The position numbers were made by a program, and so were the translations under genes. From IMG/VR virus record IMGVR_UViG_3300028603_000002, positions 1 to 64,000 of that record: DNA of 64,000 bases. One strand, written 5' to 3'. Positions within the stretch are counted from its first letter, which is position 1; each line of letters starts with the position of its first letter. A model generated the notes under the pieces. The model was not told the DNA's origin. It did not search any database and worked only from the letters and a program-made list of their open reading frames with translations. Origin of the DNA: a virus (Duplodnaviria > Caudoviricetes). Of the stretch, positions 1-64,000 are shown in pieces.

Positions 1-695
1 AGAAATCATTATTATCAGGATCTAAACAGATAGCGAGTGATATATCAGGTTCATTTACTGAAGTATCTAGTTCATTACAAGGCAGAATAACTCAAGTATC
101 AAGCTCATTACAAGGAAGAATAACTCAGGTATCTAGTTCATTACAAGGCAGGATAACTAATAATGAAACAATACTCAAGAAAACATTATTATCAGGATCT
201 GAACAAATAGCAAGTGATATATCAGGTTCATTTACTGAAGTATCCAGTTCATTACAAGACAGGATAAGTGACAATGAAACAATACTTAAGAAATCATTAT
301 TATCAGGATCTGGTCAAATAGCAAATGATATATCAGGTTCATTTACTGAAGTATCTAGTTCATTACAAGATAGAATAACTCAAGTATCTAGTTCATTACA
401 ATACAGGATAACTGAAGTATCTAGTTCATTACAAGGCAGGATAACTAATAATGAAACAATACTTAAGAAATCATTAATATCAGGGTCTGGTCAGATAGCA
501 AGTGATATATCAGGTTCATTCAGGGAGGTATCCAGCTCATTACAGGGTAGAATAACTCAGGTATCTAGTTCATTACAAAATAGAATATCTGATAACGAAA
601 CAATACTTAAGAAAACATTACTATCGGGATCTAGACAGATAGCAAGTGATATATCAGGTTCATTTACTGAAGTATCTAGCTCATTACAGCAAAGG
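1..695 (+). repeat. Coding tandem repeat: 111-nt (37-aa) unit with 0-2 extra 33-nt (11-aa) sub-repeats
   Basis: Units begin at about 0, 177, 288, 465 and 609 (spacings 177, 111, 177, 144). The sub-repeat gtatctagttcattacaaggcaggataact encodes VSSSLQGRIT. Confidence 0.9.
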
Positions 696-1019
696 TTGAA
701 AACATTAGAACAGGGAAGTGAGCCGTCGGATAGAGTAATTTCGTCTGATTCAAATTGGGTAGTGACTGATAATAATGCATCTATATTCATACAAACAGGG
801 TTAAATCATGTAAAATATACGTTGTCATCCAACCCATCTAATGGAGATGTTGTTAATGTTGTCTTGGTGCAAAGTTCATTGGGAAGAACTGGATCTATTA
901 TAGGCAATGGCAAACTAATAAATGGTGCAAGTAGTTATCCTATTGAATCTATGCTTACTGGTGTTACTATTAAGTATAATAGCACTTTTGGAAGATGGAT
1001 ATCAATTAGCAAGGTGTAA
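1..1019 (+). CDS. 5'-truncated repeat-rich fibre/structural protein (coiled-coil repeats plus a small C-terminal beta domain)
   Basis: Frame 3 is open from the window start to TAA 1019 (KSLLSGSKQIASDISGSFTEVSSSLQGRITQVSSSLQGRITQ...). The 696..1019 ORF in the track is only its C-terminus. Confidence 0.7.
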   Translation, partial: KSLLSGSKQIASDISGSFTEVSSSLQGRITQVSSSLQGRITQVSSSLQGRITNNETILKKTLLSGSEQIASDISGSFTEVSSSLQDRISDNETILKKSLLSGSGQIANDISGSFTEVSSSLQDRITQVSSSLQYRITEVSSSLQGRITNNETILKKSLISGSGQIASDISGSFREVSSSLQGRITQVSSSLQNRISDNETILKKTLLSGSRQIASDISGSFTEVSSSLQQRLKTLEQGSEPSDRVISSDSNWVVTDNNASIFIQTGLNHVKYTLSSNPSNGDVVNVVLVQSSLGRTGSIIGNGKLINGASSYPIESMLTGVTIKYNSTFGRWISISKV

Positions 1020-1022
1020 TTC

Positions 1023-1076
1023 TATATTTATTATATGAGTACGTACATTAATCACAATACAAAATTATATTTATTA
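1023..1076 (+). promoter_or_regulatory. Two copies of putative late-promoter motif TATATTTATTA
   Basis: Exact copies at 1023-1033 and 1066-1076, upstream of the head operon. The same motif recurs before other structural operons. Confidence 0.6.
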
Positions 1077-1095
1077 TTAAAGAAGGATTTTAAAA

Positions 1096-1428
1096 ATGAA
1101 TAAAGAACAAAAATTACGAAACTACATTCGCAAATTAATAAAGGAAGAAAAAACTTCATTAAAGGAACAAGGTGAAGAAGGAACACCCCCTGAAGCTAAT
1201 ACTTCCCCTGGAGAAAACCAACAAAGTTTAGAAAGAACAAAAGTAAAATTATTCTTTGATGCTCTTCAAAAGAGTGACCGATTAATGTCATTGTTACAAT
1301 TTCAAAATCCAATTGAACAAGCACAAGCAATTATTAAGTTTGCTGAAATAGTTGGAGTACCAGCAGGAAGCATAACTGGATTAATACAGCAGATTAGACA
1401 GCTCCATCGAGATAAGAATAAGAAGTGA
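1096..1428 (+). CDS. Hypothetical protein, possible internal head protein
   Basis: 110 aa; N-terminal KLRNYIRKLIKE leader-like motif. Confidence 0.5.
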   Translation: MNKEQKLRNYIRKLIKEEKTSLKEQGEEGTPPEANTSPGENQQSLERTKVKLFFDALQKSDRLMSLLQFQNPIEQAQAIIKFAEIVGVPAGSITGLIQQIRQLHRDKNKK

Positions 1429-1673
1429 TAAAATTAGAAGAATTGTTAAAGAGATGGACATTAGAAGCAGAAGAAGATGCATATGATTTTGAGGCTGATT
1501 ATTTTTCTATAAATGAAATAATACCAAAATTTGTATTGAATAAACGACCAAATAAATTATCACCCAACCCAGTATCACATGCAAACGCAAGGTTAGTAAG
1601 CATTTTGTTAAATAAATTGATAGAATTTTATCCGGAATTAATAGTAAAAAATAACAATTTAATATATAGATAA
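1425..1673 (+). CDS. Hypothetical protein with MIKLEELL leader
   Basis: 82 aa; GTG start overlaps the upstream stop. Confidence 0.5.
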   Translation: MIKLEELLKRWTLEAEEDAYDFEADYFSINEIIPKFVLNKRPNKLSPNPVSHANARLVSILLNKLIEFYPELIVKNNNLIYR

Positions 1674-2374
1674 TGGCAAAACAAAGTAAGTTACAAAATA
1701 TTAAAGCAGTTCGTGAAATGCTCGCCGGTAAACATAAGAGTCAAACAAAGACTCATATATCGTATAGTGGCATAGGGAGATTTAATGAAGAAGATGTAAT
1801 TAAATTTCTAAAGCCTGGGGAGGTGTATGTTAAGGAGACTGAAGATAAAGATACTAAAAGGAAATCATATCATACTTATCTGAGATCACCTAGCGGGTAT
1901 GTATTTAAAACATCAGGTAAATTTGAAAGTTGGGATGAATATGAGAAACATCGGGAATTTATTAGATTTGATAAATTTATGAAATGCGATAAAGACAATC
2001 CAACTTGTTCTAAGAAAACAAAAATATTTACTAGACTGGATTATAAATTTGCTCAGAAAGCTTTAATGTGCACAGATTGCATACAGAAAGAAGAATCTAA
2101 ATATAAATACCAGGGAAGAGAAGTGTATGAGAATTGGGTTAAGGAGAAAATGATAAATAATGCCAATGCCTTTATTGCGGAACAAGAATCGGAATTTGAA
2201 AACTTCATACAATCCATAGAAAAACCTACAGAATATATTGATGGTAATGGTGAAGTAGAAAAATGGTCAGGAGTAAATAAAGAAGCTATAATTTCAAAAT
2301 TAAGAAAAGAATTTAATGAATTCAAAGAATTCGTACTAACAGGAAAAATTGGTAGCGTGGAGGAAGAAGAGTAA
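1673..2374 (+). CDS. Hypothetical protein directly upstream of terL, possibly Zn-binding
   Basis: 233 aa; KCDKDNPTC and MCTDC cysteine pairs; abuts terminase. Confidence 0.55.
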   Translation: MAKQSKLQNIKAVREMLAGKHKSQTKTHISYSGIGRFNEEDVIKFLKPGEVYVKETEDKDTKRKSYHTYLRSPSGYVFKTSGKFESWDEYEKHREFIRFDKFMKCDKDNPTCSKKTKIFTRLDYKFAQKALMCTDCIQKEESKYKYQGREVYENWVKEKMINNANAFIAEQESEFENFIQSIEKPTEYIDGNGEVEKWSGVNKEAIISKLRKEFNEFKEFVLTGKIGSVEEEE

Positions 2375-3970
2375 ATGGGAGTTAGTCTACAGGATGTAAT
2401 TGAAATAGAAAAAAAGAAATGTGAGAAGGACTCTATCTACATGTTCATGAAATATGGGAAGATAGAACATCCTACGAAGGGAAAAATACTATTCAATTTA
2501 TACCCATTTCAGAAAAAGACTTTAACTGAAATAAAGAAATACAAATTAAACATAATAAATAAGTCAAGGCAAATGGGTATATCTACATTAGTAGCTGCCC
2601 ATGCTGTTGATAAAATGCTACATAATGAATCATTTAAGGTTCTTGTAATTGCAGTGAATCAGGATGTGGCGAAAAACATTGTAGATAAAGTAAAAGTACT
2701 ATTCAATGGATTGCCAGTTTGGTTAAAAGCGAAAGTAAAATTAGTAAATAGCAATAAAACTGAAGTAATATTTGATAATGGATCTAAAATTAAAGCAGTT
2801 GCATCAAGCGGAACTGCTGGTAGATCTGAAGCAGTATCGTTATTGATTATTGATGAAGCAGCGCACATTGTAAACATTTCGGATATTTGGACTTCAGCAC
2901 AATCAACATTAGCAACGGGTGGTGATGCAATTGTTCTATCAACACCAAATGGGGTTGGAAACTGGTTCCATAAACAATGTCAGATTGCACAAGAGAAAGT
3001 TCCTGATGAAGATAGTGGCATGGTATTTAATTATATTGAATTACCATGGCAATTACATCCGGAACGAGATCAAGAATGGAGAGACAGTCAAACTGCTTTA
3101 TTAGGTGAACGTGAATCAGCACAGGAATGTGATTGTTCATTTATAACATCTGGTAATTCATTAGTTGAAGGGGAGATATTAGAATGGTATAATCAAAACT
3201 ATGTTACAGATCCATTGGAAAAAAGAGGACCTGCAGGAGATTTTTGGATTTGGAAATATCCAGATTATACAAAACAGTATGTGGTAGCAGTGGACGTCGC
3301 CCGGGGCGATGGAGAAGATGATAGTGTTATAGATGTATATGATGTAGAGGATATGGAACAAGTGGCACAGTATGTAGGAAAAATAGATACTACTACATTA
3401 GGTCATATGGCAGTAACAATAGCAACTGACTACAATAAAGCATATCTTATAATTGATAACAAAAATATTGGTTGGGATACTGTACAAATACCAATTGATA
3501 TGAAATATGATAATTTACATTATAGTTTCCGAGATGATCAATATGTAGATGAAATGGTATCGTTGCGAAAAAGATATGATCTTAAAGGAAAGGAAGATAA
3601 AGTACCAGGATTCACAACAACTACTAAAAATAGACCAATGATAATTTCTAAAATACAAATAGCTTTTAGAAATAGGGATGTGATAATAAGATCAAAAAGA
3701 ACAATAAACCAAATGTTTTCATTCATTTGGATGAATGGTAAACCACAAGCAGCGCATGGTTATAATGATGATTGTGTAATGACTTGCGGATACTTTTTAT
3801 ATGTTCGCGACACGGCATTGAGAATAGGTCAGTTAGGAAGAGAATTAACAAGAAGTAGTATCAGAGCGATATCAAGACGTAGAAATATTCCAAATGGTTA
3901 CACTTCACAAAATTACGCAAATAGATACAGTAACGACCCACAACATAATTGGTTGTTAGATAAAAGATAA
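2375..3970 (+). CDS. terL: Terminase large subunit (T4 gp17-like)
   Basis: LYPFQ adenine-binding motif, KSRQMGIST Walker A, LLIIDEAA Walker B, STPNG motif III, nuclease VAVDVARG and NDDCVM. Confidence 0.95.
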   Translation: MGVSLQDVIEIEKKKCEKDSIYMFMKYGKIEHPTKGKILFNLYPFQKKTLTEIKKYKLNIINKSRQMGISTLVAAHAVDKMLHNESFKVLVIAVNQDVAKNIVDKVKVLFNGLPVWLKAKVKLVNSNKTEVIFDNGSKIKAVASSGTAGRSEAVSLLIIDEAAHIVNISDIWTSAQSTLATGGDAIVLSTPNGVGNWFHKQCQIAQEKVPDEDSGMVFNYIELPWQLHPERDQEWRDSQTALLGERESAQECDCSFITSGNSLVEGEILEWYNQNYVTDPLEKRGPAGDFWIWKYPDYTKQYVVAVDVARGDGEDDSVIDVYDVEDMEQVAQYVGKIDTTTLGHMAVTIATDYNKAYLIIDNKNIGWDTVQIPIDMKYDNLHYSFRDDQYVDEMVSLRKRYDLKGKEDKVPGFTTTTKNRPMIISKIQIAFRNRDVIIRSKRTINQMFSFIWMNGKPQAAHGYNDDCVMTCGYFLYVRDTALRIGQLGRELTRSSIRAISRRRNIPNGYTSQNYANRYSNDPQHNWLLDKR

Positions 3971-3973
3971 TAA

Positions 3974-5797
3974 ATGGCAACATTAGCAGGAACATTACGA
4001 GATTTATTTTCTAGAACCATTGTGGTTCGGAAACACCGTGGACAAATACGCAATTTTGATATACACAAAGTTCAAATGGTTGGTACATTCCAACATAGCG
4101 GTGTTAAAGGAAAATTCAAGAGAGGTGGTAGTCACCTTGGTATGGGTTATGGCTGGCCAATAAACGCCTACCCTGAGATCGAGAGTAAACGTCAGAAAAT
4201 GTATATAGATTACGAACAAATGGATCGTGATGCTATTATATCTTCTGCATTAGATATTTACGCTGATGAATGTACAACTAAGAATGATGAGGGAGATGTT
4301 CTAAAAATAAAAACAGATGATGCTGAATTACAGGCAATATTATTCAATTTATTTTATGATGTATTAGATATTGATTTTAATTTGTGGGCCTGGGTTAGAA
4401 CAGCCTGTAAGTATGGTAATTGTATGCTAGGTCTTGAAATTCATGATAAGATTGGTGTAGTAAGTGCTATACCAATACATCCATCCCTATTAAGAAGAGA
4501 AGAAGGATATGATAGAGAAAATCCTGAGAGAATTAGATATGTGTTTGAAGGTACACATACACCAGGTATAACAAAAATGTATTATGAAGCATTTGAAATA
4601 ATTGATATAAGACTAATATCTGATACTAATTATATTCCTTATGGAAAATCAGTTATTGAAGGCGCAAGACAAGAATATAAGAAGTTAACATTAATGGAAG
4701 ATGCAATGTTGATTCATAGAATCATGCGCGCACCCGAGAGAAGAATATTTAAAATAGATGTAGGAGCCATACCTCCAGATGAAGTAGAAGCATATGTAGA
4801 TGAAATTGCAAATGAATTAAAGAAAGAACCTTATATAGATCCAACAACAGGAGAATATAATTTAAGGTTCAATATAATGAATGCAATTGAAGATTATTTC
4901 CTACCAGTTCGTGGATCTGATAGTGGTACAGATATAAGCACATTGGATGGATTAGGTAATGAAGGGCATATTGATGATATTGAATACATCAGAAATAAAA
5001 TGATGGCGTATCTTAAAATACCCAAAGCTTTCTTAGGATATGAAGGTGAGATTACAGGTAAGGCAGTATTAGCAGCTGAAGATATTAGATTCGCTAGAAC
5101 AATTGAAAGAATACAGAAGTTTATTATTGCTGAATTTTATAAGATAGCTCTTATACATTTAAGTGTACACGGTTATGATTCAGAAACAATTGCTAATTTT
5201 GAATTGGAATTGAATAATCCTTCAATGATCTATATGCGTCAGCGTGTAGATTTGATGAATGAACAAATGAATTTAGTTCAAGCTATTAAAGAGAATAATG
5301 TATTTGGTGATGATTACATTTACAAAAAAATCTTTAATATGACACAAGAAGAGATTGACGCAAATGAACAAGATATAATAAAAAGTAAGAAATTGGCCTT
5401 TAGAATAGAACAAATTGGAACAGAGGGCAATGATCCTGAAATAACAGGTAAATCATTTGGAACAGCACATGATATAGCAAGTATGCACATGGCAAGTAAA
5501 GGTGCTGGTGGTGGAAGTGGGGATGATGTTAAAAAGTTATATTCAGATGATGATAGAGAAAATAATGAAGGAAGACCTGAAAAGGCTGGTAGTTATGGAA
5601 GACATAAGGATCAAACATTTGGGAGAGACCCAGTGGGAGATAAAGAAGCTACTACTACAGCAGGAGAGACAAGAAGAGGTAATATACATAAACAAATGAT
5701 TAATGAAAAGAGATCAGCAGTTGCAGAAACATACAAGATAAACAAACCAGCTATACAGGAATTATTGGAATCGCTCCAAAAGGATGATTTTGAATAA
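3974..5797 (+). CDS. Portal protein (T4 gp20-like)
   Basis: LMEDAMLIHRIMRAPERRIFKIDVG, EDYFLPVRG and DDIEY...LKIP motifs. Confidence 0.95.
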   Translation: MATLAGTLRDLFSRTIVVRKHRGQIRNFDIHKVQMVGTFQHSGVKGKFKRGGSHLGMGYGWPINAYPEIESKRQKMYIDYEQMDRDAIISSALDIYADECTTKNDEGDVLKIKTDDAELQAILFNLFYDVLDIDFNLWAWVRTACKYGNCMLGLEIHDKIGVVSAIPIHPSLLRREEGYDRENPERIRYVFEGTHTPGITKMYYEAFEIIDIRLISDTNYIPYGKSVIEGARQEYKKLTLMEDAMLIHRIMRAPERRIFKIDVGAIPPDEVEAYVDEIANELKKEPYIDPTTGEYNLRFNIMNAIEDYFLPVRGSDSGTDISTLDGLGNEGHIDDIEYIRNKMMAYLKIPKAFLGYEGEITGKAVLAAEDIRFARTIERIQKFIIAEFYKIALIHLSVHGYDSETIANFELELNNPSMIYMRQRVDLMNEQMNLVQAIKENNVFGDDYIYKKIFNMTQEEIDANEQDIIKSKKLAFRIEQIGTEGNDPEITGKSFGTAHDIASMHMASKGAGGGSGDDVKKLYSDDDRENNEGRPEKAGSYGRHKDQTFGRDPVGDKEATTTAGETRRGNIHKQMINEKRSAVAETYKINKPAIQELLESLQKDDFE

Positions 5798-5817
5798 TAT
5801 GTTTAGTTTAATAAGTA

Positions 5818-5834
5818 TATATTTATTATAAATA
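5818..5834 (+). promoter_or_regulatory. Putative late-promoter motif TATATTTATTA overlapping TATAAATA
   Basis: TATATTTATTA at 5818-5828 and TATAAATA at 5827-5834, 12 nt upstream of ATG 5847. Confidence 0.55.
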
Positions 5835-5846
5835 CCGTGTAGAAAC

Positions 5847-6677
5847 ATGAAGAAAATCAAACATAATAAATTACGAAATACTGGCTTGATATTCGAAGCC
5901 CTAACAAGGCATATTATTTCAGAGGTGTTGAATAAAAAACAACAAAAGGCTGCTGATATAATGAAGAAGTATTTCACACCGAGATCTGAATTAGTTAAGG
6001 AGTTAGATATATATCAAACTCTACAAAAATCTAATAATGTTAATGAGTCTATTGCAAACGAAATATTCAATTTAGCAATTAAAGGATTTCAAGAAATTGA
6101 TAAAGAAAAGTTAAATAAAGAAAAGTATAAATTAATTGGCGAGATTCGTAAGAATTATGATTTAAACAGTTTCTTTAAAGTAAGATTAAACAAATATCCA
6201 GTATTTGCATCCATTTATAAGATATTAGAATATAAACCCAGTGATAACATTAATGAGCACATACAATCAAAAACTACAATATTAGAGAACATTAAATCAG
6301 AAGAGAAGAAGGATGAGAACCCATCTAGCATTTTAGAAAATCTTGGAAAGGATGAAAAGATATTAACATACAAGTTAATGGTTAATAGATTCAATAAGAA
6401 ATATGCTCAATTAAATCAAAAACAAAGAACATTGCTTCAAAGGTTTATACATGAAGATATAACGAATGAAGAGTTTAAGAAATATGTGTTAACTGAAGCT
6501 AAGAAATTAGGACAGTTTTATAGATCGGTATATAAAGAAATAGAAGATCCAATTCAAAAAATTAAAATACAAGAAATAGCAAATTTAACAGATACAATTA
6601 TTACTTCCCCTATATTGAAGGAAGATCATTTATCTGCAATGTTGAAATACTATGAGCTACAAAAATACTTTAGATGA
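5847..6677 (+). CDS. Hypothetical head-module protein
   Basis: 276 aa (KHNKLRNTGLIFEAL) lying between portal and protease. Confidence 0.6.
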   Translation: MKKIKHNKLRNTGLIFEALTRHIISEVLNKKQQKAADIMKKYFTPRSELVKELDIYQTLQKSNNVNESIANEIFNLAIKGFQEIDKEKLNKEKYKLIGEIRKNYDLNSFFKVRLNKYPVFASIYKILEYKPSDNINEHIQSKTTILENIKSEEKKDENPSSILENLGKDEKILTYKLMVNRFNKKYAQLNQKQRTLLQRFIHEDITNEEFKKYVLTEAKKLGQFYRSVYKEIEDPIQKIKIQEIANLTDTIITSPILKEDHLSAMLKYYELQKYFR

Positions 6678-6858
6678 AGATAATGTTACTGGAGGTGGTG
6701 AATCTTTAAGTATACCTCATGTATTCCAGAGGAAACCACCAAGAGCAATTGATAAGAAGAAAGAAAATGATAATTCAAATCAAAGTGGTTGGTATAGAAC
6801 AGAAGCAATGTTTATGAACACCATTAGAAAAATAAATGAAGTATTAAAGGATATATAA
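6652..6858 (+). CDS. Hypothetical small protein
   Basis: 68 aa; overlaps the upstream ORF end and abuts the next. Confidence 0.45.
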   Translation: MSYKNTLDEDNVTGGGESLSIPHVFQRKPPRAIDKKKENDNSNQSGWYRTEAMFMNTIRKINEVLKDI

Positions 6859-6859
6859 T

Positions 6860-7177
6860 ATGAAAAAGAAACACATTTTAGCTGAAAATTACAGGAGATT
6901 TTTTAGAGAGAATTTGAATGAAATTGTAACTGGTAATTTTGAACAGGATTTTCACGATGGTGAAGATGAGTGGAATGAATCTATGTGGTCTGATTTTGGA
7001 TGGCAGAGATTTATGGCGATGGCAGATGGTTTTAATAGGGAAATTCATTTGGGAAATGCCAGAGCATCATCAGGATTTAGTGGGGATGATTTTGAATCTG
7101 TATTAGATGATTTAAAAGAAATGCAAGATTTATTAAATAATATGATCAGAAATATTGGACTGGCATATAGAAGATAA
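6860..7177 (+). CDS. Hypothetical acidic protein with MKKKHILAE leader
   Basis: 105 aa; its first codons are shared with the small ORF at 9721. Confidence 0.5.
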   Translation: MKKKHILAENYRRFFRENLNEIVTGNFEQDFHDGEDEWNESMWSDFGWQRFMAMADGFNREIHLGNARASSGFSGDDFESVLDDLKEMQDLLNNMIRNIGLAYRR

Positions 7178-7200
7178 AAAAAGAACGGATAAGAATTAAT

Positions 7201-7827
7201 ATGGAAAAACAATTACTTCGTGAATATTCGTTGTTTAATTACGATAAACAATCAATTGAAGAATCTATTGCAAAAAACAATGGACGATTAATTGTTAGTG
7301 GACTCTTACAAAGGGCAAATGCTAAAAACTGGAATGGTAGAAAATATCCAAAACTTGTTCTTGAAAGAGAATGTGAAAGATATATACGTGAAGAGATTGC
7401 TCAAAGAAGAGCACTTGGTGAATTAGACCACCCTGATTCAAATATTGTAAATCTAAAAAATGTATCCCATAACATATTAGAAATATGGTGGGAAGGAGAT
7501 GGGTTATACGGTAAAGTAGAAATACTATCAACACCATCTGGGAATATACTAAAAGAATTATTCAGATCAGGTATTGCAGTAGGTATCAGTTCACGAGGAA
7601 TGGGAAGCGTAAAAACATTATATGAAGATGATGGTGATTACACAATGGAAGTACAACCTGATTTTGAATTAGTGTGTTGGGATTTCGTTAGTAATCCAAG
7701 TACACATAATGCATTCATGAATCCAGTTAATGAAAGTAAAATGTCAGCGCAAACAAATATTTATAACAAACAAGATATGTTAATACACGACATTTTATGC
7801 ACGATGAGCGGAAATTGTTGTATATGA
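7201..7827 (+). CDS. Prohead core protease (T4 gp21-like)
   Basis: NWNGRKYP, ALGELDHP, VSH, TPSGNI, GISSRGMGS and DFVSNPS motifs. Confidence 0.93.
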   Translation: MEKQLLREYSLFNYDKQSIEESIAKNNGRLIVSGLLQRANAKNWNGRKYPKLVLERECERYIREEIAQRRALGELDHPDSNIVNLKNVSHNILEIWWEGDGLYGKVEILSTPSGNILKELFRSGIAVGISSRGMGSVKTLYEDDGDYTMEVQPDFELVCWDFVSNPSTHNAFMNPVNESKMSAQTNIYNKQDMLIHDILCTMSGNCCI

Positions 7828-7842
7828 AGGGATTATAAATAA

Positions 7843-8646
7843 ATGAAATATTTAATATATAAAGTGACAAATTTAATTAATAATAAAACATACATTGGTT
7901 GTCATTCAACACAAAATATTGATGATGGATATATGGGATCTGGGAAGTTAGTATTAGCTGCAATAAAAAAATACGGCATTGAAAATTTTAAGAAAGATAT
8001 ATTATATACGTTTGATAACTATGAGACGATGATCAGGAAGGAGGAAGAACTTGTAAATGAAGAGTATATTCAGCGAAATGATACATACAATCTTTCAGTA
8101 GGCGGTGCCTTTGATTATAGAGAGGATCGCTCAAAACCAGAAAATAGTAAAAAGTTAAAAGGACGAAAATTTACCCCGGAAACAATTCGCAGGATGAGTG
8201 GAAGAGTTCCAGTGGTTAATTCTGAAGGGCAAAGATTTAAAGTTGCAACTAATGACCCACGATATTTAAGTGGAGAATTAATACATACATCAGTTGGTAG
8301 ACAATGTTCGGAAGATACGAAGCAACGAATAAGAGAGAAAGCGATTGGACGTGGACATGCCGCTGAAACTCGCGCTAAAATTAGCAAAGCGATGAAGGGA
8401 GAAAATAATCCCTTTTATGGAAAACAACATACTGACGAAACGAAAAAACAAATAAGTAAAAAGAATAAGGGACGAACTGCAGTTTTTACAGATAAACATA
8501 GAAAGAATTTAAGTATAGCAATGACGAAGAATCATTTTGGTTATATTTGGATTGTTAATTTAAAAAGTCACAAGATAAAACGGATACATCCATCTGAATT
8601 GCCGTTATATATTAATACTGGGTGGATTAAAGGAAGAAAGGTATAA
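7843..8646 (+). mobile_element. Free-standing GIY-YIG homing endonuclease with NUMOD3 repeats (Seg-like)
   Basis: LIYKVTNLINNKTYIG, YMGSG, KKYGIENFKK, YNL; repeats SEDTKQRI, AETRAKIS, NPFYGKQHTDETKKQIS. Confidence 0.88.
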
Positions 8647-8650
8647 TGAT

Positions 8651-9280
8651 ATGAAACCGTCAAATAATCAATATAATACCATCATCCGCACTTTAAAAAA
8701 CTCAGGCGGTGTAATTGAAGTAGATGAGAAAAATAAAATTATCTATATTCATAAGGAAGATATCAAATTAATTAAACCAGTGCAGAATGTGTTTATTGGT
8801 GGGTTAATTAAACATTATGGATTTGAAGTTCGTGATAAGAAAAGTAAATCTAAAATAACTGATTTCCCTTCCAATGAAAATAGGACAATTGAACGGAAAA
8901 ATGGAAATAAAAATATGAATTTATTTAAACTATATAACAAACATAAACATCTATTTGAAAGTGATGAACCTATTGATAGAAATCAATTTCTTGAAAATGT
9001 GAAGAGTATAACAAGATTAAATCAAGAAATATATAGAGCAAATAAATTACAACAAGTTTCTGAGGAACTAGGAGCATTAGTAGAAATGTCTAAAAGATTC
9101 AATCTTGAAGAAACAGATGGGTGGTTTGATGGTATTACTGTTAATAGGCACAATAAGAAAATGGATGAAGCGTATAAAATCTTTGAAAAAACATGTAATG
9201 AGATAACACAATTGCAACAAAGGCTCGAAGCAAGCTATGAAGATATTGTAGAAACATTAGCAAAATATTATGAAGTATGA
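8651..9280 (+). CDS. Hypothetical protein; the C-terminal coiled-coil part may have its own start (MNLFKLYNKHKHLFE)
   Basis: 209 aa; the C-terminal half is helical (QQRLEASYEDI). Confidence 0.55.
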   Translation: MKPSNNQYNTIIRTLKNSGGVIEVDEKNKIIYIHKEDIKLIKPVQNVFIGGLIKHYGFEVRDKKSKSKITDFPSNENRTIERKNGNKNMNLFKLYNKHKHLFESDEPIDRNQFLENVKSITRLNQEIYRANKLQQVSEELGALVEMSKRFNLEETDGWFDGITVNRHNKKMDEAYKIFEKTCNEITQLQQRLEASYEDIVETLAKYYEV

Positions 9281-9522
9281 TAATTAAGAAAAAGTTTTAT
9301 AATTTTAATGGTAATTCAGGCACTGGAGTTTGCGTACCTGGAAAGGATAGTTTATATGAAGCATTATCTTTATGGAAGAAAAAAGTAAAGATGTCAGGTA
9401 AACTACAACAAGTATTCGAAAATAAATTCTTCAAAAAACCATCTGAGAAAAGAAGAGAAATAGTAGAGAATGCTAAATATAAGCAAAGAAAGGAAGTTGA
9501 TAAGAACAGAGTTACTAAATAA
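9277..9522 (+). CDS. rpsU: Phage-encoded ribosomal protein bS21
   Basis: VCV...SLYEALSLWKKKVKMSGKLQQVFENKFFKKPSEKRRE..NA fits the bS21 pattern (AL++FK+...G.L......Y/F.KPS..RR...A). Confidence 0.8.
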   Translation: MIIKKKFYNFNGNSGTGVCVPGKDSLYEALSLWKKKVKMSGKLQQVFENKFFKKPSEKRREIVENAKYKQRKEVDKNRVTK

Positions 9523-9724
9523 TAAAGTAGTAACTTTAAGTAGAAATAAAGCATCAAAGACTATTAAGATAGCATATGATGTAGATATGGATTGGTTCGA
9601 TATAGAAGAAACATTTCATGGTAAGAGTAATATAAGGTATGTTATACCAAATGATATAGATAATTTTTTATCTTTATACCTAGAAGACGGATATTCTGAT
9701 ATACAAATAGAGAAAAGACAGTGA
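9470..9724 (+). CDS. Hypothetical protein (start uncertain)
   Basis: 84-aa ORF overlapping the end of bS21. Confidence 0.35.
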   Translation: MLNISKERKLIRTELLNNKVVTLSRNKASKTIKIAYDVDMDWFDIEETFHGKSNIRYVIPNDIDNFLSLYLEDGYSDIQIEKRQ

Positions 9725-9822
9725 AAAAGAAACACATTTTAGAGGAAGGAACACCTGAATGGGATAACTTAATTGCTGAAACAGATTCAGTTATGGATTT
9801 TTTTAGACAGGCATTGCAATAA
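9721..9822 (+). CDS. Small ORF MKKKHILEEGTPEWDNLIAETDSVMDFFRQALQ (33 aa)
   Basis: GTG start overlaps the upstream TGA; 21 nt are identical to the start of the 6860 gene. Confidence 0.4.
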   Translation: MKKKHILEEGTPEWDNLIAETDSVMDFFRQALQ

Positions 9823-9827
9823 ACAAT

Positions 9828-10379
9828 ATGAATATTATGAGACGAAGTAATAAAACAATACTAGAAACAATAAAACCATTAATGGAAAAGAAACTAAAAT
9901 ATTCTCTAAAGAATGTCAATGGTGGATTTTCCGATGGTGTAAGTATTGATCAGGGTACAGGAGTGGATGCTGATAAAATTTTTGTAAGCGTAAATATCTA
10001 TGGTGGTGGTAAAACTAAAAGACATTTCTACACTCCTCCCAAAGAAATACAGGATCTTCTAAATGCTAGACTTGCCGCATTACAAAATAATGACCCAGTC
10101 TCAGAAGAAATAGAACAAGAGATAAATAAATACTTTACTACTATTAAAAAAGCAGTAGGTATAAAAATAGCTAAACTATTACAAGACTTTGATACTAAAT
10201 CAAAAACAGTAATACATCAAACAGTAATATCAATAAACAATACATATAGTACAGAAACTACTATTGATGATATACCGGATGAACCACAACAAAACAAAGC
10301 ACCTGAAAGAACACAACATAAGTCTCCTACCCAACCTCTTGCGGTAGCGAATACAAAAAATAAACAAAATAATCAATAA
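9828..10379 (+). CDS. Hypothetical protein
   Basis: 183 aa with a low-complexity C-terminal tail. Confidence 0.5.
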   Translation: MNIMRRSNKTILETIKPLMEKKLKYSLKNVNGGFSDGVSIDQGTGVDADKIFVSVNIYGGGKTKRHFYTPPKEIQDLLNARLAALQNNDPVSEEIEQEINKYFTTIKKAVGIKIAKLLQDFDTKSKTVIHQTVISINNTYSTETTIDDIPDEPQQNKAPERTQHKSPTQPLAVANTKNKQNNQ

Positions 10380-10415
10380 TTTTTCTCGAAATTATACATT
10401 TTTTTATTTTTTGTA

Positions 10416-10426
10416 TATATTTATTA
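10416..10426 (+). promoter_or_regulatory. Putative late-promoter motif TATATTTATTA
   Basis: Exact copy upstream of the scaffold-capsid operon. Confidence 0.6.
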
Positions 10427-10515
10427 TTGAACGTGCTATTAAGTGCGTTTCAATTATCGGTTCAAATAACCGATCCAATCTACAATAACTTGCCATTGAA
10501 GTTAAAATAACTTCA
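10426..10515 (+). promoter_or_regulatory. Structured 5' leader of the scaffold/capsid operon (several hairpins)
   Basis: Stems at 10426-10454, ATCGGTT/AACCGAT 10456-10474, TAACTT/AAGTTA 10486-10504, and an alternative TGAAGTTA/TAACTTCA 10497-10515. Confidence 0.5.
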
Positions 10516-10536
10516 CAGAAATTTGGAAAATTAAGT

Positions 10537-11481
10537 ATGAAAAACAGTCTATTAAAAGACGCTATTGCTGATGCAAAGGATTTAAAACTATCTGCTATTG
10601 AATCAGCTAAAGCAACTTTAACAGAAGCATTTCAACCAGCCATTAGTAGAATCATTTCCTCTAAAATAGCGGAAGAAGATTATATAGATGACGAAAACGA
10701 AATGCCATCTGATGAAATGGGTGGAGAAATGGATGATTTAGAACTAGATGAGTATCTAAGAGAATTGGAAGGAGAAGAGGAAGAAGTAGATGACATTCCT
10801 ATTCAAGCACCTGCTCCTGCTCCTAGCGCTGAAGCACCACCTGCACCACCTGCAGAACCAACACCTGAAATGCCACCTGCACCACCAGCTCCGGAGGAAG
10901 AAGATCCTGAATTAGCAGAAATAATAAAGGAACTTGAAGAATCATTAGATGGAGAATTTGGTGACGAGGAATTGGATGAAGGAGAAGGTCTTGACGAAAC
11001 ACCACCTAAAAATCATCCTAATACGTTAGGTGAAGGTGATGGAATGGATGAGACACCTCCTAAGAACGATCCAAATACCGTTTCAGAGAATGAAGATGCA
11101 GATGACATGGAAACTGTTAAAGAAGAATTAGCTGAAGCAAAAAAAGCAATTAATCATTACAAGTCAGTATTGAATGAAGTTAAGCTATTGAATGCAAAAT
11201 TAATGTATGCAATGTCATTGAATAACAAATTTAGTCTTGACGAGCAACAGCAAGATCTTGTATTACGTGGATTTGATCGTGCAACAACAATACGTGAAAC
11301 TAAATTAGTTTATGCGTCATTGAGTGAAGCATTGAAGAATTCAAGTAAGAAAAAAGTTTTACAATCAAAACAACGTAGATCAGCAAAGAATATTACTGAA
11401 AGTAGAAACAGAAGTGTTAAACCGCAAACAGAACAATATTCATTTGTTCCACGTTGGAAGCAATTAGCAAATTTAAAATAA
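10537..11481 (+). CDS. Prohead core/scaffold protein
   Basis: Very acidic, Pro-rich linker, many (L/I)xE sites, C-terminal coiled coil (LNEVKLLNAKL); lies immediately upstream of the MCP. Confidence 0.75.
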   Translation: MKNSLLKDAIADAKDLKLSAIESAKATLTEAFQPAISRIISSKIAEEDYIDDENEMPSDEMGGEMDDLELDEYLRELEGEEEEVDDIPIQAPAPAPSAEAPPAPPAEPTPEMPPAPPAPEEEDPELAEIIKELEESLDGEFGDEELDEGEGLDETPPKNHPNTLGEGDGMDETPPKNDPNTVSENEDADDMETVKEELAEAKKAINHYKSVLNEVKLLNAKLMYAMSLNNKFSLDEQQQDLVLRGFDRATTIRETKLVYASLSEALKNSSKKKVLQSKQRRSAKNITESRNRSVKPQTEQYSFVPRWKQLANLK

Positions 11482-11502
11482 AAATTAGAGGATAAACTAA
11501 TA

Positions 11503-13173
11503 ATGATTAATGAAAGTATAATGAGTTTACTCCCTACAACTGAAGCAGCTGATCAAAGAAAGGCAGTAGCTAAGTTGATTGGAAAGTGGGATCGTACAGG
11601 TCTACTTGAGGGATGTAAAGATGATAATGAAAAGGGGCACGTAGCTGTTCTTCTTCAGAATCAGGCTCGCCAAATACTTCGTGAGGCAAACTCAACTGGT
11701 ACTTCAGCTAACTCGGAAGAGTGGGCAGGTATTGCTCTACCTCTTGTAAGAAGAATTTTCAAGGAAATTTCAGCTCAAGAGTACATGAGTGTACAATCAA
11801 TGAATATGCCTAATGGATTAATATTCTATCTGGATCATAAGTATGCAACTGGGCAGCCAGGATTCAATACTAATGCAGGTAGAACAAGCCAGAACGATAG
11901 TTTATATGGTGTAACTGATCCTGCAAAAGGAACCGGAGCACCTTATGGTTGGGCAACACCTACAGAAGGTCTTTATGGCCCTGGTAGATTTGGATACACA
12001 ATCAATGATTATAGCTCATCGGCTCTACAACCTGGTGCAACAGTAAGTGCAACCGCGTTTACTACAGCTTCAGTATCGGCCGCAGACTATAACTTTAATA
12101 GTGAATTTTCACAATCTATTGTAGTACCTGGTTCACGTTTACATAAGATTACAGTATCTGCATCAGCAATACCTAATTTTGATGAGCATGGTGTACGCGC
12201 ATTTACATTGAGTAACAGTACAAACACATTAGTATATGAACTATACAATGAGTTTACTAAGTACAACTCAAGTAATAAAACAGTACAATTCATCATATCA
12301 GGATCTGTTGTTTCTGGCTCAAATAGAATCAAGGTTAATTACCATAAGCAACCTACAGATATCACTAGAGGTGATTTTGAGGAAGGTAAGACACAAGCTG
12401 GTGGTGGATCAGAAGCATTGGATATTCCAGAAATTGATCTGCAACTAAGAAGTGAGCCGATTACAGCCAAAACAAGAAAGCTGAAGGCAAAATGGACACC
12501 TGAATTCAGTCAGGATTTAAATGCATATCACCACATTGATGCTGAAGCTGAACTAACAGCATTATTAAGTGAGTATATTTCACATGAAATAGATCATGAA
12601 TTGTTAGATATGTTGATCCATGGAGCACCATTTGTTGATTATTGGTCAACAAGAATTGGATGGCAATGGAATGGAGTAAACGGGTTTACAAAAACTGGTG
12701 AAAACGTTACACAATATACACAGCAAACTTGGTTCCAAACTTTGGGTACTAAATTGCAAAAACTGTCGAACAGAATTGCAGCTAGTACATTAAGAGGTGG
12801 TGCTAACTTTATGGTATGTGGACCTACAATTTCAACAGTGATTGAAAGTATACCTGGTTATGCTCCAGATACAGATGGTGATAAGACATCATATGCATTT
12901 GGTGTACAAAAGGTTGGTATGTTACATTCAAGGTTTAAGGTATTCAAGAATCCATATATGCGTGAGAACGTAATATTAATGGGTTACAAGGGTAACCAAT
13001 TCCTTGAAACAGGTGCGGTTTATTCACCGTATATACCACTTGTTATGACACCGTTGGTGTTAGACCAAGACAACTTTACACCAAGAAAAGGTGTGATGAC
13101 ACGGTATGCTAAGAAGATGGTACGCCCAGAATTCTACGCAAAACTGTATGTTGATGGTCTTAACTTGATATAA
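11503..13173 (+). CDS. Major capsid protein (T4 gp23-like)
   Basis: KW..TGLLEG, LPLVRR, VQSMNMPNGLIFYL, AKTRKLKAKWTPEFSQDL, DAEAELT, YSPYIPL, FTPRKGVMTRY. Confidence 0.96.
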   Translation: MINESIMSLLPTTEAADQRKAVAKLIGKWDRTGLLEGCKDDNEKGHVAVLLQNQARQILREANSTGTSANSEEWAGIALPLVRRIFKEISAQEYMSVQSMNMPNGLIFYLDHKYATGQPGFNTNAGRTSQNDSLYGVTDPAKGTGAPYGWATPTEGLYGPGRFGYTINDYSSSALQPGATVSATAFTTASVSAADYNFNSEFSQSIVVPGSRLHKITVSASAIPNFDEHGVRAFTLSNSTNTLVYELYNEFTKYNSSNKTVQFIISGSVVSGSNRIKVNYHKQPTDITRGDFEEGKTQAGGGSEALDIPEIDLQLRSEPITAKTRKLKAKWTPEFSQDLNAYHHIDAEAELTALLSEYISHEIDHELLDMLIHGAPFVDYWSTRIGWQWNGVNGFTKTGENVTQYTQQTWFQTLGTKLQKLSNRIAASTLRGGANFMVCGPTISTVIESIPGYAPDTDGDKTSYAFGVQKVGMLHSRFKVFKNPYMRENVILMGYKGNQFLETGAVYSPYIPLVMTPLVLDQDNFTPRKGVMTRYAKKMVRPEFYAKLYVDGLNLI

Positions 13174-13205
13174 TAGCTAGTAATAGTGTAATTATATTTG
13201 GAAGT

Positions 13206-13236
13206 AAGGGGGATGGTGAAAACCATCCCTTTTTTT
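13206..13236 (+). terminator. Rho-independent terminator after the MCP
   Basis: GGGATGGT-GAAA-ACCATCCC stem (13210-13229) followed by T7. Confidence 0.9.
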
Positions 13237-13249
13237 ATCTTTAATAACA

Positions 13250-13259
13250 ATATTTATTA
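13250..13259 (+). promoter_or_regulatory. Putative late-promoter motif ATATTTATTA
   Basis: Lies just downstream of the MCP terminator and upstream of the accessory cassette. Confidence 0.5.
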
Positions 13260-13423
13260 GTAGGTATATTCTTGTAATAGTATATTCTCGTTTATACAGA
13301 GTTTAACGAGGCTGGCGATATAAGATACGTGAAATAAATTATCTCTTAGCACAGGCAAAGTAAATGGGTGTAACAACGATAATTCAAGCATATAATTCAT
13401 TAATCAATTAAAGGGTAAACAAA

Positions 13424-14200
13424 ATGCCATCAAAAACAGATAAACAACAAAACTTCTTTAGAATGGTTAAGGGAGTAAAGAGTGGAGATGTTCCTGAGAA
13501 GGATGTTTCTGATAGAATTAAGAAAGTAGCAAAATCTTTAGATGATAAAGATATAGATGATTTTATAGAAGAGAATGCTATCAATGATAATACATGGAAA
13601 CTATTTGCCCCGATAGAAAAATATTTTAGTCGAAAGGCGACTGATTGGCGCGATGTAAATGAAATACCAAAACATGCAATAAATCAACAATTGAATTTAT
13701 GGATAGTTCGACAATTTAAAGATGATAAAGTTTTAGATTTGCCCCGCGTTCCAACCGCATATTTTCCTGGTTCAAATTCTGAAACTAGAAATGTACCAAA
13801 TTATTTTGTAGGAAAGTATAACGATTCTTTTTATTTAGTTGATACTGAAGGATACGAATATTCAAGATATGCAGCTAAACTCCCCGATGGTCTTTATAAC
13901 AAATATTCAGGATTTTTTGAAAGTAAAAAATATAGAATAAAATTAACAGAAATTTATTCATTAATTAAAGAATCAGCTTACAGCGATAGGTTGAATAAAT
14001 TCATTAATAAACAATGGGAAACACCAACAGAAATTGAAATTGTAAAATCAATAGAAAGGGGCCTAGAAGGTTTCAAAGAAATGTCTGATGATGATATCCG
14101 AGTATATATGCAAACTGTACTTGATAAAATACCAGCAGAGGATAAAGAAATGAGAATATCAATTAAGTTCTTAGAGGATCTGGAAAAATTAGTTAAATAA
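13424..14200 (+). CDS. Hypothetical multi-segment protein (N-terminal MPSKTDKQQNFFRMV domain)
   Basis: 258 aa; internal leader-like motif IKLTEIYSLIKE. Confidence 0.55.
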   Translation: MPSKTDKQQNFFRMVKGVKSGDVPEKDVSDRIKKVAKSLDDKDIDDFIEENAINDNTWKLFAPIEKYFSRKATDWRDVNEIPKHAINQQLNLWIVRQFKDDKVLDLPRVPTAYFPGSNSETRNVPNYFVGKYNDSFYLVDTEGYEYSRYAAKLPDGLYNKYSGFFESKKYRIKLTEIYSLIKESAYSDRLNKFINKQWETPTEIEIVKSIERGLEGFKEMSDDDIRVYMQTVLDKIPAEDKEMRISIKFLEDLEKLVK

Positions 14201-14216
14201 CCAAAATAGAGAATAT

Positions 14217-14864
14217 ATGAGCGGCGAACCTTCACGACGTAGACCAATAAAATTCGCAATACAATTAAATAAAGAACAAAAGGAAGCAAAGGAGAAGATA
14301 TTACATAAACCATATACATTTTTATTAGGACAAGCTGGGAGTGGTAAAACTCTTCTTGGTGTCCAAGTTGGTTTGGATCTATTATTCAATAAAGAAAAAC
14401 AAAGAATAATAATAACTAGACCAACAGTAACTACAGAAGATAATGGATTCTTACCTGGATCATTAAGGGAGAAGATGGAGCCATGGTTAGTACCTATACG
14501 TGATAATATGATGAAAGCATATAACCAGAAAGGAAAGTTAGAAAAATGTGAAGCTGAAGAATCAATAAAACTAATATCATTATCACATTTTAGAGGAATG
14601 ACATTTGATGATGCTGTTGTTATTATAGATGAATTCCAAAATTTAACTGTAGAGCAATTAGTAATGGCAGTTAGTAGATTAGGAAAGAATTCAATTATGA
14701 TTTTTTGTGGAGATCAATATCAAATTGATTTAAAAAATAAAGATATATCGGCTACAAGACATATTGATAAATTAGAAGGTAGCGAATGGGTGAATATTAT
14801 TGAATTAAAAGAAAATCATAGACATCCTGCAGTAAAGGATGTATTAAAATTGTTAAATAGATGA
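14217..14864 (+). CDS. phoH: PhoH-family ATPase
   Basis: GQAGSGKT, ITRP, GFLPGSLREKMEPW, FRGMTF, IIDEFQN, CGDQYQID, HRHP. Confidence 0.95.
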   Translation: MSGEPSRRRPIKFAIQLNKEQKEAKEKILHKPYTFLLGQAGSGKTLLGVQVGLDLLFNKEKQRIIITRPTVTTEDNGFLPGSLREKMEPWLVPIRDNMMKAYNQKGKLEKCEAEESIKLISLSHFRGMTFDDAVVIIDEFQNLTVEQLVMAVSRLGKNSIMIFCGDQYQIDLKNKDISATRHIDKLEGSEWVNIIELKENHRHPAVKDVLKLLNR

Positions 14865-15316
14865 AGTTACGTGATTTATTGAATGAGGCAAAACCTAAAT
14901 ACTATGGTAAAATAGGTGCTGGAGTATTGGCAGTAGCAAAAGATACTGGAAGGTTTTTAATTGGTTTAAGAGGTAAAGATGCCGACTACCCAAATACTTG
15001 GTGTGGATTAGGAGGAAAAGCTGAAGAGAATGAAAATTTAAAACAAACAGCTGAAAGGGAGTTTAAAGAAGAAAGTGGATATAATGGAAATATAGATCTC
15101 TACCCAGCATATACATTTAAGGATACTGGATTCAGATTTCAAAATTATATAGGACAAGTAGATAGCGAATTTAAACCAATAGGTGATAAAGAGAATAGAG
15201 AATTTAAATGGGTATCATTTAAAGATTTAATAAGAATAAAGCCCAAGCATTTTGGATTGGACATAATGTTAAAGGATCCAAAAACTATTAATGTAATTAA
15301 AAAGTGTATATCATGA
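14861..15316 (+). CDS. NUDIX hydrolase with N-terminal leader
   Basis: Nudix box GGKAEENENLKQTAEREFKEESG; starts MKLRDLLNE. Confidence 0.9.
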   Translation: MKLRDLLNEAKPKYYGKIGAGVLAVAKDTGRFLIGLRGKDADYPNTWCGLGGKAEENENLKQTAEREFKEESGYNGNIDLYPAYTFKDTGFRFQNYIGQVDSEFKPIGDKENREFKWVSFKDLIRIKPKHFGLDIMLKDPKTINVIKKCIS

Positions 15317-15615
15317 AATCTAGTTTAATAATACTAATTATTTTGATTCTATTAACCTTAAGCGGTTGGGGAATGTGGTTATATACTTACAAGAAAGGAA
15401 TAGCCTTAGAACAAAGATTAATTGATGAAGATAAGAAATTAATTGGTGAGTTAGATAAGGATGTTCATAATGGATTAATTGAAAAAGAAATCATTTTAAA
15501 AAATCTAGAAGAGTCAAAGAAGAGATTGGAAGAAATAATTAAAAAGATGGAGAATCAACCAACTGACTCATTGAATATTGATGATGCATTGGATATCATA
15601 AAAGGATTGAAGTAA
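15313..15615 (+). CDS. Membrane-anchored coiled-coil protein (possibly spanin-like)
   Basis: N-terminal hydrophobic helix LIILIILILLTLSGWGMWLY followed by heptad repeats; ATG 15313 overlaps the NUDIX stop. Confidence 0.5.
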   Translation: MKSSLIILIILILLTLSGWGMWLYTYKKGIALEQRLIDEDKKLIGELDKDVHNGLIEKEIILKNLEESKKRLEEIIKKMENQPTDSLNIDDALDIIKGLK

Positions 15616-15695
15616 TGTCAGCAGGTAAACATACATTTGTACTCAATCAAGGATCTACATTCGATGTAAGATTAGATAAACAGGCAACTGAATGA
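15615..15695 (+). pseudogene. Possible truncated remnant of a virion structural gene (MSAGKHTFVLNQGSTFDVRLDKQATE)
   Basis: 26-aa ORF coupled on both sides (TAATG, ATGA). It resembles the MxAGxxxFxIxQGxTF N-terminus of phage Ig-like structural proteins (recalled, not searched). Confidence 0.35.
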
Positions 15696-16057
15696 TAAAA
15701 TTGCGGGATATAAATAAATTAATTTTTGAAAATAGACCTGGAGGTGGAGATTGCTATCAAGCGAATGGAAGGGAATTTTTAAACAATTCATCAAAGTATG
15801 ATTTTATTGTGCATGGTGAAGTAGCAGGACAAGGTGCATTAAGTGACATAACATTTGGGCATGCATGGTTACTAAAGGGCAATACAGTGTATGATTTTTC
15901 AAATGGAAGAGAGATTAAAGTACCGAAACAACTGTATTACGCATTAGGAAACATAGATAAGATTAATAATATGTTCAAATACACTTTTAAAGAGTTTCAG
16001 GAAAAACTACTTGAATTTGAACATTGGGGTCCATGGGACCTTAAAACAACATATTGA
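15692..16057 (+). CDS. Transglutaminase/papain-like Cys-His-Asp protein with N-terminal leader
   Basis: GGDCYQAN, GHAWL, VYDFS; starts MIKLRDINKLIFE. Confidence 0.6.
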   Translation: MIKLRDINKLIFENRPGGGDCYQANGREFLNNSSKYDFIVHGEVAGQGALSDITFGHAWLLKGNTVYDFSNGREIKVPKQLYYALGNIDKINNMFKYTFKEFQEKLLEFEHWGPWDLKTTY

Positions 16058-16179
16058 TGTCAGATACTAAATTATTCATATATGCGGATGAGGTGATGCT
16101 CGAAAGGAAAGTAAGGGATTATACCTACCTGTTAATCTTTGAGGATAGGACAGAAAGTGAAGTTAGGAGCAGTACATGA
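16057..16179 (+). CDS. Small hypothetical ORF (40 aa)
   Basis: TGATG and ATGA overlaps with both neighbours. Confidence 0.35.
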   Translation: MSDTKLFIYADEVMLERKVRDYTYLLIFEDRTESEVRSST

Positions 16180-16946
16180 CAATCAAAGATATAAAAAATT
16201 TAATAGTAGAAGATAATAAGTATAAATTTGATTCATTCAAGATGAAGAATACCCTGGCTCCTGGAGTATGGGAAGAAAACAAAACACTTAACCCAGAAAT
16301 AAGAAAGAAGCTATTAAAAATAGCTATCAGCTTCTATGAATCATTAAAGATTCCAAATGTAAAGATAAAAGATATAATCATTACTGGAAGTTTAGCAAAT
16401 TACAATTGGTCTAAATATAGTGATATAGATCTACATATACTAATTGATTTCAATGAAGTAGATGAGAACTATGATTTAGTAAAACAGCTTATGGATGCTA
16501 AAAGAGCATTGTGGAATAATAATCATGAAATAAAAATAAAAGATTTTGAAGTAGAAATATACATGCAAGATATTAATGAACCACATAAAGCAACAGGACA
16601 GTACTCAGTATTAAAAGATCAGTGGAAGGTAGAACCAAATAAACAATCATTTAGTATAGATTTTAAGTTAGTTAGACAGAAAGCAGATGAGTTTATGAAG
16701 ATAATTGATTATGTTGAAGAAGTGGAGGATGAAAGAGATTATAATAAAGCATTGAAGATAATTGATTGTATAAAGAAAAAGATAAAACATCTTAGGAAGA
16801 GTGGATTAGAGAGAGGTGGAGAATTTAGTTACGAAAATATAGCTTTTAAAGTATTGAGAAGAAATGGATATTTGGAAAAACTATTTAATCTTCAAAGAAG
16901 GGCATATGATGAAATGATGTCGGAGAATATGAGAGGATTTATATGA
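16176..16946 (+). CDS. Pol-beta superfamily nucleotidyltransferase with N-terminal leader
   Basis: ITGSLANYNWSKYSDIDLHILID (hGS..DxD) and EVEIYMQD; starts MTIKDIKNLIVE. Confidence 0.85.
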   Translation: MTIKDIKNLIVEDNKYKFDSFKMKNTLAPGVWEENKTLNPEIRKKLLKIAISFYESLKIPNVKIKDIIITGSLANYNWSKYSDIDLHILIDFNEVDENYDLVKQLMDAKRALWNNNHEIKIKDFEVEIYMQDINEPHKATGQYSVLKDQWKVEPNKQSFSIDFKLVRQKADEFMKIIDYVEEVEDERDYNKALKIIDCIKKKIKHLRKSGLERGGEFSYENIAFKVLRRNGYLEKLFNLQRRAYDEMMSENMRGFI

Positions 16947-17488
16947 TTTCTATGAAAAAGATACTTTCTGAAATAGGAAATTCCTTTAATTTTAAATTAA
17001 GTGCTTTAGAAAAAATACGCAGAATTACTTTAAGCTCTTCTAGCAAGATTGATTTTAACGCGACTGAGAAGAAGTGGTTGCAACAAACGGTATTAGATAC
17101 GACATATGAGTTATATCGTGGCTTAGGATTAATATATCAACGTTTAACGAGTGAAGAAATAGAATTTGTAAAGACTTTAAAGGAAGGAGATAAACTTCCG
17201 AAGTTTTTATTAAAGAATATTCATAATAACAAGATTTTATCATATACGAAAAAATTTAATGTTGCTAAAGGATATAGTGAAGGGAAAGTATCAATAGTTT
17301 ATAAAGTCAATGTTGATAGAAATAATGTAGTTGTAGATTTAGAAAATTTGAATGTATTGCTTCAAAAAGAAAATATAGATCAAAATATAATAGATAGTGA
17401 AGATTTTAAATATTTCAGAAGGGATAAAGAAGTGTTGGTAGATGTGAGTTTAGAAAAAGATGCTACTATTGTATATTTGAGAAAGTAA
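16943..17488 (+). CDS. Putative R-S-E clade ADP-ribosyltransferase with N-terminal leader
   Basis: LYRG, ILSYTKKFNVAKGYS and DKEVLV in the expected order; starts MISMKKILSE. Confidence 0.6.
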   Translation: MISMKKILSEIGNSFNFKLSALEKIRRITLSSSSKIDFNATEKKWLQQTVLDTTYELYRGLGLIYQRLTSEEIEFVKTLKEGDKLPKFLLKNIHNNKILSYTKKFNVAKGYSEGKVSIVYKVNVDRNNVVVDLENLNVLLQKENIDQNIIDSEDFKYFRRDKEVLVDVSLEKDATIVYLRK

Positions 17489-17502
17489 ATAGTTTAGGAA
17501 AA

Positions 17503-17622
17503 ATGAGCACATTAATTGTTCCAAACAAGGAACGATCAGAAGTAATAATAATTTATGAGAAAGGGCCTGAAGAAATAATAAGAATATTTGATAAATTCAA
17601 ATCGAGTTATGGATTTATATAA
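17503..17622 (+). CDS. Small hypothetical ORF (39 aa)
   Basis: AGGA upstream of ATG; fills the intergenic gap. Confidence 0.3.
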   Translation: MSTLIVPNKERSEVIIIYEKGPEEIIRIFDKFKSSYGFI

Positions 17623-17690
17623 TACTTAAATTGAAAGTTAATCTATATTTATAAAAAATTATTAATTAACAAAATAAAAGTTTTAATAAT

Positions 17691-18071
17691 ATGGGATATG
17701 TTAAAGATTATCATTACGGAAAAGAAATTTACAAAGACGCGTACTTCAAAGTTGTAAAAATTATAACAAGTTATTTAGATTATGAAGAATTTGAAAATGT
17801 AAATGATCCTGAAAATCCGGATATTGCACAAAGATTAACTTACAAAAAGAGATATCAAAATCACGCAATAGTTTATATCTGGGAAAATGAAGATTGTAGG
17901 TTGCAAAGAGTTCTTCCAATCAACCACTTCAAAATGCCGTTTACTTTTGATCCTGAAAGTGATAAAAACATATATCAACAAGCATATGTAGCAGTAGAAG
18001 TTGCGGTAGATAATTGGAATAAAAAAATACAAGAACTTAAGGACAAAGAAAAAGAAAAAGAATCTGCTTAA
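17691..18071 (+). CDS. Hypothetical protein
   Basis: 126 aa; preceded by TATATTTATA at 17644-17653. Confidence 0.55.
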   Translation: MGYVKDYHYGKEIYKDAYFKVVKIITSYLDYEEFENVNDPENPDIAQRLTYKKRYQNHAIVYIWENEDCRLQRVLPINHFKMPFTFDPESDKNIYQQAYVAVEVAVDNWNKKIQELKDKEKEKESA

Positions 18072-18100
18072 CAACATGACCAGGTTACAGTACCTTTTGT

Positions 18101-18111
18101 TATATTTATTA
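18101..18111 (+). promoter_or_regulatory. Putative late-promoter motif TATATTTATTA
   Basis: Exact copy upstream of the neck genes. Confidence 0.6.
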
Positions 18112-18129
18112 TTAAAGAGGTTGTTATAG

Positions 18130-19287
18130 TTGGCAATACAAATATCATACTGGCCTGGTTCATCAAGTTTCTCTCCTGGAGATACTACCCAAGGATACTA
18201 CGACAGCGATCCTGTATTTCAACAAGATATAGAAAAGTTTGCTAAGTGGGCTGCGCGCCGACTTGGTTATCCTATCATGGATGTTGAATTACAAGATGTG
18301 CATTTCTTCGATGCATTTGAAGAAGCTGTATCGGAGTACAGTAAACAAATTAATACATTTAATACTCAAGAAAATATATACGATCTATTAGGTTATCCTA
18401 CAGGATCGGCAAATCTAAACAATACTTATATTGAACCTAATTTAGATGCTGTATTTAAACTATCTACTACATACGGAACTGCTGCTGGAAGTGGTGGGAA
18501 TTTAACATGGTACACTGGTTCTTTTACAGTACAGGCTGATAAACAAGTATATGATTTACTTACAGATACCGCGGTTGAATCGGGAAGTTTGCAACCTGGA
18601 AATTATACCATTAGAAAACTAATACATAAAAGAACACCAGCTATAACTAGATTTGGTGATCCATATTCAGGTAATGCTACAGATGAAAAAAATCTATTAG
18701 AAGGATTTGGTTGGGGAGATATGTCATCAGGTATTGATTACTTATTGATGCCTTTACATTATGATTTATTAAGAGCACAAGCAGTTGAATTTAATGATCA
18801 TATAAGAAAATCAAGTTATGGATTTCAAATAACAAATAATAGAATTAGAATATTTCCTAGACCAACTGAATCATTTAAAATATGGTTCTTATATACTATT
18901 GATGATGAAAACTCACCAGGAAAGAAAAGTGATAATAAAGGAAAAATAACTGATCTAAGTAATATACCGTATGGAAATTTACAATATCGTTATATCAATG
19001 ATATGGGTAAACAATGGATTCGAAGGTATGCATTAGCAATTGCAAAAGAAACCCTTGGAAATATCAGAGGTAAATATGAAACAATTCCTACTATGGAAGA
19101 TAGTTTCAGTATGAATTCAAGTGATCTAATATCATCTGCACAAACTGAACAAGATAGATTAATAGAAGAATTGCTTACTTCATTGGAAGGTTTAACAAGA
19201 ACTTCACAGATGGAAAAGAAAAATCAAATTTCTGAATATACAATGGATGTTCTGAGAAGAGTTCCTATGAAAATATTTGTGAGGTAA
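18130..19287 (+). CDS. Neck/head-tail adaptor protein (T4 gp13-like)
   Basis: ARRLGYPIMDVEL and WIRRYALAIAKETLGNIRGKY motifs; position before the tail genes. Confidence 0.8.
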   Translation: MAIQISYWPGSSSFSPGDTTQGYYDSDPVFQQDIEKFAKWAARRLGYPIMDVELQDVHFFDAFEEAVSEYSKQINTFNTQENIYDLLGYPTGSANLNNTYIEPNLDAVFKLSTTYGTAAGSGGNLTWYTGSFTVQADKQVYDLLTDTAVESGSLQPGNYTIRKLIHKRTPAITRFGDPYSGNATDEKNLLEGFGWGDMSSGIDYLLMPLHYDLLRAQAVEFNDHIRKSSYGFQITNNRIRIFPRPTESFKIWFLYTIDDENSPGKKSDNKGKITDLSNIPYGNLQYRYINDMGKQWIRRYALAIAKETLGNIRGKYETIPTMEDSFSMNSSDLISSAQTEQDRLIEELLTSLEGLTRTSQMEKKNQISEYTMDVLRRVPMKIFVR

Positions 19288-19291
19288 ATGA

Positions 19292-19840
19292 ATGCCATTA
19301 TTTGGATCAGCAAGGGATGCTAGTTTTATACGTTCTGCTAATCGAGAGATAATGCACAAGATTGTTGGATTGGAGGTAGAATACTATAAAATAAATCTAA
19401 CTGAAACAAAAACTAACATATATAATGAATCATTAAACAAAACTTACTACAATCCTGTAAGAGTTAGTTGTTTACTTGCAAAAGATCCTACTACTACTAT
19501 TGATAATGAATTTGGAAAGGATATAGAAAAGACAGTAAGAGTAGGATTCTTAAGAGATGATTTAGTTGATTTAAATTTAGTTGTAGAGATAGGTGATATA
19601 TTTAATTGGGATGGAAAGTATTTTGAAATAGATGAAATACAATCTTCAAATTATTGGCTAACAAGAAATCCTGAACAACTAATAGCGTATAAACAAAATG
19701 AAGTACCAGAATTTGGATATTCAGTTTCAATAGTAGTTTCAGCACATAGAACTAATTCCGTTATAATTCAAATTGAAAATAATAGAAGTGGAATTAATGA
19801 TACTTTAAATGATAATAAGACAATACCAAGAGGACTATAA
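19292..19840 (+). CDS. Neck/head-closure protein (T4 gp14-like)
   Basis: Follows the gp13-like gene; EVEYYK..IYNES and IGDIFNWDGKYFEI. Confidence 0.6.
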   Translation: MPLFGSARDASFIRSANREIMHKIVGLEVEYYKINLTETKTNIYNESLNKTYYNPVRVSCLLAKDPTTTIDNEFGKDIEKTVRVGFLRDDLVDLNLVVEIGDIFNWDGKYFEIDEIQSSNYWLTRNPEQLIAYKQNEVPEFGYSVSIVVSAHRTNSVIIQIENNRSGINDTLNDNKTIPRGL

Positions 19841-20707
19841 TTGAAACCAGTTATACCACCATACCAGCAAGGTAGCAGTTTTCAAGATGGGAATAGAGCA
19901 AATCAAACTCGCAGAGATAATGATATTGTTGTAACTCCTAAGATTGATATCTATGATATTGATTATGCTATTCTGTATCATTTACAAACCAATGCAAATC
20001 TTATTGTAGAAGAAAAAGAAAGTGTTATACGTGTACCTGTTATCTATTCAAATGGTGAAACGTGGTCACAAATAAGACAGCAAGGTTATTTAAGGGATGG
20101 AGATAAATTACAAAGTCCTATTTTAGCATTGAAAAGAGACAGTATTAATAAGGATGATAGAATACCATTATTAGATTTTGATAATGCAGCAGGGAGAATA
20201 AAATTGTATCCTTATAGAACATTTAATATGCATTATGATAGAAAGTCAGGTCAGTATAATACAAAAAGGTCTTATGAATACTATATTATTCCAATTCCAA
20301 AATATGTAAGACCAATATACAGTGGGTATATATGGACAACATATAATGAACAAATGAATCATGTATTAGAAAAATTAAGTGCTATTGATAATCATATGTG
20401 GGGTGATTCATATAAATTCAGAACAGTGGTTGAATTTGGTGATACTGAAACAATAAATATACCTGGGGAAGATAGGGTGGTTAGAACTCCAATAACATTA
20501 ACAGTTGATGGAAAATTAATAAATGAATATAAGTATAGTGAATCTGAAATGCAGAAGAGATTTTCATTAAAAAGAATTCATGTTATTAATGAAAAAGAAG
20601 AGCATGAGTTCTATGTCGATAACGAACCAACTAATTTGAAAGAAGATACACATATATCAGAGGAATTAAGAAATCAACAAAATCAGAATTTGAAGAGAAA
20701 TATTTGA
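19841..20707 (+). CDS. Tail terminator/sheath stabiliser (T4 gp15-like)
   Basis: IRVPVIYSNGETW, P..V...Y..IWT...EQMN motifs; position before the sheath. Confidence 0.65.
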   Translation: MKPVIPPYQQGSSFQDGNRANQTRRDNDIVVTPKIDIYDIDYAILYHLQTNANLIVEEKESVIRVPVIYSNGETWSQIRQQGYLRDGDKLQSPILALKRDSINKDDRIPLLDFDNAAGRIKLYPYRTFNMHYDRKSGQYNTKRSYEYYIIPIPKYVRPIYSGYIWTTYNEQMNHVLEKLSAIDNHMWGDSYKFRTVVEFGDTETINIPGEDRVVRTPITLTVDGKLINEYKYSESEMQKRFSLKRIHVINEKEEHEFYVDNEPTNLKEDTHISEELRNQQNQNLKRNI

Positions 20708-20733
20708 TTTCAACAATTTTAAAAATTCAACCT

Positions 20734-20744
20734 TATATTTATTA
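20734..20744 (+). promoter_or_regulatory. Putative late-promoter motif TATATTTATTA
   Basis: Exact copy upstream of the tail sheath. Confidence 0.6.
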
Positions 20745-20792
20745 TTAGATGGGTATTAGTTCATCAATTCAAATAAAAAAGAGATTCATTAG

Positions 20793-22607
20793 ATGGCAAA
20801 AACGACATTTTTAAGTCCTGGTGTATATACTAGAGAATTCGATCTATCATTCTTCCCACAAGAAATACCTGCAGTTGGTGCCGCAGTAATAGGTCCAACC
20901 GCGAGAGGACCAGCTATGGTTCCAATACCTCTATCTACTTATTCTGAATATGTTAGATGGTTCGGTGATGTATTCACTTCAGGATCAGGAGCACAAGAAC
21001 AAGAATATAAATACTTAACAACCCATACAGTTCAAGAATACCTTCGTTATGGGGATGTGATTACTGTGGTAAGAGTATTGGCTGGTAATTTCCAACCAGC
21101 TTATAGTTATATAGCAAGTTCAGGATCATATCCTATAACTGGAGCTCTTACAGGTAAAAGAAGTCTAAAATTAACTGCTTTAACTGATGGTGCTATTACT
21201 AATAGTGGACAATTAAGAGCGGCAGAATCTGGTTCTGGTATAGCATCAGATGAAGGAGCTAGTAATTTCTTAAGAAGTGGATCTAAATACAATATCAGAT
21301 GGGAAGTTGCTAACGTTGATAAAGATAGAGGTACATTTGATTTATATATTCGTAGAGGTGATGATACTTCAAATAGAAAAATTGTAATTGAGCAATATTC
21401 TCAAGTAACATTAGATCCAACAACATCCAACTTCATTGCGAAAGTAATTGGGGATATGACTTATACATTAAGATATGATAGTACAGGTCTTCCATATTTA
21501 CAAAAATCAGGTAGCTATCCTAACAGATCAAGATTTGTAAGAGTCGAAGTATTAAAATCTACATTGAATTATTTAAATACAAATGGTACAATTAGAGATG
21601 CCGCATTATCAGCATCATTACCAGCACCTGTATCAGGAACATTCGGTGGTGGTAGCGATGGTAATGTTGCCCATCCAAAAGCAATGTATAAAGATATATG
21701 GAATCTAAATACACAAGGGTTGAATCCTGCTAGTGCATCACATGGTAAAACAGCATATGAAGATGCAATTGATATAATGAGTAACAAAGATCAATACGAT
21801 ATTAACTTACTATTCACACCTGGTCTAATTGATGGTTTAAGCGATCATGCTAAGATTATTACTAAGGCAATTAATATGTGTGAAGATAGAGGTGATGTAT
21901 TCTATGTAATTGATCCAACATATCATGGAAGTACAGTAGGACAAGCACAAGCAGTAGCAGAAGCTAGAAATACAAACTATGCAGCTATGTATTACCCATG
22001 GGTACAAATACCAGACCCAGATTTAGGACGAAATGTTTGGGTACCACCTTCAGCAGTCGTACCAGCTGTATATAGCTTCAATGATATGGTTCGCCATCCA
22101 TGGTTCGCTCCTGCTGGTTTGAATAGAGGTGTATTGGATACAGCTATACAAACAGAAAGATTAATGACTCAGGGAGATAGAGATAATCTATACTATAAAG
22201 GAATTAATCCAATTGCTACATTCCCAAGAAATGGCTTAGCACTATGGGGTCAAAAAACATTGCAGAAGAAAGCATCAGCATTAGATAGAATTAATGTCAG
22301 ACGACTATTAATTGATGCGAAACGATTCATTGCGGAAACAGTTAAGTATTTAGTATTTGAAAATAACACAACTGAAACACGTGCTAGATTCATTGAATTA
22401 ACTGAACCATATTTCAGAAGAGTACAAGCAGAACAAGGTTTATACGACTTCAGAATTGTTATTGATGAAAGGAATAACACACCAGAAGTAATTGATAGAA
22501 ATGAAATGAGAGCAGCAATATACTTAAAACCAGCTAAGACAGCTGAGTTTATTATCGTTGATTTCAATATTCTACAAACAGGTGCTAAATTCCCAATGGA
22601 TAGCTAA
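20793..22607 (+). CDS. Tail sheath protein (T4 gp18-like)
   Basis: LSPGVYTRE, YYPWV, VPPS, PWFAPAGLNRG, INPI, WGQKTL, DRINVRRL, FENN, KPAKTAEFI. Confidence 0.96.
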   Translation: MAKTTFLSPGVYTREFDLSFFPQEIPAVGAAVIGPTARGPAMVPIPLSTYSEYVRWFGDVFTSGSGAQEQEYKYLTTHTVQEYLRYGDVITVVRVLAGNFQPAYSYIASSGSYPITGALTGKRSLKLTALTDGAITNSGQLRAAESGSGIASDEGASNFLRSGSKYNIRWEVANVDKDRGTFDLYIRRGDDTSNRKIVIEQYSQVTLDPTTSNFIAKVIGDMTYTLRYDSTGLPYLQKSGSYPNRSRFVRVEVLKSTLNYLNTNGTIRDAALSASLPAPVSGTFGGGSDGNVAHPKAMYKDIWNLNTQGLNPASASHGKTAYEDAIDIMSNKDQYDINLLFTPGLIDGLSDHAKIITKAINMCEDRGDVFYVIDPTYHGSTVGQAQAVAEARNTNYAAMYYPWVQIPDPDLGRNVWVPPSAVVPAVYSFNDMVRHPWFAPAGLNRGVLDTAIQTERLMTQGDRDNLYYKGINPIATFPRNGLALWGQKTLQKKASALDRINVRRLLIDAKRFIAETVKYLVFENNTTETRARFIELTEPYFRRVQAEQGLYDFRIVIDERNNTPEVIDRNEMRAAIYLKPAKTAEFIIVDFNILQTGAKFPMDS

Positions 22608-22623
22608 GAAAGTTGAGTTGTTG

Positions 22624-22634
22624 TATATTTATTA
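22624..22634 (+). promoter_or_regulatory. Putative late-promoter motif TATATTTATTA
   Basis: Exact copy upstream of tail tube 1. Confidence 0.6.
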
Positions 22635-22659
22635 TTGAAATAAAGAAGAGAAATAAAAA

Positions 22660-23136
22660 ATGCCAAGAATAGTAATTCCAGATTCATTTGAACCAAGTTT
22701 ACAGTTTAGATACAGGGTTACAACAAGCAAATTACCTGGAGCTCAATTGTATGCAAGGTCATCACAACAACCAGGTACTGATGGTGCTCCTGTTACTGTT
22801 GAACACATTAATGCTTATTTCAAAGTAAAAGGTAAGCTAAGATGGACAGATGTAGCAATGACATTTTATCAATTTGAAGGTGTTACTGCACAAGAAGTAT
22901 GGAGTTACTTACAACAACATCAAGAAGTAAATGGTGCAGTAGATACATACGGCCCAGTATACAAACATGATTTATCAATTGAAATATTAGGACCAGATGG
23001 ATCAACGCCTACAGGAACATGGAGTTTAAAAGGTGCATGGTTTGCGACAATAAATTGGGGTCAAATGGATTGGGGTATAGATGATGTAATACAATGTGAT
23101 GTCACTGTATCTTATGATTGGGCAACATATTCATAA
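22660..23136 (+). CDS. Tail tube protein 1 (gp19-like)
   Basis: FEP..QFRY, KVKGKLRW, WSLKGAW..INWGQMDW, VSYDWA; follows the sheath. Confidence 0.85.
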   Translation: MPRIVIPDSFEPSLQFRYRVTTSKLPGAQLYARSSQQPGTDGAPVTVEHINAYFKVKGKLRWTDVAMTFYQFEGVTAQEVWSYLQQHQEVNGAVDTYGPVYKHDLSIEILGPDGSTPTGTWSLKGAWFATINWGQMDWGIDDVIQCDVTVSYDWATYS

Positions 23137-23157
23137 TTAATTAAAAAATTAAATAAC

Positions 23158-23409
23158 ATGAAATTCACAGAAAAAACTAAATCAATGATCAGACACTTAC
23201 TAACAGCAATAGGGGTAGTACTTTCGCTAGTAGGTTTAAATGATTTTATTCCAGTATTGGATTATCTACAAGGTAGTTTAGATCAAGTATGGGATGCAAT
23301 AGTAGTATTAATTGGTTTTATTACTACAGTTTGGGGATTCTTACGTAAGAAAGAACGGTTTAATATTCTCGAAACAGTAGATAGAAACCCAGAGATACTT
23401 TCCAAGTAA
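23158..23409 (+). CDS. Small two-TM membrane protein, holin-like
   Basis: IRHLLTAIGVVLSLVGL and AIVVLIGFITTVWGFL helices with a basic C-terminal tail. Confidence 0.5.
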   Translation: MKFTEKTKSMIRHLLTAIGVVLSLVGLNDFIPVLDYLQGSLDQVWDAIVVLIGFITTVWGFLRKKERFNILETVDRNPEILSK

Positions 23410-23442
23410 CCGATTCAAAATAGAAACAAACATAAGAAGATT

Positions 23443-23473
23443 AGGGAGGAAATACATATTTTCTCCCTTTTTT
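23443..23473 (+). terminator. Rho-independent terminator
   Basis: AGGGAGGAAAT..ATTTTCTCCCT stem followed by a T-run. Confidence 0.8.
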
Positions 23474-23507
23474 CATGTGCGCTAAATATTTATATTAAAG
23501 AAGAAGA

Positions 23508-23984
23508 ATGCCAAGAGTATCAGTACCAGAAGCACTACATCCAATCCTAAAATTTAGGTACATGATTATGCCCTTTACAGGTATGATAGGTGTTATACTT
23601 TATGGTGATTCGGCTCAAATGCCTAAAGCAAGAAATACGGTAGTTAATGTACCTAATCAAAACCAGGTAATGAAAGTAAAGGGGAGAACACAGTGGGAGG
23701 ATATATCATTTAGCTGTTATCACTTTGAAGGCATAACAGGAAAAGAATTGTGGGGGTATCTTAATAAACATCAAACAGTACCATCAGCAATTGATAAACA
23801 ACCATCAGATTATTTAGGAATGGTACAAATAAAATTATTAAGCCCAATAGGAGTTCCAATACACACTATTAAATTACAAAATGCTTTCTTAGCAGGTGCT
23901 GATTGGGGTGATGGTGATTGGGGAGTAAGTGAAATTATGAAGTGTACAATAACATTGTCGTATGAATATGCAGAATACAATTAA
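23508..23984 (+). CDS. Tail tube paralogue 2 (gp19-like)
   Basis: Same length and motifs as tube 1 (KVKGRTQW, FEGIT, ADWGDGDW, LSYEYA); preceded by ATATTTATA at 23486. Confidence 0.8.
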   Translation: MPRVSVPEALHPILKFRYMIMPFTGMIGVILYGDSAQMPKARNTVVNVPNQNQVMKVKGRTQWEDISFSCYHFEGITGKELWGYLNKHQTVPSAIDKQPSDYLGMVQIKLLSPIGVPIHTIKLQNAFLAGADWGDGDWGVSEIMKCTITLSYEYAEYN

Positions 23985-23993
23985 GGAATTATA

Positions 23994-24476
23994 ATGGCAA
24001 GATTACTACAACCAGCATCACATAAACCAGTATTAGGATTTAGATTTGAAGTACAATGTGATAAAGCATTTGGAGGCAATGCTAAATTCTATGCTAAGGG
24101 TGCTGGGTTGCCGAAAGTATCAAATAATCCATTAGCAATTGAGAATGGAAATACTTATATTAATGTAAAGACAAAGACAAGATGGCAACCTATAACATTT
24201 AGTTGTTATATGTTTGAGGGAATGACTGTAACTGATTTATGGGCTTATTATCAACTACACCAGGATGTTCCAAGTGGTATTGATAAATTTGCTGATTCAT
24301 ATAAGGCAGATTTTAGAATAACAGTTAAAACACCAGATGATTCACCAGTACATATCTTTTCATTGAAGGATGCATTCATAGCAGAAATGGATTTTGGTGA
24401 TATGGATTGGAGCAATGAAGAACCAGTTTTATGCTCAGTAGTTATAGTATATGATTGGGCGAATAAGGAAATGTAA
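23994..24476 (+). CDS. Tail tube paralogue 3 (gp19-like)
   Basis: VKTKTRW, FEGMT, LKDAF..MDFGDMDW, YDWA. Confidence 0.8.
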   Translation: MARLLQPASHKPVLGFRFEVQCDKAFGGNAKFYAKGAGLPKVSNNPLAIENGNTYINVKTKTRWQPITFSCYMFEGMTVTDLWAYYQLHQDVPSGIDKFADSYKADFRITVKTPDDSPVHIFSLKDAFIAEMDFGDMDWSNEEPVLCSVVIVYDWANKEM

Positions 24477-24479
24477 AAA

Positions 24480-24489
24480 ATATTTATTA
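24480..24489 (+). promoter_or_regulatory. Putative late-promoter motif ATATTTATTA
   Basis: Upstream of the chaperone/tape-measure operon. Confidence 0.5.
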
Positions 24490-24531
24490 TATTTAAGGGT
24501 TTAATTAAAAAATTATAGGAGTTTTAAGAAC

Positions 24532-25404
24532 ATGGATAATAGAGTTGATTTAACAGCGCCGGAAATTAAGGTGGGTAATAAGGTACCAGAACCAATAGAT
24601 AACCCAGTAGACGCTAAGGAAATGGCGGAGAAGACAGAAAAAGCAAGGAAACAATATGCTTTTCCAACGGATAGAGTAGAATTACCGTCAGGTGGATTAT
24701 TATACCCAGAAGGACATCCGTTAGCAGAAGGATATGTTGAGATAAAACATATGACAGCTAAAGAAGAAGATATCTTAACAACTGAATCATATATCCGCGA
24801 TGACATTGTCATTGATATGTTACTGAAATCATTATTAGTAACTGAATTCAATTACAATGATTTGTTACTTGGAGATAAAAATGCTATTATCATAGCTGCT
24901 AGGATTAATGGTTATGGTGAAGTGTACAAGTCAAAGGTATTAACACCAAAAGGAAAACATCAAGAAGTACAAATTGATCTAAAAACAATTGGATTTAAGG
25001 AGTTATCTGATGTAGTGAAAAATAATCCTCATAAAAATGTATTCACATTTACAACACCGAGCACAAAAGATGAGATTAAGTTTAGATTGTTAACTGTTGG
25101 AGATTTAGAACAAATAAAGAAAAATTCAAAAAGTCATAAAACAATTGGATCAAGAGATAGAGGATTCACTTCAAGATTGAATCAAATGTTCATAAGTGTA
25201 AATGGTAATGACGATAAGAATTTTATATCTATGTATGTAGAAACTATGTTAGCAAGGGATGCAAGGGCATTTAGGCAATATTTAACTGAATTAACTCCTG
25301 ATGTAGATATTGATATTGAAGTAATTGATGAGGAGACACGGGAGCCCTTTCGTAGTAAAATTGAGTTCGGGGCAAGCCTTTTTTGGCCTGACGCCGGAGT
25401 ATAA
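24532..25404 (+). CDS. Baseplate hub/tail assembly chaperone (T4 gp26/gp51-like)
   Basis: VELPSGGLLY, MTAKEEDIL, DLLLGDKNAIIIAARINGYG, IKFRLLTVGD, C-terminal FWP. Confidence 0.8.
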   Translation: MDNRVDLTAPEIKVGNKVPEPIDNPVDAKEMAEKTEKARKQYAFPTDRVELPSGGLLYPEGHPLAEGYVEIKHMTAKEEDILTTESYIRDDIVIDMLLKSLLVTEFNYNDLLLGDKNAIIIAARINGYGEVYKSKVLTPKGKHQEVQIDLKTIGFKELSDVVKNNPHKNVFTFTTPSTKDEIKFRLLTVGDLEQIKKNSKSHKTIGSRDRGFTSRLNQMFISVNGNDDKNFISMYVETMLARDARAFRQYLTELTPDVDIDIEVIDEETREPFRSKIEFGASLFWPDAGV

Positions 25405-25585
25405 TCAAAAGGTATATGATCAGATATATGAAATTGTTAAGTACGGAGGAGGTGGTTTAAGTTTCAGTGATGTATATAACCTCCCAGTAACAGTAAGAAC
25501 ATATTATTATTACAAGATGGTTAAAGATATGCAGGATCAAATTGAAGAACAGGAAAAACAAAAGTCGAAAGGCCGACTTAGATAA
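25379..25585 (+). CDS. Probable frameshift-encoded extension of the tail assembly chaperone (G/GT-like)
   Basis: Lies in the +1 frame and overlaps the chaperone end at CC-TTTTTT-GG (T-run 25379-25384). No credible ATG of its own near the start; encodes FSDVYNLPVTVRTYY. Confidence 0.6.
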   Translation, partial: FFGLTPEYNQKVYDQIYEIVKYGGGGLSFSDVYNLPVTVRTYYYYKMVKDMQDQIEEQEKQKSKGRLR

Positions 25586-25596
25586 AAGGTGATATT

Positions 25597-25845
25597 ATGG
25601 GAAAGATACATGAAAATTTTATTACAAAAATTATTAAACTTTTGGCACTACCCAAGGCAATTAAACATATACGGGAGATTGAAAAGGAGTTAGATAGCCC
25701 TGAACTGAAAGCTGAGATGGAAGCATTGAAATATTCAAATGAAAAGGTTCAGGCTCATTTAGAAGATTATTGTAAAAAACACCCGGATTCTTTTCATTGT
25801 AATAAGAATCGCAAGAATAAATCTAAATTAAAATTCATAAAATAA
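25597..25845 (+). CDS. Hypothetical protein upstream of tape measure
   Basis: 82 aa; AGGTGA SD-like site. Confidence 0.55.
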   Translation: MGKIHENFITKIIKLLALPKAIKHIREIEKELDSPELKAEMEALKYSNEKVQAHLEDYCKKHPDSFHCNKNRKNKSKLKFIK

Positions 25846-25860
25846 CTGGGAGAATGATAA

Positions 25861-28800
25861 TTGGCAAAGGATTCCAATCTTGAGAAACTAATTAAAGTTA
25901 CTCAGATAATCAGCAAAACTAGAAAGGAGTTTGAAGGAGTAAGTAGAGACTTACTGTTAGGAATTCATGCACTTAAGGAAGGGTTAATTGAAAATAAGAA
26001 ACAAGCCGAGGAATTAATTTCAGAAATTGGTTCCGGAAAGTTTAAGAGTAATAAGCAAGTAGAGGAATTCTTAGAAAAGATAGAAGCTAGTGATGAAGTA
26101 ATTGGAAAGATAAAGAAGAAGAGAAAGGAACTTTATAAATTATCAGAAGATGAATTAGAGAATATTGAAGAATATCATGAATATGTTAAGTTAATTTATG
26201 ATGTTGAACAGAAGAGAGATGATATAAATGCTTCTGTAGCAGATATGTATGGTAAGATAAGTGAGGAGATACAAAAACACCAGAAGCAAACAGCACATGT
26301 ATTACTCAACGAAACTCAACGTGAAAATATATTGAAAAAAATGATTTCCCATTCTAAGGAAATTAAAGATGCATTTGGGCATCAGTTAATTGATATGAAT
26401 GAGATTGAGACTCTAAATGAGCACTTGGATGCCATGCGTCAAAATATTGATATGAGTCAAATTGATATATCAGATGCATTTGGCCAAGTAGATGGCAAGA
26501 CTATATTGAATTTTGATGAAATGGTTGCGCTGCTTAAAGATTTGAGTGATCAACAAATTGATCTTATTGGTAAAGAACATGAGTTAAGAAAAAAGAAATT
26601 ATCTGAGTTAGCAAGTCTAAAGTTATCTATTGAACCTACGATGGATATTAGCAAAGTTGGTAAAGCATTAGGTAGAAATTTAAGTGAAGATGTTACTTCT
26701 ACAGGTCAATCTATAACCAGGGATGATCACAGCGGAAGATTTGTATCCAGGGAACAAATACTTACTGATTTATATGACAGAGGTGTTGAATTATTAGCTA
26801 AGAGAACAAAACTAAGTAAAAGTGAAGCACAACAGCGGGATGAGATATTAAGTTTATTGGGGCAGGAAGAAAAGATAATGTTGAATATTGCCGCTGCTAA
26901 AAAAGCAGAATTGGATGGAGAGAAAGTAATTTTAGAAAATAAAAATAGATTGTTGGGTGTACTCAAAAAAATACAACCACAATTACTACTCGCTAATGCA
27001 ACAATGGAATCCTTTGCATCTTCATTAGATAGCAAAGTAAAAATGTTACCTGAAGTATTCCAAAAACTATTAGGTATAGATGATATTGGTAGCAAGATCA
27101 TGGATAGTCATAATAAGGCTATAGATGAGGTAATAAAGAAAATATCAGAAGGTGGCTCGGCAGTAGATTTAGTAAGTACTTATAGTAAAAACTTTATCAG
27201 CACAATTGGAAAAGGTCCTATTATATTTGCAGCAATAACAGCGGCAGCTGTTAGTTTATTTAAAATACTTCAATCTGCAGAAAAGAAATATGCTGCTATA
27301 TCAGAAGAGGTTGGAATATCATTATCAGAATCTAAGAAATTATATGATATCAATAAAAAGATATTATATGATTCAAAAAACCATTTTACTACTATTCAAG
27401 ATATGGTTGATATGCAAGCAGAATTTACCAGAAATACTGACATGATCTTGGATATGAATGATAAACAAAACCAACAATTGGTTCAAAACTTAAATGAAAT
27501 CAGCAAGTATTTTGGTTATTCAAATGCGGAAGCAATGAAACTACAAAATATATTCACTGATTTAGGTGCTGATACTAAATTAGCTGAAAATATACAACGA
27601 ACTGTTGGTTTATATGCTGAAGCAAGTAATATCGCACCTCGAATAATAACTCAAGACCTATTAGATTCATCAGATGAACTAGCTACTTATTTTGCTGGAT
27701 ACCCAGAAGACGCAGCTAAAGCAGCTGTTAATATTAGAAAGATGGGTATGAGTATCAAACAATCAGCAAACATAGCTGATAAAATGTTAGATATAAGTGG
27801 ATTCATGACAGACATGCATGAATTAATAGCAATGACAGCTGGTGGTATAGATCTATCAAGAGCATTTGATTTGGGTGTAGCAGGTGATTTAGAGGGAATG
27901 ACAAAAGAAATAATGGATTCAATTGGTAGTGTTGCTAAGTTTGAATCTATGAATTATTTACAACGTAAAAAATTAGCAAATACGTTGGGAATGGAAACTG
28001 AAGAGATTCAGAAATCATTGCATATAAGAGAACAATTAGGACATTTAACTGCTAAAGAACAATCATTGTTATCTGCTAATGTAGCTACTTATGAAGAAAT
28101 GAAGAATATGTCTCAGGCAGATCTACAAGCAAGATTAGATCAACTTCAAAGTACTGAGAGATTGGGTAAGGCGTGGTCATCAATCAAAACCAGTTTAGGT
28201 GCAGCAATATTACCATTAGCAGAGGCTCTTGTTCCTATCTTTACATTAATAGCAGATACAATAACATATATAGCTTCAGGATTAGCTAATATTGGGAAGA
28301 TATTTAAATCAAATAATTCACAATTAGAAAAGAATCGAAATGGGGTAGAAGATTTAGGTGGGGGTATTGAGAGAGCTAGCACAGTAGCTATGGGTCTACA
28401 TACATCTTTATCTCTTGTAGGTGCTGTTTTAGGTGGATTGGTATTAAAAAATCTAATGAAGAACCTCAAACTATTTTCAGGATTAAAGAAAATGGTTCCT
28501 GATTTTGGAAGTCCCATTAAGAAAATGTTTGGTGGTATTATTGATATGGCTGGCAAAGCAGCCGATACTGCAAAGAATTTAATTGTAGGGACTGTAAAAA
28601 CAATTAGTGAATCATTTAACAGCATAGCTACAAACATTTCAAAAGGTATAATGAATATATTGGTCAATGTTTCTACTGGTATTAGTACTTCCATAATAAA
28701 AATATTAGGTGGTATTGGTGCTGGTATAACATCGTTTGCGACGGCTGCGGCATCAGGGTTAGCAATTCTAACTCCATTTATCCCAGTATTAGGTGTATTG

Positions 28801-29553
28801 GCATTAGCTATACTTGCAGTTGGTAAAGCAGTAGAATGGACAGGTAAAGGATTAAAATTCTTATTTGAAGGAATTGGATCATTTGCAGAAAGTGTAGCTA
28901 CAGGAGTAAGTACAATTATAGGGTCTATTTCACAATTATCGAATTCAAATATTGGAAATTTATATCTTATAGGTCCTGCATTAATGGGTATTGCGGCTGG
29001 TTTGGGTGCAATAGCAGGTGTATCAGCTGCAAGTGGTATAGCTGGAATGTTGGGATTGGGAAATGATAATGAAGTGCAGAAATTAAAAGAAATGGCATCA
29101 TTAGCGGATCCATTATCAATACTAGCAAAAAGTTTACATTCAATAAGCGCAGGATTAAAAGAAGTATCTAATTCATTAGGTGCATTAAATTTAGATAAGA
29201 TATCAGATCTAAAAAATGTAATTGTCGATATCTCATCGAAGATAGAAACAAATAAAATAAATAAAGTACAGAATATTGCGGAAAGTACAGGACCCGATCC
29301 TGATGAAGTAGGACAATCAGTACAATTGCCTAAAAATAAGAATCCATTTAATGCTTCAGAAGAAACAGGATTTGGTGAACAGCCACACACAATAATGCAA
29401 ACTAATTCTTTTGGTTCAATGCAAAGATTAGAAAATATTATGGTTCAAGTATTAATGGAATTGAAAAATCTAAATAGGAAGAATAGCAATGTTGTTGTTG
29501 ATAAACATGCAACAAATAAATTAAATAAAATAATGGTAGGTATGAATAACTAA
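25861..29553 (+). CDS. Tape measure protein
   Basis: 1230 aa, helical, with Ala/Gly/Ile-rich hydrophobic segments; follows the tube and chaperone genes. Confidence 0.85.
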   Translation: MAKDSNLEKLIKVTQIISKTRKEFEGVSRDLLLGIHALKEGLIENKKQAEELISEIGSGKFKSNKQVEEFLEKIEASDEVIGKIKKKRKELYKLSEDELENIEEYHEYVKLIYDVEQKRDDINASVADMYGKISEEIQKHQKQTAHVLLNETQRENILKKMISHSKEIKDAFGHQLIDMNEIETLNEHLDAMRQNIDMSQIDISDAFGQVDGKTILNFDEMVALLKDLSDQQIDLIGKEHELRKKKLSELASLKLSIEPTMDISKVGKALGRNLSEDVTSTGQSITRDDHSGRFVSREQILTDLYDRGVELLAKRTKLSKSEAQQRDEILSLLGQEEKIMLNIAAAKKAELDGEKVILENKNRLLGVLKKIQPQLLLANATMESFASSLDSKVKMLPEVFQKLLGIDDIGSKIMDSHNKAIDEVIKKISEGGSAVDLVSTYSKNFISTIGKGPIIFAAITAAAVSLFKILQSAEKKYAAISEEVGISLSESKKLYDINKKILYDSKNHFTTIQDMVDMQAEFTRNTDMILDMNDKQNQQLVQNLNEISKYFGYSNAEAMKLQNIFTDLGADTKLAENIQRTVGLYAEASNIAPRIITQDLLDSSDELATYFAGYPEDAAKAAVNIRKMGMSIKQSANIADKMLDISGFMTDMHELIAMTAGGIDLSRAFDLGVAGDLEGMTKEIMDSIGSVAKFESMNYLQRKKLANTLGMETEEIQKSLHIREQLGHLTAKEQSLLSANVATYEEMKNMSQADLQARLDQLQSTERLGKAWSSIKTSLGAAILPLAEALVPIFTLIADTITYIASGLANIGKIFKSNNSQLEKNRNGVEDLGGGIERASTVAMGLHTSLSLVGAVLGGLVLKNLMKNLKLFSGLKKMVPDFGSPIKKMFGGIIDMAGKAADTAKNLIVGTVKTISESFNSIATNISKGIMNILVNVSTGISTSIIKILGGIGAGITSFATAAASGLAILTPFIPVLGVLALAILAVGKAVEWTGKGLKFLFEGIGSFAESVATGVSTIIGSISQLSNSNIGNLYLIGPALMGIAAGLGAIAGVSAASGIAGMLGLGNDNEVQKLKEMASLADPLSILAKSLHSISAGLKEVSNSLGALNLDKISDLKNVIVDISSKIETNKINKVQNIAESTGPDPDEVGQSVQLPKNKNPFNASEETGFGEQPHTIMQTNSFGSMQRLENIMVQVLMELKNLNRKNSNVVVDKHATNKLNKIMVGMNN

Positions 29554-30068
29554 TGACAAGAGGTGGTATAAGCATATTTCAATTTCAAGGGTACAAACCG
29601 GGTTCTGGTGCTGATGGTCCTACTATTGAATTTCCAGGATATATTGTATCATTATCTGATCAATATTCACCTTTATGGGGAGAACAACAAGACATTGGTA
29701 GATCAGATCCAAAAATGATATATCAACAATTTGCAAGAGATATATCATTGTCATTTTATGTGGTAGCTGAAAAAGCGGCGGATCATGAAGATAATGAATT
29801 ACAATTAGCAGAATTGGCAAAACTAACATATCCAATACATCAAGTAACACAAGGTTTCAATGGAATGCACGTCCTGTATAAAATTGGAAAAATACAACAA
29901 GGATATGGAATTATAACATCATTAGTATATGATTGGGATGGAGATGTTCCATGGATTCAAGATAAACCAATATACACACCAGTTGCAATAAACATTAGAA
30001 ATCTTGCTGATGTATTAGGTAATAGGCCAGATAGAGCTAAATCAAAAATATTTAATGCGACAAATTAA
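29553..30068 (+). CDS. Baseplate tube-initiator-like protein
   Basis: SLSDQYSPLW..IGRSDP..YQQFARDISLSF; follows the TMP. Confidence 0.6.
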   Translation: MTRGGISIFQFQGYKPGSGADGPTIEFPGYIVSLSDQYSPLWGEQQDIGRSDPKMIYQQFARDISLSFYVVAEKAADHEDNELQLAELAKLTYPIHQVTQGFNGMHVLYKIGKIQQGYGIITSLVYDWDGDVPWIQDKPIYTPVAINIRNLADVLGNRPDRAKSKIFNATN

Positions 30069-30070
30069 TT

Positions 30071-30379
30071 ATGCAACGATACGAAAAATATACAGATAAG
30101 ATAGTAGCTTCGCAAGGTAAGAGGAGATATAGTACTTTATATTATCCAAAATTAAAAGAGAAAACTACTGATAGATACATTATATCTAAAAAATCAGATA
30201 GGTTAGATTTGTTAGCATATACTCATTATAATGATCAGAGATTGTGGTGGATTATAGCGAAGGCAAATAGAATAGGTCATGGAACATTAAGAATACCAGC
30301 AGGTATAAGATTAAGAATACCATACCCATTAGATGTGTTTGATTTAGATGATCAGATGAAAGATACCAATCAATTATGA
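30071..30379 (+). CDS. LysM-like baseplate wedge protein (gp53-like)
   Basis: DRLDLLAYTHYNDQRLWWIIAKAN...G.RLRIP. Confidence 0.8.
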   Translation: MQRYEKYTDKIVASQGKRRYSTLYYPKLKEKTTDRYIISKKSDRLDLLAYTHYNDQRLWWIIAKANRIGHGTLRIPAGIRLRIPYPLDVFDLDDQMKDTNQL

Positions 30380-32388
30380 GTGATACATTATATAGAAGGG
30401 AATTAAATGAGGCGGTTGTAAATGTATTCAGTGCTAGAAAGGCATTATTATCAACGCCATCATATCCTGCCAAATCGGCAACGTCAAATGATCCTATCTA
30501 TGTTAGAGTAGTAGGTAAATGTAATACTTGTAATGGTGGTGGAAGTTATCAATTACCAAAAGATAATACAACATATAATGCAGAATATATTTCGCATGGA
30601 AAAATAAAACCACCTCCAAAAGTTGATTCTGTATTTATTGAGTATGGTGGTGATCATGGGTTAGTAACAGCGGTTACAGTAAAAATAACTTGTTTTACAT
30701 TGGATGATTTTAATACTATTCAAAAATATTTCTTAATGCCCGGAAATGAATTAGATATTAAATTTGGATATCATCCCAATCAATGGGGGATAGATTCAAG
30801 CGGCGAAATTAATGGGATGAGAGTAGCTACATTTAGTTTTGCTACTGACGATTCGGGAATTTGGACATGCACTACAACAGCGTTATCACCATCTAAAGGA
30901 ATTGAGATGGTTGATGCACAACATACTATATGTAATGGTTGTGATGGAACACAAGGTCACACTTCAGGTCCATTAATTTATAAAACTGGTGCAGTTTATG
31001 AAGGAACAAAAACACATCAGGTAATTGGTGTAGATCAGTTAATAGCATCAGACGCACAAAAGAATGGTGAAGTTGCAATTGATGAATTGAAGGATGGTGA
31101 AGTAATAACATCATTTAAAGATTACTCTGGTGGTAAATATGCTAATAAAGCACATATCATAGTTTATGATAGTAAACATACTTTAAGTAATTCCGGAAGA
31201 GTAGGAAGATCAATAGCATCTTTTTTCAGTTTTATGAAACCAAGATACGGATCTGATGAAGTAAATGAGAGCAATAATATTGTATATGTATCAATGGCCT
31301 ATATAGTTGATAGAATTGTAAATAATCAATTATTAAAAGCATTTGGTGCTAATGTTATTACAAAAGATAATTCGAAATTTAAAGAATTGTCTATTGGATT
31401 TCATGAAGATTATTCATTCTCACAATTACCACCAGGAGTACCGTCTGGAGATCCTAATAGTGTCCTAATTTTAGATTCGACTTTAGGAAAATATAAGAAC
31501 TCTGAAGGCGATGGAAAGGATTTCTGGGAAGATTGCAAAGATAAGGGAAGAGGAAAAGCAACTGTTGGGAATAAAATTGATATTGCAAAAATATTAATCA
31601 ATAGGGATATCATTATTGGTGCGATGGCGGCAGCTACAAATACAAGAATACCAAAATCAGAAAACCCAGATGTTAAAGATCAAGAAGAAGAAGTAATTAA
31701 TATTATGGAATTCTTCAAGAAAGTATTTGATGTAGTTAATGGATGTACTGGTGGTGGTATAGCATTACGATTAGTAGAAAACCCAGATGATAATAAACAA
31801 TTAATTGTAGTAGATCAGAATTATGGAGATACACCAAAATTAAAATGTCTAAAATTAGATCCGATTGATGGTGATAACAATACAAGAACTTGTGTAATTA
31901 GCTCAGATGTGGGTAGTAGGGAATATAAAGCATATATGTATTCAGGGGGATCGAGAAAGGGAGATCCTGCAGCAGGCCTTAGAAATTGTATTCCGCAAGT
32001 AAAAAGTAAAAGAAATTCAGAATATGGTAAAGCAATATTAGATATTAATGGTTTACTATTTTCTCCTGGAAGTTTAGGTAAGAATAATTTCTCAGCGACA
32101 GATATAGATGCATTAAAAGCAGCCGTATCAAGAGCAGTCAAAAATAATCCAAAATTTGCTGAACAAGAGCCATTAAGATATCCGGGATTATCAGTATCAG
32201 CAACATTAAGTGGCATATGGGGATTCCTACCATACAACGCAATTAGAACAACACAAATGTCAACTTCATGGCCTAAAGAATGTTATTTTATGGTTACTAA
32301 AGTAAGTCATGAAATATCACCAAATGATTGGATAACAATGTTAGATGGAATATTGGGGTATCATCCAAATATTCAAGAAGTACCTTAA
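30376..32388 (+). CDS. Baseplate hub protein (gp27-like)
   Basis: 670 aa; YFLMPGNELDIKFGY and C-terminal FMVTKVSHEISPNDWIT; position. Confidence 0.6.
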   Translation: MSDTLYRRELNEAVVNVFSARKALLSTPSYPAKSATSNDPIYVRVVGKCNTCNGGGSYQLPKDNTTYNAEYISHGKIKPPPKVDSVFIEYGGDHGLVTAVTVKITCFTLDDFNTIQKYFLMPGNELDIKFGYHPNQWGIDSSGEINGMRVATFSFATDDSGIWTCTTTALSPSKGIEMVDAQHTICNGCDGTQGHTSGPLIYKTGAVYEGTKTHQVIGVDQLIASDAQKNGEVAIDELKDGEVITSFKDYSGGKYANKAHIIVYDSKHTLSNSGRVGRSIASFFSFMKPRYGSDEVNESNNIVYVSMAYIVDRIVNNQLLKAFGANVITKDNSKFKELSIGFHEDYSFSQLPPGVPSGDPNSVLILDSTLGKYKNSEGDGKDFWEDCKDKGRGKATVGNKIDIAKILINRDIIIGAMAAATNTRIPKSENPDVKDQEEEVINIMEFFKKVFDVVNGCTGGGIALRLVENPDDNKQLIVVDQNYGDTPKLKCLKLDPIDGDNNTRTCVISSDVGSREYKAYMYSGGSRKGDPAAGLRNCIPQVKSKRNSEYGKAILDINGLLFSPGSLGKNNFSATDIDALKAAVSRAVKNNPKFAEQEPLRYPGLSVSATLSGIWGFLPYNAIRTTQMSTSWPKECYFMVTKVSHEISPNDWITMLDGILGYHPNIQEVP

Positions 32389-32948
32389 TGAGAGCGCATT
32401 ATAATATACATAAAGTCCGAACTGGCTTGTATACTAAAGGTAATGAATTTACATTACCCAGCGGAAAGATGTATGTTGGTGCATATCATGAATTGCCTAA
32501 TGGGGAATTTTGGACAAAATTTGTTCCTGAAATTGATAGTCTATTATTAACAAGAGTTGATAGAAATGCTAGTGAAGATGTACTATCATTTAATAGGGTT
32601 AGAACTCCATTAGCAAATAATTATATTAATCCAGTATCTTATTATCCGCAACCAACAATCGAAGAAATAAATAGTGGAGTAATGGAAAGATTTTTTGTTC
32701 AAAAAAGAAATAATCCATTAAATACTATTCATGAAATAGATGTAGAACAATATAATTCTATCAATACTGAAAATAAAGTTGGTATTAATGGTGTATTATG
32801 GAAGGGAATTTTATTATATTGGCGGATATCAAAGTATGGTAGGGAAGTTTCAGGAGATCTTAATAGAAAAGAAATTATAAAAGCATCAAGAATCTTCCCA
32901 GGAATTGCTACTTATTTAAGAGATGTTTTAGAGTTATACAAGCATTAA
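32388..32948 (+). CDS. Hypothetical (baseplate-associated) protein
   Basis: ATG 32388 overlaps the upstream TAA; LYTKGNEF..YVGAYH, YYPQPT..G.MERFFVQK. Confidence 0.55.
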   Translation: MRAHYNIHKVRTGLYTKGNEFTLPSGKMYVGAYHELPNGEFWTKFVPEIDSLLLTRVDRNASEDVLSFNRVRTPLANNYINPVSYYPQPTIEEINSGVMERFFVQKRNNPLNTIHEIDVEQYNSINTENKVGINGVLWKGILLYWRISKYGREVSGDLNRKEIIKASRIFPGIATYLRDVLELYKH

Positions 32949-32953
32949 GTTTT

Positions 32954-34246
32954 ATGGTAAATTTATTAAGATTAGATAATGAATCTGATCTAAGTTCCAT
33001 TAAGGATGAAGTATGTTTTAGCGTAGTCGTCCAGGCAGATCAGAAACTACACGCTTATAATCAATGTATCGATGATAACGACAATCCAATAAGCTTAGTT
33101 TACTTCTATTTTCCACGCATAGGACAAGAGTTTTTAGTAGGAGTAGATATTGTGGATATGGATAGCTTTACAATTGATTACATTAAAGATATACTATCCC
33201 AAAACAAATCTATTTGTTATAATTCAAAGGTACTTTTTGATAAAAGTATAATTGATTATGAAGTGTTGTATTGGGTTCATAATTTTGAACGATTAGAATT
33301 TTATGAATTTGAATCAAAAATTAATTGGTATTATTACACACACAAAGATTTGAATAGATTGAATATTCATATACCTTTAATGGTGTTATTGGAGTATTGT
33401 AGAAATATAAGAAGGCATTATAATGGTTATATGAATTTAAAAGTTACTAAAACTGTAAAATTCTATAATTACGCATTTCATGAATTTAATAGGATTGAAA
33501 AGAATGGTATTAACTTATGTATGGCAAATGAAAATAGAATTGTATATTCACAATATAATTTCTTTACTTCAACTGGAAGGCCAAGTAATGCTTTTAATAA
33601 TGTTAACTTTGCAGCTATAAATAAGAAAACAGGCGTTAGAAAATATTTTACTAGCAGATATGAAAATGGCAGATTAGTTGAATTTGATTATAAAAGTTTT
33701 CATTTACATTTACTTGCTGATGTAATAGGATATAAATTTCCTGAAAAAGATGTACATACATATTTAGGAAAATTATATTTTAATGTTGAGGAATTAACAG
33801 ATGATCAATATGAACAATCAAAAAATATAACTTTTAAGAATTTATATGGTGAGGTTGCAGATGAATACAAAGATTTGGAATTCTTTCAAAAGATAAATAA
33901 GTTTTCAGAAGATCTATATGATTCTTATTTAAAAAATGGATATGTAGAATCTAGATATTCGAAGTTGAAAATAAAGAATATACACGAACCTAATAAATTG
34001 AAATTATTAAGTTATTATACTCAAAACCTTGAAACTGAATTCAATATACAAAATCTAAAGAAGATAAATGATTTTATTGAAGGTAGAAATATACAATTGA
34101 TACTGTATACTTACGATTCATTTTTATTCGATTGTATGAATTATGATGGAGTTGAGGAGGATTTACATTATATTTATAGTATATTGGAGATGAATAGATT
34201 TCCAGTTAAAGTTAAACGCGGCAGCAATTATCATAATTTAAAGTAA
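32954..34246 (+). CDS. Short, divergent family A DNA polymerase-like protein
   Basis: TSTGRPS, motif A EFDYKSFHLHLLA, motif B SKNITFKNLYG, motif C LYTYDSFLFD; only 430 aa. Confidence 0.75.
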   Translation: MVNLLRLDNESDLSSIKDEVCFSVVVQADQKLHAYNQCIDDNDNPISLVYFYFPRIGQEFLVGVDIVDMDSFTIDYIKDILSQNKSICYNSKVLFDKSIIDYEVLYWVHNFERLEFYEFESKINWYYYTHKDLNRLNIHIPLMVLLEYCRNIRRHYNGYMNLKVTKTVKFYNYAFHEFNRIEKNGINLCMANENRIVYSQYNFFTSTGRPSNAFNNVNFAAINKKTGVRKYFTSRYENGRLVEFDYKSFHLHLLADVIGYKFPEKDVHTYLGKLYFNVEELTDDQYEQSKNITFKNLYGEVADEYKDLEFFQKINKFSEDLYDSYLKNGYVESRYSKLKIKNIHEPNKLKLLSYYTQNLETEFNIQNLKKINDFIEGRNIQLILYTYDSFLFDCMNYDGVEEDLHYIYSILEMNRFPVKVKRGSNYHNLK

Positions 34247-34261
34247 AATCGAGGTTAATGA

Positions 34262-34642
34262 GTGCACGATTACAAGTTAGTATGTACTTTTGCAAATAAA
34301 AATGATTTTGGTCTAGTTGAAAAAATTATTTTAGATTACGCAATTGTTGATAGAAACATTTATATTTATACATCTACCGAAGATGATTCACGCTTATATT
34401 TTACATATTGTATACCCACTGAATGCCAGTTAAAACCAAATACAATATATATACATAGAAAGAATATAACAAATACATTTTTTACAATCAATTCACTTAA
34501 TATATTAATACAACGAATTAATAATGGGGTATTAGATAAAAATTATGAAATTGATTGGTTTAATTATAAAGACTCAATAATATTAGTGGCAAATAATATA
34601 TTGAATATTGATAAAATAGAAAAATACAAAATAATTTGCTGA
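34262..34642 (+). CDS. Hypothetical protein
   Basis: 126 aa; GTG start with GAGGT upstream; IHRK..TNTFFTINSLN. Confidence 0.6.
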   Translation: MHDYKLVCTFANKNDFGLVEKIILDYAIVDRNIYIYTSTEDDSRLYFTYCIPTECQLKPNTIYIHRKNITNTFFTINSLNILIQRINNGVLDKNYEIDWFNYKDSIILVANNILNIDKIEKYKIIC

Positions 34643-34718
34643 AAATATTTTGTTATTAGTTTAGAACTTATTAATTTTATAGGAAATTTTAATTTTGAAT
34701 TTTTAAAAATATGCAGTT

Positions 34719-35600
34719 ATGGATTTAAATCGAATCAAAAAGAAGTTAGATCAATTTAGCTCAGGCGGCGGATCATCTGATTTATTGTGGAGGCCTAAAG
34801 AAGGCAAACAAACAGTAAGGATAGTGCCTTATAAACACGACCCTGAATGGCCCTTTATTGAATTACAATTTTATTATAAATTAGTTAAAGGTAAAACTAT
34901 TGTATCTCCTATGTCATTTGGTAATGCAGATCCTGTAGTTGAATTTGCTGAAAAGTTAAAAACTACTGGTAAAAAGGAAGATTGGATTGCAGGGCAGAAT
35001 TTATTACCAAAAATAAGAATTTACGCACCCGTAATTGTAAGAGGGGAAGAAGATGAAGGTGTTAAATTTTGGGGATTTGGTCCGCAGGTTTATACAGATA
35101 TAATGAAAACTATTGATGATCCTGATTATGGGGATATAACTGATCTTAAAAATGGTAGGGATATTACTATTGAATACGAGAAAAAACCTGGTGAGAAATG
35201 GCCAACAACTACATTAAGAGTTAAACCAAATATATCTAGAGCAGTAGAAACAGCAGAGCATTTAGAGTATATTAAAAATGTTCCTAATCTAAAAGAATCT
35301 TGGAAAGAACCATCATATGAAGAATTGAAAGAATATCTAAGACAATATCTAGAAACTGATAATAGTTCTGATAATGATGAGGACGAAGAAGAAACAACTA
35401 CTCCTAAAAAATCAACAAAAAGTAAAAAGACTGATGATGATGAATTTTTAGCAGAATTGATGAAAGGCAATGCTAAGGGTGAAGAGGCTCCGGAAGAAGA
35501 AGTGAAAGCCGCCGAGGAAAAACAAGCCAAGGAAAAGGCTGCTAAGAAGCCAGATGCAAAAGCAATTGAGCAAGCATTCGAGTCATTTTTTAACGATTAA
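34719..35600 (+). CDS. Single-stranded DNA-binding protein (T4 gp32-like)
   Basis: WRPKEGKQTVRIVP, VKFWGFG, YGDITD..GRD, acidic C-terminal tail ending FFND. Confidence 0.85.
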   Translation: MDLNRIKKKLDQFSSGGGSSDLLWRPKEGKQTVRIVPYKHDPEWPFIELQFYYKLVKGKTIVSPMSFGNADPVVEFAEKLKTTGKKEDWIAGQNLLPKIRIYAPVIVRGEEDEGVKFWGFGPQVYTDIMKTIDDPDYGDITDLKNGRDITIEYEKKPGEKWPTTTLRVKPNISRAVETAEHLEYIKNVPNLKESWKEPSYEELKEYLRQYLETDNSSDNDEDEEETTTPKKSTKSKKTDDDEFLAELMKGNAKGEEAPEEEVKAAEEKQAKEKAAKKPDAKAIEQAFESFFND

Positions 35601-35617
35601 TTAAGTAGGAGGCCTTA

Positions 35618-36802
35618 ATGGCGAAAAAGAAGAAAGCAGAGACTGTATCCGAGCTTGAAGATACATTGGCTAATGATATCATTAATGCTATCAATAGTAA
35701 TTTTTCCAAAAGTAAATATAAAACTGCATATCATTTAACTGATCCTGAAGCAATAAGCGATATTAGTGGATGGATTAGTACTGGATGTTCAATGTTAGAT
35801 TTAGCTATTAGCAACAGACCACATGGTGGACTTCCAATTGGAAGGATTACTGAAATAACTGGGATGGAGGCGTCAGGAAAATCTTTATTAGCTGCACATG
35901 CACTAGCAGATACACAAAGACAAGGAGGATTGGCAGTGTATATTGATACTGAAGCAGCGGTATCTCGGGAATTTTTAGAAGCTATTGGAATTGATGTTGA
36001 TACAATGTTATATATCCCATTGGAAACATTGGAAGATATATTTGAAACGATTGAATTAATAATTACTAAGGTTCGAGCATCTAATAAGGATAAAATTGTT
36101 ACTATTGTCACTGATAGTGTTATGGGTGCTACTACTAGAACTGAATTGGCTGGGGAATATGAAAAACAGGGTTGGAATACAGATAAATCAATTATCTTAA
36201 GTATGGCAATGCGAAAGATTACTAATATGATTGCAGCCCAGAAGATATGTTTAATTTTTACCAACCAATTAAGAACTAATTTAGGAGTTACTTTTGGTGA
36301 AAAATTTAGTACAAGCGGTGGTAAAGCACTCGCATTTCATTCGTCTGTAAGATTACGGTTAGCTGGCCAAGGACAAATAAAAATAGATGATTCAGTTGTT
36401 GGTATAAAAACTAAAGCTATTGTTAAGAAAAATAGATTAGGTCCACCATTAAGAACTGTAATATATGATATCTATTTTAGTTCTGGTATCGACAATTATG
36501 GTGCCTGGTTAACATTTCTCAAAGATTTGGGTGAAGTAAAGACAGGTGGTGCATGGTACACATTAACTTTAGATAAAGAAATGGATATAATTAAGAATCC
36601 AGAAACTGCTGAAGTAGTGTCTTTATCTGAAATTAAATTTTTAGCTAAAAACTTCCCTAGTTTATTAGAAATGAATCCTAATTTAAAAGAATACATATAT
36701 GATAAAATTTGTGAAAAGTATATCATGAAGTATAAAATTAACAAGGATTTTTCTATTGATGATGTTACTATTACAGATGATTTTGAAGGTGAAGAAAGCT
36801 AA
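35618..36802 (+). CDS. recA: RecA/UvsX recombinase
   Basis: ISTGCSMLD, GLPIGRITEITGMEASGKS, YIDTE, FTNQLR, SGGKALAFHSSVRL, KNRLGPP. Confidence 0.95.
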   Translation: MAKKKKAETVSELEDTLANDIINAINSNFSKSKYKTAYHLTDPEAISDISGWISTGCSMLDLAISNRPHGGLPIGRITEITGMEASGKSLLAAHALADTQRQGGLAVYIDTEAAVSREFLEAIGIDVDTMLYIPLETLEDIFETIELIITKVRASNKDKIVTIVTDSVMGATTRTELAGEYEKQGWNTDKSIILSMAMRKITNMIAAQKICLIFTNQLRTNLGVTFGEKFSTSGGKALAFHSSVRLRLAGQGQIKIDDSVVGIKTKAIVKKNRLGPPLRTVIYDIYFSSGIDNYGAWLTFLKDLGEVKTGGAWYTLTLDKEMDIIKNPETAEVVSLSEIKFLAKNFPSLLEMNPNLKEYIYDKICEKYIMKYKINKDFSIDDVTITDDFEGEES

Positions 36803-36804
36803 TC

Positions 36805-37839
36805 GTGAATCAACAATATTTAGATTTATTTAATAGTCTTGATAATGGACAACGCAATAGAAATGATTGTGTAGTTATTGTAGATGGTCTTAATACCTTT
36901 ATACGAGTATTTTCAGTAGTCCCAAGTCTAAATGATGATGGAGAACATATTGGAGGAATAACTGGTTTCTTAAAATCAATAGGTTATTTAATACGTCAAT
37001 TTAATGCTACAAGATGTATTATTGTATTTGATGGAGAAGGTGGCTCTTTAAGAAGAAGGAGGATTTATTCTGAATACAAAAATAACAGAAAACCATCGAA
37101 TTATAATAGGTTGGATGATTTTGGTTCTGATGAAGATCTTGAACAATCTATGAGGAGACAGATTAGAAGAATAGGTGATTATTTATCTATAATGCCAGTA
37201 GATGTAATTCAGATTGATAAGGTAGAAGCGGATGATGTAATAGCAACTTTAGCAGTAGATTATTTCCAAAATAAAAGCAATGAAATAATAATTAATTCTA
37301 CCGATAAAGATTTCATACAATTAATTAATTCTAAGATTAAAGTATGGAGTCCTACAAAGAAGCTATTATACGATGAAGATAACCTGAAAAAGGTTTTTAA
37401 AGTTAGCAAGGGAAATTATTTATTGTATAGAGTATTAACTGGTGATAAATCAGATAATATTGATGGGGTAAAAGGATTGGGTTTAAAAACTCTAATCAAA
37501 AGATTTCCAGGAATTGTTACCGAACCATATACAATAGACAGACTATTAAATGAATGTAAACAATATATAGATAATGGTGAAAAATATAAAATTTATACAC
37601 AAATTTTAGAAGCAGAAAAGATAATTCGAAGGAATTATGAATTAATGCAGTTAAATACTAGCATTATTAATGGGAGTATTCTTTTAAAGATTTATGAAAA
37701 GTTAGATAATTCAACACCAGAATTAGATACAGTTCAATTTAAAAGAATGTTTTTACAGGATAAATTATATAGTGATATTAGAGATATTGATACTTGGTTG
37801 AGAAATAGTTTGAATAGATTACTTATTTATGGAAAATGA
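36805..37839 (+). CDS. 5'-3' exonuclease / flap endonuclease (T4 RNase H-like)
   Basis: VDGLN, VFDG, YSEYKNNR, EADDVI, STDKDFIQL, GDKSDNIDGVKGLGLKT. Confidence 0.93.
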   Translation: MNQQYLDLFNSLDNGQRNRNDCVVIVDGLNTFIRVFSVVPSLNDDGEHIGGITGFLKSIGYLIRQFNATRCIIVFDGEGGSLRRRRIYSEYKNNRKPSNYNRLDDFGSDEDLEQSMRRQIRRIGDYLSIMPVDVIQIDKVEADDVIATLAVDYFQNKSNEIIINSTDKDFIQLINSKIKVWSPTKKLLYDEDNLKKVFKVSKGNYLLYRVLTGDKSDNIDGVKGLGLKTLIKRFPGIVTEPYTIDRLLNECKQYIDNGEKYKIYTQILEAEKIIRRNYELMQLNTSIINGSILLKIYEKLDNSTPELDTVQFKRMFLQDKLYSDIRDIDTWLRNSLNRLLIYGK

Positions 37840-39190
37840 TGGAAAATTTAACTATTTATTTCAAATTAAGGTATTATCATTACTACTAACAAATAAAAGT
37901 TTCGTAGCTGAAATATTCGACCTACTTAAAACAGAATATTTTCCTTCCGAATCAGTTCAATGGCTTACAGAAAAAATCTTAAGTTATTATAATGAATATA
38001 AAACATTGCCGACTTTTGATGTGTTGCGCAATGAGGTTAGCAAGATAGATGATCCTTTAGTTAAAGAAGAAGTAAATAAACATTTAAAATTAGCAATTGA
38101 AAAAATCGGATCTGATGATATTGATTATGTTAAAGACCAAGCCCATGAATTTTGTTTAAATCAAGAATTAAAAAATGCCATTATAAAATCAGTAAATCTA
38201 TTGAAATTAGGTAAGTATGAAGAGATACGTGATGGTATTGACAGGGCATTGAAACTTGGAGCAAATAGAGATATTGGATTAGATTATAAAGTAGCTGTAG
38301 AAGACAGATACAACGATGAAAATAGAAATACTATTGCTACTGGATGGCCTGTAATTAATGATTTGATGAAGGGTGGGTTATCTCATGGTGAATTAGGATG
38401 CGTAGTTGCCCCATCTGGAACTGGAAAATCTTGGGTGTTAACTCATTTAGCATATTCTGCATTAAAAGCTGGGCATAATGTTGTCTATTATACATTAGAA
38501 TTGAATGATAGATATGTAGCTAGGAGAGTGGATGCAATGGTTACTGGTATATCTTTAGATGAACTTGGAGATAATATTGAAAAGATAAAGAAATATACCA
38601 AAAAATTACCAGGTGAGTTGATTGTTAAATGGTTTCCAACTAAAAGTGTTTCTATATTAGGCATTAGAGCCCAATTGGAAAAAATGGCAATGATAGGTAA
38701 AAAACCCGCTCTTGTTATTATAGATTATGCTGATTTAATGAAAGTACCTAAAGGCGGAGATAAACATGAAGCATTACAAGATTTATACGAAGAGTTAAGG
38801 GGATTATCAGGAGAGATGAAAGTTCCGATCTGGACCGCATCACAGACAAATAGATCTGGTATTAATAAAGCGGAAATAGAAGCAGATTCAATATCAGAAA
38901 GTTATGGTAAAGTTTTTACTGCAGATTTTGTATTATCATTATCCAGGACTTCGAGGGATGTGTTAACAAAATCAGCCAGATTTTATATTATGAAAAGTAG
39001 GTTAGGTGCAGATAAGATGTTATTGAATTCTAAAATGGATACTGATAATGGATTCATTGAAATATATGCTCCCAATACAGCAGAATCAAATGAAGTAGAA
39101 AAGAAAATAGGTAATGAAGAATCACATGAAAAAGAATATTTAAGAAATAGATTAGCAGATTTAATGGGTAATGTAGGAAAAAATAACTGA
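37829..39190 (+). CDS. Replicative DnaB-like helicase (T4 gp41-like)
   Basis: APSGTGKS, YTLEL, IIDYADL, WTASQTNR, ISESYGK, KSRLG. Confidence 0.92.
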   Translation: MENDGKFNYLFQIKVLSLLLTNKSFVAEIFDLLKTEYFPSESVQWLTEKILSYYNEYKTLPTFDVLRNEVSKIDDPLVKEEVNKHLKLAIEKIGSDDIDYVKDQAHEFCLNQELKNAIIKSVNLLKLGKYEEIRDGIDRALKLGANRDIGLDYKVAVEDRYNDENRNTIATGWPVINDLMKGGLSHGELGCVVAPSGTGKSWVLTHLAYSALKAGHNVVYYTLELNDRYVARRVDAMVTGISLDELGDNIEKIKKYTKKLPGELIVKWFPTKSVSILGIRAQLEKMAMIGKKPALVIIDYADLMKVPKGGDKHEALQDLYEELRGLSGEMKVPIWTASQTNRSGINKAEIEADSISESYGKVFTADFVLSLSRTSRDVLTKSARFYIMKSRLGADKMLLNSKMDTDNGFIEIYAPNTAESNEVEKKIGNEESHEKEYLRNRLADLMGNVGKNN

Positions 39191-39217
39191 ATTTAAATAA
39201 TTATAAATAGAGGTATT

Positions 39218-39616
39218 ATGAAGATTATATTTAATGAAAATCAACAACCGTATTCATATTTGAAGGATTATAATTTCAACTGTTGTGCAATAAAAGATTC
39301 TTCTTCCGGGGAGTTATCTTTTTATTCAGGCAAGTTAATTTTTGAATTCACATCTTCGGAAGAAACAATTGTTAATATTGTTAATGAACAGCTGAAAATT
39401 GGTGGAATAAATTTAGATACATTAATTAATTCCATCAATAATTCATTATTAGTAGGATCAGGCGAAGTAAAATTACAAGAGGGTAGTAAGTTAAGACTTG
39501 TTCAAATGGGAGATAAATTTTCTATTAGCAATTTTTTAACGATGTTAAATACTATCCTTAGTAATGCTATTCAAGATTTAGATATTGAAGTTACATCTAT
39601 AGAATTCAACGTGTAA
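39218..39616 (+). CDS. Hypothetical protein
   Basis: 132 aa; GAGGT SD-like site and TATAAATA at 39202-39209 upstream. Confidence 0.5.
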   Translation: MKIIFNENQQPYSYLKDYNFNCCAIKDSSSGELSFYSGKLIFEFTSSEETIVNIVNEQLKIGGINLDTLINSINNSLLVGSGEVKLQEGSKLRLVQMGDKFSISNFLTMLNTILSNAIQDLDIEVTSIEFNV

Positions 39617-39646
39617 TAATTATTGTTTAGATATAGGAGGGTGTAA

Positions 39647-40159
39647 ATGCACCAAAGTTCAAAGAATACTTCGCTACACAATATACGACTAGTTAAATTT
39701 TTTTTAGATAAAGCATATCCAAATGGATATACTGTCGAAAAATTAATTGAAGATAATTTAATTGACGGAATTTTATTAAGTGAATTAGCAGTATCTATTT
39801 GTAGTAATATTGATTTATGTGATGTTGGTGTTTACCAAGATTTAGTTGATGGGACAGATGTTAAGACTGCAACAGTAGTAAAATGTAAATTTATTTCTAA
39901 AAAGGGAATTACTGGATATCATTTTGCTGCTCGTATTCAACATATAAGAAATAAGATAGGAGCATTAAGATGTATAGTATACAACAAATATAGTTTAAGG
40001 TGGCATTATTTTTTTATTACAGAAGACGCATGCGGTAATAATGATAGTATTAAAATAACGTTTGATATAAAGACTCAGTTACCAAAGGGAAAATGGGCAA
40101 AATATGAAGTTGATAGTTTTGAAGATATATGTAAACAAATAAAAAAAGAGGGACAATAA
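39647..40159 (+). CDS. Hypothetical protein, possible PD-(D/E)xK nuclease
   Basis: AGGAGG SD site; SELAV...DLVDGTDVK could supply the E..D..DxK active site. Confidence 0.4.
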   Translation: MHQSSKNTSLHNIRLVKFFLDKAYPNGYTVEKLIEDNLIDGILLSELAVSICSNIDLCDVGVYQDLVDGTDVKTATVVKCKFISKKGITGYHFAARIQHIRNKIGALRCIVYNKYSLRWHYFFITEDACGNNDSIKITFDIKTQLPKGKWAKYEVDSFEDICKQIKKEGQ

Positions 40160-42018
40160 TGGATATTAGCCAGAAAATATTATCTGATATTGGTGTATAT
40201 AACAAATATGCAAAGTATTTGAAAGAATTGAAGAGGAGAGAAACATTTGAAGAAATTGTTTCTAGAAATATAGGAATGCACCAAAAAAAATATCCTGAAT
40301 TTAAGAAAGAAATATATAACGCATATAAAGGAGTATACGAGAAGAAGTATTTACCATCAATGAGAAGTTTTCAATTTGCTGGTAAGCCAATAGAAGTGAA
40401 CCCATCAAGAATGTATAATTGCGCTTATTTACCAATTGATGATTGGAGAGCATTTTCAGAAGTCATGTTCTTGCTTTTAGGCGGCTGTGGTGTGGGATAT
40501 TCTGTTCAAAAACATCATATAGAACAATTACCAGAAATAGCAAGACCTAATACTAAAAAGACTCGCCGATTTTTAATATCAGATAATATTGAAGGTTGGG
40601 CCGATGCTATAAAAATGCTGATGAAATCTTATTTTAAAGGTGGATCAACAATAAGATTTGATTTTAGCGATATTCGTCCTAAAGGTGCAGAATTAGTTAC
40701 AGCAGGAGGTAAAGCACCAGGACCACAACCACTAAAAGAATGTTTAGTTAAGATTGATGGTATACTAAATCAAAAAGAAAATGGCGAACAATTAACATCA
40801 TTAGAAATACATGATATTATTTGTCATATTGCAGATGCTGTATTAAGTGGTGGTATTAGGAGAGCTGCATTAATTTCATTATTTAGTGCTGATGATGGAG
40901 ATATGATATCTTGTAAAACAGGCAATTGGTGGGAATTGAATCCACAAAGAGGTAGGGCGAATAATAGTGCCGTTTTACTAAGACGCAAGATAGATAAGAA
41001 ATTTTTCATGAATTTGTGGGAAAGAATACAAGCAAGCAATGCAGGCGAACCCGGCATCTTTTTTAGCAATGATAAAGAATATGGGACGAATCCATGCTGT
41101 GAAGTGTCCCTGCGACCATATCAATTTTGTAATTTAGTTGAAATAAATACATCAACTATTGAATCGCAGGAAGATTTTAATGAGAGAGTAAAATGTGCAA
41201 CTATAATTGCAACATTACAAGCATCCTATACCGATTATCATTATCTACGCCCAGTATGGAGAAGAACCACGGAGAAAGATGCGCTAATCGGAATTGGACT
41301 AACAGGCATTGCGAGTAATAAATTAAAGGATATTGATTTAAAACAAGCAGTCCAAGTTGCAATTGAAACAAATAAAGAATGGGCAGAAAAATTAGGTACT
41401 AACCCAGCTGCAAGAATCACTACTGTTAAACCGTCGGGCACTACATCAATAGTATTGGGAACCAGTTCAGGAGTACACGCTTGGCATGATGAATATTATT
41501 TCAGAAGAATGCGAATAGGAAAAAATGAATCATTGTATAAATATTTAAAAGATAAAATGCCTGAGTTGGTAGAAGATGAATACTTTAAACCAGATTTAAT
41601 GTCAGTTATATCAATACCACAAAAAGCACCAGAAAATGCAATATTGAGAAATAAAGAAACTGCAATAGAATTATTAGAAAGAGTTAAATGGTTAAGTATA
41701 AACTGGATAAAACCAGGTCATATATCAGGAGCAAATACAAATAATGTGTCTGCTACTATTAATCTTAAAGAAGATGATTGGGATGAAGTAGGTGAATGGA
41801 TGTGGAATAATAGAGATTATTTTAATGGCTTATCAGTATTACCCTATGACGGAGGAACTTATATACAAGCTCCATTTGAAACAATTACAAAAGAGCAATA
41901 TGAAGAAGCGTATTCTTATTTATCACAAATTGATTTAAGTGAAGTTATTGAGGAGGAAGACAATACAACATTAAAAGAAGAATTAGCGTGTGTAGGTGAT
42001 GGTTGTGAGGTATTTTGA
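40159..42018 (+). CDS. nrdJ: Class II (adenosylcobalamin-dependent) ribonucleotide reductase
   Basis: LPSMRS, NCAY, GGCGVG, RRAALI, RANNS, TNPCCE, FCNL, TTVKPSGT, C-terminal LACVGDGCE; no beta-subunit gene nearby. Confidence 0.9.
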   Translation: MDISQKILSDIGVYNKYAKYLKELKRRETFEEIVSRNIGMHQKKYPEFKKEIYNAYKGVYEKKYLPSMRSFQFAGKPIEVNPSRMYNCAYLPIDDWRAFSEVMFLLLGGCGVGYSVQKHHIEQLPEIARPNTKKTRRFLISDNIEGWADAIKMLMKSYFKGGSTIRFDFSDIRPKGAELVTAGGKAPGPQPLKECLVKIDGILNQKENGEQLTSLEIHDIICHIADAVLSGGIRRAALISLFSADDGDMISCKTGNWWELNPQRGRANNSAVLLRRKIDKKFFMNLWERIQASNAGEPGIFFSNDKEYGTNPCCEVSLRPYQFCNLVEINTSTIESQEDFNERVKCATIIATLQASYTDYHYLRPVWRRTTEKDALIGIGLTGIASNKLKDIDLKQAVQVAIETNKEWAEKLGTNPAARITTVKPSGTTSIVLGTSSGVHAWHDEYYFRRMRIGKNESLYKYLKDKMPELVEDEYFKPDLMSVISIPQKAPENAILRNKETAIELLERVKWLSINWIKPGHISGANTNNVSATINLKEDDWDEVGEWMWNNRDYFNGLSVLPYDGGTYIQAPFETITKEQYEEAYSYLSQIDLSEVIEEEDNTTLKEELACVGDGCEVF

Positions 42019-42073
42019 TTTGGATATATGAAAAGTATTTTTTAATTTTATAGGGTTGAAAAATAAATAGAAA

Positions 42074-42313
42074 ATGAGGATAATTTTATTTACTTCTGAT
42101 AGTTGTAGTCCATGTAGAAGAGTAAATCAATATTTAAATTCAGGAGCATATAACGGTCCTCCCATTATAACAATGGATGCACGAAAATTCAGAGATATTG
42201 CAATTGAATATTCTATAACATCTATACCTACATTATTTGTAGATGATAATGGAGAAGAAAGAAAATTTCATGGGGCAGACATTATTATCGATCATTTAAA
42301 ATCATTGAAATGA
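42074..42313 (+). CDS. Thioredoxin/glutaredoxin-like protein
   Basis: CSPC motif and SIPTL cis-Pro loop; directly after the RNR. Confidence 0.85.
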   Translation: MRIILFTSDSCSPCRRVNQYLNSGAYNGPPIITMDARKFRDIAIEYSITSIPTLFVDDNGEERKFHGADIIIDHLKSLK

Positions 42314-42468
42314 CTGAATTTTTGAGACATTTCTTTGGATTGTGTGGTGAAGCACATCCAAATATATTAAATATATTCCTGTATTCAACACCAATTGTAT
42401 ATATAGGGATTAAAATAAAATCATACCTAACAAGTTTTAAACATCAAAATCATGATGAAGTTTCATAA
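42310..42468 (+). CDS. Small hypothetical protein (52 aa, MTEFLRHFFGLCGEAHP)
   Basis: ATGA overlap with thioredoxin; H..G.CGE.HP followed by a hydrophobic stretch. Confidence 0.5.
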   Translation: MTEFLRHFFGLCGEAHPNILNIFLYSTPIVYIGIKIKSYLTSFKHQNHDEVS

Positions 42469-43279
42469 GGATAAATTATTAATATCCGAAGATTTTTACA
42501 GCATCCAGGGCGAAGGGATAACAAGTGGCTATCCGTCTTATTTTATCCGTGTTGCAAATTGTAATTTGAATTGTGGCGCGACTCCATCCTTAGTAAATAA
42601 GTTTAAGAAGGGAGAAGAAACTGCTACACCTGGAAATTTTATTGGGGATCTACATAGCCAAGGAAAGGCCTCATGGACATGCGACACGATCCCTGTTTGG
42701 GCACGAGGAGAAAATCATGATTTTGATTATCTAATTAATAGGTGGAAAGAACAAGGAATATATGATGATATAGCAAGTGGTCTAATACACCTTATATGGA
42801 CTGGTGGAGAACCAACACTACCACCACACCAAACAAGCATATTTAATTTTTATAAACATTGGATTAAATTGGATCCTTCTATAAAACCATTTATTGAAAT
42901 TGAAACAAATGGTACATTAGAAATTGATAATTCATTATTTAGTTTATTGGATCAAATTAATTGCAGTCCTAAATTAGGTAATAGTGGAATGAGTCCATCA
43001 CAACGCATAGTTCCAAAAGCTATTGAATGTATAAAGGAACATTACAATTATCAATTTAAGTTTGTAATTAGTACTGAGGATGATATTTTTGAAATGTTTA
43101 ATACATTTATTGAACCATTTAGCATACCTTTAAAGAAAGTAGTTTGCATGCCTGGATTAGATGACCAAAATAATTTCCATGAACGAACTAGATTTGTTAT
43201 GGAAATGGCAAAAAAGTATAAGTTTATTGGATTAACTAGACTCCATGTTTCGGCATGGGATCGTACAACTGGCGTTTAA
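42452..43279 (+). CDS. queE: 7-carboxy-7-deazaguanine synthase (radical SAM)
   Basis: FYSIQGEG, FIR..CNLNC..(35 aa)..CDT, TGGEP, IETNGT, CSPK, KFV, RLH. Confidence 0.92.
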   Translation: MMKFHKDKLLISEDFYSIQGEGITSGYPSYFIRVANCNLNCGATPSLVNKFKKGEETATPGNFIGDLHSQGKASWTCDTIPVWARGENHDFDYLINRWKEQGIYDDIASGLIHLIWTGGEPTLPPHQTSIFNFYKHWIKLDPSIKPFIEIETNGTLEIDNSLFSLLDQINCSPKLGNSGMSPSQRIVPKAIECIKEHYNYQFKFVISTEDDIFEMFNTFIEPFSIPLKKVVCMPGLDDQNNFHERTRFVMEMAKKYKFIGLTRLHVSAWDRTTGV

Positions 43280-43500
43280 TGGTTATCTTATCATGGATTG
43301 CCACTATACTAATCCTCGCAGGTTGTATTGCAAATGCTAGAAAACATCATGTTTTGGCGGTAGTATTATGGACACTTGGTGATATATCATGGATAATTTT
43401 TGATATTTACATTGCTAATTATAGTCACATTGTATTAAGTTCAGCAATAATATTCATAAATTTATATGCTATAAAGAATTTGAAGAACGATACAAACTAG
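43279..43500 (+). CDS. Three-TM membrane protein A (PnuC/SemiSWEET half-transporter-like)
   Basis: ATG 43279 overlaps the queE TAA; three hydrophobic helices; paralogue of the next ORF. Confidence 0.55.
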   Translation: MVILSWIATILILAGCIANARKHHVLAVVLWTLGDISWIIFDIYIANYSHIVLSSAIIFINLYAIKNLKNDTN

Positions 43501-43506
43501 TATTTT

Positions 43507-43749
43507 ATGACTTTATCTACTTTAATGATAATATTTTCTTGGGCTGCAACTGCTCTTGTTTTAATTGCTTTTATAGTTAATGCCCGCAAATATCATAGAC
43601 TTGCAGTGTGGTTGTGGATAATTGGAGATATATTATGGATAATTTTTGATATTTACATTGCTAATTTTAGCCATTTGGTATTAAGTTCTGTAATAATTTT
43701 TATAAATTTATATGCAATATACAACTTAAAAAAAAATGGCCCGAGTTAA
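43507..43749 (+). CDS. Three-TM membrane protein B (paralogue of A)
   Basis: Shares SW.AT.L.L...NARK.H.LAV.LW..GDI.WIIFDIYIAN.SH.VLSS.IIFINLYAI with A. Confidence 0.55.
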   Translation: MTLSTLMIIFSWAATALVLIAFIVNARKYHRLAVWLWIIGDILWIIFDIYIANFSHLVLSSVIIFINLYAIYNLKKNGPS

Positions 43750-44206
43750 TGTCGGTATTGATCCCAAATATTTAGCAGACCAACACTTGATTGCAGAATC
43801 AGTGGAAATAATAATGATTACAGGTGGATTGAAGAAAAATAATTTTAAAATTAAAAGTGCGATACCTCCCTTCTTTAAAATGGGGAAAGGACATATAAAC
43901 TTTTTTAAAAATAAAATTGTTTATTTGAAGAGAAGGTTAGATGAAGTAAATAAAGAAATGGATAATAGAGGGTTTAAAAATAGTACTAATATTGATTTGG
44001 ATGAATATCCTGAAGATTTATTAAATGATTGGGAACCTTCTAAAATTGATTCAGAAATTATTAGAAGGCGAGTTGTTGAAAGATTAATTACTAGAATAAA
44101 GGGTAAACCTGGTTCTAAATTTTATAGATATAATCGAGTATTAATAGGAGATAAAATAGATATCTTCGCAAATGAATTAAATAATTCTAAGTTGTATTTC
44201 GTATGA
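43736..44206 (+). CDS. denV: Pyrimidine-dimer DNA glycosylase (T4 endonuclease V-like)
   Basis: MARVN...LADQHLIAE..EI, IP..FKMGKGHINFF.NK..YL.RR....EM..RGF. Confidence 0.85.
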   Translation: MARVNVGIDPKYLADQHLIAESVEIIMITGGLKKNNFKIKSAIPPFFKMGKGHINFFKNKIVYLKRRLDEVNKEMDNRGFKNSTNIDLDEYPEDLLNDWEPSKIDSEIIRRRVVERLITRIKGKPGSKFYRYNRVLIGDKIDIFANELNNSKLYFV

Positions 44207-44823
44207 TGTTAAAAACAGCAAATTCAAATATAATTCTTGATGATCAAGAACGCAATAAAATGATATTAGATGCGGCAGAAGCATATGGTAATTTTTTAGA
44301 TGCCTTAAAAATAGATTGGAGAAACGACCCTAATTCAGCAGACACTCCATTAAGAGTAGCTAAATCATATGTTAATGATTTAATTGCGGGTTGTTATACA
44401 AACCCACCAAAAATTACAAGATTTCCAAATGATCAACATTATAATGGTATAGTATTTTGCGGTGATATAGATGTAAAATCTTTGTGCAGTCATCATAACC
44501 TCCCATTTTTTGGTAAGGCTTATGTTGCATACATCCCAGATGAAAATGGAACAGTAATTGGTTTAAGTAAATTGAACCGAGTAGTAGAATGGTATGCAAG
44601 AAGACCACAAATACAAGAACAATTAACAACTCAAATACATGATCAATTGAATGATGTCATTTCGGATAATGCAGGTATTGCAGTCATGATTAAAGCAAAG
44701 CATATGTGTTCATGTTTACGGGGGGTGAAACATGACAGTTATATGGTTACTAGTAAATTGAGCGGGGCATTTTATAATGATGCATCTGCCAAAGGTGAAT
44801 TTTTTGAATTTATTAAATCTTAA
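44203..44823 (+). CDS. folE: GTP cyclohydrolase I
   Basis: DTPLRVAK, SLCSHHNLPFFG, GLSKLNR, RRPQIQEQLT, HMCSCLRGV. Confidence 0.96.
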   Translation: MMLKTANSNIILDDQERNKMILDAAEAYGNFLDALKIDWRNDPNSADTPLRVAKSYVNDLIAGCYTNPPKITRFPNDQHYNGIVFCGDIDVKSLCSHHNLPFFGKAYVAYIPDENGTVIGLSKLNRVVEWYARRPQIQEQLTTQIHDQLNDVISDNAGIAVMIKAKHMCSCLRGVKHDSYMVTSKLSGAFYNDASAKGEFFEFIKS

Positions 44824-44826
44824 ACA

Positions 44827-45489
44827 ATGAATAATAAATCAAATAAAATTTCTGTGATATTGTTTACAGGTGGGATGGATTCAACAGTTGTTGCACACCA
44901 ATCTAAAGAAAAGGGTAATGATGTTTATTGTTTAACATTGTCGCAGGGTGGTTTAAATTCAATTGAAGTTGAGAAATCAAAACAACTATGTAGCCATCTG
45001 GGGGTAAAAAGTATAATATATGATATGTCTTCATATTCAGACTTAGTTGATAAACAAGTCACTAATTCATGTGGGTATAGTGAGGGAAATGAAGATGATA
45101 TTGTTAATAATTTTATTCCTAATCGCAATGCAATATTTATACTTTTAGGACATTCTCTATGCCAGAATATAATGAGAAGGAAGTCTGTAGATAAGGGTGA
45201 GGTATTGTTAGGTATGTTAAGCAGCGACCCGGATTATCCTGATTCAAGGCTAGAATTTTTTCAGGGAATGACACGTGTATTAAATATGGGGTCTTTAGAA
45301 GGCACTATTGAAGTAGGTGTTCCTTTATGGGATTACTCAAAATATGAAGTCTATAAGTATTTAAAAGAAAATAAAATACCAATTGAAATGACGTGGAGTT
45401 GTAATGAAAATGAACCTATTCCATGTGGTAAATGTTATGGGTGTACACAAAGAAAAAGACTTAATAAACAATATAATATTCAAATATGA
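44827..45489 (+). CDS. queC: QueC-family ATPase, paralogue 1
   Basis: TGGMDS, FIPNRN, YPDSR, TWSC...CGKCYGC Zn site. Confidence 0.88.
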   Translation: MNNKSNKISVILFTGGMDSTVVAHQSKEKGNDVYCLTLSQGGLNSIEVEKSKQLCSHLGVKSIIYDMSSYSDLVDKQVTNSCGYSEGNEDDIVNNFIPNRNAIFILLGHSLCQNIMRRKSVDKGEVLLGMLSSDPDYPDSRLEFFQGMTRVLNMGSLEGTIEVGVPLWDYSKYEVYKYLKENKIPIEMTWSCNENEPIPCGKCYGCTQRKRLNKQYNIQI

Positions 45490-46148
45490 AAAAGTGCATT
45501 TTATTAGCTTCAGGTGGTTTAGATACTCAAATATCTATGGCAATGTTAAATGAAGATGGATATGACATACTACCTATCTATTTTGATTATGGGCAACAAA
45601 CATCAAAAAAAGAAATTCCTGCATTAAAAAAATATTCCAACAGCATATTAGGTAAAGACCCAGAAATAAGGAAATTGGATAATTATACGAGTGTATTGGA
45701 GAATATGTGGGCATTGTCTGGTGATGTTTCAGAGACATATAATGATAAAGAAAAAATATTCATCCCAGGTAGAAATATCATGTTTTTGTTATTTTCAGCT
45801 GTGATTGGATATTATGATAATCGTTATGAATTAGTATTATCATTGCATAAATCAGATACAATTTCTGGAGATTGTAAAATTGATTTTACAGAAGCATTTC
45901 AACATGCTTTAACATTAGGTATGAGCACACCCAAATATCCAGTAGAATATAAAATCATCGCCCCTTTAAAAGATATGGAGAAATGGGAGGCAATACAGGT
46001 TGGTGCTTCATTAGGTATTGATTTTTCTGAGTCGTGGAGTTGTGATGATAGCAAAGAAGAACATTGCGGAGTATGTCAACAATGTACTGAACGCAAAAAA
46101 ATGTTTAATAAAGCGAATATTACAGATCCTACAATTTATTTACAATGA
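45486..46148 (+). CDS. queC: QueC-family ATPase, paralogue 2 (divergent active-site loop)
   Basis: SGGLDT, FDYGQ, FIPGRN, SGDCK in place of YPDCR, SWSC...CGVCQQC. Confidence 0.85.
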   Translation: MKKCILLASGGLDTQISMAMLNEDGYDILPIYFDYGQQTSKKEIPALKKYSNSILGKDPEIRKLDNYTSVLENMWALSGDVSETYNDKEKIFIPGRNIMFLLFSAVIGYYDNRYELVLSLHKSDTISGDCKIDFTEAFQHALTLGMSTPKYPVEYKIIAPLKDMEKWEAIQVGASLGIDFSESWSCDDSKEEHCGVCQQCTERKKMFNKANITDPTIYLQ

Positions 46149-47113
46149 ATTTAAAGGATAAGTTAGATGAATTTACTTATTTAAATAAGACCGTTAAAAA
46201 TTCTGAAGTTTTTAAGTTGGGTGTTACTGAGTATAATTTATACGCAAAATTTGAATTTCAATTATTTGGTGGTAGTATTAAGGCCCGAGCTGCATATGAA
46301 ATATTGGAAGATGGTATTAATAGGGGTGTAATAAATGAAAATACAACTATAATAGAATCATCTTCTGGTAATTTTGCAATTGCAATGTCGATGTTTTGTA
46401 AAAAATTAGGTTTGAAATTTATTGCGGTTGTTGATATATTAACTAATCCTAATGCTATTAAATTTTTGAAGTTTTTTGCTCATGAGGTTGTTGTTATTAA
46501 CGAAAGAGATGATAGGGGAGGTTTTTTATTAAATCGACTTAAATATATCAAAGAGTATACATCAAACAATAAAAATATATATTGGACAAATCAATATGAA
46601 AATGAATGCAATTATCTTGCACATTACAAATATACCGCGGAAGAAATAATAGAACAAGTACCTAATTTAGATATCATATTCATTGGGGCAGGAACTTGCG
46701 GGACGTTATCAGGGGTATCAAGAAAATTAAAAGAATACAATCCTAAAATCAAGGTTGTTGCAGTTGATGTTGAGGGTTCTTCAATATTTGGGTTGATACC
46801 TAAAACTCGTTTTATCCCAGGTATGGCTTCAAGTATAAAACCACCTTTATTGAATAGAGCTTTGTATGATGAGATAATGATTATAAGCGAGGAAGAAATA
46901 ATTTATTCTTGTTATAGCTTACTTGAAAAACATATGATATTTGGTGGTGGGTCTTGTGGTGCAGTTTTTGCTGCAATTGAAAGATCATTTATATCATCGC
47001 GAATCCCATTAAATTCAAATGTATTATTTTTATGTCCTGACGGTGGTCGGTTTTATATTGATACTATTTATAACAAAGAGTGGGTAAAAGAAACATATAA
47101 TATAGAAATATGA
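46145..47113 (+). CDS. sbnA: SbnA-like PLP enzyme (2,3-diaminopropionate biosynthesis; cysteine synthase fold)
   Basis: YAK.E...GGSIKAR, ESSSGN, GGFLLNR, YWTNQY.N, GTCGT, GSSIFG..RFIPG, PDGGRFYIDTIYN.EW; paired with an SbnB-like gene. Confidence 0.85.
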   Translation: MNLKDKLDEFTYLNKTVKNSEVFKLGVTEYNLYAKFEFQLFGGSIKARAAYEILEDGINRGVINENTTIIESSSGNFAIAMSMFCKKLGLKFIAVVDILTNPNAIKFLKFFAHEVVVINERDDRGGFLLNRLKYIKEYTSNNKNIYWTNQYENECNYLAHYKYTAEEIIEQVPNLDIIFIGAGTCGTLSGVSRKLKEYNPKIKVVAVDVEGSSIFGLIPKTRFIPGMASSIKPPLLNRALYDEIMIISEEEIIYSCYSLLEKHMIFGGGSCGAVFAAIERSFISSRIPLNSNVLFLCPDGGRFYIDTIYNKEWVKETYNIEI

Positions 47114-47985
47114 AAGTTATTACAGAATTACCAGAATATAGTTGGAGTGAATTGATAGATATAATTGGAATGGTAGTTGCAGAAAATGATTTCTGTCAAC
47201 CGATTAAACCATATTTATCATTTCCAGATCCAAGCGCAAGAATTATTGCAATGCCTGCCGCAGTTGGTGGTTCGATAAGAAAAGCAGGTATAAAGTGGAT
47301 ATCTAGTTTCCCAGAAAATCATAATAAGGGATTACCACGAGCTCATTCCGTTTTAATTTTAAATGATTATGACACTGGTGTTCCATTGATTACATTTAAT
47401 ACAGCGGAATTAAGTGCTTTGCGTACCGCCGCTGTAACGGGTTATTTTTTACACCAGTATATGATGTTTAATGAAGATTTAAACTCCCTGGGTATTATTG
47501 GTTATGGTCCTATTGGGCAATGTCATGAAAGTATGATACAGACTATTTTTCCATTTGTGAAAATAATGATTTGTGATCAAAAACATATTACAAATTCAAA
47601 ATGGGAAACATATACAAACTATAAAAATATGATTGGGAATGTTGATGGTATTATTACATGTACTGCAGGATCTGATTCTAATCATTATATTGAAGAAATA
47701 ACTGATAATATAAAAGTATTTTTAAATATATCATTGAGAGATATGAAAATATCAAAATCAAATTTTGAGTATTTTGATAGGTGGGTAGTTGATTCGTGGG
47801 ATGAAGTTAATCGACATGGTACTGATTTTTCTTTATTTGAAAAGAATTACAAATTTAACAATGAACAATGGTCTACACTCTTTGACATGGATGAAACATT
47901 TTTGAAAGGTAAAATATGTTTTAATCCAATGGGTATGGCATGTTTTGACATTGCAATTGCATCATATTTTTTAAATAAATTATAG
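47110..47985 (+). CDS. sbnB: SbnB-like ornithine cyclodeaminase/mu-crystallin family enzyme
   Basis: QPIKPYL, RIIAMPA, GIKWISSFPEN...GLPRA..VLILND..TG.P, SALRTAA, GYGPIG (NAD-binding), ISLRD, FNPMGMA.FDIA. Confidence 0.85.
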   Translation: MKVITELPEYSWSELIDIIGMVVAENDFCQPIKPYLSFPDPSARIIAMPAAVGGSIRKAGIKWISSFPENHNKGLPRAHSVLILNDYDTGVPLITFNTAELSALRTAAVTGYFLHQYMMFNEDLNSLGIIGYGPIGQCHESMIQTIFPFVKIMICDQKHITNSKWETYTNYKNMIGNVDGIITCTAGSDSNHYIEEITDNIKVFLNISLRDMKISKSNFEYFDRWVVDSWDEVNRHGTDFSLFEKNYKFNNEQWSTLFDMDETFLKGKICFNPMGMACFDIAIASYFLNKL

Positions 47986-47990
47986 CAATA

Positions 47991-49166
47991 ATGGATAAAA
48001 AATTTATATATATACCATCTTTAAGTGCAGGTGGATATAAACAATATTTAATAGAAGATAAAATATTAGTGCACTCGGGAATCAACTCAAGATTTTATTC
48101 AGATGATTTTCCTGAAAATTTTAGATACAAAAATTTTCTATTAACTGCCGGACACTTGTATAAAAAGAAAAATATACGAGAAGAAATGGGTTTAGAAGAT
48201 TCATTTGTATTTGGTGATTCAGGTGGTTTCCAGTTTGCCTCTGGTGCAAAGGTCTTTGATAAAACTATAAGGCATGAATTATTTACTTTTTTGGAAGGAA
48301 ATTGTGATATTGCAGCAAATTTAGATATTCCGCCTAAAATGACTTTAGCTTCAAAATTTGATGAATGTCTAGAATTATCAATTGATAATTTTAAATATTT
48401 CTATGATAATCAAAGTGGCAAAGTTAAATACTTAAATATCTTGCATGGAACAACACCGGAACAATTTATCCATTGGTATGATGGTATAAAGGATTTTGAA
48501 TTTTCTGGATGGGCAACTGGTACTGCATTTAAACTTGTTAATTGGATGTATACATTACATACATTGATATCTAACAGAGAATTTGAAAAAATAAGCTGTG
48601 AATATTTTCATATTTTTGGTGTTTCATCACCCTTTGATTTTTTAATAGCAGCAAAGATTCAGGAATGTATTAACAAGTATCATGATGGTAGAGTAACAAT
48701 TACAGTAGATTCAAGTTCACCTGGGTTAGGTGCTGTGTATGGATACTATTATCATCATGTTGATTATAATAAACAATCATTTAAGAAAATGAGGTTTTTT
48801 AAAGGGAACGATATTGTGTACCCAGATGCACCATTACCATGTACAATTGGTTGTCCTGCATGCAAGAATTCCAGCATTAAACATTTTAATACATATGATA
48901 CAATGATGACAAATCATGTTGTATTACACAATACACTTATTTTTGCCAAAGCCGCCGCAGATGCAAATGATTTAATAAAAGTACCAAGTGAGGTATTAGA
49001 AGTGTTAGTTGGTAGAAACATAATAAAAATATTGAAAAGTATTGAATTAATGTTTGTAGAAAATAGTTTGCATGTATATAATAAGTTTAAACAATTATAT
49101 TTGAAGTATGGTGGTGACCATGAAAGTGAGCAAGAAGTAAAACATAATTTTTTTAATTTTAATTGA
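47991..49166 (+). CDS. dpdA: TGT-family transglycosylase (DpdA-like; inserts 7-deazaguanine into DNA)
   Basis: DSGGFQ, LDIPP, ILHG, HIFG, DSSS, Zn site C..GC..C...HN; clustered with que genes and overlapping polB. Confidence 0.85.
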   Translation: MDKKFIYIPSLSAGGYKQYLIEDKILVHSGINSRFYSDDFPENFRYKNFLLTAGHLYKKKNIREEMGLEDSFVFGDSGGFQFASGAKVFDKTIRHELFTFLEGNCDIAANLDIPPKMTLASKFDECLELSIDNFKYFYDNQSGKVKYLNILHGTTPEQFIHWYDGIKDFEFSGWATGTAFKLVNWMYTLHTLISNREFEKISCEYFHIFGVSSPFDFLIAAKIQECINKYHDGRVTITVDSSSPGLGAVYGYYYHHVDYNKQSFKKMRFFKGNDIVYPDAPLPCTIGCPACKNSSIKHFNTYDTMMTNHVVLHNTLIFAKAAADANDLIKVPSEVLEVLVGRNIIKILKSIELMFVENSLHVYNKFKQLYLKYGGDHESEQEVKHNFFNFN

Positions 49167-51640
49167 TGTACCAGAATATATACTACGATAAAGACGAAAA
49201 GATAATGCATCTGTGGGATGATGAGTTGGGGTATAAGAAATTCCCATGGAAGAATTATGCGTTTAAATTAAATCATAATGGTGAATATAAAACATTATTT
49301 GGAGACAAAGTTACCAAAGTTAGAAAATATCATTATAATGATAGTAATATATTTCAATCTGATGTAGATCCTGAGACGGCATATATAGTCGAAAATTATT
49401 TAGACTCTGATGAAATTTCAATAAATCATAGAATATTATGGTATGATATTGAAGTAGAAAAAACAGATTCCTTTAGTACAGCACAAGAAGCAAGAAATAA
49501 AATAATATCAGTTACGCTATGGTGTAATACAGATTCGAAGTTTATAACATTAATTCTTGGAAATAAATTTGATGTTAAATCAGCCAGAGAAAATTTTGAA
49601 TTACATTTCTTTGACAATGAAGAAGATTTATTAGAAGCATTTGTTGATTTGTGGGTATCATATAACCCAACTATCATAAGTGGATGGAACATTGATTATT
49701 TTGATACACCATATACAATTAATAGAATCAAAAAAATACTAGGTGATTATGATGCTAATAGATTATCTCCTATTAAACAGATAAAAATGGAATCCGATGG
49801 TCGGTATAGTATAAAAGGAATTACTAATTTAGATTATTTGTTTCTTTATAAAAGATTCACTCAGAATGAATTACCTAAATATTCACTCGATTATGTAGCA
49901 AAAGAAGAATTGGGAAGAGGCAAGATTGAATATGAAGGATCATTACAGCAATTATATGAAAATAATCCTGAATTATTTATAGAATACAATATTATTGATG
50001 TCGATCTACCAATTGCATTAGATAATAAATTACAATTAATTGAATTAGTTTTAACTATATGCCACGAGTGTCATGTCCCATACAACGCAATATGGCATAC
50101 AAGTCACTATTTAGATGGTGCTGCTATAACATTCTTAAATAGAAAAAATATAGTAGTACCAAATAAGAAATATAATACAGGTGATGGTACCCAAGCTCAA
50201 GGTGCATATGTAAAAGATCCACAGGTTGGTTATTATAAATGGGTATATGATTTAGATTTAAAAGCACTATATCCATCCACAATGCGTTCATTGAATATCT
50301 CCCCAGAGACTAAAGTGGGAAAAATATATAATTGGGACGAGGCGACATTTTTAAAGGATGTCGATATAACATATGATGTAGAGATACAAAATAACAGAGG
50401 AAATATTGATAAAGAAAATCTAAAAACTTTCTTTGAAGAAAATCAAATTTCAATTGCTAGCAATGGTGTATTATATAGTACTAAAAATGTTGGTTTTGTT
50501 CCTGAGATACTTGAATACTGGGATAATGAACGTACTGTATTCAAGGATAAGATGAAAGAGTATAAAAGGAAAGGCGATGACGAAAAAGGAAAATATTATT
50601 ATCTTCGTCAATGGTCAAAAAAGATTATCAGCAATTCATTTTACGGTGTATTGTTGTTAGAAACTTTCAGATTTTATGATAAAGATAATGGCGAAGCAAT
50701 AACATTGACTGGGCAATCGGTTATTAAATTTACAACTAAAGTAGCAAATAGTGTTTATAATAAAGAACTTGGAACTGTAGGGAAAGATTATTGTATTTAT
50801 ACTGACACAGATAGTGTATTTTACACTTCATTGCCGTTTATTGAGAGAGACGGTATTGACCCAGATAATGATGATGAATCAATAAAGAAAACATTAGAAG
50901 TAGCTGATTTGGCACAATCTACAATAAATGCAGCATATGATGAATATGCAAGAAGATTACATAATATTGATAAACATTGTTTTATTATTAAACAAGAAGT
51001 TGTTGCAAGAAGAGCATTATTTGTAGCTAAGAAAAGATACACTCAATGGATGGTATATGAAGAAGGTGTGTCTGTTAATAAAATGGATGTTAAAGGATTA
51101 GATACTGTAAGATCAGATTTCCCGCAATCTTTTAGGACTATTGTAGAGAAGTTATTTGAAATGGTTTTACATGATAAAGAACAAGATGAAGTAGAAAAAT
51201 TAATAGTTGATTTTAAAAAGAAGAATGTAGAGAATGAGTTATATTCACGCATGCGCCCAACTGGTGTAAAAAATATAACTAAATACAAATTTGATAATAG
51301 AGACATATTCCATTTTATGAAAGGAACACCGGTTCATGTAAAAGCAGCATTATCATATAATGATTTCTTAGAATATAAGAATGTAAGGGGATATAAGTCA
51401 ATAACAGATGGTGATAAGATAGTATATGCTTATTTAAGAGATAACCCGTTAAAACTATCCGCAATAGCATTACCAGTGGATGATGTGCCGAAAGAAGTAG
51501 AAGATTTTGTGTATAATTATATTGATGATGCACAAATTTTTGACAGTTTATTAAAAGATAAAATACAAAAAATATTTACTGCCCGCGGATGGGGGCAAAT
51601 AATTTTAAACAATACAATAAAACAATTCTTTGAATTATGA
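49166..51640 (+). CDS. Family B DNA polymerase (T4 gp43-like)
   Basis: Exonuclease YDIE, GWNIDYFD, YSLD, YNIIDV; polymerase DLKALYPS, KIISNSFYG, YTDTDS, KKRY, KGL. ATG 49166 overlaps the dpdA TGA. Confidence 0.96.
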   Translation: MYQNIYYDKDEKIMHLWDDELGYKKFPWKNYAFKLNHNGEYKTLFGDKVTKVRKYHYNDSNIFQSDVDPETAYIVENYLDSDEISINHRILWYDIEVEKTDSFSTAQEARNKIISVTLWCNTDSKFITLILGNKFDVKSARENFELHFFDNEEDLLEAFVDLWVSYNPTIISGWNIDYFDTPYTINRIKKILGDYDANRLSPIKQIKMESDGRYSIKGITNLDYLFLYKRFTQNELPKYSLDYVAKEELGRGKIEYEGSLQQLYENNPELFIEYNIIDVDLPIALDNKLQLIELVLTICHECHVPYNAIWHTSHYLDGAAITFLNRKNIVVPNKKYNTGDGTQAQGAYVKDPQVGYYKWVYDLDLKALYPSTMRSLNISPETKVGKIYNWDEATFLKDVDITYDVEIQNNRGNIDKENLKTFFEENQISIASNGVLYSTKNVGFVPEILEYWDNERTVFKDKMKEYKRKGDDEKGKYYYLRQWSKKIISNSFYGVLLLETFRFYDKDNGEAITLTGQSVIKFTTKVANSVYNKELGTVGKDYCIYTDTDSVFYTSLPFIERDGIDPDNDDESIKKTLEVADLAQSTINAAYDEYARRLHNIDKHCFIIKQEVVARRALFVAKKRYTQWMVYEEGVSVNKMDVKGLDTVRSDFPQSFRTIVEKLFEMVLHDKEQDEVEKLIVDFKKKNVENELYSRMRPTGVKNITKYKFDNRDIFHFMKGTPVHVKAALSYNDFLEYKNVRGYKSITDGDKIVYAYLRDNPLKLSAIALPVDDVPKEVEDFVYNYIDDAQIFDSLLKDKIQKIFTARGWGQIILNNTIKQFFEL

Positions 51641-52338
51641 AAAAAGTAGATTTATTAAACATGATTAAGAAGTATCATTTAAATGGTACTTGTGAAAGTT
51701 GTATATTCGATTGTACAGTGGATAATTATGCCACGGTCACCGTAGCCCCCGAAGAGAAAAATATGGTTGCAATAGTTACTTGTACTTTACCTGAATTACC
51801 AAATTCAAAATTGGGTATTTATGAGACAAGCAAATTGCTGAAATTAATATCAATTCTTGATGATGAAATTAAAATATCAATTGATGATTCAGTTTTTCAA
51901 TTGTCAGATGGTAAAATAGAATCTAATTTTATTTTAAGTGATTTAGAAATTATACCTAAACCACCAGCTATCAAGGAAATTCCTGAAATGGATATTGAAA
52001 TAGAGTTAACACCAGAATTCAGAACTAATTTCTTAAAGGCATGCAATGCTCTAACAGATAATGTTAATTTTGGTATTGTTGTAGAAGATGGGAAGATAAA
52101 TGTTATACTGAACTATTCATTACACAATGTAACTAACATTAAAATACCGGCAGCTGGTACAATTCATAATGAAATTGAACCTATTAAGTTCTATATTAAT
52201 TACTTGAAAGAAATATTACTAGCAAACTCAGAATATGAAACTAGCAAGTTTTTAATATCCGGTGCTGGATTAGCAAAAATAGCATTTACAGGAAAAGATT
52301 ATGAAGCACAATATTACTTAGTTAAATTACAAGACTAA
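51637..52338 (+). CDS. Sliding clamp (T4 gp45-like)
   Basis: 233 aa; LGIYETSKLLKLIS motif; lies between polB and the clamp loader. Confidence 0.75.
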   Translation: MKKVDLLNMIKKYHLNGTCESCIFDCTVDNYATVTVAPEEKNMVAIVTCTLPELPNSKLGIYETSKLLKLISILDDEIKISIDDSVFQLSDGKIESNFILSDLEIIPKPPAIKEIPEMDIEIELTPEFRTNFLKACNALTDNVNFGIVVEDGKINVILNYSLHNVTNIKIPAAGTIHNEIEPIKFYINYLKEILLANSEYETSKFLISGAGLAKIAFTGKDYEAQYYLVKLQD

Positions 52339-53252
52339 TGAGTACAAATAGTTTATGGGTAGAAATGTTTAGACCCACTACTTTAGAGAATTATATTGGA
52401 AATGAACATTTGAAAGAGAAAGTTCAGAGGTATATTGATACTCAAGATGTTCCACACCTACTATTTTATGGTCGAGCTGGAACTGGTAAGACGACATTAG
52501 CTAAAATTATTGCTAATTCAGTAGATGCTGATATTATGTATATCAATGCATCTGATGAAAATAATGTTGAAACAGTTAGGACAAAGGTAAAGGGGTTCGC
52601 GTCTACCATTGGATTTAAGAAATGGAAAATTATAATTCTTGATGAAAGTGACTATATCACGTCTAATGGTCAGGCAGCGTTAAGAAACCTAATGGAAACA
52701 TTTTCAAAGAATACTAGATTTGTTTTAACTTGTAATTATGTTGAGAAAATTATAGATCCTATTCAAAGCAGATGTCAAACATTTGAAATTCATCCACCAT
52801 CTAAAATAGATGTTGCAAAAAGAATAGTGCAAATAATGAAGGAATTGGATGTGGAATTTACAAACCAAGATTTGGCGCATATAATCAACTTAACATATCC
52901 AGATATAAGACGGGTATTAAATTCATGCCAACGTTCTGTAATAGATGGTGTATTACAAGTAACTAGCACTGATGTCGTTAGGTCTAGCTATATTGATGAT
53001 ATCATAGAGGAATTGAAAGCAAAGGGGAATGCTAAAGATAAGTTTCAAAATATAAGAAAGATAATAGCAGATTCAAAAGTTCGAGATTTCACATCGTTGT
53101 ATAAAGAATTGTATGATAAAGTTGAAGATTACTCAAAAGATATCCCAGCATCAATACTAACAATTGCAGAACATCAAATTAATGATGTGCATATAGTTGA
53201 TAAAGAAATAAATGTTGCTGCAATGTTGTTAAAAATAATTGAACAGAAATGA
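52338..53252 (+). CDS. Clamp loader large subunit (gp44/RFC)
   Basis: WVEMFRP, GRAGTGKTT, INASDE, ILDESD, LTCNY, SRC, PDIR. Confidence 0.95.
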   Translation: MSTNSLWVEMFRPTTLENYIGNEHLKEKVQRYIDTQDVPHLLFYGRAGTGKTTLAKIIANSVDADIMYINASDENNVETVRTKVKGFASTIGFKKWKIIILDESDYITSNGQAALRNLMETFSKNTRFVLTCNYVEKIIDPIQSRCQTFEIHPPSKIDVAKRIVQIMKELDVEFTNQDLAHIINLTYPDIRRVLNSCQRSVIDGVLQVTSTDVVRSSYIDDIIEELKAKGNAKDKFQNIRKIIADSKVRDFTSLYKELYDKVEDYSKDIPASILTIAEHQINDVHIVDKEINVAAMLLKIIEQK

Positions 53253-53674
53253 GTATTTTTGATCATATTAATAATTTAACTTACAAGAAAGTACCGTGGG
53301 AAAAGTTAAATGAATCTGAAAAGAAATCATTTAGTCCTTATATGACTGATAGAATTTTCAGTATGAATAGTGATCTGTTACCAATTGTGAATTTCTTACA
53401 GCGATATACAGTTGGAGAACTAACTCCGGAATTTGTATATAAATTGTATTATCATTTAATGCCCAAAAAGAAAATATATACAAAATATATTAAAGGGGCA
53501 ACAAAGGAAAAATACAAAAAAGAGTTAGTTGAAATTATGAAAAAATATTATCAATTAGCATCATATGAAGTTATTGATTATTTAGATATATTGATGGATG
53601 AAAATCCTAATGAAGTAATTAATATAATTACTAAATACGGATATACTAAAAAAGAGGCTAAGAAATTATTATGA
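53249..53674 (+). CDS. Clamp loader small subunit (gp62-like)
   Basis: MSIFDHIN, FSPYM..R.FSM, KYIK; follows gp44. Confidence 0.8.
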   Translation: MSIFDHINNLTYKKVPWEKLNESEKKSFSPYMTDRIFSMNSDLLPIVNFLQRYTVGELTPEFVYKLYYHLMPKKKIYTKYIKGATKEKYKKELVEIMKKYYQLASYEVIDYLDILMDENPNEVINIITKYGYTKKEAKKLL

Positions 53675-54384
53675 AAGTAGGATTAGTTTTGCATGGTTTA
53701 GTTGGAAGTATAACGGGAAAGAATTATCAGATGATGGGTGGAAGTGATAAAGTATTGGAACACTCATCTGAACATAATATAAAAAATATAATTAATCAAT
53801 ATGATACAGATGTATATGTACATACTTGGAGTGTTGAGTTAGAAGAACAAATTAATGAAGTGTACAAGCCAGTGAAAATGGAAGCAACGGAACAAATACA
53901 ATTTGAAGTTCCTGATTATATTAAGGCAGATCATAAAAGAGCATTTGCACATTTAAGTAGGTGGTATTCATTTATGAGAGCAGTTGATTTAATATCATCA
54001 AATGATTATACACATATAATTGTTCAGAGATTTGATTTAGTTTGGAATGTTGTTCCTAAGTTTGAAGAAATGGATCCTAATTATGTATGGACAGGAATAA
54101 TACCGTTAAACCATTCATATGAATGGTGTGATAGGTGGATATGTAGTTCGTATGAAAACATGAAAAAGTTTGCTACTTTATATGAAAAAATTCCCAATTA
54201 TATGGCTACAAATGGAGATTTACCATCATCAAAACAATATGGTGGAATATCAAGTCATAAATTAACTAATCATCATGCAAAGAAATTAGCTTTGGAAGGA
54301 AAAAGAAAGTATACATTTGGTGGATATAGTTTACAACAGAATGATTATAATGAGGTTAGGCGCCAATACTATGGAGATAATTAA
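53671..54384 (+). CDS. Putative glycosyltransferase-like protein
   Basis: KVGLVLHG, DVYVHTW, SRWYS, Y..II..RFDL, CDRW pattern. Confidence 0.55.
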   Translation: MKVGLVLHGLVGSITGKNYQMMGGSDKVLEHSSEHNIKNIINQYDTDVYVHTWSVELEEQINEVYKPVKMEATEQIQFEVPDYIKADHKRAFAHLSRWYSFMRAVDLISSNDYTHIIVQRFDLVWNVVPKFEEMDPNYVWTGIIPLNHSYEWCDRWICSSYENMKKFATLYEKIPNYMATNGDLPSSKQYGGISSHKLTNHHAKKLALEGKRKYTFGGYSLQQNDYNEVRRQYYGDN

Positions 54385-54395
54385 CAAAGTATATT

Positions 54396-54758
54396 ATGGA
54401 AACAATAGATAAACCATGGGGCTTATATGAGGCAATAATTGCTATTGATAATATCAATCAATTTACATTGAAGCGAATAATAATAGATCCTGAAGAACAT
54501 CCATCGGATCAAAAACATGCACATAGAAATGAAATTTGGATGGTATATGCTGGAGTAGGCACATTGATTACTGAATCAGATGCAGGAAAAAATGTAATAA
54601 TAATTCGTGAAGGAGATGTTGTTCATATTGAAAAAAATACTTGGCATTTAATTATTAGCAGTGGGGATGAACCATTGGAATTCTTTGAAATACAATATGG
54701 TGAGCTGTGCGCCGAGGAGGATATAACGAGAAGATTTGACAAATATGAAAGAGAATAG
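54396..54758 (+). CDS. Cupin, type II phosphomannose isomerase C-terminal-like
   Basis: KPWG.YE, QKHAHRNEIW, WHLI, EIQYG..EEDI.R..D.Y.R. Confidence 0.85.
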   Translation: METIDKPWGLYEAIIAIDNINQFTLKRIIIDPEEHPSDQKHAHRNEIWMVYAGVGTLITESDAGKNVIIIREGDVVHIEKNTWHLIISSGDEPLEFFEIQYGELCAEEDITRRFDKYERE

Positions 54759-56340
54759 AATTAAGAGAGTATTCATACCAACTGCAGGGATAGGTAGTAG
54801 GTTAGGTGAATTGACTATGGTGTTTAACAAGTGTATGTTACCATATAGAGGCAGACCTGCTATACATGCTATTATCCAAGCATATCCTGGTGAATGTGAA
54901 TTTATAATTGCATTGGGTTATGGTGGAGATATAGTGATGGATTATCTAATTACAGTATTCCCTGATAAAAAATTTAAATTTATTTTTATTAAAAAATATG
55001 ACCCATCAGAAGGTGGTAGTTTATTAGAAACATTATATCAATGCAGAGAACATTTCAACCAACCATTTATATTCCACGCAGCAGATAGTATTACACCCAG
55101 AGGATTTAACGTAAATAGTAAACATAATGTCATATTAACCAGTGAAAAATTAAATATTGATAAGTATACGAAATTAACAGTTGGTAAAAGTAAAGTAAAA
55201 GAGATTAAGGTTGATAGATATGATATAGACACTTATATGATAGGTGTTTATTCAATCATAGATTATAAGAAATTTGTTAAAGGCATCAATTATAATTACA
55301 AACATATTACTAATACAAGTGACACAGCTGTATTAGATTATATGATGAATAAAAAATGTAAGTTTGAATATTTACATATCGGTACTGGGTTTTGGGTTGA
55401 TTATGGAGATCCAATACAGGTAGAAAAACATATGAAAGATAATGTATTAGGTCTAAATACATTACCTAAAAAGAATCAAATGATATATCGATATAAAGAT
55501 CAAATTATTAAAGTATTTTCAGAACCATGGAAAAGTAGAAAGTTATATGAAACGTATAAAGTTTTGAAACCTAGTGGATTAATGGTGGATGTAGTCAATT
55601 ATTCAAAATATACATTTATAACAAAATATGCTCCAGGAATTACATTAAGAAAACATTTAGAAGGGAATTTAAATGATATATCTTTCTATAATGTTTTGGA
55701 AAAATTTCATGCTGATAATATAATCAAAAGTACACCTAAACAGAAAAGAGAATTCGTTGAGAAATTCTATATTGAAAAAACAAGAAATCGAGTCGCTGAA
55801 TTTTTAAGAACTGATCCGGTGAATGATATCGTATTAGATGATAAATTTTCGATTAATGGTATTGAAATAGATAGCATAACAGATCTGTTAGATAGGTTAT
55901 TCGAATATTTACGAACAATGGATTTATTTAATGTAACTTGTGGAAAAGTACATGGAGATTTAGTCTTAGATAATATCATTATTAATGGTAATGATATTAA
56001 ATTTATTGATTGGAGAGAAGAAACAATAGAAGGAGTACATGGTTACGGCGATCAAGTATATGATATAGCAAAATTATTACATAGTTGTTGTTTTGATCAT
56101 AATAATTTTAATGATTCACATCTTTTATTAGTAAAGAATCAACATGTAATAGTTCAAATGGTAGGACATAACTCTAAATTAATGAATATCTTAGATAATC
56201 TCCCATTGAAATACTTGCATATTTTAGTTGGGTTGATTTGGTTAAATATGTCACCATTGCATGGTAGGGAATATGGAAGATATTTATTCTTTGCTGGATT
56301 ACATAGAATAGCATTTTGGTTAAACGAAGACGATGAATAG
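54745..56340 (+). CDS. Fusion of an NTP-transferase domain and a choline/aminoglycoside-kinase-like domain
   Basis: N-terminal IPTAGIGSRL...NKCML and W.DYG; C-terminal HGDLVLDNII, FIDWR, GDQVYDIAKL. Confidence 0.8.
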   Translation: MKENRIKRVFIPTAGIGSRLGELTMVFNKCMLPYRGRPAIHAIIQAYPGECEFIIALGYGGDIVMDYLITVFPDKKFKFIFIKKYDPSEGGSLLETLYQCREHFNQPFIFHAADSITPRGFNVNSKHNVILTSEKLNIDKYTKLTVGKSKVKEIKVDRYDIDTYMIGVYSIIDYKKFVKGINYNYKHITNTSDTAVLDYMMNKKCKFEYLHIGTGFWVDYGDPIQVEKHMKDNVLGLNTLPKKNQMIYRYKDQIIKVFSEPWKSRKLYETYKVLKPSGLMVDVVNYSKYTFITKYAPGITLRKHLEGNLNDISFYNVLEKFHADNIIKSTPKQKREFVEKFYIEKTRNRVAEFLRTDPVNDIVLDDKFSINGIEIDSITDLLDRLFEYLRTMDLFNVTCGKVHGDLVLDNIIINGNDIKFIDWREETIEGVHGYGDQVYDIAKLLHSCCFDHNNFNDSHLLLVKNQHVIVQMVGHNSKLMNILDNLPLKYLHILVGLIWLNMSPLHGREYGRYLFFAGLHRIAFWLNEDDE

Positions 56341-56860
56341 AACATTACAAAAAGCGTGCGAAGTATCATTGCATAATGATTTCACACATGTACTTGAATT
56401 TGGAGTATATAAAGGTGGCACATTAAAACAACTATCTAAATTTTATAATTCAACTGTACATGGATTTGATTCTTTTGAAGGTTTGCCTGAAGATTGGGTT
56501 GGTACTAACCACAAGAAAGGAGGCATGAGTGCTGGTGGAAGAATACCTGAAATACCAAATTGTAAGATCTGGAAGGGTTGGTTTGAGAATACTATTCCAG
56601 AATACTTAAAAGAGTATAAAGGTCCAATTAAACTATTGCATATTGATTGTGATTTATATAGTAGCACAAAAACAATATTAGAACTATTAAATGATAATAT
56701 AGTTAGTGGTACAATATTATGTTTTGATGAATGGTATTATAATCATAATCCAAAGTACAAAGACCACGAACAGAAAGCATTTTTTGAATGGATAGGAGAT
56801 AGGGAATTTGTATTGGAATTACCAATTGAAGATGAACGACAAATAGTACATATATTATGA
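56333..56860 (+). CDS. TylF/MycF-type sugar O-methyltransferase
   Basis: LEFGVYKGGT, GFDSFEGLPEDW, KGWF..T, HIDCDLYSST, FDE. Confidence 0.88.
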   Translation: MNRTLQKACEVSLHNDFTHVLEFGVYKGGTLKQLSKFYNSTVHGFDSFEGLPEDWVGTNHKKGGMSAGGRIPEIPNCKIWKGWFENTIPEYLKEYKGPIKLLHIDCDLYSSTKTILELLNDNIVSGTILCFDEWYYNHNPKYKDHEQKAFFEWIGDREFVLELPIEDERQIVHIL

Positions 56861-57840
56861 TATATATAGGATTGATGAACCCTATAATAACTAGGGCAGT
56901 TTTAAATTTCAATAAAAAACACAATGAATATCTAGGCTTGATAATCAGTACATCCCAGTTTAGTCATTGTGGAGGATATTATCCATCAAAATATGATTTT
57001 AATTACACCTTGAAATTAATAAAAGATATTGATTCACATATTAGAATTGGCAGAGATCATTATGATTCATTGGATAATGATTTACATTGCAGCGATATTG
57101 GAATAGTTGATTATATACATATTGATCCAATTTATGACAGCAATGGCAAGAAAAATGATATCATCGGTTATACGTCAGATGTTATTTATATGATGAACGA
57201 ACTAGTAAAATTTGATAAGAAGATTAAATTTGAAATCGGCACTGAACAAAGATTATTGAAATTTAGTATACAAGATTTTGATTATTTCTTAAGTAATATT
57301 CAACAAGTATACGGAGAGGATAAGTTAGAGTACATAGTAGTTCAAAGCAATGAAGATTTATCATATAACAATTTATTGACACAACAAGCTCCTGAAATTA
57401 CTTACGATGATTCTGCTAGATATCATCAAATGATAACAATAGCTAAAGAATACTATCCCAATGTTAAATTGAAACAACACAACCAAGATTTTGTCCCTGC
57501 CAATGATATAAGAAATAAATTGAACCTTAATTTTGGTGGATCTAATTTAGATGCTATAAATTTAGGTCCACAAATAGCTCAAATGTTTAATGAGATTGTG
57601 TATGAGGAATTAAACCCAACCCGGAGAATAGAAGTAGTTAGAAGAATACTTAAGAATGAAGCATTTAAAAAGTGGTGTACATATAATAATATAATGGATA
57701 CAACACCAGAAAAAATGTTTACTTTATTTGCACATTATATTTATAAGGAATTAGATTATTCAATAGATCACAATAGCATATTTGAAAAATTTTATCCTGA
57801 ATTTGAAAAATTTATTTTAGAAAGATTGCCTGGAGGATAA
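56857..57840 (+). CDS. GatZ/KbaZ (tagatose-phosphate epimerase/aldolase)-like TIM barrel
   Basis: SQ...GGY, RDH, IHIDP, FEIGTE, VVQS, KQHNQDF, AINLGPQ. Confidence 0.65.
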   Translation: MIYIGLMNPIITRAVLNFNKKHNEYLGLIISTSQFSHCGGYYPSKYDFNYTLKLIKDIDSHIRIGRDHYDSLDNDLHCSDIGIVDYIHIDPIYDSNGKKNDIIGYTSDVIYMMNELVKFDKKIKFEIGTEQRLLKFSIQDFDYFLSNIQQVYGEDKLEYIVVQSNEDLSYNNLLTQQAPEITYDDSARYHQMITIAKEYYPNVKLKQHNQDFVPANDIRNKLNLNFGGSNLDAINLGPQIAQMFNEIVYEELNPTRRIEVVRRILKNEAFKKWCTYNNIMDTTPEKMFTLFAHYIYKELDYSIDHNSIFEKFYPEFEKFILERLPGG

Positions 57841-57842
57841 GC

Positions 57843-58214
57843 ATGATTTTAGCAGTTGATTTAGATGATACATTATGTAAACGACCACCTGATAATCAAA
57901 TAATAAATTTAAATGGTTGGGACTTTAGAATTTATAAGTATACACTGTGCACACCAATAATAAAAAATATTCAGTATGTGAATAAATTAAAAAGAACAAT
58001 TAAAAAATGTAAAATGTACATTTATACTTCCAGGGGAATGTCATCATTTAAAGGAGATATTGATTTAATAGAAGCTAATTTGAGAAGCATTACTGAAACA
58101 CAATTAAATCAGTGGAATGTAAATTACGACAAATTAATATTTGGAAAGTTACATTATGATTTAATAATTGATGATAAAAGTATAAATTTATCTGATATAA
58201 ATTTTAAATTCTGA
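57843..58214 (+). CDS. HAD-superfamily phosphatase (capsule-biosynthesis type)
   Basis: VDLDDTLC, YTSRG, YDKLIFGK..YDLIIDDK. Confidence 0.85.
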   Translation: MILAVDLDDTLCKRPPDNQIINLNGWDFRIYKYTLCTPIIKNIQYVNKLKRTIKKCKMYIYTSRGMSSFKGDIDLIEANLRSITETQLNQWNVNYDKLIFGKLHYDLIIDDKSINLSDINFKF

Positions 58215-58232
58215 AAAATAATTATTAATTTT

Positions 58233-58457
58233 ATGGACATGAAGAAGGGAAGATTATACAAAAAGAAAAAAGAGCTGAATGATGCTTATTATATTTTCCT
58301 TGGAGATAGCGGTTTACCTGAGTTAGGGACGTTTTTATGTGTTGTCCCTATTAATGATACCCGATTAAGAATAGTCTCGGTAGAACTAAGGAAAGCAAGT
58401 GAAATGAAGATTGTATCAGAAGAAGAATTTCGTAACTATATAGATGTATCTTGGTAA
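58233..58457 (+). CDS. Hypothetical protein
   Basis: 74 aa; TAATG overlap with queD. Confidence 0.45.
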   Translation: MDMKKGRLYKKKKELNDAYYIFLGDSGLPELGTFLCVVPINDTRLRIVSVELRKASEMKIVSEEEFRNYIDVSW

Positions 58458-59011
58458 TGTGGTTAATTGATAAAACATTTGAATTTGATTATGGTCATAG
58501 AGTTTGGACTCAAAAACTAAATTCTGACTTTAGTATTGATAATAGATGTGTATGTAGACATTTACACGGTCACCGAGGAAAAGTACATGTTTATTTAAAA
58601 TCAGATACTTTAGATGAAACTGGGATGGTTACTGATTTTAAACATTTGAATTGGTTTAAGAAATTCTTAGATGATGTGTTGGATCATAAAATGATTCTTG
58701 ATATGGATGATCCAACATTATTTTTATTGTATTCATTAGCTACTGAACATTATTTAATAGAAAATAAAGAATTTAATTATTATACAGTAGATATAGCAAA
58801 ATTAGAAACTGATTTAGGTGATACTTTTACTGATGCTGAAATGGAATTATATGAGGGATTAGTAATAGTTAACTTTGTACCGACATCAGAAAACTTAGCA
58901 AAGTGGTTAGCAGAAATAACGTCTAAGAAAATGAAAGAAATGGGGGTGAATGTAAGTCATATTGAATTCTTTGAAACTCCAAAAAGTAGAAGTACATATT
59001 ATATTGATTAA
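58457..59011 (+). CDS. queD: 6-carboxy-5,6,7,8-tetrahydropterin synthase
   Basis: FDYGHR, CRHLHGH, GMVTDF, LDH, PTSENLA, ETP; long internal insertion. Confidence 0.92.
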   Translation: MWLIDKTFEFDYGHRVWTQKLNSDFSIDNRCVCRHLHGHRGKVHVYLKSDTLDETGMVTDFKHLNWFKKFLDDVLDHKMILDMDDPTLFLLYSLATEHYLIENKEFNYYTVDIAKLETDLGDTFTDAEMELYEGLVIVNFVPTSENLAKWLAEITSKKMKEMGVNVSHIEFFETPKSRSTYYID

Positions 59012-59028
59012 CAATAAAAATTGAAGTT

Positions 59029-59235
59029 ATGACAGAATCATGTTATTATTTAGTAAAGGTAAAAATTCATATTATAGATGATGGTAAAGCAAAAGACGCT
59101 ACTGAACAACATCTTGTTAAAGCTGTATCAGTAGTTGATTGTGATGTAAAGATTAATGAACATTATGAAAATATGATGCATGATTGGCAGATAGTATCTG
59201 TCGCTGAAACTAAAATAATGGATGTTATTGAATGA
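59029..59235 (+). CDS. DUF4494-like small protein
   Basis: YYLVKVK...GK.K..TEQHLV.AVSV.D.....E...W.I.SV.ETKI resembles a Bacteroidota-associated family (recalled). Confidence 0.55.
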   Translation: MTESCYYLVKVKIHIIDDGKAKDATEQHLVKAVSVVDCDVKINEHYENMMHDWQIVSVAETKIMDVIE

Positions 59236-60311
59236 AAATAATTCTAATAGAGTCTGCTGACAAACAACATAGGTATAGGAAGAGGTGGGATATGATAGTA
59301 ATGTCAGCACTGAAAAGTTTGGGGTATGATGTATTCCAAACTGGGGTGTTAGATAGCATTGGATTTGAGCATTTTGAAATGGCGGAAGCTGAACATAGTA
59401 GCAGACAATTACAAAGAATACTTTCATATTTAAATTTTGAATTTAGTTTAGATGATAAAAATGTAGATGAATTAGTAATTTTTATTAATGAATATGCCTA
59501 TAATGCAGCAATATTAGAATTGAAAAGATATGCTGATTTAAATAGGAGGAATTGGAAATTTATTGGTCTATGGCCTACAAAATTAATTTTTAATAAAAAG
59601 CACCCATATTCTAGAAGTAGAAGATTGGATGCGTGGTCGATGAAATTTGAACATTTATTATTTCAGACATATGATGCTAATATTTTCAATCATGAATTTG
59701 CAAAGACGCTTTTCTTAAAGAAGAGAAAAATAAGAAAAGAGGAATTAGTTAAAAAAGCACATTATATTGGGGAGCCGTTTGAATATCTAACAGAAATTGC
59801 GAAGGAATACAATCTGGAAAATAAGGAGGATATAATTCTAATTCCAGCAGGTATAGATGCAGACCATCAAATTAGAATTATTGAAATATTCAAAAGAGAA
59901 TTGCCAAAATATGAATTTATTTATTTAAATGATAATAAATTAGATAGGAAACAGTATTATCAAATGCTTGCTAAAGCTAAAATGATGTTATCAATTAATA
60001 CATATGATTATTATGATGATACTTTTTTAAGTTTCGAAGCATTGGCATTCAAAGTAATACCATTAGCACCAGAGTTCACACGCTTGGGAAGAACACTTCC
60101 CAGAATGTTATATACATTTGATTACTGGATTGTAATGCCACCCATGATCAATTTTGTTCGACAGAGAGGAGATATACAGAAAAAGATATCAAATTTAATG
60201 GATAATTATGAGAGTCTTACACATTATTTAGTAGAGGATACTGAAAAAATGAAACAGAGATATAGTATAGATAAATTAATTGATGTTATAGAAAAATTAA
60301 AAGAAGAGTAA
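59232..60311 (+). CDS. Divergent GT-B glycosyltransferase-like protein
   Basis: IILIE...RY...W, FIGLW, LDRKQYYQMLAKAK, FEALAFKVIPLAP; the canonical donor-binding residues look altered. Confidence 0.55.
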   Translation: MKIILIESADKQHRYRKRWDMIVMSALKSLGYDVFQTGVLDSIGFEHFEMAEAEHSSRQLQRILSYLNFEFSLDDKNVDELVIFINEYAYNAAILELKRYADLNRRNWKFIGLWPTKLIFNKKHPYSRSRRLDAWSMKFEHLLFQTYDANIFNHEFAKTLFLKKRKIRKEELVKKAHYIGEPFEYLTEIAKEYNLENKEDIILIPAGIDADHQIRIIEIFKRELPKYEFIYLNDNKLDRKQYYQMLAKAKMMLSINTYDYYDDTFLSFEALAFKVIPLAPEFTRLGRTLPRMLYTFDYWIVMPPMINFVRQRGDIQKKISNLMDNYESLTHYLVEDTEKMKQRYSIDKLIDVIEKLKEE

Positions 60312-60313
60312 TT

Positions 60314-60589
60314 ATGGAAAATAATAAGATGAATGTAAATTTAAATCTAAATGAAACTACTGCTATACAATGTGATAATTGTAATGGTGAAATATTTGTT
60401 CCTGTTTTAATGTTAAGAAAAATACCGGCATTGTTAACAGGCACTTCACAGCCACAATTAGTACCAATACAAGTATTCAAATGTGATATTTGCAATGCAT
60501 TAATGGAAGAAATGTGGCCTAAGAATTTACCAAAACCAGGAGTAAAAATAAATATGTCAAATTCACCGAATGATACTAATAATGATTAA
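60314..60589 (+). CDS. Small Zn-ribbon protein
   Basis: CDNC ... CDIC. Confidence 0.65.
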   Translation: MENNKMNVNLNLNETTAIQCDNCNGEIFVPVLMLRKIPALLTGTSQPQLVPIQVFKCDICNALMEEMWPKNLPKPGVKINMSNSPNDTNND

Positions 60590-60600
60590 ATAAATAGATT

Positions 60601-60756
60601 ATGAAAAAAAGTTCTAAAAAAAGATGGTGGTTGAATACAAAACCATTGTACAAAGAATTTGGAGAAAGTAAATTCAAAAGAGTTAAGAGAAGCGAAACAA
60701 TTCGACCTTCAGATAGAATTGAAAGGTTATTGAAAAAGGAGTATGCCAAGTCATAA
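60601..60756 (+). CDS. Small basic ORF (51 aa)
   Basis: MKKSSKKRWWLNTKP...; fills the gap and overlaps the next gene. Confidence 0.35.
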   Translation: MKKSSKKRWWLNTKPLYKEFGESKFKRVKRSETIRPSDRIERLLKKEYAKS

Positions 60757-61708
60757 TAAGCTGTTGAAGAAAATTGAGGAGATAAAGAATATTGGTTATA
60801 ACAAGGATGAAAAAATAGTTAGTTACAGCCAATATAGTAAATATCAAACATGTCCTCATAGATGGAAGCTAGAATATATAGACAAACATAAGTTTCCGGA
60901 TCCAAATATCAATTTAGTATTTGGGACTGCAATGCACGAAGTAATACAATTCTATTTACATAATGTTTATAATAAGAGTGTTAAATATGCAGACGAGAAT
61001 ATAGATCTTGAAAATCTATTAATGTTCTCAATGAAGAAAAATTACCAAAAAGAGTTTGATAAGAATGGTATAAATTTTTCAACGATGGAGGAGGTAGTTG
61101 ATTATTATGAAGATGGTTGTGCAATATTACATTTCTTTAAAAATAACAGGTCGAATTATTTCAATTCAAGAAAGTTAGAATATATTGGAATTGAAATTCC
61201 TCTTATATATACACCTATAGAAAGTCTACCAAATGTTAAATTACGCGCATATTTAGATTTGATATTTTATGATAAGGCTGCAAAACGGTATAAGATCATA
61301 GATATAAAGACTAGCAAATCTGGATGGAATAAATGGCAGAAAAAAGATAAAAGCAAAACTGATCAAGTATTATTGTATAAATATTATTTTTCTAAATTAT
61401 ATGATATTGATATTCAAGATGTAGATGTAGAGTTTTTTATAGTTAGAAGAAAAATAGAAACAGACTACGATTTTCCATTAAAAAGAATACAAGAATTTAA
61501 ACCCGCAGATGGTTCAATATCAATTAATAAATTTGTAAGGAATTTCGAGAAGTTTATTACAAATAGTTTTACAACGGAGGGATATAATAAAGAAGCTGAA
61601 TATCCTGCAGTTTGTGGTGAAAAGGGATGGAATTGTACATTTTGTCCATTTAATGAAAAAGAGAATTTATGCCCAAAAAGTAAGAGAATAACCAGCATTT
61701 CAAATTGA
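60743..61708 (+). CDS. PD-(D/E)xK exonuclease (RecB/Cas4-like, 4-Cys)
   Basis: SYSQ..Y..CP, FGTAMHE, YLDL, IIDIKTS, QVLLY, CTFCPF...C. Confidence 0.88.
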   Translation: MPSHNKLLKKIEEIKNIGYNKDEKIVSYSQYSKYQTCPHRWKLEYIDKHKFPDPNINLVFGTAMHEVIQFYLHNVYNKSVKYADENIDLENLLMFSMKKNYQKEFDKNGINFSTMEEVVDYYEDGCAILHFFKNNRSNYFNSRKLEYIGIEIPLIYTPIESLPNVKLRAYLDLIFYDKAAKRYKIIDIKTSKSGWNKWQKKDKSKTDQVLLYKYYFSKLYDIDIQDVDVEFFIVRRKIETDYDFPLKRIQEFKPADGSISINKFVRNFEKFITNSFTTEGYNKEAEYPAVCGEKGWNCTFCPFNEKENLCPKSKRITSISN

Positions 61709-61741
61709 TTTTTGTATATATATTATTGAAAATAAAGTTAC

Positions 61742-62275
61742 ATGAGGAATAAAGTTGTATGTGAATATAATTGTTTAATGTTAGATGTTGAATTAAACAA
61801 TTGGTCTAATTGGGAAGATATAATAACACCAACCGACATCTACATTTCTGATACCATTCCTGGTTTAGAACCAACTCCACATATCACTCTTCTGCATGGA
61901 ATTGAACCTAATACACGATTAAATGAATTTGGTCATATACTACCACGAGCAAATGAATATAATGTCGAAGTAGGTGGATTACAATATTTTAACAAGTCTA
62001 CATATGATGTATTATTTTTAAAAGTAAAATGTTCTTTAATTAATGAAGTTAATTTAAAATTAAAAGAAACAATAAAATACCACCCCACCTTCCCAGTATA
62101 TACTCCACATATAACAATAGCATATTTAAAACCTGGAAAGGCAAATAAGTATGTATATAGCATACCTATAGTTAATAAACATATAAAGGCAATAAATTAT
62201 ACATATTCAACAACAAAAAATAGACCATACAGATTTAAGGAGTTTTATGGAACAACAACTACCAAAGTTAATTAA
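61742..62275 (+). CDS. 2H phosphoesterase, Acb1/T4 gp57B-like
   Basis: Two HxT motifs, PHITLLHG and PHITIAYLKPG. Confidence 0.75.
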   Translation: MRNKVVCEYNCLMLDVELNNWSNWEDIITPTDIYISDTIPGLEPTPHITLLHGIEPNTRLNEFGHILPRANEYNVEVGGLQYFNKSTYDVLFLKVKCSLINEVNLKLKETIKYHPTFPVYTPHITIAYLKPGKANKYVYSIPIVNKHIKAINYTYSTTKNRPYRFKEFYGTTTTKVN

Positions 62276-63743
62276 GGTCAACAGAGATAGACCAAAAAAG
62301 AAAAAAATACTATTATTAAGCGATGACTTAACAATGCATTCTGGCATTGCTACAATGTCAAAAGAATTTGTAATAGGTACAGCCGAACATTATGATTGGG
62401 TTCAGATAGCAGCAGGAATAGATCATCCTAAACACGGGCAATTTGAAGATTTTTCAAATAGTATAAATGAATTATTAGGAATTGATCATTCATATGTAAA
62501 ATTGTATTATCACAATGGATATGGCAATCCTCCTGTATTGCGTGAAATAATTGCATTAGAGAAACCAGATTTAATTTTACATTTTACAGACCCTAGATTC
62601 TGGGGGTGGTTGTATTCAATTGAAGATGAGATTAGGAAGTATTATAAGATACCAATTGCTTATTATAATATTTGGGATGCACCACCAGCTCCATTATGGA
62701 ACTATCCATTCTATAAGTCATGTGATTTAATAATGAATATTAGTAAACAAACACATGCACTAACAAAGATAGTTCTTAGGGATGAATATGCTGATTTAGA
62801 TGAAGGTGAAACAAAGAAAAAGAATACAGATGTTCTATTATCTTATGTTCCTCATGGGATAAATGAAAAAATGTTTTATCCTATCAATGAAGATTCAGAA
62901 GTTTATAAGGATTATTTAAAATTTAAGGAAGAATTCTATTCTAAGAATCCAAATGCTAATTTTATTGTATTTTGGAATAACAGGAATGCTGCAAGAAAAC
63001 AACCAGCGGATGTGATATTAGGATTCAAATATTTTTGTGATAAATTGTCAAAGGCAGATGCAAAGAAATGTGTATTATTAATGCATACTCAAATTATTGA
63101 TATGCACGGTACTGATTTAATGTCTATTAAACAAGATTTATGTCCTGATTATAATGTTATATTCTCAGATCATCCAGTTGATACTCATGTAATGAATTTC
63201 TTTTACAATGTATCGGATGTTACTGTCAACATTGCTAATAATGAAGGGTTTGGATTATCTGGTGCTGAATCATTAATGTCAGGAACAATGATAATTAATA
63301 ATGTTACTGGTGGATTACAGGATCAATGTGGTTTCTTAGATGAGAAACTTAACCCGATTAAAGTAACAAAAGAATTTGTATCAAATCATACTGGAAAATA
63401 TAAGAATCATGGATCGTGGGCTAGACCAATTTATCCAACATCCAGATCATTACAAGGATCTCCTCCTACACCATACATATTCAATGATAAAATTACATTT
63501 ACTGATTTAGCAGATGCTTTATTTGATGTATATGAGTACGGTCCTGAAGCTAGAAAAGTTCGTGGATTGGAAGGAAGGGAGTTTGTACTATCAAAAGAGT
63601 CGGGGATGAGTGCAACAGAAATGTGTAATAGAATGAAGAAATCAATTGATTATTTATTTGATACATGGAAACCAAATGAGAAATGGATTGTTAAACGCGC
63701 TAAGAAATATGTAGCACCAAAAAATATGGGAATAGTTATATGA
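62247..63743 (+). CDS. GT4 (GT-B) glycosyltransferase
   Basis: ILLLSDD...SG, VPHG, NRNAARK, NEGFGLSGAE, TGGLQDQ. Confidence 0.9.
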   Translation: MEQQLPKLIKVNRDRPKKKKILLLSDDLTMHSGIATMSKEFVIGTAEHYDWVQIAAGIDHPKHGQFEDFSNSINELLGIDHSYVKLYYHNGYGNPPVLREIIALEKPDLILHFTDPRFWGWLYSIEDEIRKYYKIPIAYYNIWDAPPAPLWNYPFYKSCDLIMNISKQTHALTKIVLRDEYADLDEGETKKKNTDVLLSYVPHGINEKMFYPINEDSEVYKDYLKFKEEFYSKNPNANFIVFWNNRNAARKQPADVILGFKYFCDKLSKADAKKCVLLMHTQIIDMHGTDLMSIKQDLCPDYNVIFSDHPVDTHVMNFFYNVSDVTVNIANNEGFGLSGAESLMSGTMIINNVTGGLQDQCGFLDEKLNPIKVTKEFVSNHTGKYKNHGSWARPIYPTSRSLQGSPPTPYIFNDKITFTDLADALFDVYEYGPEARKVRGLEGREFVLSKESGMSATEMCNRMKKSIDYLFDTWKPNEKWIVKRAKKYVAPKNMGIVI

Positions 63744-64000
63744 ATATTATAGTAGCAGCACCAGTTAGGACAAGGTCAGGATACGGAGCCAGATCAAGAG
63801 ATATAGTTAAAGCATTAATTGCCAATGAAAAATATGATGTAAAAGTAATACCATTAAGATGGGGTAATACTCCCGAAACTGCATTGGATTCTAACAATGA
63901 AGAAGATCGTAAAATTTTAGATAGGTTAATTAACCCAAAAATCAATGAAAATAATAGACCTGATATTTTCATACATATTACAATACCTAATGAATTTGAA
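63740..64000 (+). CDS. 3'-truncated glycosyltransferase (GT4-like)
   Basis: ATGA overlap; MNIIVAAPVRTRSGYGARSRDIVKAL...WGNTP...PDIFIHITIPNEF; runs off the window. Confidence 0.7.
   Translation, partial: MNIIVAAPVRTRSGYGARSRDIVKALIANEKYDVKVIPLRWGNTPETALDSNNEEDRKILDRLINPKINENNRPDIFIHITIPNEFE

Follow-up and report, generated by a model that had tools for sequence, protein, structure and literature searches.

The stretch of DNA analysed here (the window; 64,000 nucleotides, positions 1 to 64,000 of IMG/VR record IMGVR_UViG_3300028603_000002) belongs to the complete 171,908-bp genome of a T4-like uncultured phage with direct terminal repeats (CheckV 100%). The window contains a translationally coupled run of genes encoding FolE, two QueC paralogs (QueC1 and QueC2), SbnA, SbnB, a TGT-fold DpdA-like protein, and PolB, with QueE encoded upstream of the run and QueD downstream (Table 1). 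All junctions from the DenV-like gene through PolB are 4-nt overlaps or gaps of 3 to 5 nt. The sbnA gene overlaps that of QueC2 by 4 nt, sbnB ends 5 nt from the start of the dpdA-like gene, and the TTG start of PolB and the stop of the dpdA-like gene share a 4-nt overlap; PolB is a coupled neighbor outside the modification pathway. Gene calls and profile searches recovered every gene named in the first-pass annotation of the window at the position given there, and the tight spacing it described from folE to dpdA holds throughout (overlaps or 3- to 5-nt gaps). It missed three ORFs between queE and folE, one of which encodes a DenV-like pyrimidine-dimer glycosylase (PF03013 at 9.5e-13; phrog_1183) and another (orf80) a small protein with homologs near deazaguanine genes in 24 of 79 related loci. 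An assembly chimera was ruled out as the origin of the locus, since independent assemblies from three studies in all span the junctions: in the Logan re-assembly of what is probably the source run, a single 54-kb contig covers 43637-52000 with 0 mismatches, and the QueC2/SbnA and SbnB/DpdA junctions also lie within contigs from two further studies.

Table 1 Features of the deazaguanine locus and its neighbors, with positions in the window
Feature	Coordinates	Strand	Basis or remark
QueE-like radical SAM enzyme (CPH4 to CDG)	42452..43279	+	phrog_2076 at 5.7e-42; weak QueE NCBIfam matches
Three ORFs (orf81, orf80, DenV-like pyrimidine-dimer glycosylase)	43255..44206	+	between queE and folE; no pathway role assigned
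FolE, GTP cyclohydrolase I (first step to CDG)	44203..44823	+	PF01227 at 6.7e-49; phrog_2197 at 7.2e-59
QueC1, non-canonical QueC-family PP-loop ATPase	44827..45489	+	PF06508, 132 bits; TIGR00364, 122 (cut-off 150)
QueC2, second non-canonical QueC-family PP-loop ATPase	45486..46148	+	PF06508, 116 bits; TIGR00364, 98 (cut-off 150)
SbnA, PLP-dependent synthase (predicted: O-phosphoserine (OPS) + glutamate to ACEGA)	46145..47113	+	TIGR03945, 354.2 bits (cut-off 349.95)
SbnB, NAD+-dependent dehydrogenase (predicted: ACEGA to L-2,3-diaminopropionate + 2-oxoglutarate)	47110..47985	+	TIGR03944, 198.8 bits (cut-off 326.9)
DpdA-like, TGT-superfamily transglycosylase	47991..49166	+	fold, motifs, homologs with PF01702
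PolB, family B DNA polymerase	49163..51640	+	phrog_262 at 2.5e-180; TTG start
QueD, 6-carboxy-tetrahydropterin synthase (completes CDG pathway)	58451/58457..59011	+	PF01242 at 4.7e-29; phrog_2389 at 1.7e-34

FolE, QueD, and QueE together convert GTP to 7-carboxy-7-deazaguanine (CDG). The cysteine spacing of the QueE-like protein is atypical (C37-x3-C41-x35-C77 in the N-terminal translation). An in-frame ATG is found at 58457, where the first-pass annotation had placed queD, and is likely the start of that gene. The absence of queF noted for the window extends to the complete genome.

The earlier assignment of the next pair of genes to sbnA and sbnB, rather than to CysK and OCD, is upheld by HMM scores and phylogeny, and key residues and fold agree; on these grounds the CysK/OCD identity is rejected and the two proteins are genuine enzymes of the L-2,3-diaminopropionate (Dap) type, with activities predicted accordingly. 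SbnA clears its curated equivalog cut-off, its top PDB match is Staphylococcus aureus SbnA (215 bits, with CysK at ~110), and the phage clade sits within the Bacillales SbnA. The phage enzyme retains K46 (the PLP lysine), R131, Y151, and the SSSGN loop of the active site. Selection of OPS in S. aureus SbnA has been credited to three residues, R132, Y152, and Ser185. At the Ser185 position the phage clade has Gly, against Ser in 104 of 120 homologs, suggesting that substrate use might differ in the phage enzyme; Gly also occupies this position in 13 other SbnA-family homologs. The family score of SbnB is below the equivalog cut-off, yet 119 bits ahead of the next family (79.6). By sequence, its closest PDB entry is S. 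aureus SbnB, a protein ~40 residues longer, and Foldseek searches with its AF2 model (pLDDT 85.5) returned SbnB at ranks 1 to 4 and CmnK at rank 7. SbnA paired with SbnB marks a Dap rather than a Dab route (PMC10906522), and no GHMP kinase or Thr kinase for the Dab route was found in the complete genome. The lack of an NRPS or NIS siderophore synthetase, first noted for the window, likewise holds across the complete genome, in which searches for IucA/IucC (NIS), AMP-binding, NRPS Condensation, and ATP-grasp_4 domains found none; the phage thus encodes no other consumer of Dap.

Both QueC paralogs deviate from the mutagenesis-defined QueC signature (PMC13329287) and lack residues that preQ0 synthesis has been shown to require. 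By the same kind of motif comparison, CP220, a dADG phage, has a near-canonical QueC. QueC1 has the motifs TGGMDS, IPNRN, and YPDS and retains the Zn site; YxQxH is lost and Y189 is replaced by Asn. QueC2 has SGGLDT and IPGRN and retains DYGQ and the Zn site; Y189 is replaced by Asp, and the Tyr-Pro of the YPDC motif is replaced or deleted (SG-DCK). The deazaguanine-stacking triad is complete in QueC1 but not in QueC2, which adjoins sbnA and lacks the stacking Tyr of Cap9; QueC1 is without the essential Y35-type Tyr. Given these missing tyrosines, QueC1 or QueC2 might bind something other than CDG. Since both paralogs are non-canonical and the full triad is in QueC1 rather than QueC2, the residue evidence names neither as the Dap ligase. 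Both paralogs match Cap9 in the PDB (30 and 53 bits) and the QueC part of Gat-QueC PHROGs (phrog_1550 and phrog_10428); the match to QatC scores 21 bits, with a cut-off of 280. Just one close representative of QueC1 (P0254, 49%) was found among 1.84 billion, while the QueC2 subfamily comprises 8 proteins among 5.8 billion clusters and is seen only with the phage-type SbnA clade. Both subfamilies are absent from GenBank phages, IMG/VR, and GTDB. The complete genome contains two PF06508 genes and no third QueC.

The DpdA-like protein has no Pfam match of its own and no relation by BLAST or HMM to characterized DpdA proteins. Homologs at ~40% identity carry PF01702, and its AF2 model (pLDDT 89.1) matched TGT and ArcTGT in Foldseek with a probability of 1.0, which gives it a TGT fold, in line with the dpdA-like call of the first-pass annotation. 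Its sequence also has the GDSGGFQ motif, a Cys/His Zn site, and Asp-Ser-Ser-Ser-Pro as an invariant motif. Fold, motifs, and context make it a candidate for the enzyme that swaps guanine in DNA for a deazaguanine base, DNA being the presumed substrate from context. In dozens of T4-like phages, a member of this family adjoins PolB and the complete CDG pathway, and most relatives have FolE and QueE along with the DpdA-like gene, while QueC is missing within 10 kb. Following the invariant G-W, the loop reads GWATGTAF here and GWAIGGPQ or GWCIGSSR in relatives without QueC2/SbnAB, a hint that the base being inserted is a different one. In two relatives (L151 and L152), the slot between FolE and DpdA holds a class-V aminotransferase-like gene and a divergent QueC-like gene, a parallel to the arrangement here.

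To look for the module elsewhere, genes were paired on other contigs by identical longest-contig size and contig count (a fingerprint) and by congruent trees, and gene order was inferred from these. QueC2 homologs and phage-type SbnA were paired in this way on contigs of 10302, 104989, 163672, 8674, and 2288 bp, with matching contig counts at 104989 bp (4 and 4) and 163672 bp (12 and 12). A QueC1-type and a QueC2-type gene share the fingerprint of one 2083-bp contig. For the paired contigs, the branching of the SbnA tree agrees with that of the QueC2 tree. Taken together, the fingerprints and trees point to at least five other contigs that carry both QueC2 and SbnA and to one that carries QueC1 and QueC2. 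However, sbnAB was found within 10 kb in 0 of 79 DpdA-like viral loci, and deazaguanine genes in 0 of 84 SbnA loci. Of the queC-queC-sbnA-sbnB-dpdA synteny for which the first-pass annotation suggested a search, the sbnA-QueC2 and QueC1-QueC2 parts thus appear to recur in other lineages, and sbnAB is a rare add-on to DpdA-like loci.

We propose, with about even confidence, that a Dap-conjugated 7-deazaguanine ends up in the DNA of this phage; the earlier interpretation of Dap as side-chain donor is partly supported, with all the computational tests it allowed coming out in its favor. FolE, QueD, and QueE would turn GTP into CDG, while SbnA would couple O-phosphoserine to glutamate and SbnB would oxidatively free Dap. 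One of the module-specific QueCs would then adenylate the CDG carboxylate, and an amine of Dap would attack in place of ammonia, giving a CDG-Dap amide (base, 280.092 Da; deoxynucleoside [M+H]+, 397.147). Ligation of Dap by a QueC paralog is suggested by analogy with Cap9 and QatC, members of the QueC family in which AMP-activated CDG is joined to a non-ammonia amine (QatC: PMC13329287). This precedent, uncited in the first-pass annotation, makes the Dap-for-ammonia chemistry realistic. The second QueC may re-activate the amide with ATP to form an amidine or a carboxy-imidazoline, or may instead provide ADG/preQ0. Finally, the TGT-fold DpdA-like enzyme would swap the modified base for guanine in DNA. 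The final base could be the amide, amidine, or imidazoline, for which the masses first calculated are correct (+86.05 Da for the amide versus CDG, +104.06 for the amidine versus preQ0, and +68.04 for the imidazoline versus CDG, with a base of 262.08 Da), and ligation could take place before insertion, on the free base, or afterwards, on dCDG within DNA. A literature search found no paper tying Dap to deazaguanines. If the proposal is true, this would most likely be a DNA base with an amino-acid side chain of a previously undescribed kind.

SbnA and SbnB could instead serve as auxiliary metabolic enzymes, their Dap going to a use other than DNA (such as a host siderophore, antibiotic, or metabolism), with the QueCs making ordinary ADG or preQ0 for a known DNA base. 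Auxiliary metabolic genes are common in phages, SbnAB is elsewhere linked to siderophore and NRPS pathways, and the absence of sbnAB from all 79 related loci is consistent with such a role. However, the overlap of sbnA with QueC2 and the proximity of sbnB to the dpdA-like gene, the apparent co-occurrence of QueC2 and phage-type SbnA on at least five other contigs with congruent trees, the confinement of the QueC2 subfamily to this SbnA clade, the loss from both QueCs of residues essential for preQ0 synthesis, and the lack of a Dap-consuming synthetase in the genome render it unlikely.

Within the proposed conjugation of Dap, the order of events may differ, such that the DpdA-like enzyme inserts CDG and one or both QueC paralogs attach Dap to dCDG in DNA. 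The prevalence of relatives with FolE, QueE, and DpdA-like genes and QueC missing within 10 kb suggests that the ancestral substrate may be CDG or a close derivative, insertion of CDG with later tailoring has been proposed as a possibility for DpdA3 (PMC10516641), and QueC2, without the free-base-stacking Tyr of Cap9, could suit a base presented in DNA. We nevertheless hold this order to be rather improbable, since the characterized QueC-family enzymes (QueC, Cap9, and QatC) all use the free base and the GWATGTAF loop, unlike those of relatives lacking QueC2/SbnAB, hints at a different inserted base.

There is a slim chance that the SbnA/SbnB-like pair makes an amine or amino acid other than Dap, which is conjugated to the deazaguanine. 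The Gly at one of the three OPS-selection positions and the short, sub-threshold SbnB are consistent with this. Against it are the equivalog score of SbnA, the conservation of R132, Y152 (S. aureus numbering), the PLP Lys, and the SSSGN loop, the same Gly in other family members, the closest folds to SbnB (SbnB itself and CmnK, both Dap-forming), and the missing Thr kinase. Action of the QueCs and the TGT-like protein on protein rather than DNA, akin to Cap9/Cap10 deazaguanylation and serving, for example, counter-defence or regulation, is highly improbable: both QueCs match Cap9, and QueC-like and TGT-like proteins of type IV CBASS cooperate on a protein N-terminus, but the QatC match is far below its cut-off, neither a CD-NTase nor a QatB-like partner was seen, the DpdA-like family follows the pattern of DNA-modifying phages and has nucleic-acid transglycosylases as its best structural matches, and SbnAB would be left without a role.

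Known phage deazaguanine DNA bases (dPreQ0, dADG, dG+, dPreQ1, mdPreQ1, fdPreQ1, dDG, and dCDG) are made by FolE/QueD/QueE/QueC with DpdA1-4. As in those systems, a full phage-encoded CDG pathway and an adjoining TGT-superfamily transglycosylase, which like DpdA3 is too divergent for Pfam, lie here in the replication region of a large myovirus-type genome. This locus differs in its transglycosylase, unrelated by BLAST or HMM to characterized DpdA, in having two non-canonical, module-specific QueCs instead of one QueC or Gat-QueC, and in its embedded SbnA/SbnB pathway, found in none of the eight known pathways or in the literature searched. Like Gat-QueC (phage 9g-type dG+), it couples a QueC-type domain to a dedicated nitrogen-donor module; in Gat-QueC this is a fused glutaminase delivering ammonia, whereas the donor here would come from separate SbnA/SbnB genes making a diamino acid. 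Gene pair, order, family, key residues, and fold match those of S. aureus SbnA/SbnB (staphyloferrin B), CmnB/CmnK, VioB/VioK, and SulH/SulG, but this pair is virus-encoded, with siderophore/NRPS machinery absent, and differs from S. aureus in the Ser185-to-Gly change and the shorter SbnB.

Other phages also attach amino acids or amines to DNA bases, as in alpha-glutamylthymine, putrescinylthymine, 5-NeOmdU, and Mu momylation, which evade restriction. Those hypermodifications are built on 5-hydroxymethyl pyrimidines or adenine N6 by kinases, PLP enzymes, or radical enzymes, and we know of none that uses a 7-deazaguanine scaffold or a QueC-type ligase. The similarity of the phage QueCs to Cap9 (type IV CBASS) and QatC (QatABCD) is at the family level only in sequence, with the P-loop, RN motif, and Zn site of Cap9 retained. 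The predicted chemistry is the same, a PP-loop ATPase adenylating the CDG carboxylate so that a non-ammonia primary amine forms an amide. In those bacterial defence systems the nucleophile is a protein N-terminus, whereas in this phage DNA-modification operon it would be a free amino acid supplied by the neighboring genes.

The phage is T4-like, with about 30% GC and a single coding strand for all genes. Its genome, 171,908 bp long, has direct terminal repeats and a CheckV completeness of 100%; the window covers its initial 64 kb. The family B polymerase (PolB) shares only 40% identity with that of the closest cultured phage, Microcystis phage Mel-JY01. The first-pass annotation had described a tight run of queE, folE, two queC genes, sbnA, sbnB, and a dpdA-like gene, with a distant queD, and gene content, coordinates, and junctions all agree with that description. 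Each junction from DenV to PolB is a 4-nt overlap or a 3- to 5-nt gap; sbnB overlaps sbnA by 4 nt, and PolB begins at a TTG that overlaps the stop codon of the dpdA-like gene. Given these coordinates and this coupling, the original observation is therefore correct. Scans for promoters and terminators in the sequence did no better than on shuffled sequence.

Genes of the deazaguanine locus and the distant queD (window positions)
Feature	Position	Strand	Family
QueE	42452-43279	+	
orf81, orf80, DenV-like glycosylase	43255-44206	+	
FolE	44203-44823	+	
QueC1	44827-45489	+	PF06508 member
QueC2	45486-46148	+	PF06508 member
SbnA	46145-47113	+	TIGR03945
SbnB	47110-47985	+	TIGR03944
DpdA-like ORF, 391 aa	47991-49166	+	
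QueD	58451/58457-59011	+	

The locus is not an assembly artefact. Positions 43637-52000 are covered without mismatch by a 54,090-bp contig that Logan assembled independently from a landfill metagenome, the probable source run. Identical contigs from a second landfill study span the QueC2/SbnA (46093-46422) and SbnB/DpdA (47784-48570) junctions, and a soil run spans the latter as well (47898-48349). Short "joints" in run contigs, with sides of 21 to 23 letters and low likeness, were treated as noise. Soil, sludge, and rhizosphere runs with small shares were left out as habitat evidence, and no RNA run is among the sequencing runs listed for the sequence.

Several neighboring features were also recorded. 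The radical-SAM cysteines of QueE (residues 37-77, window 42560-42688) are spaced C-x3-C-x35-C, versus the usual C-x3-C-x2-C or C-x14-C-x2-C. The 80-aa orf80 product (43507-43749) has weak similarity (17.9 bits) to the inner-membrane family Imp-YgjV, and in 24 of 79 related loci the gene is conserved close to those for the polymerase and the deazaguanine enzymes. Genes for a cupin resembling mannose-6-phosphate isomerase, a TylF-like methyltransferase, and a 534-aa protein with a weak match to APH-type phosphotransferases, along with unassigned ORFs, lie between those for the clamp loader and QueD (54396-57840); a weakly glycosyltransferase-like ORF follows downstream (62247-63743). These two regions may form a second module, for sugar- or methyl-based modification or with a surface-related role.

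SbnA scores 354.2 bits on TIGR03945 (N-(2-amino-2-carboxyethyl)-L-glutamate [ACEGA] synthase), above the equivalog cut-off of 349.95, and the next family, cysKM, reaches 163. Its best PDB match is Staphylococcus aureus SbnA (215 bits), followed by CmnB and by CysK-type enzymes at about 110 bits. A maximum-likelihood tree places the eight phage-type SbnAs in a single clade (100/100) inside Bacillales SbnA, with B. weihaiensis as sister (99/89) and the CysK-like outgroups outside. Profile and phylogeny thus both uphold the proposed assignment of this gene to SbnA rather than CysK. The nesting of the phage clade (window 46145-47113) within Bacillales and the GC content of about 30% may hint at Bacillota as gene source or as host. 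The residues that select O-phosphoserine in S. aureus SbnA are Arg132, Tyr152, and Ser185. The PLP lysine (K46) and the first two of these (R131 and Y151) are conserved; in the phage clade, Gly183 takes the place of Ser185 (of 120 homologs, 104 have Ser and 13 have Gly here). This substitution is a caveat on SbnA substrate preference, and hence on which amino acid would be made.

For SbnB, family ranking, PDB sequence match, and fold favor the proposed assignment over OCD. TIGR03944 (NAD+-dependent ACEGA dehydrogenase) is its best family by 119 bits, but the score of 198.8 bits misses the cut-off of 326.9. S. aureus SbnB is the best PDB sequence match, with GYGPIG of the phage protein aligned to its GCGLIG Rossmann motif. 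An AlphaFold (AF2) model built from 23 sequences (pLDDT 85.5) retrieves S. aureus SbnB at Foldseek ranks 1 to 4 (E 4e-21, TM 0.78) and CmnK, the enzyme forming L-2,3-diaminopropionate (Dap) for capreomycin, at rank 7. Known routes to 2,3-diaminobutyrate pair a threonine kinase with an argininosuccinate-lyase-like enzyme and have no SbnB-type partner (PMC10906522). This product was rejected in favor of Dap because the partner here resembles SbnB instead of argininosuccinate lyase and a threonine kinase is absent. Since the partner is SbnB-type and no GHMP kinase was found in the complete genome, the pair is best interpreted as a pathway to Dap.

The 391-aa ORF itself matches no Pfam or NCBIfam model. 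Its metagenomic homologs number in the hundreds, and those about 40% identical to it carry PF01702. The 50 top Foldseek matches of its AF2 model (pLDDT 89.1) are TGT or ArcTGT structures (probability 1.0, TM 0.52-0.56). The protein keeps the TGT marks GDSGGFQ, the invariant Asp240 in D-S-S-S-P, and a zinc site C-x4-C-x2-C...H. Searches by tblastn (E up to 5) found no relation to characterised DpdA phages, returning only uncharacterised jumbo-phage proteins. The family profile also had no match in Campylobacter phage CP220, which carries DpdA3, and membership in DpdA3, though considered, has no sequence support. By fold and context the ORF appears DpdA-like and outside the named subfamilies (bDpdA and DpdA1-4), the profile having been compared with a DpdA3 phage only. 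We infer from the fold, together with a FolE/QueE/QueD/PolB context conserved in dozens of phage loci, that the enzyme probably exchanges DNA guanine for a 7-deazaguanine.

Among relatives of this ORF, distant homologs (24-26% identity, annotated as hypothetical) occur in PA5oct-group jumbo Pseudomonas phages and Sinorhizobium phage Phosso (GenBank matches H1-H12, e.g., MK797984.1 223021-224001). The viral contig L157 (8751-13956) has three tandem DpdA-like paralogs (8751-9974, 9938-11107, and 11101-12258) beside FolE and QueC. The loop after the invariant G-W (residues 173-180, window 48507-48530) reads GWATGTAF in the phage and GWAAGMAF in its closest homolog; relatives that lack QueC2 and SbnAB have GWAIGGPQ, GWCIGSSR, or GWCIGGAQ. 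Judged by position, this loop may be the counterpart of the TGT substrate-specificity loop GGLAVG. Most of the 79 DpdA-like viral loci (L085-L150) have FolE, QueE, sometimes QueD, PolB, and the DpdA-like gene, and QueC is absent within 10 kb. This gene content predicts that a large T4-like group of uncultured phages has dCDG- or dDG-type DNA.

The two QueC paralogs share 26% identity, and on TIGR00364 (preQ0 synthase) QueC1 scores 122.4 and QueC2 98.0 bits, both below the cut-off of 150.3. In a 2026 study, alignment and mutagenesis defined the canonical QueC signature as SGGxDS, YxQxHxxE, VPxRN, YPDC, and a zinc motif, with Y35, R99, Y131, and Y189 essential (PMC13329287). QueC1 is missing Y35, Q37, H39, and Y189, and QueC2 is missing Y131, P132, and Y189; both retain R99 and the zinc cysteines. 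The single QueC of CP220 is near-canonical, and the DNA of that phage carries the amide dADG.

Canonical QueC motifs and their state in the two phage paralogs
Motif	QueC1	QueC2 (all eight subfamily members)
SGGxDS	TGGMDS	SGGLDT
YxQxHxxE	Y, Q, H lost	DYGQ kept
VPxRN	IPNRN	IPGRN
YPDC	YPDS	Tyr-Pro replaced (SG-DCK)
Y189	Asn	Asp

A database of 5.8 billion clusters contains eight members of the QueC2 subfamily; for QueC1, a single close representative, P0254 (49%), exists among 1.84 billion, the next being at 36%. Both subfamilies are absent from GenBank phages, IMG/VR, and GTDB genomes: the QueC2 profile retrieved only a 25%-identity QueC from IMG/VR and a Marinicella QueC of about 30% identity from GTDB, and the QueC1 profile found nothing in IMG/VR. 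Megablast of the locus gave no match in GenBank phages, and neither SbnA nor SbnB, used as single queries against viral contigs, retrieved anything. The SbnA profile detected 4 loci in IMG/VR and, in JGI metagenomes, 80 sbnAB loci of ordinary bacterial type, all of them lacking deazaguanine genes; the count over all SbnA loci is 0 of 84. The combination of SbnAB with deazaguanine genes is thus a rare add-on.

The first-pass annotation had proposed a search for recurrent synteny of the locus. Judged from contig fingerprints and, for QueC2-SbnA, congruent trees, the QueC2-SbnA and QueC1-QueC2 pairings appear to recur; sbnAB lies within 10 kb of the DpdA-like gene in 0 of 79 viral loci. QueC2 and SbnA homologs were linked by identical longest-contig sizes and, in at least three cases, identical contig counts, together with tree congruence; for the paired contigs, the topology of the SbnA tree matches that of the QueC2 tree. 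The 2,288-bp contig implies that QueC2 and SbnA are adjacent, and a common 2,083-bp contig appears to carry the QueC1-type P0254 and the QueC2-type P0244.

QueC2 and SbnA homologs with matching contig fingerprints
QueC2 homolog	SbnA homolog	Longest contig (bp)	Contigs (QueC2 / SbnA)
P0245	P0122	10,302	1 / 1
P0248	P0125	104,989	4 / 4
P0247	P0126	163,672	12 / 12
P0242	P0253	8,674	7 / 5
P0243	P0251 (partial)	2,288	1 / 1

The absence of queF and of NRPS/NIS synthetases, claimed for the window, extends to the complete genome, which has no QueF, no further QueC or TGT gene, and, as other users of Dap, no NIS synthetase, NRPS adenylation or condensation domain, or ATP-grasp_4 ligase. The QueC paralogs are the sole candidate carboxylate-amine ligases encoded. 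We give about an even chance to the reading that the module makes a Dap-conjugated 7-deazaguanine, which the DpdA-like enzyme would put into phage DNA; ligation of Dap could come before or after this insertion. The simplest product would be an amide of 7-carboxy-7-deazaguanine (CDG) with Dap, and the other paralog could carry out a second ATP-dependent step to an amidine or a carboxy-imidazoline; the masses predicted earlier for these products were reproduced on recomputation. The corresponding deoxynucleosides would give [M+H]+ 397.147 (amide), 396.163 (amidine), and 379.136 (imidazoline), with a predicted deoxyribose loss of 116.047. The main rival, that sbnAB is an unrelated auxiliary pair, is weakened by the tight coupling of the two genes within the locus and by the co-inheritance of SbnA with QueC2, and we consider it unlikely.

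A more specific version of the Dap-conjugate reading, which we hold to be rather improbable, is that the paralogs divide the two half-reactions of QueC and that the FolE-DpdA slot of this T4-like group is a site of cassette exchange. One paralog would ligate Dap to CDG and the other would re-activate the new amide, so that the free amine of Dap could close a carboxy-imidazoline (base 262.081 Da) or an amidine could form, leaving a heterocycle-bearing, zwitterionic deazaguanine in DNA. The slot would accept cassettes of an amine-supplying PLP enzyme plus a QueC-like ligase. In two IMG/VR phage contigs (L151:7777-11215, and likewise L152), the order is DenV, FolE, a 335-aa class-V aminotransferase-like gene (PhnW/AepZ-like at 81.6 bits, far under the cut-off), a very divergent QueC-like gene (57 bits on TIGR00364), DpdA-like, and PolB. 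The aminotransferase-like and QueC-like pair sits in the same FolE-DpdA slot as the cassette of the window, and from sequence it may be a second, different pairing of an amine supplier with a QueC-type ligase.

The eight known 7-deazaguanine DNA bases all have, to our knowledge, small one-carbon side chains or none. If the Dap-conjugate reading is true, the amino-acid hypermodified pyrimidines would gain, in a deazaguanine bearing an amino acid, their first counterpart among the purines. Such a base would place a bulky, charged group in the major groove, with possible effects on how phages evade restriction and CRISPR, on the behaviour of polymerases and sequencing, and on tools for DNA chemistry. 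Dap biosynthesis would also have its first role beyond siderophores and antibiotics. Exchange of cassettes at the slot, if real, would point to an entire family of deazaguanine DNA bases conjugated to amines or amino acids. Apart from queD, the genes of the whole pathway are contiguous and span about 7 kb. In the literature searched, no paper links SbnA or Dap with deazaguanines or DpdA, and such a cluster is absent from the 2023 survey of phage deazaguanines (PMC10516641) and the 2026 survey of the QueC family.

Mechanistic precedent for the phage paralogs comes from Cap9 (of type IV CBASS) and QatC, QueC-family enzymes that join AMP-activated CDG to an amine other than ammonia. In the Cap9-CdnD structure, the Tyr of Y-x-D-C and the RN-motif Arg sandwich the deazaguanine, which is also hydrogen-bonded to the Asp. 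This stacking triad is intact in QueC1 and lacks the Tyr in QueC2, and residues alone therefore assign Dap ligation to neither paralog. Scores on the QatC model NF041925 (21 bits vs a cut-off of 280) and against Cap9 in the PDB (30-53 bits) are low, and no partner gene of the Cap9 or QatC kind (CD-NTase or QatB) was seen in the locus; by analogy, the paralogs may work like Cap9 and QatC but outside both families. If so, the recently discovered ligation of amines to CDG on the QueC scaffold, so far a matter of bacterial defence, would also serve phage offence. In Gat-QueC, the QueC domain is coupled to a nitrogen-donor domain of its own, and both phage paralogs match the QueC part of Gat-QueC PHROGs. 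Given these precedents, a QueC paralog that uses Dap made by SbnAB would be a small step from known chemistry.

Follow-up and report, generated by a model that had tools for sequence, protein, structure and literature searches.

To our knowledge, eight 7-deazaguanine derivatives occur in phage DNA, none of which bears an amino acid. They are preQ0, ADG, G+, preQ1, mdPreQ1, fdPreQ1, DG and 7-carboxy-7-deazaguanine (CDG), and they are found together with DpdA (Hutinet 2019, Cui 2023). In QueC, the PP-loop ATPase that joins ammonia to CDG, published work on this enzyme and on Cap9 assigns base stacking to Tyr131 and, together with it, substrate recognition (including the Watson-Crick edge) to Asp133 and Arg99, and the Y35A, Y131A and Y189A mutations each abolish the function of the E. 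coli enzyme (Libby et al. 2026, PMC13329287). Cap9, from type IV CBASS (PDB 9NTO), is a QueC-like ligase that uses the QueC mechanism to join CDG to the N-terminus of a protein, and the published structures of both QueC and Cap9 are dimers. QatC, from the QatABCD system, is a QueC-family enzyme with an altered Tyr/Asp substrate motif, which has been read as a sign of a changed substrate, and the archaeosine-type Gat-QueC carries an N-terminal glutamine amidotransferase domain. In a different metabolic context, SbnA converts O-phospho-L-serine and L-Glu into ACEGA, the first step towards L-2,3-diaminopropionate (Dap), and SbnB converts ACEGA into L-Dap and 2-oxoglutarate; these enzymes and their relatives (CmnB/CmnK and others) serve the staphyloferrin B and Dap-antibiotic pathways.

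The window analyzed here is a stretch of 64,000 nt from the 171,908-bp (~172-kb) genome of an uncultured phage, and contains a plus-strand module in the order FolE–QueC1–QueC2–SbnA–SbnB–DpdA-like–PolB, with QueE upstream and QueD downstream. Taken as a whole, the module amounts to six to eight small genes. The QueE-like radical-SAM enzyme (42452..43279), whose family makes CDG, matches PHROG 2076 ("QueE-like radical SAM domain", E 5.7e-42), and its matches to the NCBIfam QueE models are partial and each under the cut-off. FolE (44203..44823), a GTP cyclohydrolase I that catalyzes the first step of the deazaguanine pathway, reaches 166 bits with PF01227 and 162.1 bits with NF006826 (cut-off 162), and its DNA resembles that of Cellulophaga phage phiST. 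QueD (58451..59011), a 6-carboxytetrahydropterin synthase that completes the CDG pathway, matches PF01242 above the cut-off (99.8 bits). Between FolE and the polymerase gene lie QueC-1 (44827..45489), QueC-2 (45486..46148), an SbnA-type PLP enzyme (46145..47113), an SbnB-like NAD-dependent dehydrogenase (47110..47985) and a DpdA/TGT-like candidate DNA guanine transglycosylase (47991..49166), whose stop overlaps the PolB start. ATGA overlaps are present at the QueC1/QueC2, QueC2/SbnA and SbnA/SbnB junctions, and the genes that they join are predicted to be translationally coupled.

The locus shares with the described phage deazaguanine systems the presence of FolE, QueD, QueE and QueC and of a TGT-like gene beside replication genes. 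It differs from them in that QueF (searched genome-wide) and Gat-QueC, ArcS and DpdL/M/N (searched less than genome-wide) were not seen, and in that SbnA, SbnB and a second QueC are found instead of tailoring enzymes. Since QueF is absent, the Pfam TGT model has zero matches in the genome and no GATase domain was detected among the cluster ORFs scanned with Pfam and NCBIfam, no known preQ1 or archaeosine route is visible. The reading preferred here, which is held tentatively and with doubts that slightly outweigh our confidence in it, is that QueC-2 ligates L-Dap, and not ammonia, to CDG, and that QueC-1 performs another ATP-dependent step; the gene content suggests that the phage DNA may receive a new 7-deazaguanine base that bears an amino acid.

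Two QueC-family ORFs of 220 aa each had been predicted from the DNA, and the ORF list and its translations bear this out; both start with ATG. The two are highly divergent, as had also been claimed (26% identity over 215 aa, E 9e-17, BLASTP), and the motifs described for each copy are found in the translations: TGGMDS, IPNRN, YPDSR and C-x7-C-x2-C-x2-C in QueC-1, and SGGLDT, IPGRN, SGDCK and C-x7-C-x2-C-x2-C in QueC-2. The Pfam QueC model (PF06508) matches both over almost their whole length (132.3 and 115.8 bits, respectively, against a cut-off of 22), and exactly these two ORFs match QueC in the whole genome. TGGMDS and SGGLDT are conservative Ser/Thr swaps of the SGGxDS PP-loop, and both copies have the PP-loop together with a four-Cys zinc motif. 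Like canonical QueC, they match the domain over its full length, keep the PP-loop and the zinc site as well as the VPxRN Arg and the YPDC Asp, find 3BL5 and 2PG3 as their best solved-structure matches (both copies) and cluster with FolE, QueD and QueE. They differ from it in number, with two copies here that each have their own conserved family, and in score, because both fall below the 150.3-bit cut-off of TIGR00364, the NCBIfam QueC equivalog (122.4 bits for QueC-1 and 98.0 for QueC-2).

They also differ from canonical QueC at single residue positions, which were counted by aligning the two families (QueC-1 family, n=5; QueC-2 family, n=8) with 123 further QueC representatives. The Y35 column (YxQxHxxE) is Tyr in 119 of the 123 other QueCs and Gln in all five members of the QueC-1 family, while QueC-2 keeps the Tyr. 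At the Y131 column, Tyr or Phe is found in 105/123, and all eight members of the QueC-2 family carry Ser, as part of a Ser-Gly that replaces Tyr131-Pro132 (SGDC versus YPDC), with Y35, Arg99 and Asp133 kept. QueC-1, in turn, keeps Tyr131, Asp133 and Arg99 for deazaguanine recognition and has Ser at C134. The Y189 column, beside the first zinc Cys, is Tyr in 111 of the 123 and never Asn or Asp (0/123), but it is Asn throughout the QueC-1 family (5/5) and Asp throughout the QueC-2 family (8/8). Because no member of either family departs from its own states, which are rare or missing among the other QueCs, the motif deviations are, as judged from this alignment, not chance drift. Both copies also lie under the TIGR00364 cut-off and are missing residues that the E. 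coli enzyme cannot do without, and thus neither has the appearance of a canonical preQ0 synthase.

The losses are complementary, QueC-1 lacking Y35 and keeping Y131 and D133, and QueC-2 keeping Y35 and lacking Y131. This pattern would fit either an obligate heterodimer or a split pathway with one half-reaction each, both of which the original prediction had put forward. The two proteins would jointly stand in for a single canonical QueC, with ADG or preQ0 as the product, and Dap would go to another enzyme or serve another purpose. Such an arrangement, which we regard as unlikely, agrees with the retention of the PP-loop, Arg99, Asp133 and the zinc site in both copies and with the dimeric state of the published structures, but Y189 is lost in both, and the ancestry of the copies and their neighbors also speak against it, as described below.

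In the trees, QueC-1 forms an isolated clade of its own (support 100) and QueC-2 nests with QueCs that share a Tyr-less "xGD" motif (support 97); an AU test in which both were forced into one clade gave a p of 0.052, a borderline value that falls short of formal rejection. The term paralogues, used in the original prediction, holds in the family sense but not in the sense of recent duplicates, and the two copies appear, from their placement and motifs, to be non-redundant and of different ancestry. That they are not sisters counts against a heteromer or a split canonical pathway. Relatives 49-65% identical to each copy keep that copy's own motifs (for QueC-1, the relatives P0010-12 and P0139 are 49-56% identical), and near-identical contigs from other metagenomes, a small sample of low depth, show six differences, five of them synonymous and one Leu→Ile, with no indels. 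Decay of either copy, which had been named beforehand as an outcome that would speak against the proposal, was not seen, given the retained motifs, the mostly synonymous variants and the lack of indels.

This conservation of both families at their own motifs, and the mostly synonymous variation, also weigh against a second alternative, which we consider quite improbable, namely that one copy is a working ADG/preQ0 synthase and the other a spare regulatory or unrelated paralogue, with Dap made for use outside DNA modification, for example as a host-takeover metabolite. In its favor, phage QueCs are known to vary at these motifs and yet to give known bases: the QueC of CP220 has FPDC and YGS, and this phage carries dADG. 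The xGD motif itself is rare: among 96 QueC ORFs extracted from viral and metagenomic loci, only two carry it, and one of these is the SbnA-linked gene. Scans of IMG/VR with single proteins gave no match for QueC-2 or SbnA, and with a QueC-2 family profile IMG/VR yielded a single distant QueC, JGI metagenomes yielded canonical GYPDC-type QueCs alone, none of them with SbnA, and GTDB genomes yielded four bacterial QueCs, all canonical (three from Marinicella and one from a gammaproteobacterial MAG).

After 3BL5 and 2PG3, the third-best solved-structure match of both copies is Cap9. The likeness lies in the predicted chemistry, adenylation of CDG followed by attack of an amine other than ammonia, and in some residues of QueC-2: the Cap9 signature CE(x)6C places an acidic residue at the position of canonical Tyr189 (CY), comparable to the Asp of QueC-2, and both share the spacing YxQ(x)5E, which is also present in some YPDC-type QueCs. 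However, Cap9 keeps the stacking Tyr that QueC-2 lacks, the copies are 220 aa long versus ~185, the acceptor proposed here would be a free amino acid where that of Cap9 is a protein, and there are no CD-NTase, Cap10 or defence genes in the neighborhood, which is formed by FolE, SbnA, SbnB and the DpdA-like gene. With the PADLOC "QueC" model the copies reach 102 and 72 bits, which does not exceed their scores with the Pfam QueC model. QatC resembles the two copies as a QueC-family enzyme with a modified substrate motif, but it has Thr/Thr for Tyr/Asp and long N- and C-terminal extensions, whereas here the Asp is kept; with the QatC model NF041925, QueC-2 reaches 21 bits (cut-off 280) and QueC-1 has no match, and no QatA, QatB or QatD neighbors were found. 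Unlike Gat-QueC, both ORFs lack an amidotransferase domain, are 220 aa long and are bounded by overlapping neighbors, and the match to PHROG 10428 spans only its QueC part.

The SbnA ORF scores 354.2 bits with TIGR03945 (cut-off 349.95), and its best PDB match is S. aureus SbnA (215 bits), followed by CmnB. It keeps K47 (the PLP Lys), R132, Q151 and Y152, and S185, a residue implicated in substrate selection, is Gly, as it is in the rest of its phage clade. The SbnB-like ORF has TIGR03944 as its top match (198.8 bits, under the 326.9 cut-off), keeps the GxGxxG motif and finds S. aureus SbnB as its best PDB match (94.8 bits, versus 49.5 for the next family). Both assignments are credible, because SbnA passes the equivalog cut-off with K47, R132 and Y152 in place and, among solved structures, its neighbor matches S. 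aureus SbnB best. The pair resembles the staphyloferrin B and Dap-antibiotic pathways in the above-cut-off SbnA and in the adjacency of the two genes; it differs in its phage setting, in the Gly at S185, in the divergence of SbnB (199 versus a cut-off of 327 bits) and in that no NRPS or siderophore genes adjoin the module, which also disfavors a use of Dap outside DNA modification. A reading in which SbnA would take a deazaguanine amine (e.g., preQ1) as nucleophile was set aside, because the genome lacks QueF and because SbnB, which is present, favors the normal two-step Dap route.

In viral collections, intact SbnA is otherwise almost missing, a further point against a spare QueC with an unrelated use of Dap: what matched in the collection of isolated phages resembles bacterial DNA, and a profile scan of IMG/VR found one frameshifted copy near a contig end, without QueC, that is likely host DNA. 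The IMG/VR absence carries little weight, because the same scan missed a second phage that has the gene (G001, see below). If QueC-1 and QueC-2 did no more than replace a canonical QueC, the tightly coupled SbnA and SbnB would be left without a user, and the cluster ORFs scanned showed no further candidate ligase; the leading candidate for a CDG:Dap ligase is QueC-2.

Relatives of QueC-1, QueC-2 and SbnA were found with identical contig counts and identical largest-contig sizes (163,672, 104,989, 10,302, 3,207 and 2,288 bp), from which we infer that the three genes are found together on at least four further metagenomic contigs. The same matching counts and sizes suggest that the two QueC genes always occur together in this lineage, as a heteromer or split pathway would have it. 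G001, an 88-kb phage with 55% GC that is 83% complete, is unrelated and represents an independent lineage with the same QueC–SbnA/SbnB link. It carries QueE–FolE–DpdA-like–PolA, its only QueC is of the xGD type, with a stop that abuts the SbnA start, and SbnB follows; a homologue of the DpdA-like protein of the window is located at the same place, beside the polymerase gene. A full deazaguanine set with one QueC, and that one of the xGD type, argues against an obligate pair, and the single QueC suggests that one copy is enough for the link to Dap, although a second one could have been missed because G001 is 83% complete. In the SbnA tree, the G001 protein lies outside the phage clade of the window but on a long branch, and so it supports no conclusion on an independent acquisition. 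The order xGD-QueC→SbnA→SbnB in two unrelated phages speaks against a spare paralogue. On the other side, G002, a third phage, has two xGD-type QueC-like genes and no SbnA, which agrees with a spare paralogue and indicates that the xGD clade is not strictly tied to Dap.

For the DpdA-like protein, no sequence match was found in Pfam, PADLOC or the PDB, but the ESM Atlas returned viral TGT-like/DpdA clusters with feature scores of 0.95-0.96 and TM values of 0.68-0.77, and tblastn found "TGT domain-containing" proteins of Vibrio phages (E 1e-5). The sequence carries GDSGGFQ and a C-x3-C-x2-C cluster, which we take to be TGT hallmarks, and a single-sequence AlphaFold2 model was discarded (pLDDT 38). 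On the basis of language-model and structural similarity and of these motifs, ORF 47991..49166 is a candidate DpdA/TGT-like enzyme. DpdA3 was considered as its subfamily, but BLASTP against phiST CGPG_00065 gave no similarity (E 0.43), and it has been assigned to no DpdA subfamily.

In the preferred reading, in which QueC-2 ligates L-Dap, CDG would be made by FolE, QueD and QueE, as in the established pathway, and SbnA and SbnB would, by family membership, make L-Dap. QueC-2 would then adenylate the carboxylate of CDG, and an amine of Dap, taking the role of ammonia, would attack it to yield a 7-deazaguanine Dap-amide, a reaction for which Cap9, with a protein N-terminus, is the only precedent. 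On this scaffold, QueC-1 would catalyze another ATP-dependent reaction, either a further activation of the new amide or the formation of a parallel ADG/preQ0-type product, and the DpdA-like enzyme would put the base into the phage DNA, presumably to evade restriction. The earlier suggestion that one copy takes a larger amine such as Dap thus finds support of a comparative kind, in the above-cut-off SbnA, the position of SbnA and then the SbnB-like gene directly after QueC-2, the probable recurrence of the trio, the single QueC-2-type gene that abuts SbnA/SbnB in G001 and the Cap9 precedent. We infer the product, the amine and the form of the substrate (free base, nucleotide or DNA) alike.

The order of the steps could be different, with the DpdA-like enzyme first inserting CDG or another simple deazaguanine and one or both QueC-like enzymes then acting with Dap on the base in DNA. 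This variant, which seems rather unlikely, is consistent with the proposal that DpdA3-type enzymes may insert CDG (Cui et al. 2023), with the coupling of the DpdA-like gene to the polymerase gene in both the window phage and G001, and with the loss in QueC-2 of the Tyr that covers the free base as a stacked lid, so that its site could open to a larger substrate; but no DNA-acting QueC-family enzyme was found in the literature examined, neither 220-aa copy has an extra domain, and the present findings fit either order. An extension of Dap ligation by QueC-2, which must be considered very doubtful, is that the half-reactions are both split and redirected. QueC-2 would make the CDG–L-Dap amide, QueC-1 would adenylate this secondary amide, in parallel to what canonical QueC does with ADG, and, since no nitrile can be formed from a secondary amide, the neighboring free amine of Dap would close a cyclic amidine (an imidazoline-carboxylate) on the 7-deazaguanine, to be inserted by the DpdA-like enzyme. 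A heterocycle-bearing DNA base of this kind would be unprecedented.

In a full-text literature search, from whose coverage many subscription journals fall outside, 7-deazaguanine, phage and SbnA were not found together, nor was 7-deazaguanine found with ornithine cyclodeaminase or cysteine synthase, and in a search that included diaminopropionate the word was in none of the papers listed. If ligation of Dap to CDG by QueC-2 is correct, it would define a new class of DNA hypermodification, in which the major groove would carry a zwitterionic side chain of Dap, and would mean that viruses have recruited a pathway for siderophore and antibiotic building blocks (SbnA/SbnB). QueC-2 would be the first QueC-family enzyme to ligate CDG to a small-molecule amine, between the ammonia of QueC and the protein N-terminus of Cap9, and this would give a first function to the Tyr-less xGD clade. 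Both copies are, in addition, natural test cases for Y35, Y131 and Y189, the residues recently found to be essential in E. coli QueC.

The complete phage genome, whose first 64 kb are the window, is 171,908 bp long, has direct terminal repeats and a GC content of about 30%, and carries every long ORF on the + strand. QueC-1 (44827-45489, +) and QueC-2 (45486-46148, +) are its only QueC matches. Each codes for 220 aa and matches Pfam QueC end to end, and they share 26% identity, which bears out the original prediction of two highly diverged QueC-family ORFs; every active-site motif quoted there was found in the ORF translations. At the QueC-1/QueC-2 junction stop and start overlap in ATGA, and so they do at QueC-2/SbnA and SbnA/SbnB.

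Both proteins score under the TIGR00364 cut-off. In E. coli QueC, each of the single changes Y35A, R99A, Y131A and Y189A abolishes function (Libby et al. 2026, PMC13329287), and the Cap9 and QatC structures assign stacking on the deazaguanine to the Tyr, reading of N1/N2 to the Asp and further stacking to the Arg. When both families were aligned with 123 other QueC representatives (E. coli numbering), the QueC-1 family was found to retain Tyr131, Asp133 and Arg99; its Y35 is Gln (Tyr in 119 of the 123), its C134 is Ser and its Y189 is Asn. In the QueC-2 family, Tyr35, Gln37, Arg99, Asp133 and Cys134 are retained, Ser-Gly replaces Tyr-Pro at 131-132 and Y189 is Asp; none of the 123 has Asn or Asp at Y189. 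Neither copy is therefore a canonical QueC. Each pattern is invariant across its own family, and near-identical metagenome contigs differ little within the QueC pair (five synonymous changes, one Leu→Ile, no indels), so both genes are kept by selection, each with its own active-site remodelling. Decay of one copy, which the original prediction had named as counting against it, finds no support in these conserved, indel-free sequences. The two proteins may form a heteromer, or the two canonical QueC half-reactions may be divided between them.

In trees built with FastTree and IQ-TREE, QueC-1 and four relatives form an isolated clade (support 100), and QueC-2 is nested (support 97) in the xGD QueC clade (representatives P0140-43, P0146, P0156, P0163 and others), where the stacking Tyr is missing from most members too. 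Constraining the two copies to one clade lowers the log-likelihood by 41 units (AU p 0.052); the trees separate them, though the AU test is borderline, and they do not look like the outcome of a recent tandem duplication.

The pair lies in a module of + strand genes in which a QueE-like gene (42452-43279) precedes FolE (44203-44823), the two QueC genes, SbnA (46145-47113), an SbnB-like gene (47110-47985), a DpdA-like gene (47991-49166) and, from 49163, PolB followed by clamp and clamp loader; QueD lies at 58451-59011. SbnA scores 354.2 bits against TIGR03945 (cut-off 349.95), and among solved structures it comes closest to S. aureus SbnA, with CmnB next. Among the key residues, whose roles were taken from PMC12414870, Lys47, Arg132, Gln151 and Tyr152 are retained and Ser185 is replaced by Gly. 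The SbnB-like protein falls under its equivalog cut-off, yet SbnB is its top family and best solved relative. The 391-aa DpdA-like protein has no match in Pfam; its sequence contains GDSGGFQ and a cluster of Cys residues, and it matches viral TGT-like/DpdA clusters (ESM Atlas) and Vibrio phage proteins annotated as TGT-domain. Searched for across the whole genome, QueF gave no hit, nor did the Pfam TGT and DpdA models.

Other genes lie between or after these. Two tandem ~80-aa membrane paralogues (43255-43500 and 43507-43749) have three apparent transmembrane helices each, and one matches the C-terminal half of Imp-YgjV weakly, below threshold (E 0.003); together they may serve as a half-size, SemiSWEET/PnuC-like pair that transports a precursor. 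A T4 DenV-like pyrimidine-dimer DNA glycosylase (43736-44206, +; PF03013, 48.8 bits) follows inside the deazaguanine operon, its stop overlapping the FolE start. Between clamp loader and QueD, a sugar-modification block (54396-57840) includes a cupin of the mannose-6-phosphate isomerase type, a large protein that weakly matches a kinase, and a TylF-like O-methyltransferase; the block could tailor DNA or virion glycans. The stretch 60743-62275 encodes a PD-(D/E)XK nuclease (68.6 bits) and, after it, a 2'-5' RNA ligase/LigT-like protein.

FolE, QueD and QueE lead to 7-carboxy-7-deazaguanine (CDG), and SbnA and SbnB to L-2,3-diaminopropionate (L-Dap). The QueC family activates CDG by adenylating its carboxylate, after which Cap9, the CDG-protein ligase of type IV CBASS, takes a non-ammonia amine. 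What is observed directly is which genes are present, the state of their motifs, their conservation and their synteny. QueC-2 is predicted to be a CDG:Dap ligase, QueC-1 would carry out another step that consumes ATP, and the DpdA-like enzyme would put the product into DNA; tailoring may instead occur on the base already in DNA.

The closest relatives, all from metagenomes, are 61-65% identical for QueC-2 and 53-56% for both QueC-1 and SbnA. Their co-occurrence was inferred from identical "contigs seen" and "longest contig" values: relatives of all three share longest contigs of 163,672 and 104,989 bp, those of QueC-2 and SbnA one of 10,302 bp, those of QueC-1 and QueC-2 one of 3,207 bp, and a QueC-2 relative and an SbnA fragment one of 2,288 bp. 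The last two are so short that the genes there must be adjacent, provided that the same contig carries them. Landfill, soil and sludge metagenomes of several studies contain low-depth contigs near-identical to this phage (44203-49166), so the phage is widespread rather than a one-off assembly.

Scanning IMG/VR with an xGD alignment gave 80 loci, which with earlier loci yielded 96 parsed QueC ORFs; 92 show [YF]PDC, intact or with one residue changed, two (L036, L045) deviate more strongly, and two carry the xGD motif (L034 in G001, L043 in G002). G001 is an unrelated phage of 88 kb and 55% GC that encodes gp32, a RecA/UvsX-type recombinase and a PolA-UDG polymerase; its deazaguanine genes stand in the order QueE–FolE–DpdA-like–PolA. 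Its record contains a single QueC, of the xGD type (HAGDC), where the window phage has two QueCs. An SbnA gene (274 bits on TIGR03945) begins right at the stop of this QueC gene and keeps the four key residues; after it come an SbnB-like gene, a racemase of the alanine/serine type, ThyA and QueD. Both phages thus share the order xGD-QueC→SbnA→SbnB, with proteins only 35% identical. The racemase after SbnB (L034 11153-12310) hints at a D-amino acid in the G001 version of the pathway. The G001 family-A DNA polymerase (L130 425-2782, -) has an N-terminal uracil-DNA glycosylase domain and adjoins the DpdA-like gene. The provirus G002 has two xGD-type QueC-like genes (L043 4670-5368, ISGDE; 7962-8630, TCGDC) separated by uncharacterised ORFs of 578 and 142 aa, and its 93-kb record lacks SbnA; the xGD clade is therefore not tied exclusively to Dap, and this locus may represent a further deazaguanine system that ligates an amine, paired with a different partner.

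QueC-1 and QueC-2 are QueC-family members, yet tested as neither canonical QueC nor Cap9, QatC or Gat-QueC. Full-text literature searches turned up no paper that combines 7-deazaguanine with SbnA, ornithine cyclodeaminase or cysteine synthase, and the word diaminopropionate was absent from the papers listed by the search that included it; the isolated phages of the INPHARED collection show no credible SbnA, and the 2026 QueC family survey mentions neither SbnA nor ornithine cyclodeaminase and describes no such cluster. The module is a previously undescribed variant within the known phage 7-deazaguanine DNA modification systems, and its product is plausibly a new base.

Follow-up and report, generated by a model that had tools for sequence, protein, structure and literature searches.

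Gene content and organization of the locus

The window analyzed here is a 64,000-nt stretch (positions 1 to 64,000 of IMG/VR virus record IMGVR_UViG_3300028603_000002), to which all coordinates refer. The phage genome is 172 kb, comes from soil/landfill and is known from metagenomes only; sequencing runs with a small share were left out of habitat inference, and the runs listed included no RNA data set.

Two overlapping open reading frames on the + strand encode an SbnA-family PLP enzyme of the N-(2-amino-2-carboxyethyl)-L-glutamate synthase type (46145..47113, 322 aa) and an SbnB-family NAD-dependent dehydrogenase with the ornithine cyclodeaminase fold (47110..47985, 291 aa). The SbnA frame passed the TIGR03945 cut-off narrowly (354.2 bits against 349.95, E 4.9e-106), and its nearest solved structure was S. 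aureus SbnA (5D84-5D87, E about 1e-62). For the SbnB frame TIGR03944 was by far the best family (E 1.1e-58), with a score of 198.8 bits that lies below the cut-off of 326.9, and the nearest solved structure was SbnB 4M54 (E 5e-26). These matches agree with the preliminary description of the locus, in which an SbnA/SbnB-type pair had been named from the sequence. The ATGA junctions described there, joining the pair to each other and to queC2, are likewise present, at 47110-47113 (SbnA/SbnB) and at 46145-46148 (QueC2 stop, SbnA start).

The pair sits within a 7-deazaguanine/DpdA DNA-modification operon, along with a dedicated QueC paralogue. The genes run in the order QueE, FolE, QueC1, QueC2, SbnA, SbnB, a 391-aa TGT/DpdA-fold protein (all on the + strand) and then PolB, with QueD, likewise on the + strand, 10 kb further. 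QueE is a QueE-like radical-SAM enzyme for the 7-carboxy-7-deazaguanine synthase step (42452..43279; phrog_2076 'QueE-like radical SAM', E 5.7e-42), FolE is the GTP cyclohydrolase I of step one of the deazaguanine pathway (44203..44823; PF01227, E 6.7e-49) and QueD is of the 6-carboxytetrahydropterin synthase type (58451..59011; PF01242, E 4.7e-29). From FolE through QueC1, QueC2, SbnA, SbnB and the DpdA-like gene to PolB, each junction is an overlap or a gap of at most 5 bases, the gap from SbnB to the DpdA-like gene being 5 bases. QueF was not found in the phage, and a promoter/terminator scan gave a result no better than shuffles.

The whole phage genome gave no IucA/IucC (NIS synthetase), AMP-binding (adenylation domain) or ATP-grasp_4 match. 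The earlier remark that the pair has 'no secondary-metabolite context' therefore stands as far as classical consumers of L-2,3-diaminopropionate (Dap) are concerned, and fails in so far as it meant no context at all, since the pair lies in a deazaguanine operon. A sugar-type module and glycosyltransferase-like genes were observed 6-16 kb downstream of the pair.

Conserved residues of SbnA and SbnB

The residues of S. aureus SbnA that select O-phosphoserine are Arg132, Tyr152 and Ser185 (PMC12414870). The phage SbnA keeps the PLP lysine (Lys46), Arg131 and Tyr151, and has Gly183 at the Ser185 equivalent; the entire phage SbnA clade has glycine at this position, as do 13 of 120 family members. 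Family-conserved columns were kept in 43 of 46 cases. Near the active site, the phage SbnA clade has Leu for Asn at 40, Ala for Val at 182 and Gly for Ser185, and because of these changes its substrates may differ.

SbnB keeps 62 of the 63 columns that reach at least 95% conservation, one conserved Glu being replaced by Ser, and its losses are otherwise short loop deletions only. Both IIGYGPIG and RTAA are kept in the alignment to 4M54.

QueC paralogues and the DpdA-like protein

QueC1 (44827..45489; PF06508, E 2.2e-38) is a PP-loop ATPase with a 4-Cys zinc site, and QueC2 (45486..46148; PF06508, E 2.5e-33) is a candidate Dap:7-carboxy-7-deazaguanine ligase. Both scored below the TIGR00364 cut-off of 150.3 (122 and 98 bits, respectively). 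The canonical QueC motifs are SGGxDS, YxQxHxxE, VPxRN, YPDC, C(x)8CxxCxxC and Tyr189 (PMC13329287). Aligned to 3BL5, QueC1 has TGGMDS, IPNRN and YPDS and lacks YxQxH and Tyr189. QueC2 has SGGLDT, YGQ(x)5E, IPGRN, SGDC (in which the YPDC tyrosine is lost) and four cysteines, and is likewise without Tyr189. Both keep the P-loop, PxRN and the four cysteines, each is without a residue essential in E. coli QueC, and neither is a canonical QueC. Among 5.8 billion proteins only 7 close relatives of QueC2 were found (61-65% identity), and a QueC2 alignment searched against 185,579 prokaryote species returned ordinary QueC only, at 29-30% identity.

The 391-aa product of 47991..49166 had no match in Pfam, PHROG or NCBIfam, and neither the TGT (PF01702) nor the DpdA (PF23859) Pfam model matched anywhere in the phage genome; it was assigned by fold and motif as a DpdA-like TGT-fold protein and candidate DNA-guanine transglycosylase. 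It carries FGDSGGFQ and a Cys cluster (Cys284, Cys288, Cys291), and the residues invariant in its family are D76, S77, G78, G79, Q81 and D240. The family profile retrieved archaeosine TGT 1IQ8 (E 1.2e-5). For its AF2 model (pLDDT 94.4), the top 50 Foldseek matches in the PDB were all tRNA-guanine transglycosylases (E about 1e-9), and the BFVD matches included phage proteins annotated as TGT/DpdA and, as a weak fold match, a 259-aa phiST protein, with which BLASTP gave no match. The features of the DpdA/TGT superfamily, namely the TIM-barrel TGT fold, DSGGFQ, a second conserved Asp and a zinc-type Cys cluster, were all found. The family profile retrieved nothing in phiST or CP220, which places the protein outside the DpdA3 family by profile search.

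Distribution among related phages

At the loci of 80 relatives of the DpdA-like gene, the arrangement RNR-FolE-PolB-DpdA-clamp is kept, with FolE present in 28 of the 80 loci (53-63% identity). In none of the 80 did QueC or SbnA/B lie closer than 10 kb to the DpdA-like gene. Three complete related genomes have QueD and are without QueC and SbnA, so that no QueC step beyond 7-carboxy-7-deazaguanine (CDG), the QueC substrate, is encoded there. In related phages a glycosyltransferase-like gene adjoins the DpdA-like gene, yet SbnA/B are missing. The frame at 59232-60311 was compared with this glycosyltransferase, and the similarity (E 0.013) does not suffice for an assignment.

Of the 7 close relatives of QueC2, 4 have a contig fingerprint that also belongs to an SbnA homologue, an SbnB homologue or both (12 contigs with the longest at 163,672 bp; 104,989 bp; 10,302 bp; 8,674 bp), and homologues of all three proteins fall on the two large fingerprints (163,672 bp and 104,989 bp); co-occurrence in sister phages is judged here by equal contig sizes and counts rather than by observed gene order. 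SbnA/SbnB thus appear to have been co-inherited with QueC2. The 84 other SbnA loci found in a JGI metagenome scan, bacterial-type only, never had QueC, FolE or QueE nearby, and 64 of them also carry SbnB. IMG/VR scans with SbnA, an SbnA alignment, a QueC2 alignment and QueC1 returned no close relative, and blastn and tblastn searches of isolated phages yielded neither an SbnA set in a phage context nor a close QueC.

Composition and origin of the block

Coding-strand AT skew was 0.009 for SbnA and 0.007 for SbnB, versus a mean of 0.12 (sd 0.10) over the genes of the genome. Among the 113 ORFs that reach 150 aa, these values rank at the 2nd-3rd percentile (2nd-4th percentile for third-position skew), and the 1.84-kb SbnA-SbnB stretch fell in the lowest 0.5% of same-size windows for AT skew across the first 64 kb. 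The T-richness noted by eye in the preliminary description was therefore confirmed by calculation. The low skew extends to QueE, QueC1 and the DpdA-like gene, and QueE- and DpdA-type genes occur in relatives too. The GC content of the pair (0.29-0.30), GC3 (0.19) and codon-usage distance (58th-70th percentile) were ordinary for the genome. The phage SbnA sequences formed one deep clade (100% SH-aLRT), whose members are 53-56% identical to the SbnA of the window.

On this sequence evidence the block is a clade-specific add-on. It is not a recent acquisition, because the pair is unremarkable in GC, GC3 and codon usage, the SbnA sequences of phages form a deep clade and low skew is common to the QueE- and DpdA-type genes. 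Of the separately acquired cassette suggested earlier, the part that holds is an addition specific to the clade and missing from relatives; its recent arrival is not supported. An assembly chimera was ruled out: contigs identical to the window from a second landfill study bridge both the QueC2/SbnA and the SbnB/DpdA junctions, and a soil run also bridges the latter. Near-identical copies of the pair were found in three studies.

Proposed function of the pair

The placement of SbnA/SbnB between a candidate QueC-type ligase and a putative DNA base-swapping enzyme suggests that DNA guanines are decorated with an amino acid, by a route not yet described. From the predicted proteins and their arrangement, the chances seem about even that the pair is a working Dap pathway and that a QueC-family ligase joins Dap to CDG, with the product ending in DNA. 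The sequences show which genes are present, how they are arranged, that they appear to be inherited together and that relatives are without them; every chemical step below, like the occurrence of the base in DNA, we infer. FolE, QueD and QueE would produce CDG. SbnA would condense O-phosphoserine with glutamate, and SbnB would release Dap and 2-oxoglutarate oxidatively. A QueC-family PP-loop ligase, most likely QueC2 and perhaps together with QueC1, would use ATP to activate the CDG carboxylate, with a Dap amine replacing ammonia, to give an N-(2-amino-2-carboxyethyl) 7-carboxamide. The DpdA-like transglycosylase would swap guanine in DNA for the deazaguanine; insertion could follow ligation (a free-base route) or precede it, with ligation then taking place on DNA-borne dCDG.

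Several observations count against the Dap amide: SbnB and both QueCs score under their family cut-offs, and the SbnA clade carries active-site changes. As an amide needs only one ligase, the two QueC paralogues are also not accounted for. QueC1 and QueC2 might split the two ATP-dependent QueC half-reactions, with Dap taking the place of ammonia: one paralogue would give the Dap amide of CDG, and the other would activate this amide for ring closure by the second Dap amine. This would yield a cyclic amidine, namely an imidazoline-carboxylate, which as a charged, archaeosine-like base would replace guanine in phage DNA. We regard this division of labor as quite improbable.

If Dap is indeed joined to CDG and placed in DNA, the base would be the first amino-acid-bearing 7-deazaguanine in DNA, and a Dap pathway would for the first time be seen at work outside siderophore and antibiotic synthesis. 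The side chain of the base, zwitterionic and with an amine, would lie in the major groove and would likely block restriction enzymes and other DNA-targeting defences. QueC-type enzymes would then accept small amines besides ammonia, which would tie phage base pathways to CBASS/Qat protein deazaguanylation. A literature search found no paper describing Dap-decorated deazaguanine DNA, and none in the library covered names both deazaguanine modification and the Dap pathway.

Comparison with known systems

Bacterial SbnA/SbnB serve siderophore and antibiotic pathways, and the S. aureus pair (staphyloferrin B) performs the same chemistry as CmnB/CmnK of capreomycin. As in S. aureus, the phage has an adjacent PLP enzyme and ornithine-cyclodeaminase-fold dehydrogenase, and it keeps the PLP lysine, the counterparts of Arg132 and Tyr152, and the NAD motif. 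Unlike in S. aureus, the phage pair is without a siderophore synthetase/NRPS partner, its neighbors are deazaguanine and DNA-replication genes, SbnA has Gly at Ser185, and SbnB is about 30 residues shorter and under the family cut-off.

Deazaguanines reported in phage DNA include dADG in Campylobacter phage CP220, dCDG/dDG in Cellulophaga phage phiST and dPreQ0/dG+ in 9g-like phages (PMC6884629, PMC10516641); dCDG is a known phage DNA base (PMC10516641). The present locus resembles these systems in its FolE, QueD, QueE and QueC-type genes and in a TGT-fold DpdA-like protein beside replication genes, and differs from them in having two divergent QueC copies and a Dap pathway.

Ligation of CDG to amines other than ammonia has a parallel in the QueC family, in which Cap9 is reported to use ATP to attach CDG to the N-terminal amine of a protein and QatC is proposed to do likewise (PMC13329287). 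The likeness of Cap9 (type IV CBASS) and QatC (Qat defence) to the proposed reaction lies in the QueC scaffold and in the non-ammonia amine. In those systems, however, the amine is a protein N-terminus and the setting bacterial defence, whereas a free amino acid and a phage DNA-modification operon are proposed here, and sequence similarity to phage QueC1/QueC2 is weak. In Synechococcus phage S-B43, the asparagine synthetase homologue CmoY attaches glycine to a carboxylated cytosine of the DNA (PMC12783734). The CmoA/CmoX/CmoY system (5-carboxymethylcytosine-glycine amide) likewise uses a DNA-base carboxyl as the handle for ATP-dependent amino acid amide ligation; it differs in the base (cytosine), the amino acid (glycine, which need not be phage-made) and the asparagine-synthetase-type ligase.

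Alternative explanations

The SbnA/SbnB-like enzymes might no longer make free Dap, their target being a deazaguanine intermediate or their product a different amino acid. The aminoacrylate unit could, for instance, be transferred by the PLP enzyme directly to a nitrogen of 7-amido-7-deazaguanine, or to a non-glutamate nucleophile, with the dehydrogenase trimming the adduct. Such a change would fit the clade-specific substitutions, which adjoin the PLP lysine or fall within the phosphate loop, including loss of the Ser185 equivalent, as well as the short, sub-cut-off SbnB, and one QueC copy could supply the amide. However, SbnA passes its family cut-off with Arg131 and Tyr151 kept, the glycine recurs in 13/120 members, and 62/63 conserved columns in SbnB fit an unchanged ACEGA-type substrate; with QueF absent, no preQ1 amine is available for alkylation. 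We consider a changed specificity unlikely.

Dap might also be made for a use other than DNA: an auxiliary metabolic boost to host siderophore or antibiotic synthesis, a building block for sugar/glycosyltransferase reactions, or virion decoration. The siderophore and antibiotic roles of the bacterial enzymes, and the sugar-type module with glycosyltransferase-like genes 6-16 kb downstream, are what such a use would draw on. The pair is, however, translationally coupled to QueC2, with the DpdA-like gene 5 bases on, and not to the sugar genes; it is apparently co-inherited with QueC2; the genome has no Dap-using ligase of a known type; and the relatives with a glycosyltransferase-like gene beside the DpdA-like gene have no SbnA/B. 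No evidence was found for a role in the sugar cluster or in virion modification, the two uses raised in the preliminary description. A non-DNA destination for Dap is accordingly judged unlikely.

The T-rich third positions unusual for the genome, the shortened SbnB and its Glu to Ser change might point to a cassette that is hitch-hiking or decaying and now serves no function. This is highly improbable, given that the frames are intact, conserved columns are kept in both proteins (43/46 and 62/63), and a deep clade of phages has preserved the pair, which recurs in near-identical form in three studies.

Identity and integrity of the SbnA/SbnB pair

The preliminary description's SbnA/SbnB pair was confirmed on the plus strand of a complete, 171,908 bp virus record with terminal repeats, of which the window forms the opening 64 kb. 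The SbnA-family ORF (46145-47113, 322 aa) matched TIGR03945 with 354.2 bits, above the cut-off of 349.95, and its nearest solved structure was S. aureus SbnA (E about 1e-62). The SbnB-family ORF (47110-47985, 291 aa) scored 198.8 bits against TIGR03944, under the cut-off of 326.9, yet this was its top-scoring model, and S. aureus SbnB (4M54) was its nearest solved structure (E 5e-26). The described ATGA junctions were read in the sequence between the upstream QueC paralogue (QueC2) and SbnA, and between SbnA and SbnB.

SbnA retained the PLP lysine (Lys46), the equivalents of Arg132 and Tyr152, and 43 of 46 conserved columns (≥95% in 114 homologues, phage clade left out). At the position of Ser185, one of three residues cited for O-phosphoserine selection (PMC12414870), Gly is present throughout the phage clade and in 13 of the 120 family members; Leu for Asn at 40 and Ala for Val at 182 were further clade-specific changes. 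In SbnB the NAD glycine motif and 62 of 63 conserved columns were intact, and small loop deletions account for its short length. Judged by these residues, both enzymes are most likely active, although their exact substrates are less certain.

The QueC2/SbnA and SbnB/DpdA junctions were bridged by window-identical contigs of a second landfill study, and the latter junction by a soil run as well. Near-identical copies of 43500-50000 were found in two landfill metagenomes and one soil metagenome from different studies.

A deazaguanine operon around the pair

The pair, described earlier as having no secondary-metabolite context, is not isolated. Because a QueE-like radical-SAM enzyme, FolE and two QueC-family proteins (QueC1, 44827-45489; QueC2, 45486-46148) are encoded upstream, a 391-aa DpdA-like protein (47991-49166) directly downstream of SbnB, with the end of its gene overlapping the PolB start, and QueD 10 kb downstream, the pair is placed within a predicted 7-deazaguanine DNA-modification operon.

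Between QueE and FolE, two small membrane proteins of 81 and 80 aa, weakly similar to the YgjV type, are encoded in tandem (43255-43749). One run contains a contig connecting 43719 back to 43500, consistent with tandem duplication of these genes, and a homologue adjoins PolB in 24 related loci. A DenV-type pyrimidine-dimer DNA glycosylase (PF03013; 43736-44206) overlaps the FolE start, and a UvdE endonuclease occupies the comparable region of one relative (L127). From the clamp loader to beyond QueD (53671-58214 and 59232-63743), a nucleotidyltransferase/kinase-like fusion (weak matches), a TylF-type methyltransferase, glycosyltransferase-like genes and several unknowns form a possible sugar pathway.

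The DpdA-like family

The DpdA-like protein had no match in Pfam, PHROG or NCBIfam. Several lines of evidence assign it to the tRNA-guanine transglycosylase (TGT)/DpdA fold: its sequence contains FGDSGGFQ as well as a Cys cluster; an alignment of 62 relatives showed DSGGxQ and a further Asp to be invariant; the family profile matched archaeosine TGT; the top 50 PDB matches of the predicted model (pLDDT 94.4) were all TGTs; and BFVD and the ESM Atlas contained phage TGT/DpdA proteins resembling it. Relatives numbered 760 at E 0.001 or better in a library of 1.84 billion proteins. The family is mostly of phage origin, with at least 579 IMG/VR loci, and its neighbours are nearly always PolB, clamp and clamp loader. 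It was not detected by the Pfam TGT and DpdA models, and its profile had no match in phiST or CP220, two DpdA3 phages. It may represent an undescribed DpdA subfamily.

Related loci and apparent co-inheritance

Neighbourhoods of 10 kb were surveyed at 80 IMG/VR loci encoding DpdA-like relatives. RNR, FolE, PolB, DpdA-like, clamp and clamp loader was the common gene order, and QueC1, QueC2, SbnA and SbnB were found within 10 kb at none of the 80. Three complete relatives (172,973, 159,586 and 158,320 bp) all encoded QueD, one annotated complete relative having FolE, QueD and a radical-SAM enzyme; QueC and SbnA were absent genome-wide from all three. Since no QueC step is encoded, the relatives' pathway probably ends at 7-carboxy-7-deazaguanine (CDG), the QueC substrate.

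Conversely surveyed, 84 other SbnA loci had no QueC, FolE or QueE nearby, and SbnB was found at 64 of them. Only seven close QueC2 relatives (61-65% identity) were recovered from 5.8 billion proteins, and none among 185,579 prokaryote species. Four of the seven had contig fingerprints (equal contig counts and sizes, not observed gene order) in common with SbnA and/or SbnB homologues: 12 contigs, longest 163,672 bp (QueC2, SbnA, SbnB); 4, 4 and 3 contigs, respectively, longest 104,989 bp (the same three); 10,302 bp (QueC2, SbnA); and 8,674 bp (QueC2, SbnB). This sharing is circumstantial evidence of co-occurrence.

Proposed role of Dap

Among the ligase families searched, the two QueC paralogues adjoining SbnA/SbnB were the only ATP-dependent carboxylate-activating enzymes in the genome, which had no IucA/IucC synthetase, AMP-binding adenylation domain or ATP-grasp_4 match, and no QueF. 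Neither is canonical: QueC1 lacks YxQxH, QueC2 the Tyr of YPDC, and both Tyr189; both retain the P-loop, PxRN and four Cys. QueC-family joining of carboxy-deazaguanine to a non-ammonia amine has been reported for Cap9 and proposed for QatC (PMC13329287), and a phage asparagine synthetase homologue ligates glycine onto carboxylated cytosine in DNA (PMC12783734). On the basis of these precedents and the ligase search, we infer every chemical step of a route in which Dap would be ligated to CDG, either as a free base or already within DNA, and the DpdA-like enzyme would account for the product's presence in DNA. In the literature library searched, no paper combined 'diaminopropionate' with 'deazaguanine', and nothing equivalent was found on SbnA with phage deazaguanine or on DpdA hypermodification.

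Composition and age of the block

The T-richness noted by eye was real, AT skew of SbnA and SbnB falling in the 2nd-4th percentile both overall and at third positions, but GC, GC3 and codon usage were typical of the genome. Low skew also covered QueE- and DpdA-type genes, types that relatives carry too, and phage SbnA sequences formed one clade (100% SH-aLRT) whose stem is long and whose internal branches are deep. On this evidence the QueC/Sbn block is an old addition, specific to its clade; its absence from the related loci (within 10 kb of the DpdA-like gene) supports an add-on, and recent acquisition is not supported.

In two relatives (L127, 8648-9835; L118, 8745-9998), the slot directly upstream of the DpdA-like gene, filled in the window by the block, holds a glycosyltransferase-like gene of GT-B type (Pfam matches weak and under cut-off); such relatives have FolE, QueD and QueE, and no QueC. 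The window has the DpdA-like gene followed by PolB (47991-51640), whereas most relatives (L089-L164) have PolB ahead of the DpdA-like gene, the two about 2 kb apart; L165 is the only relative with the window's order.
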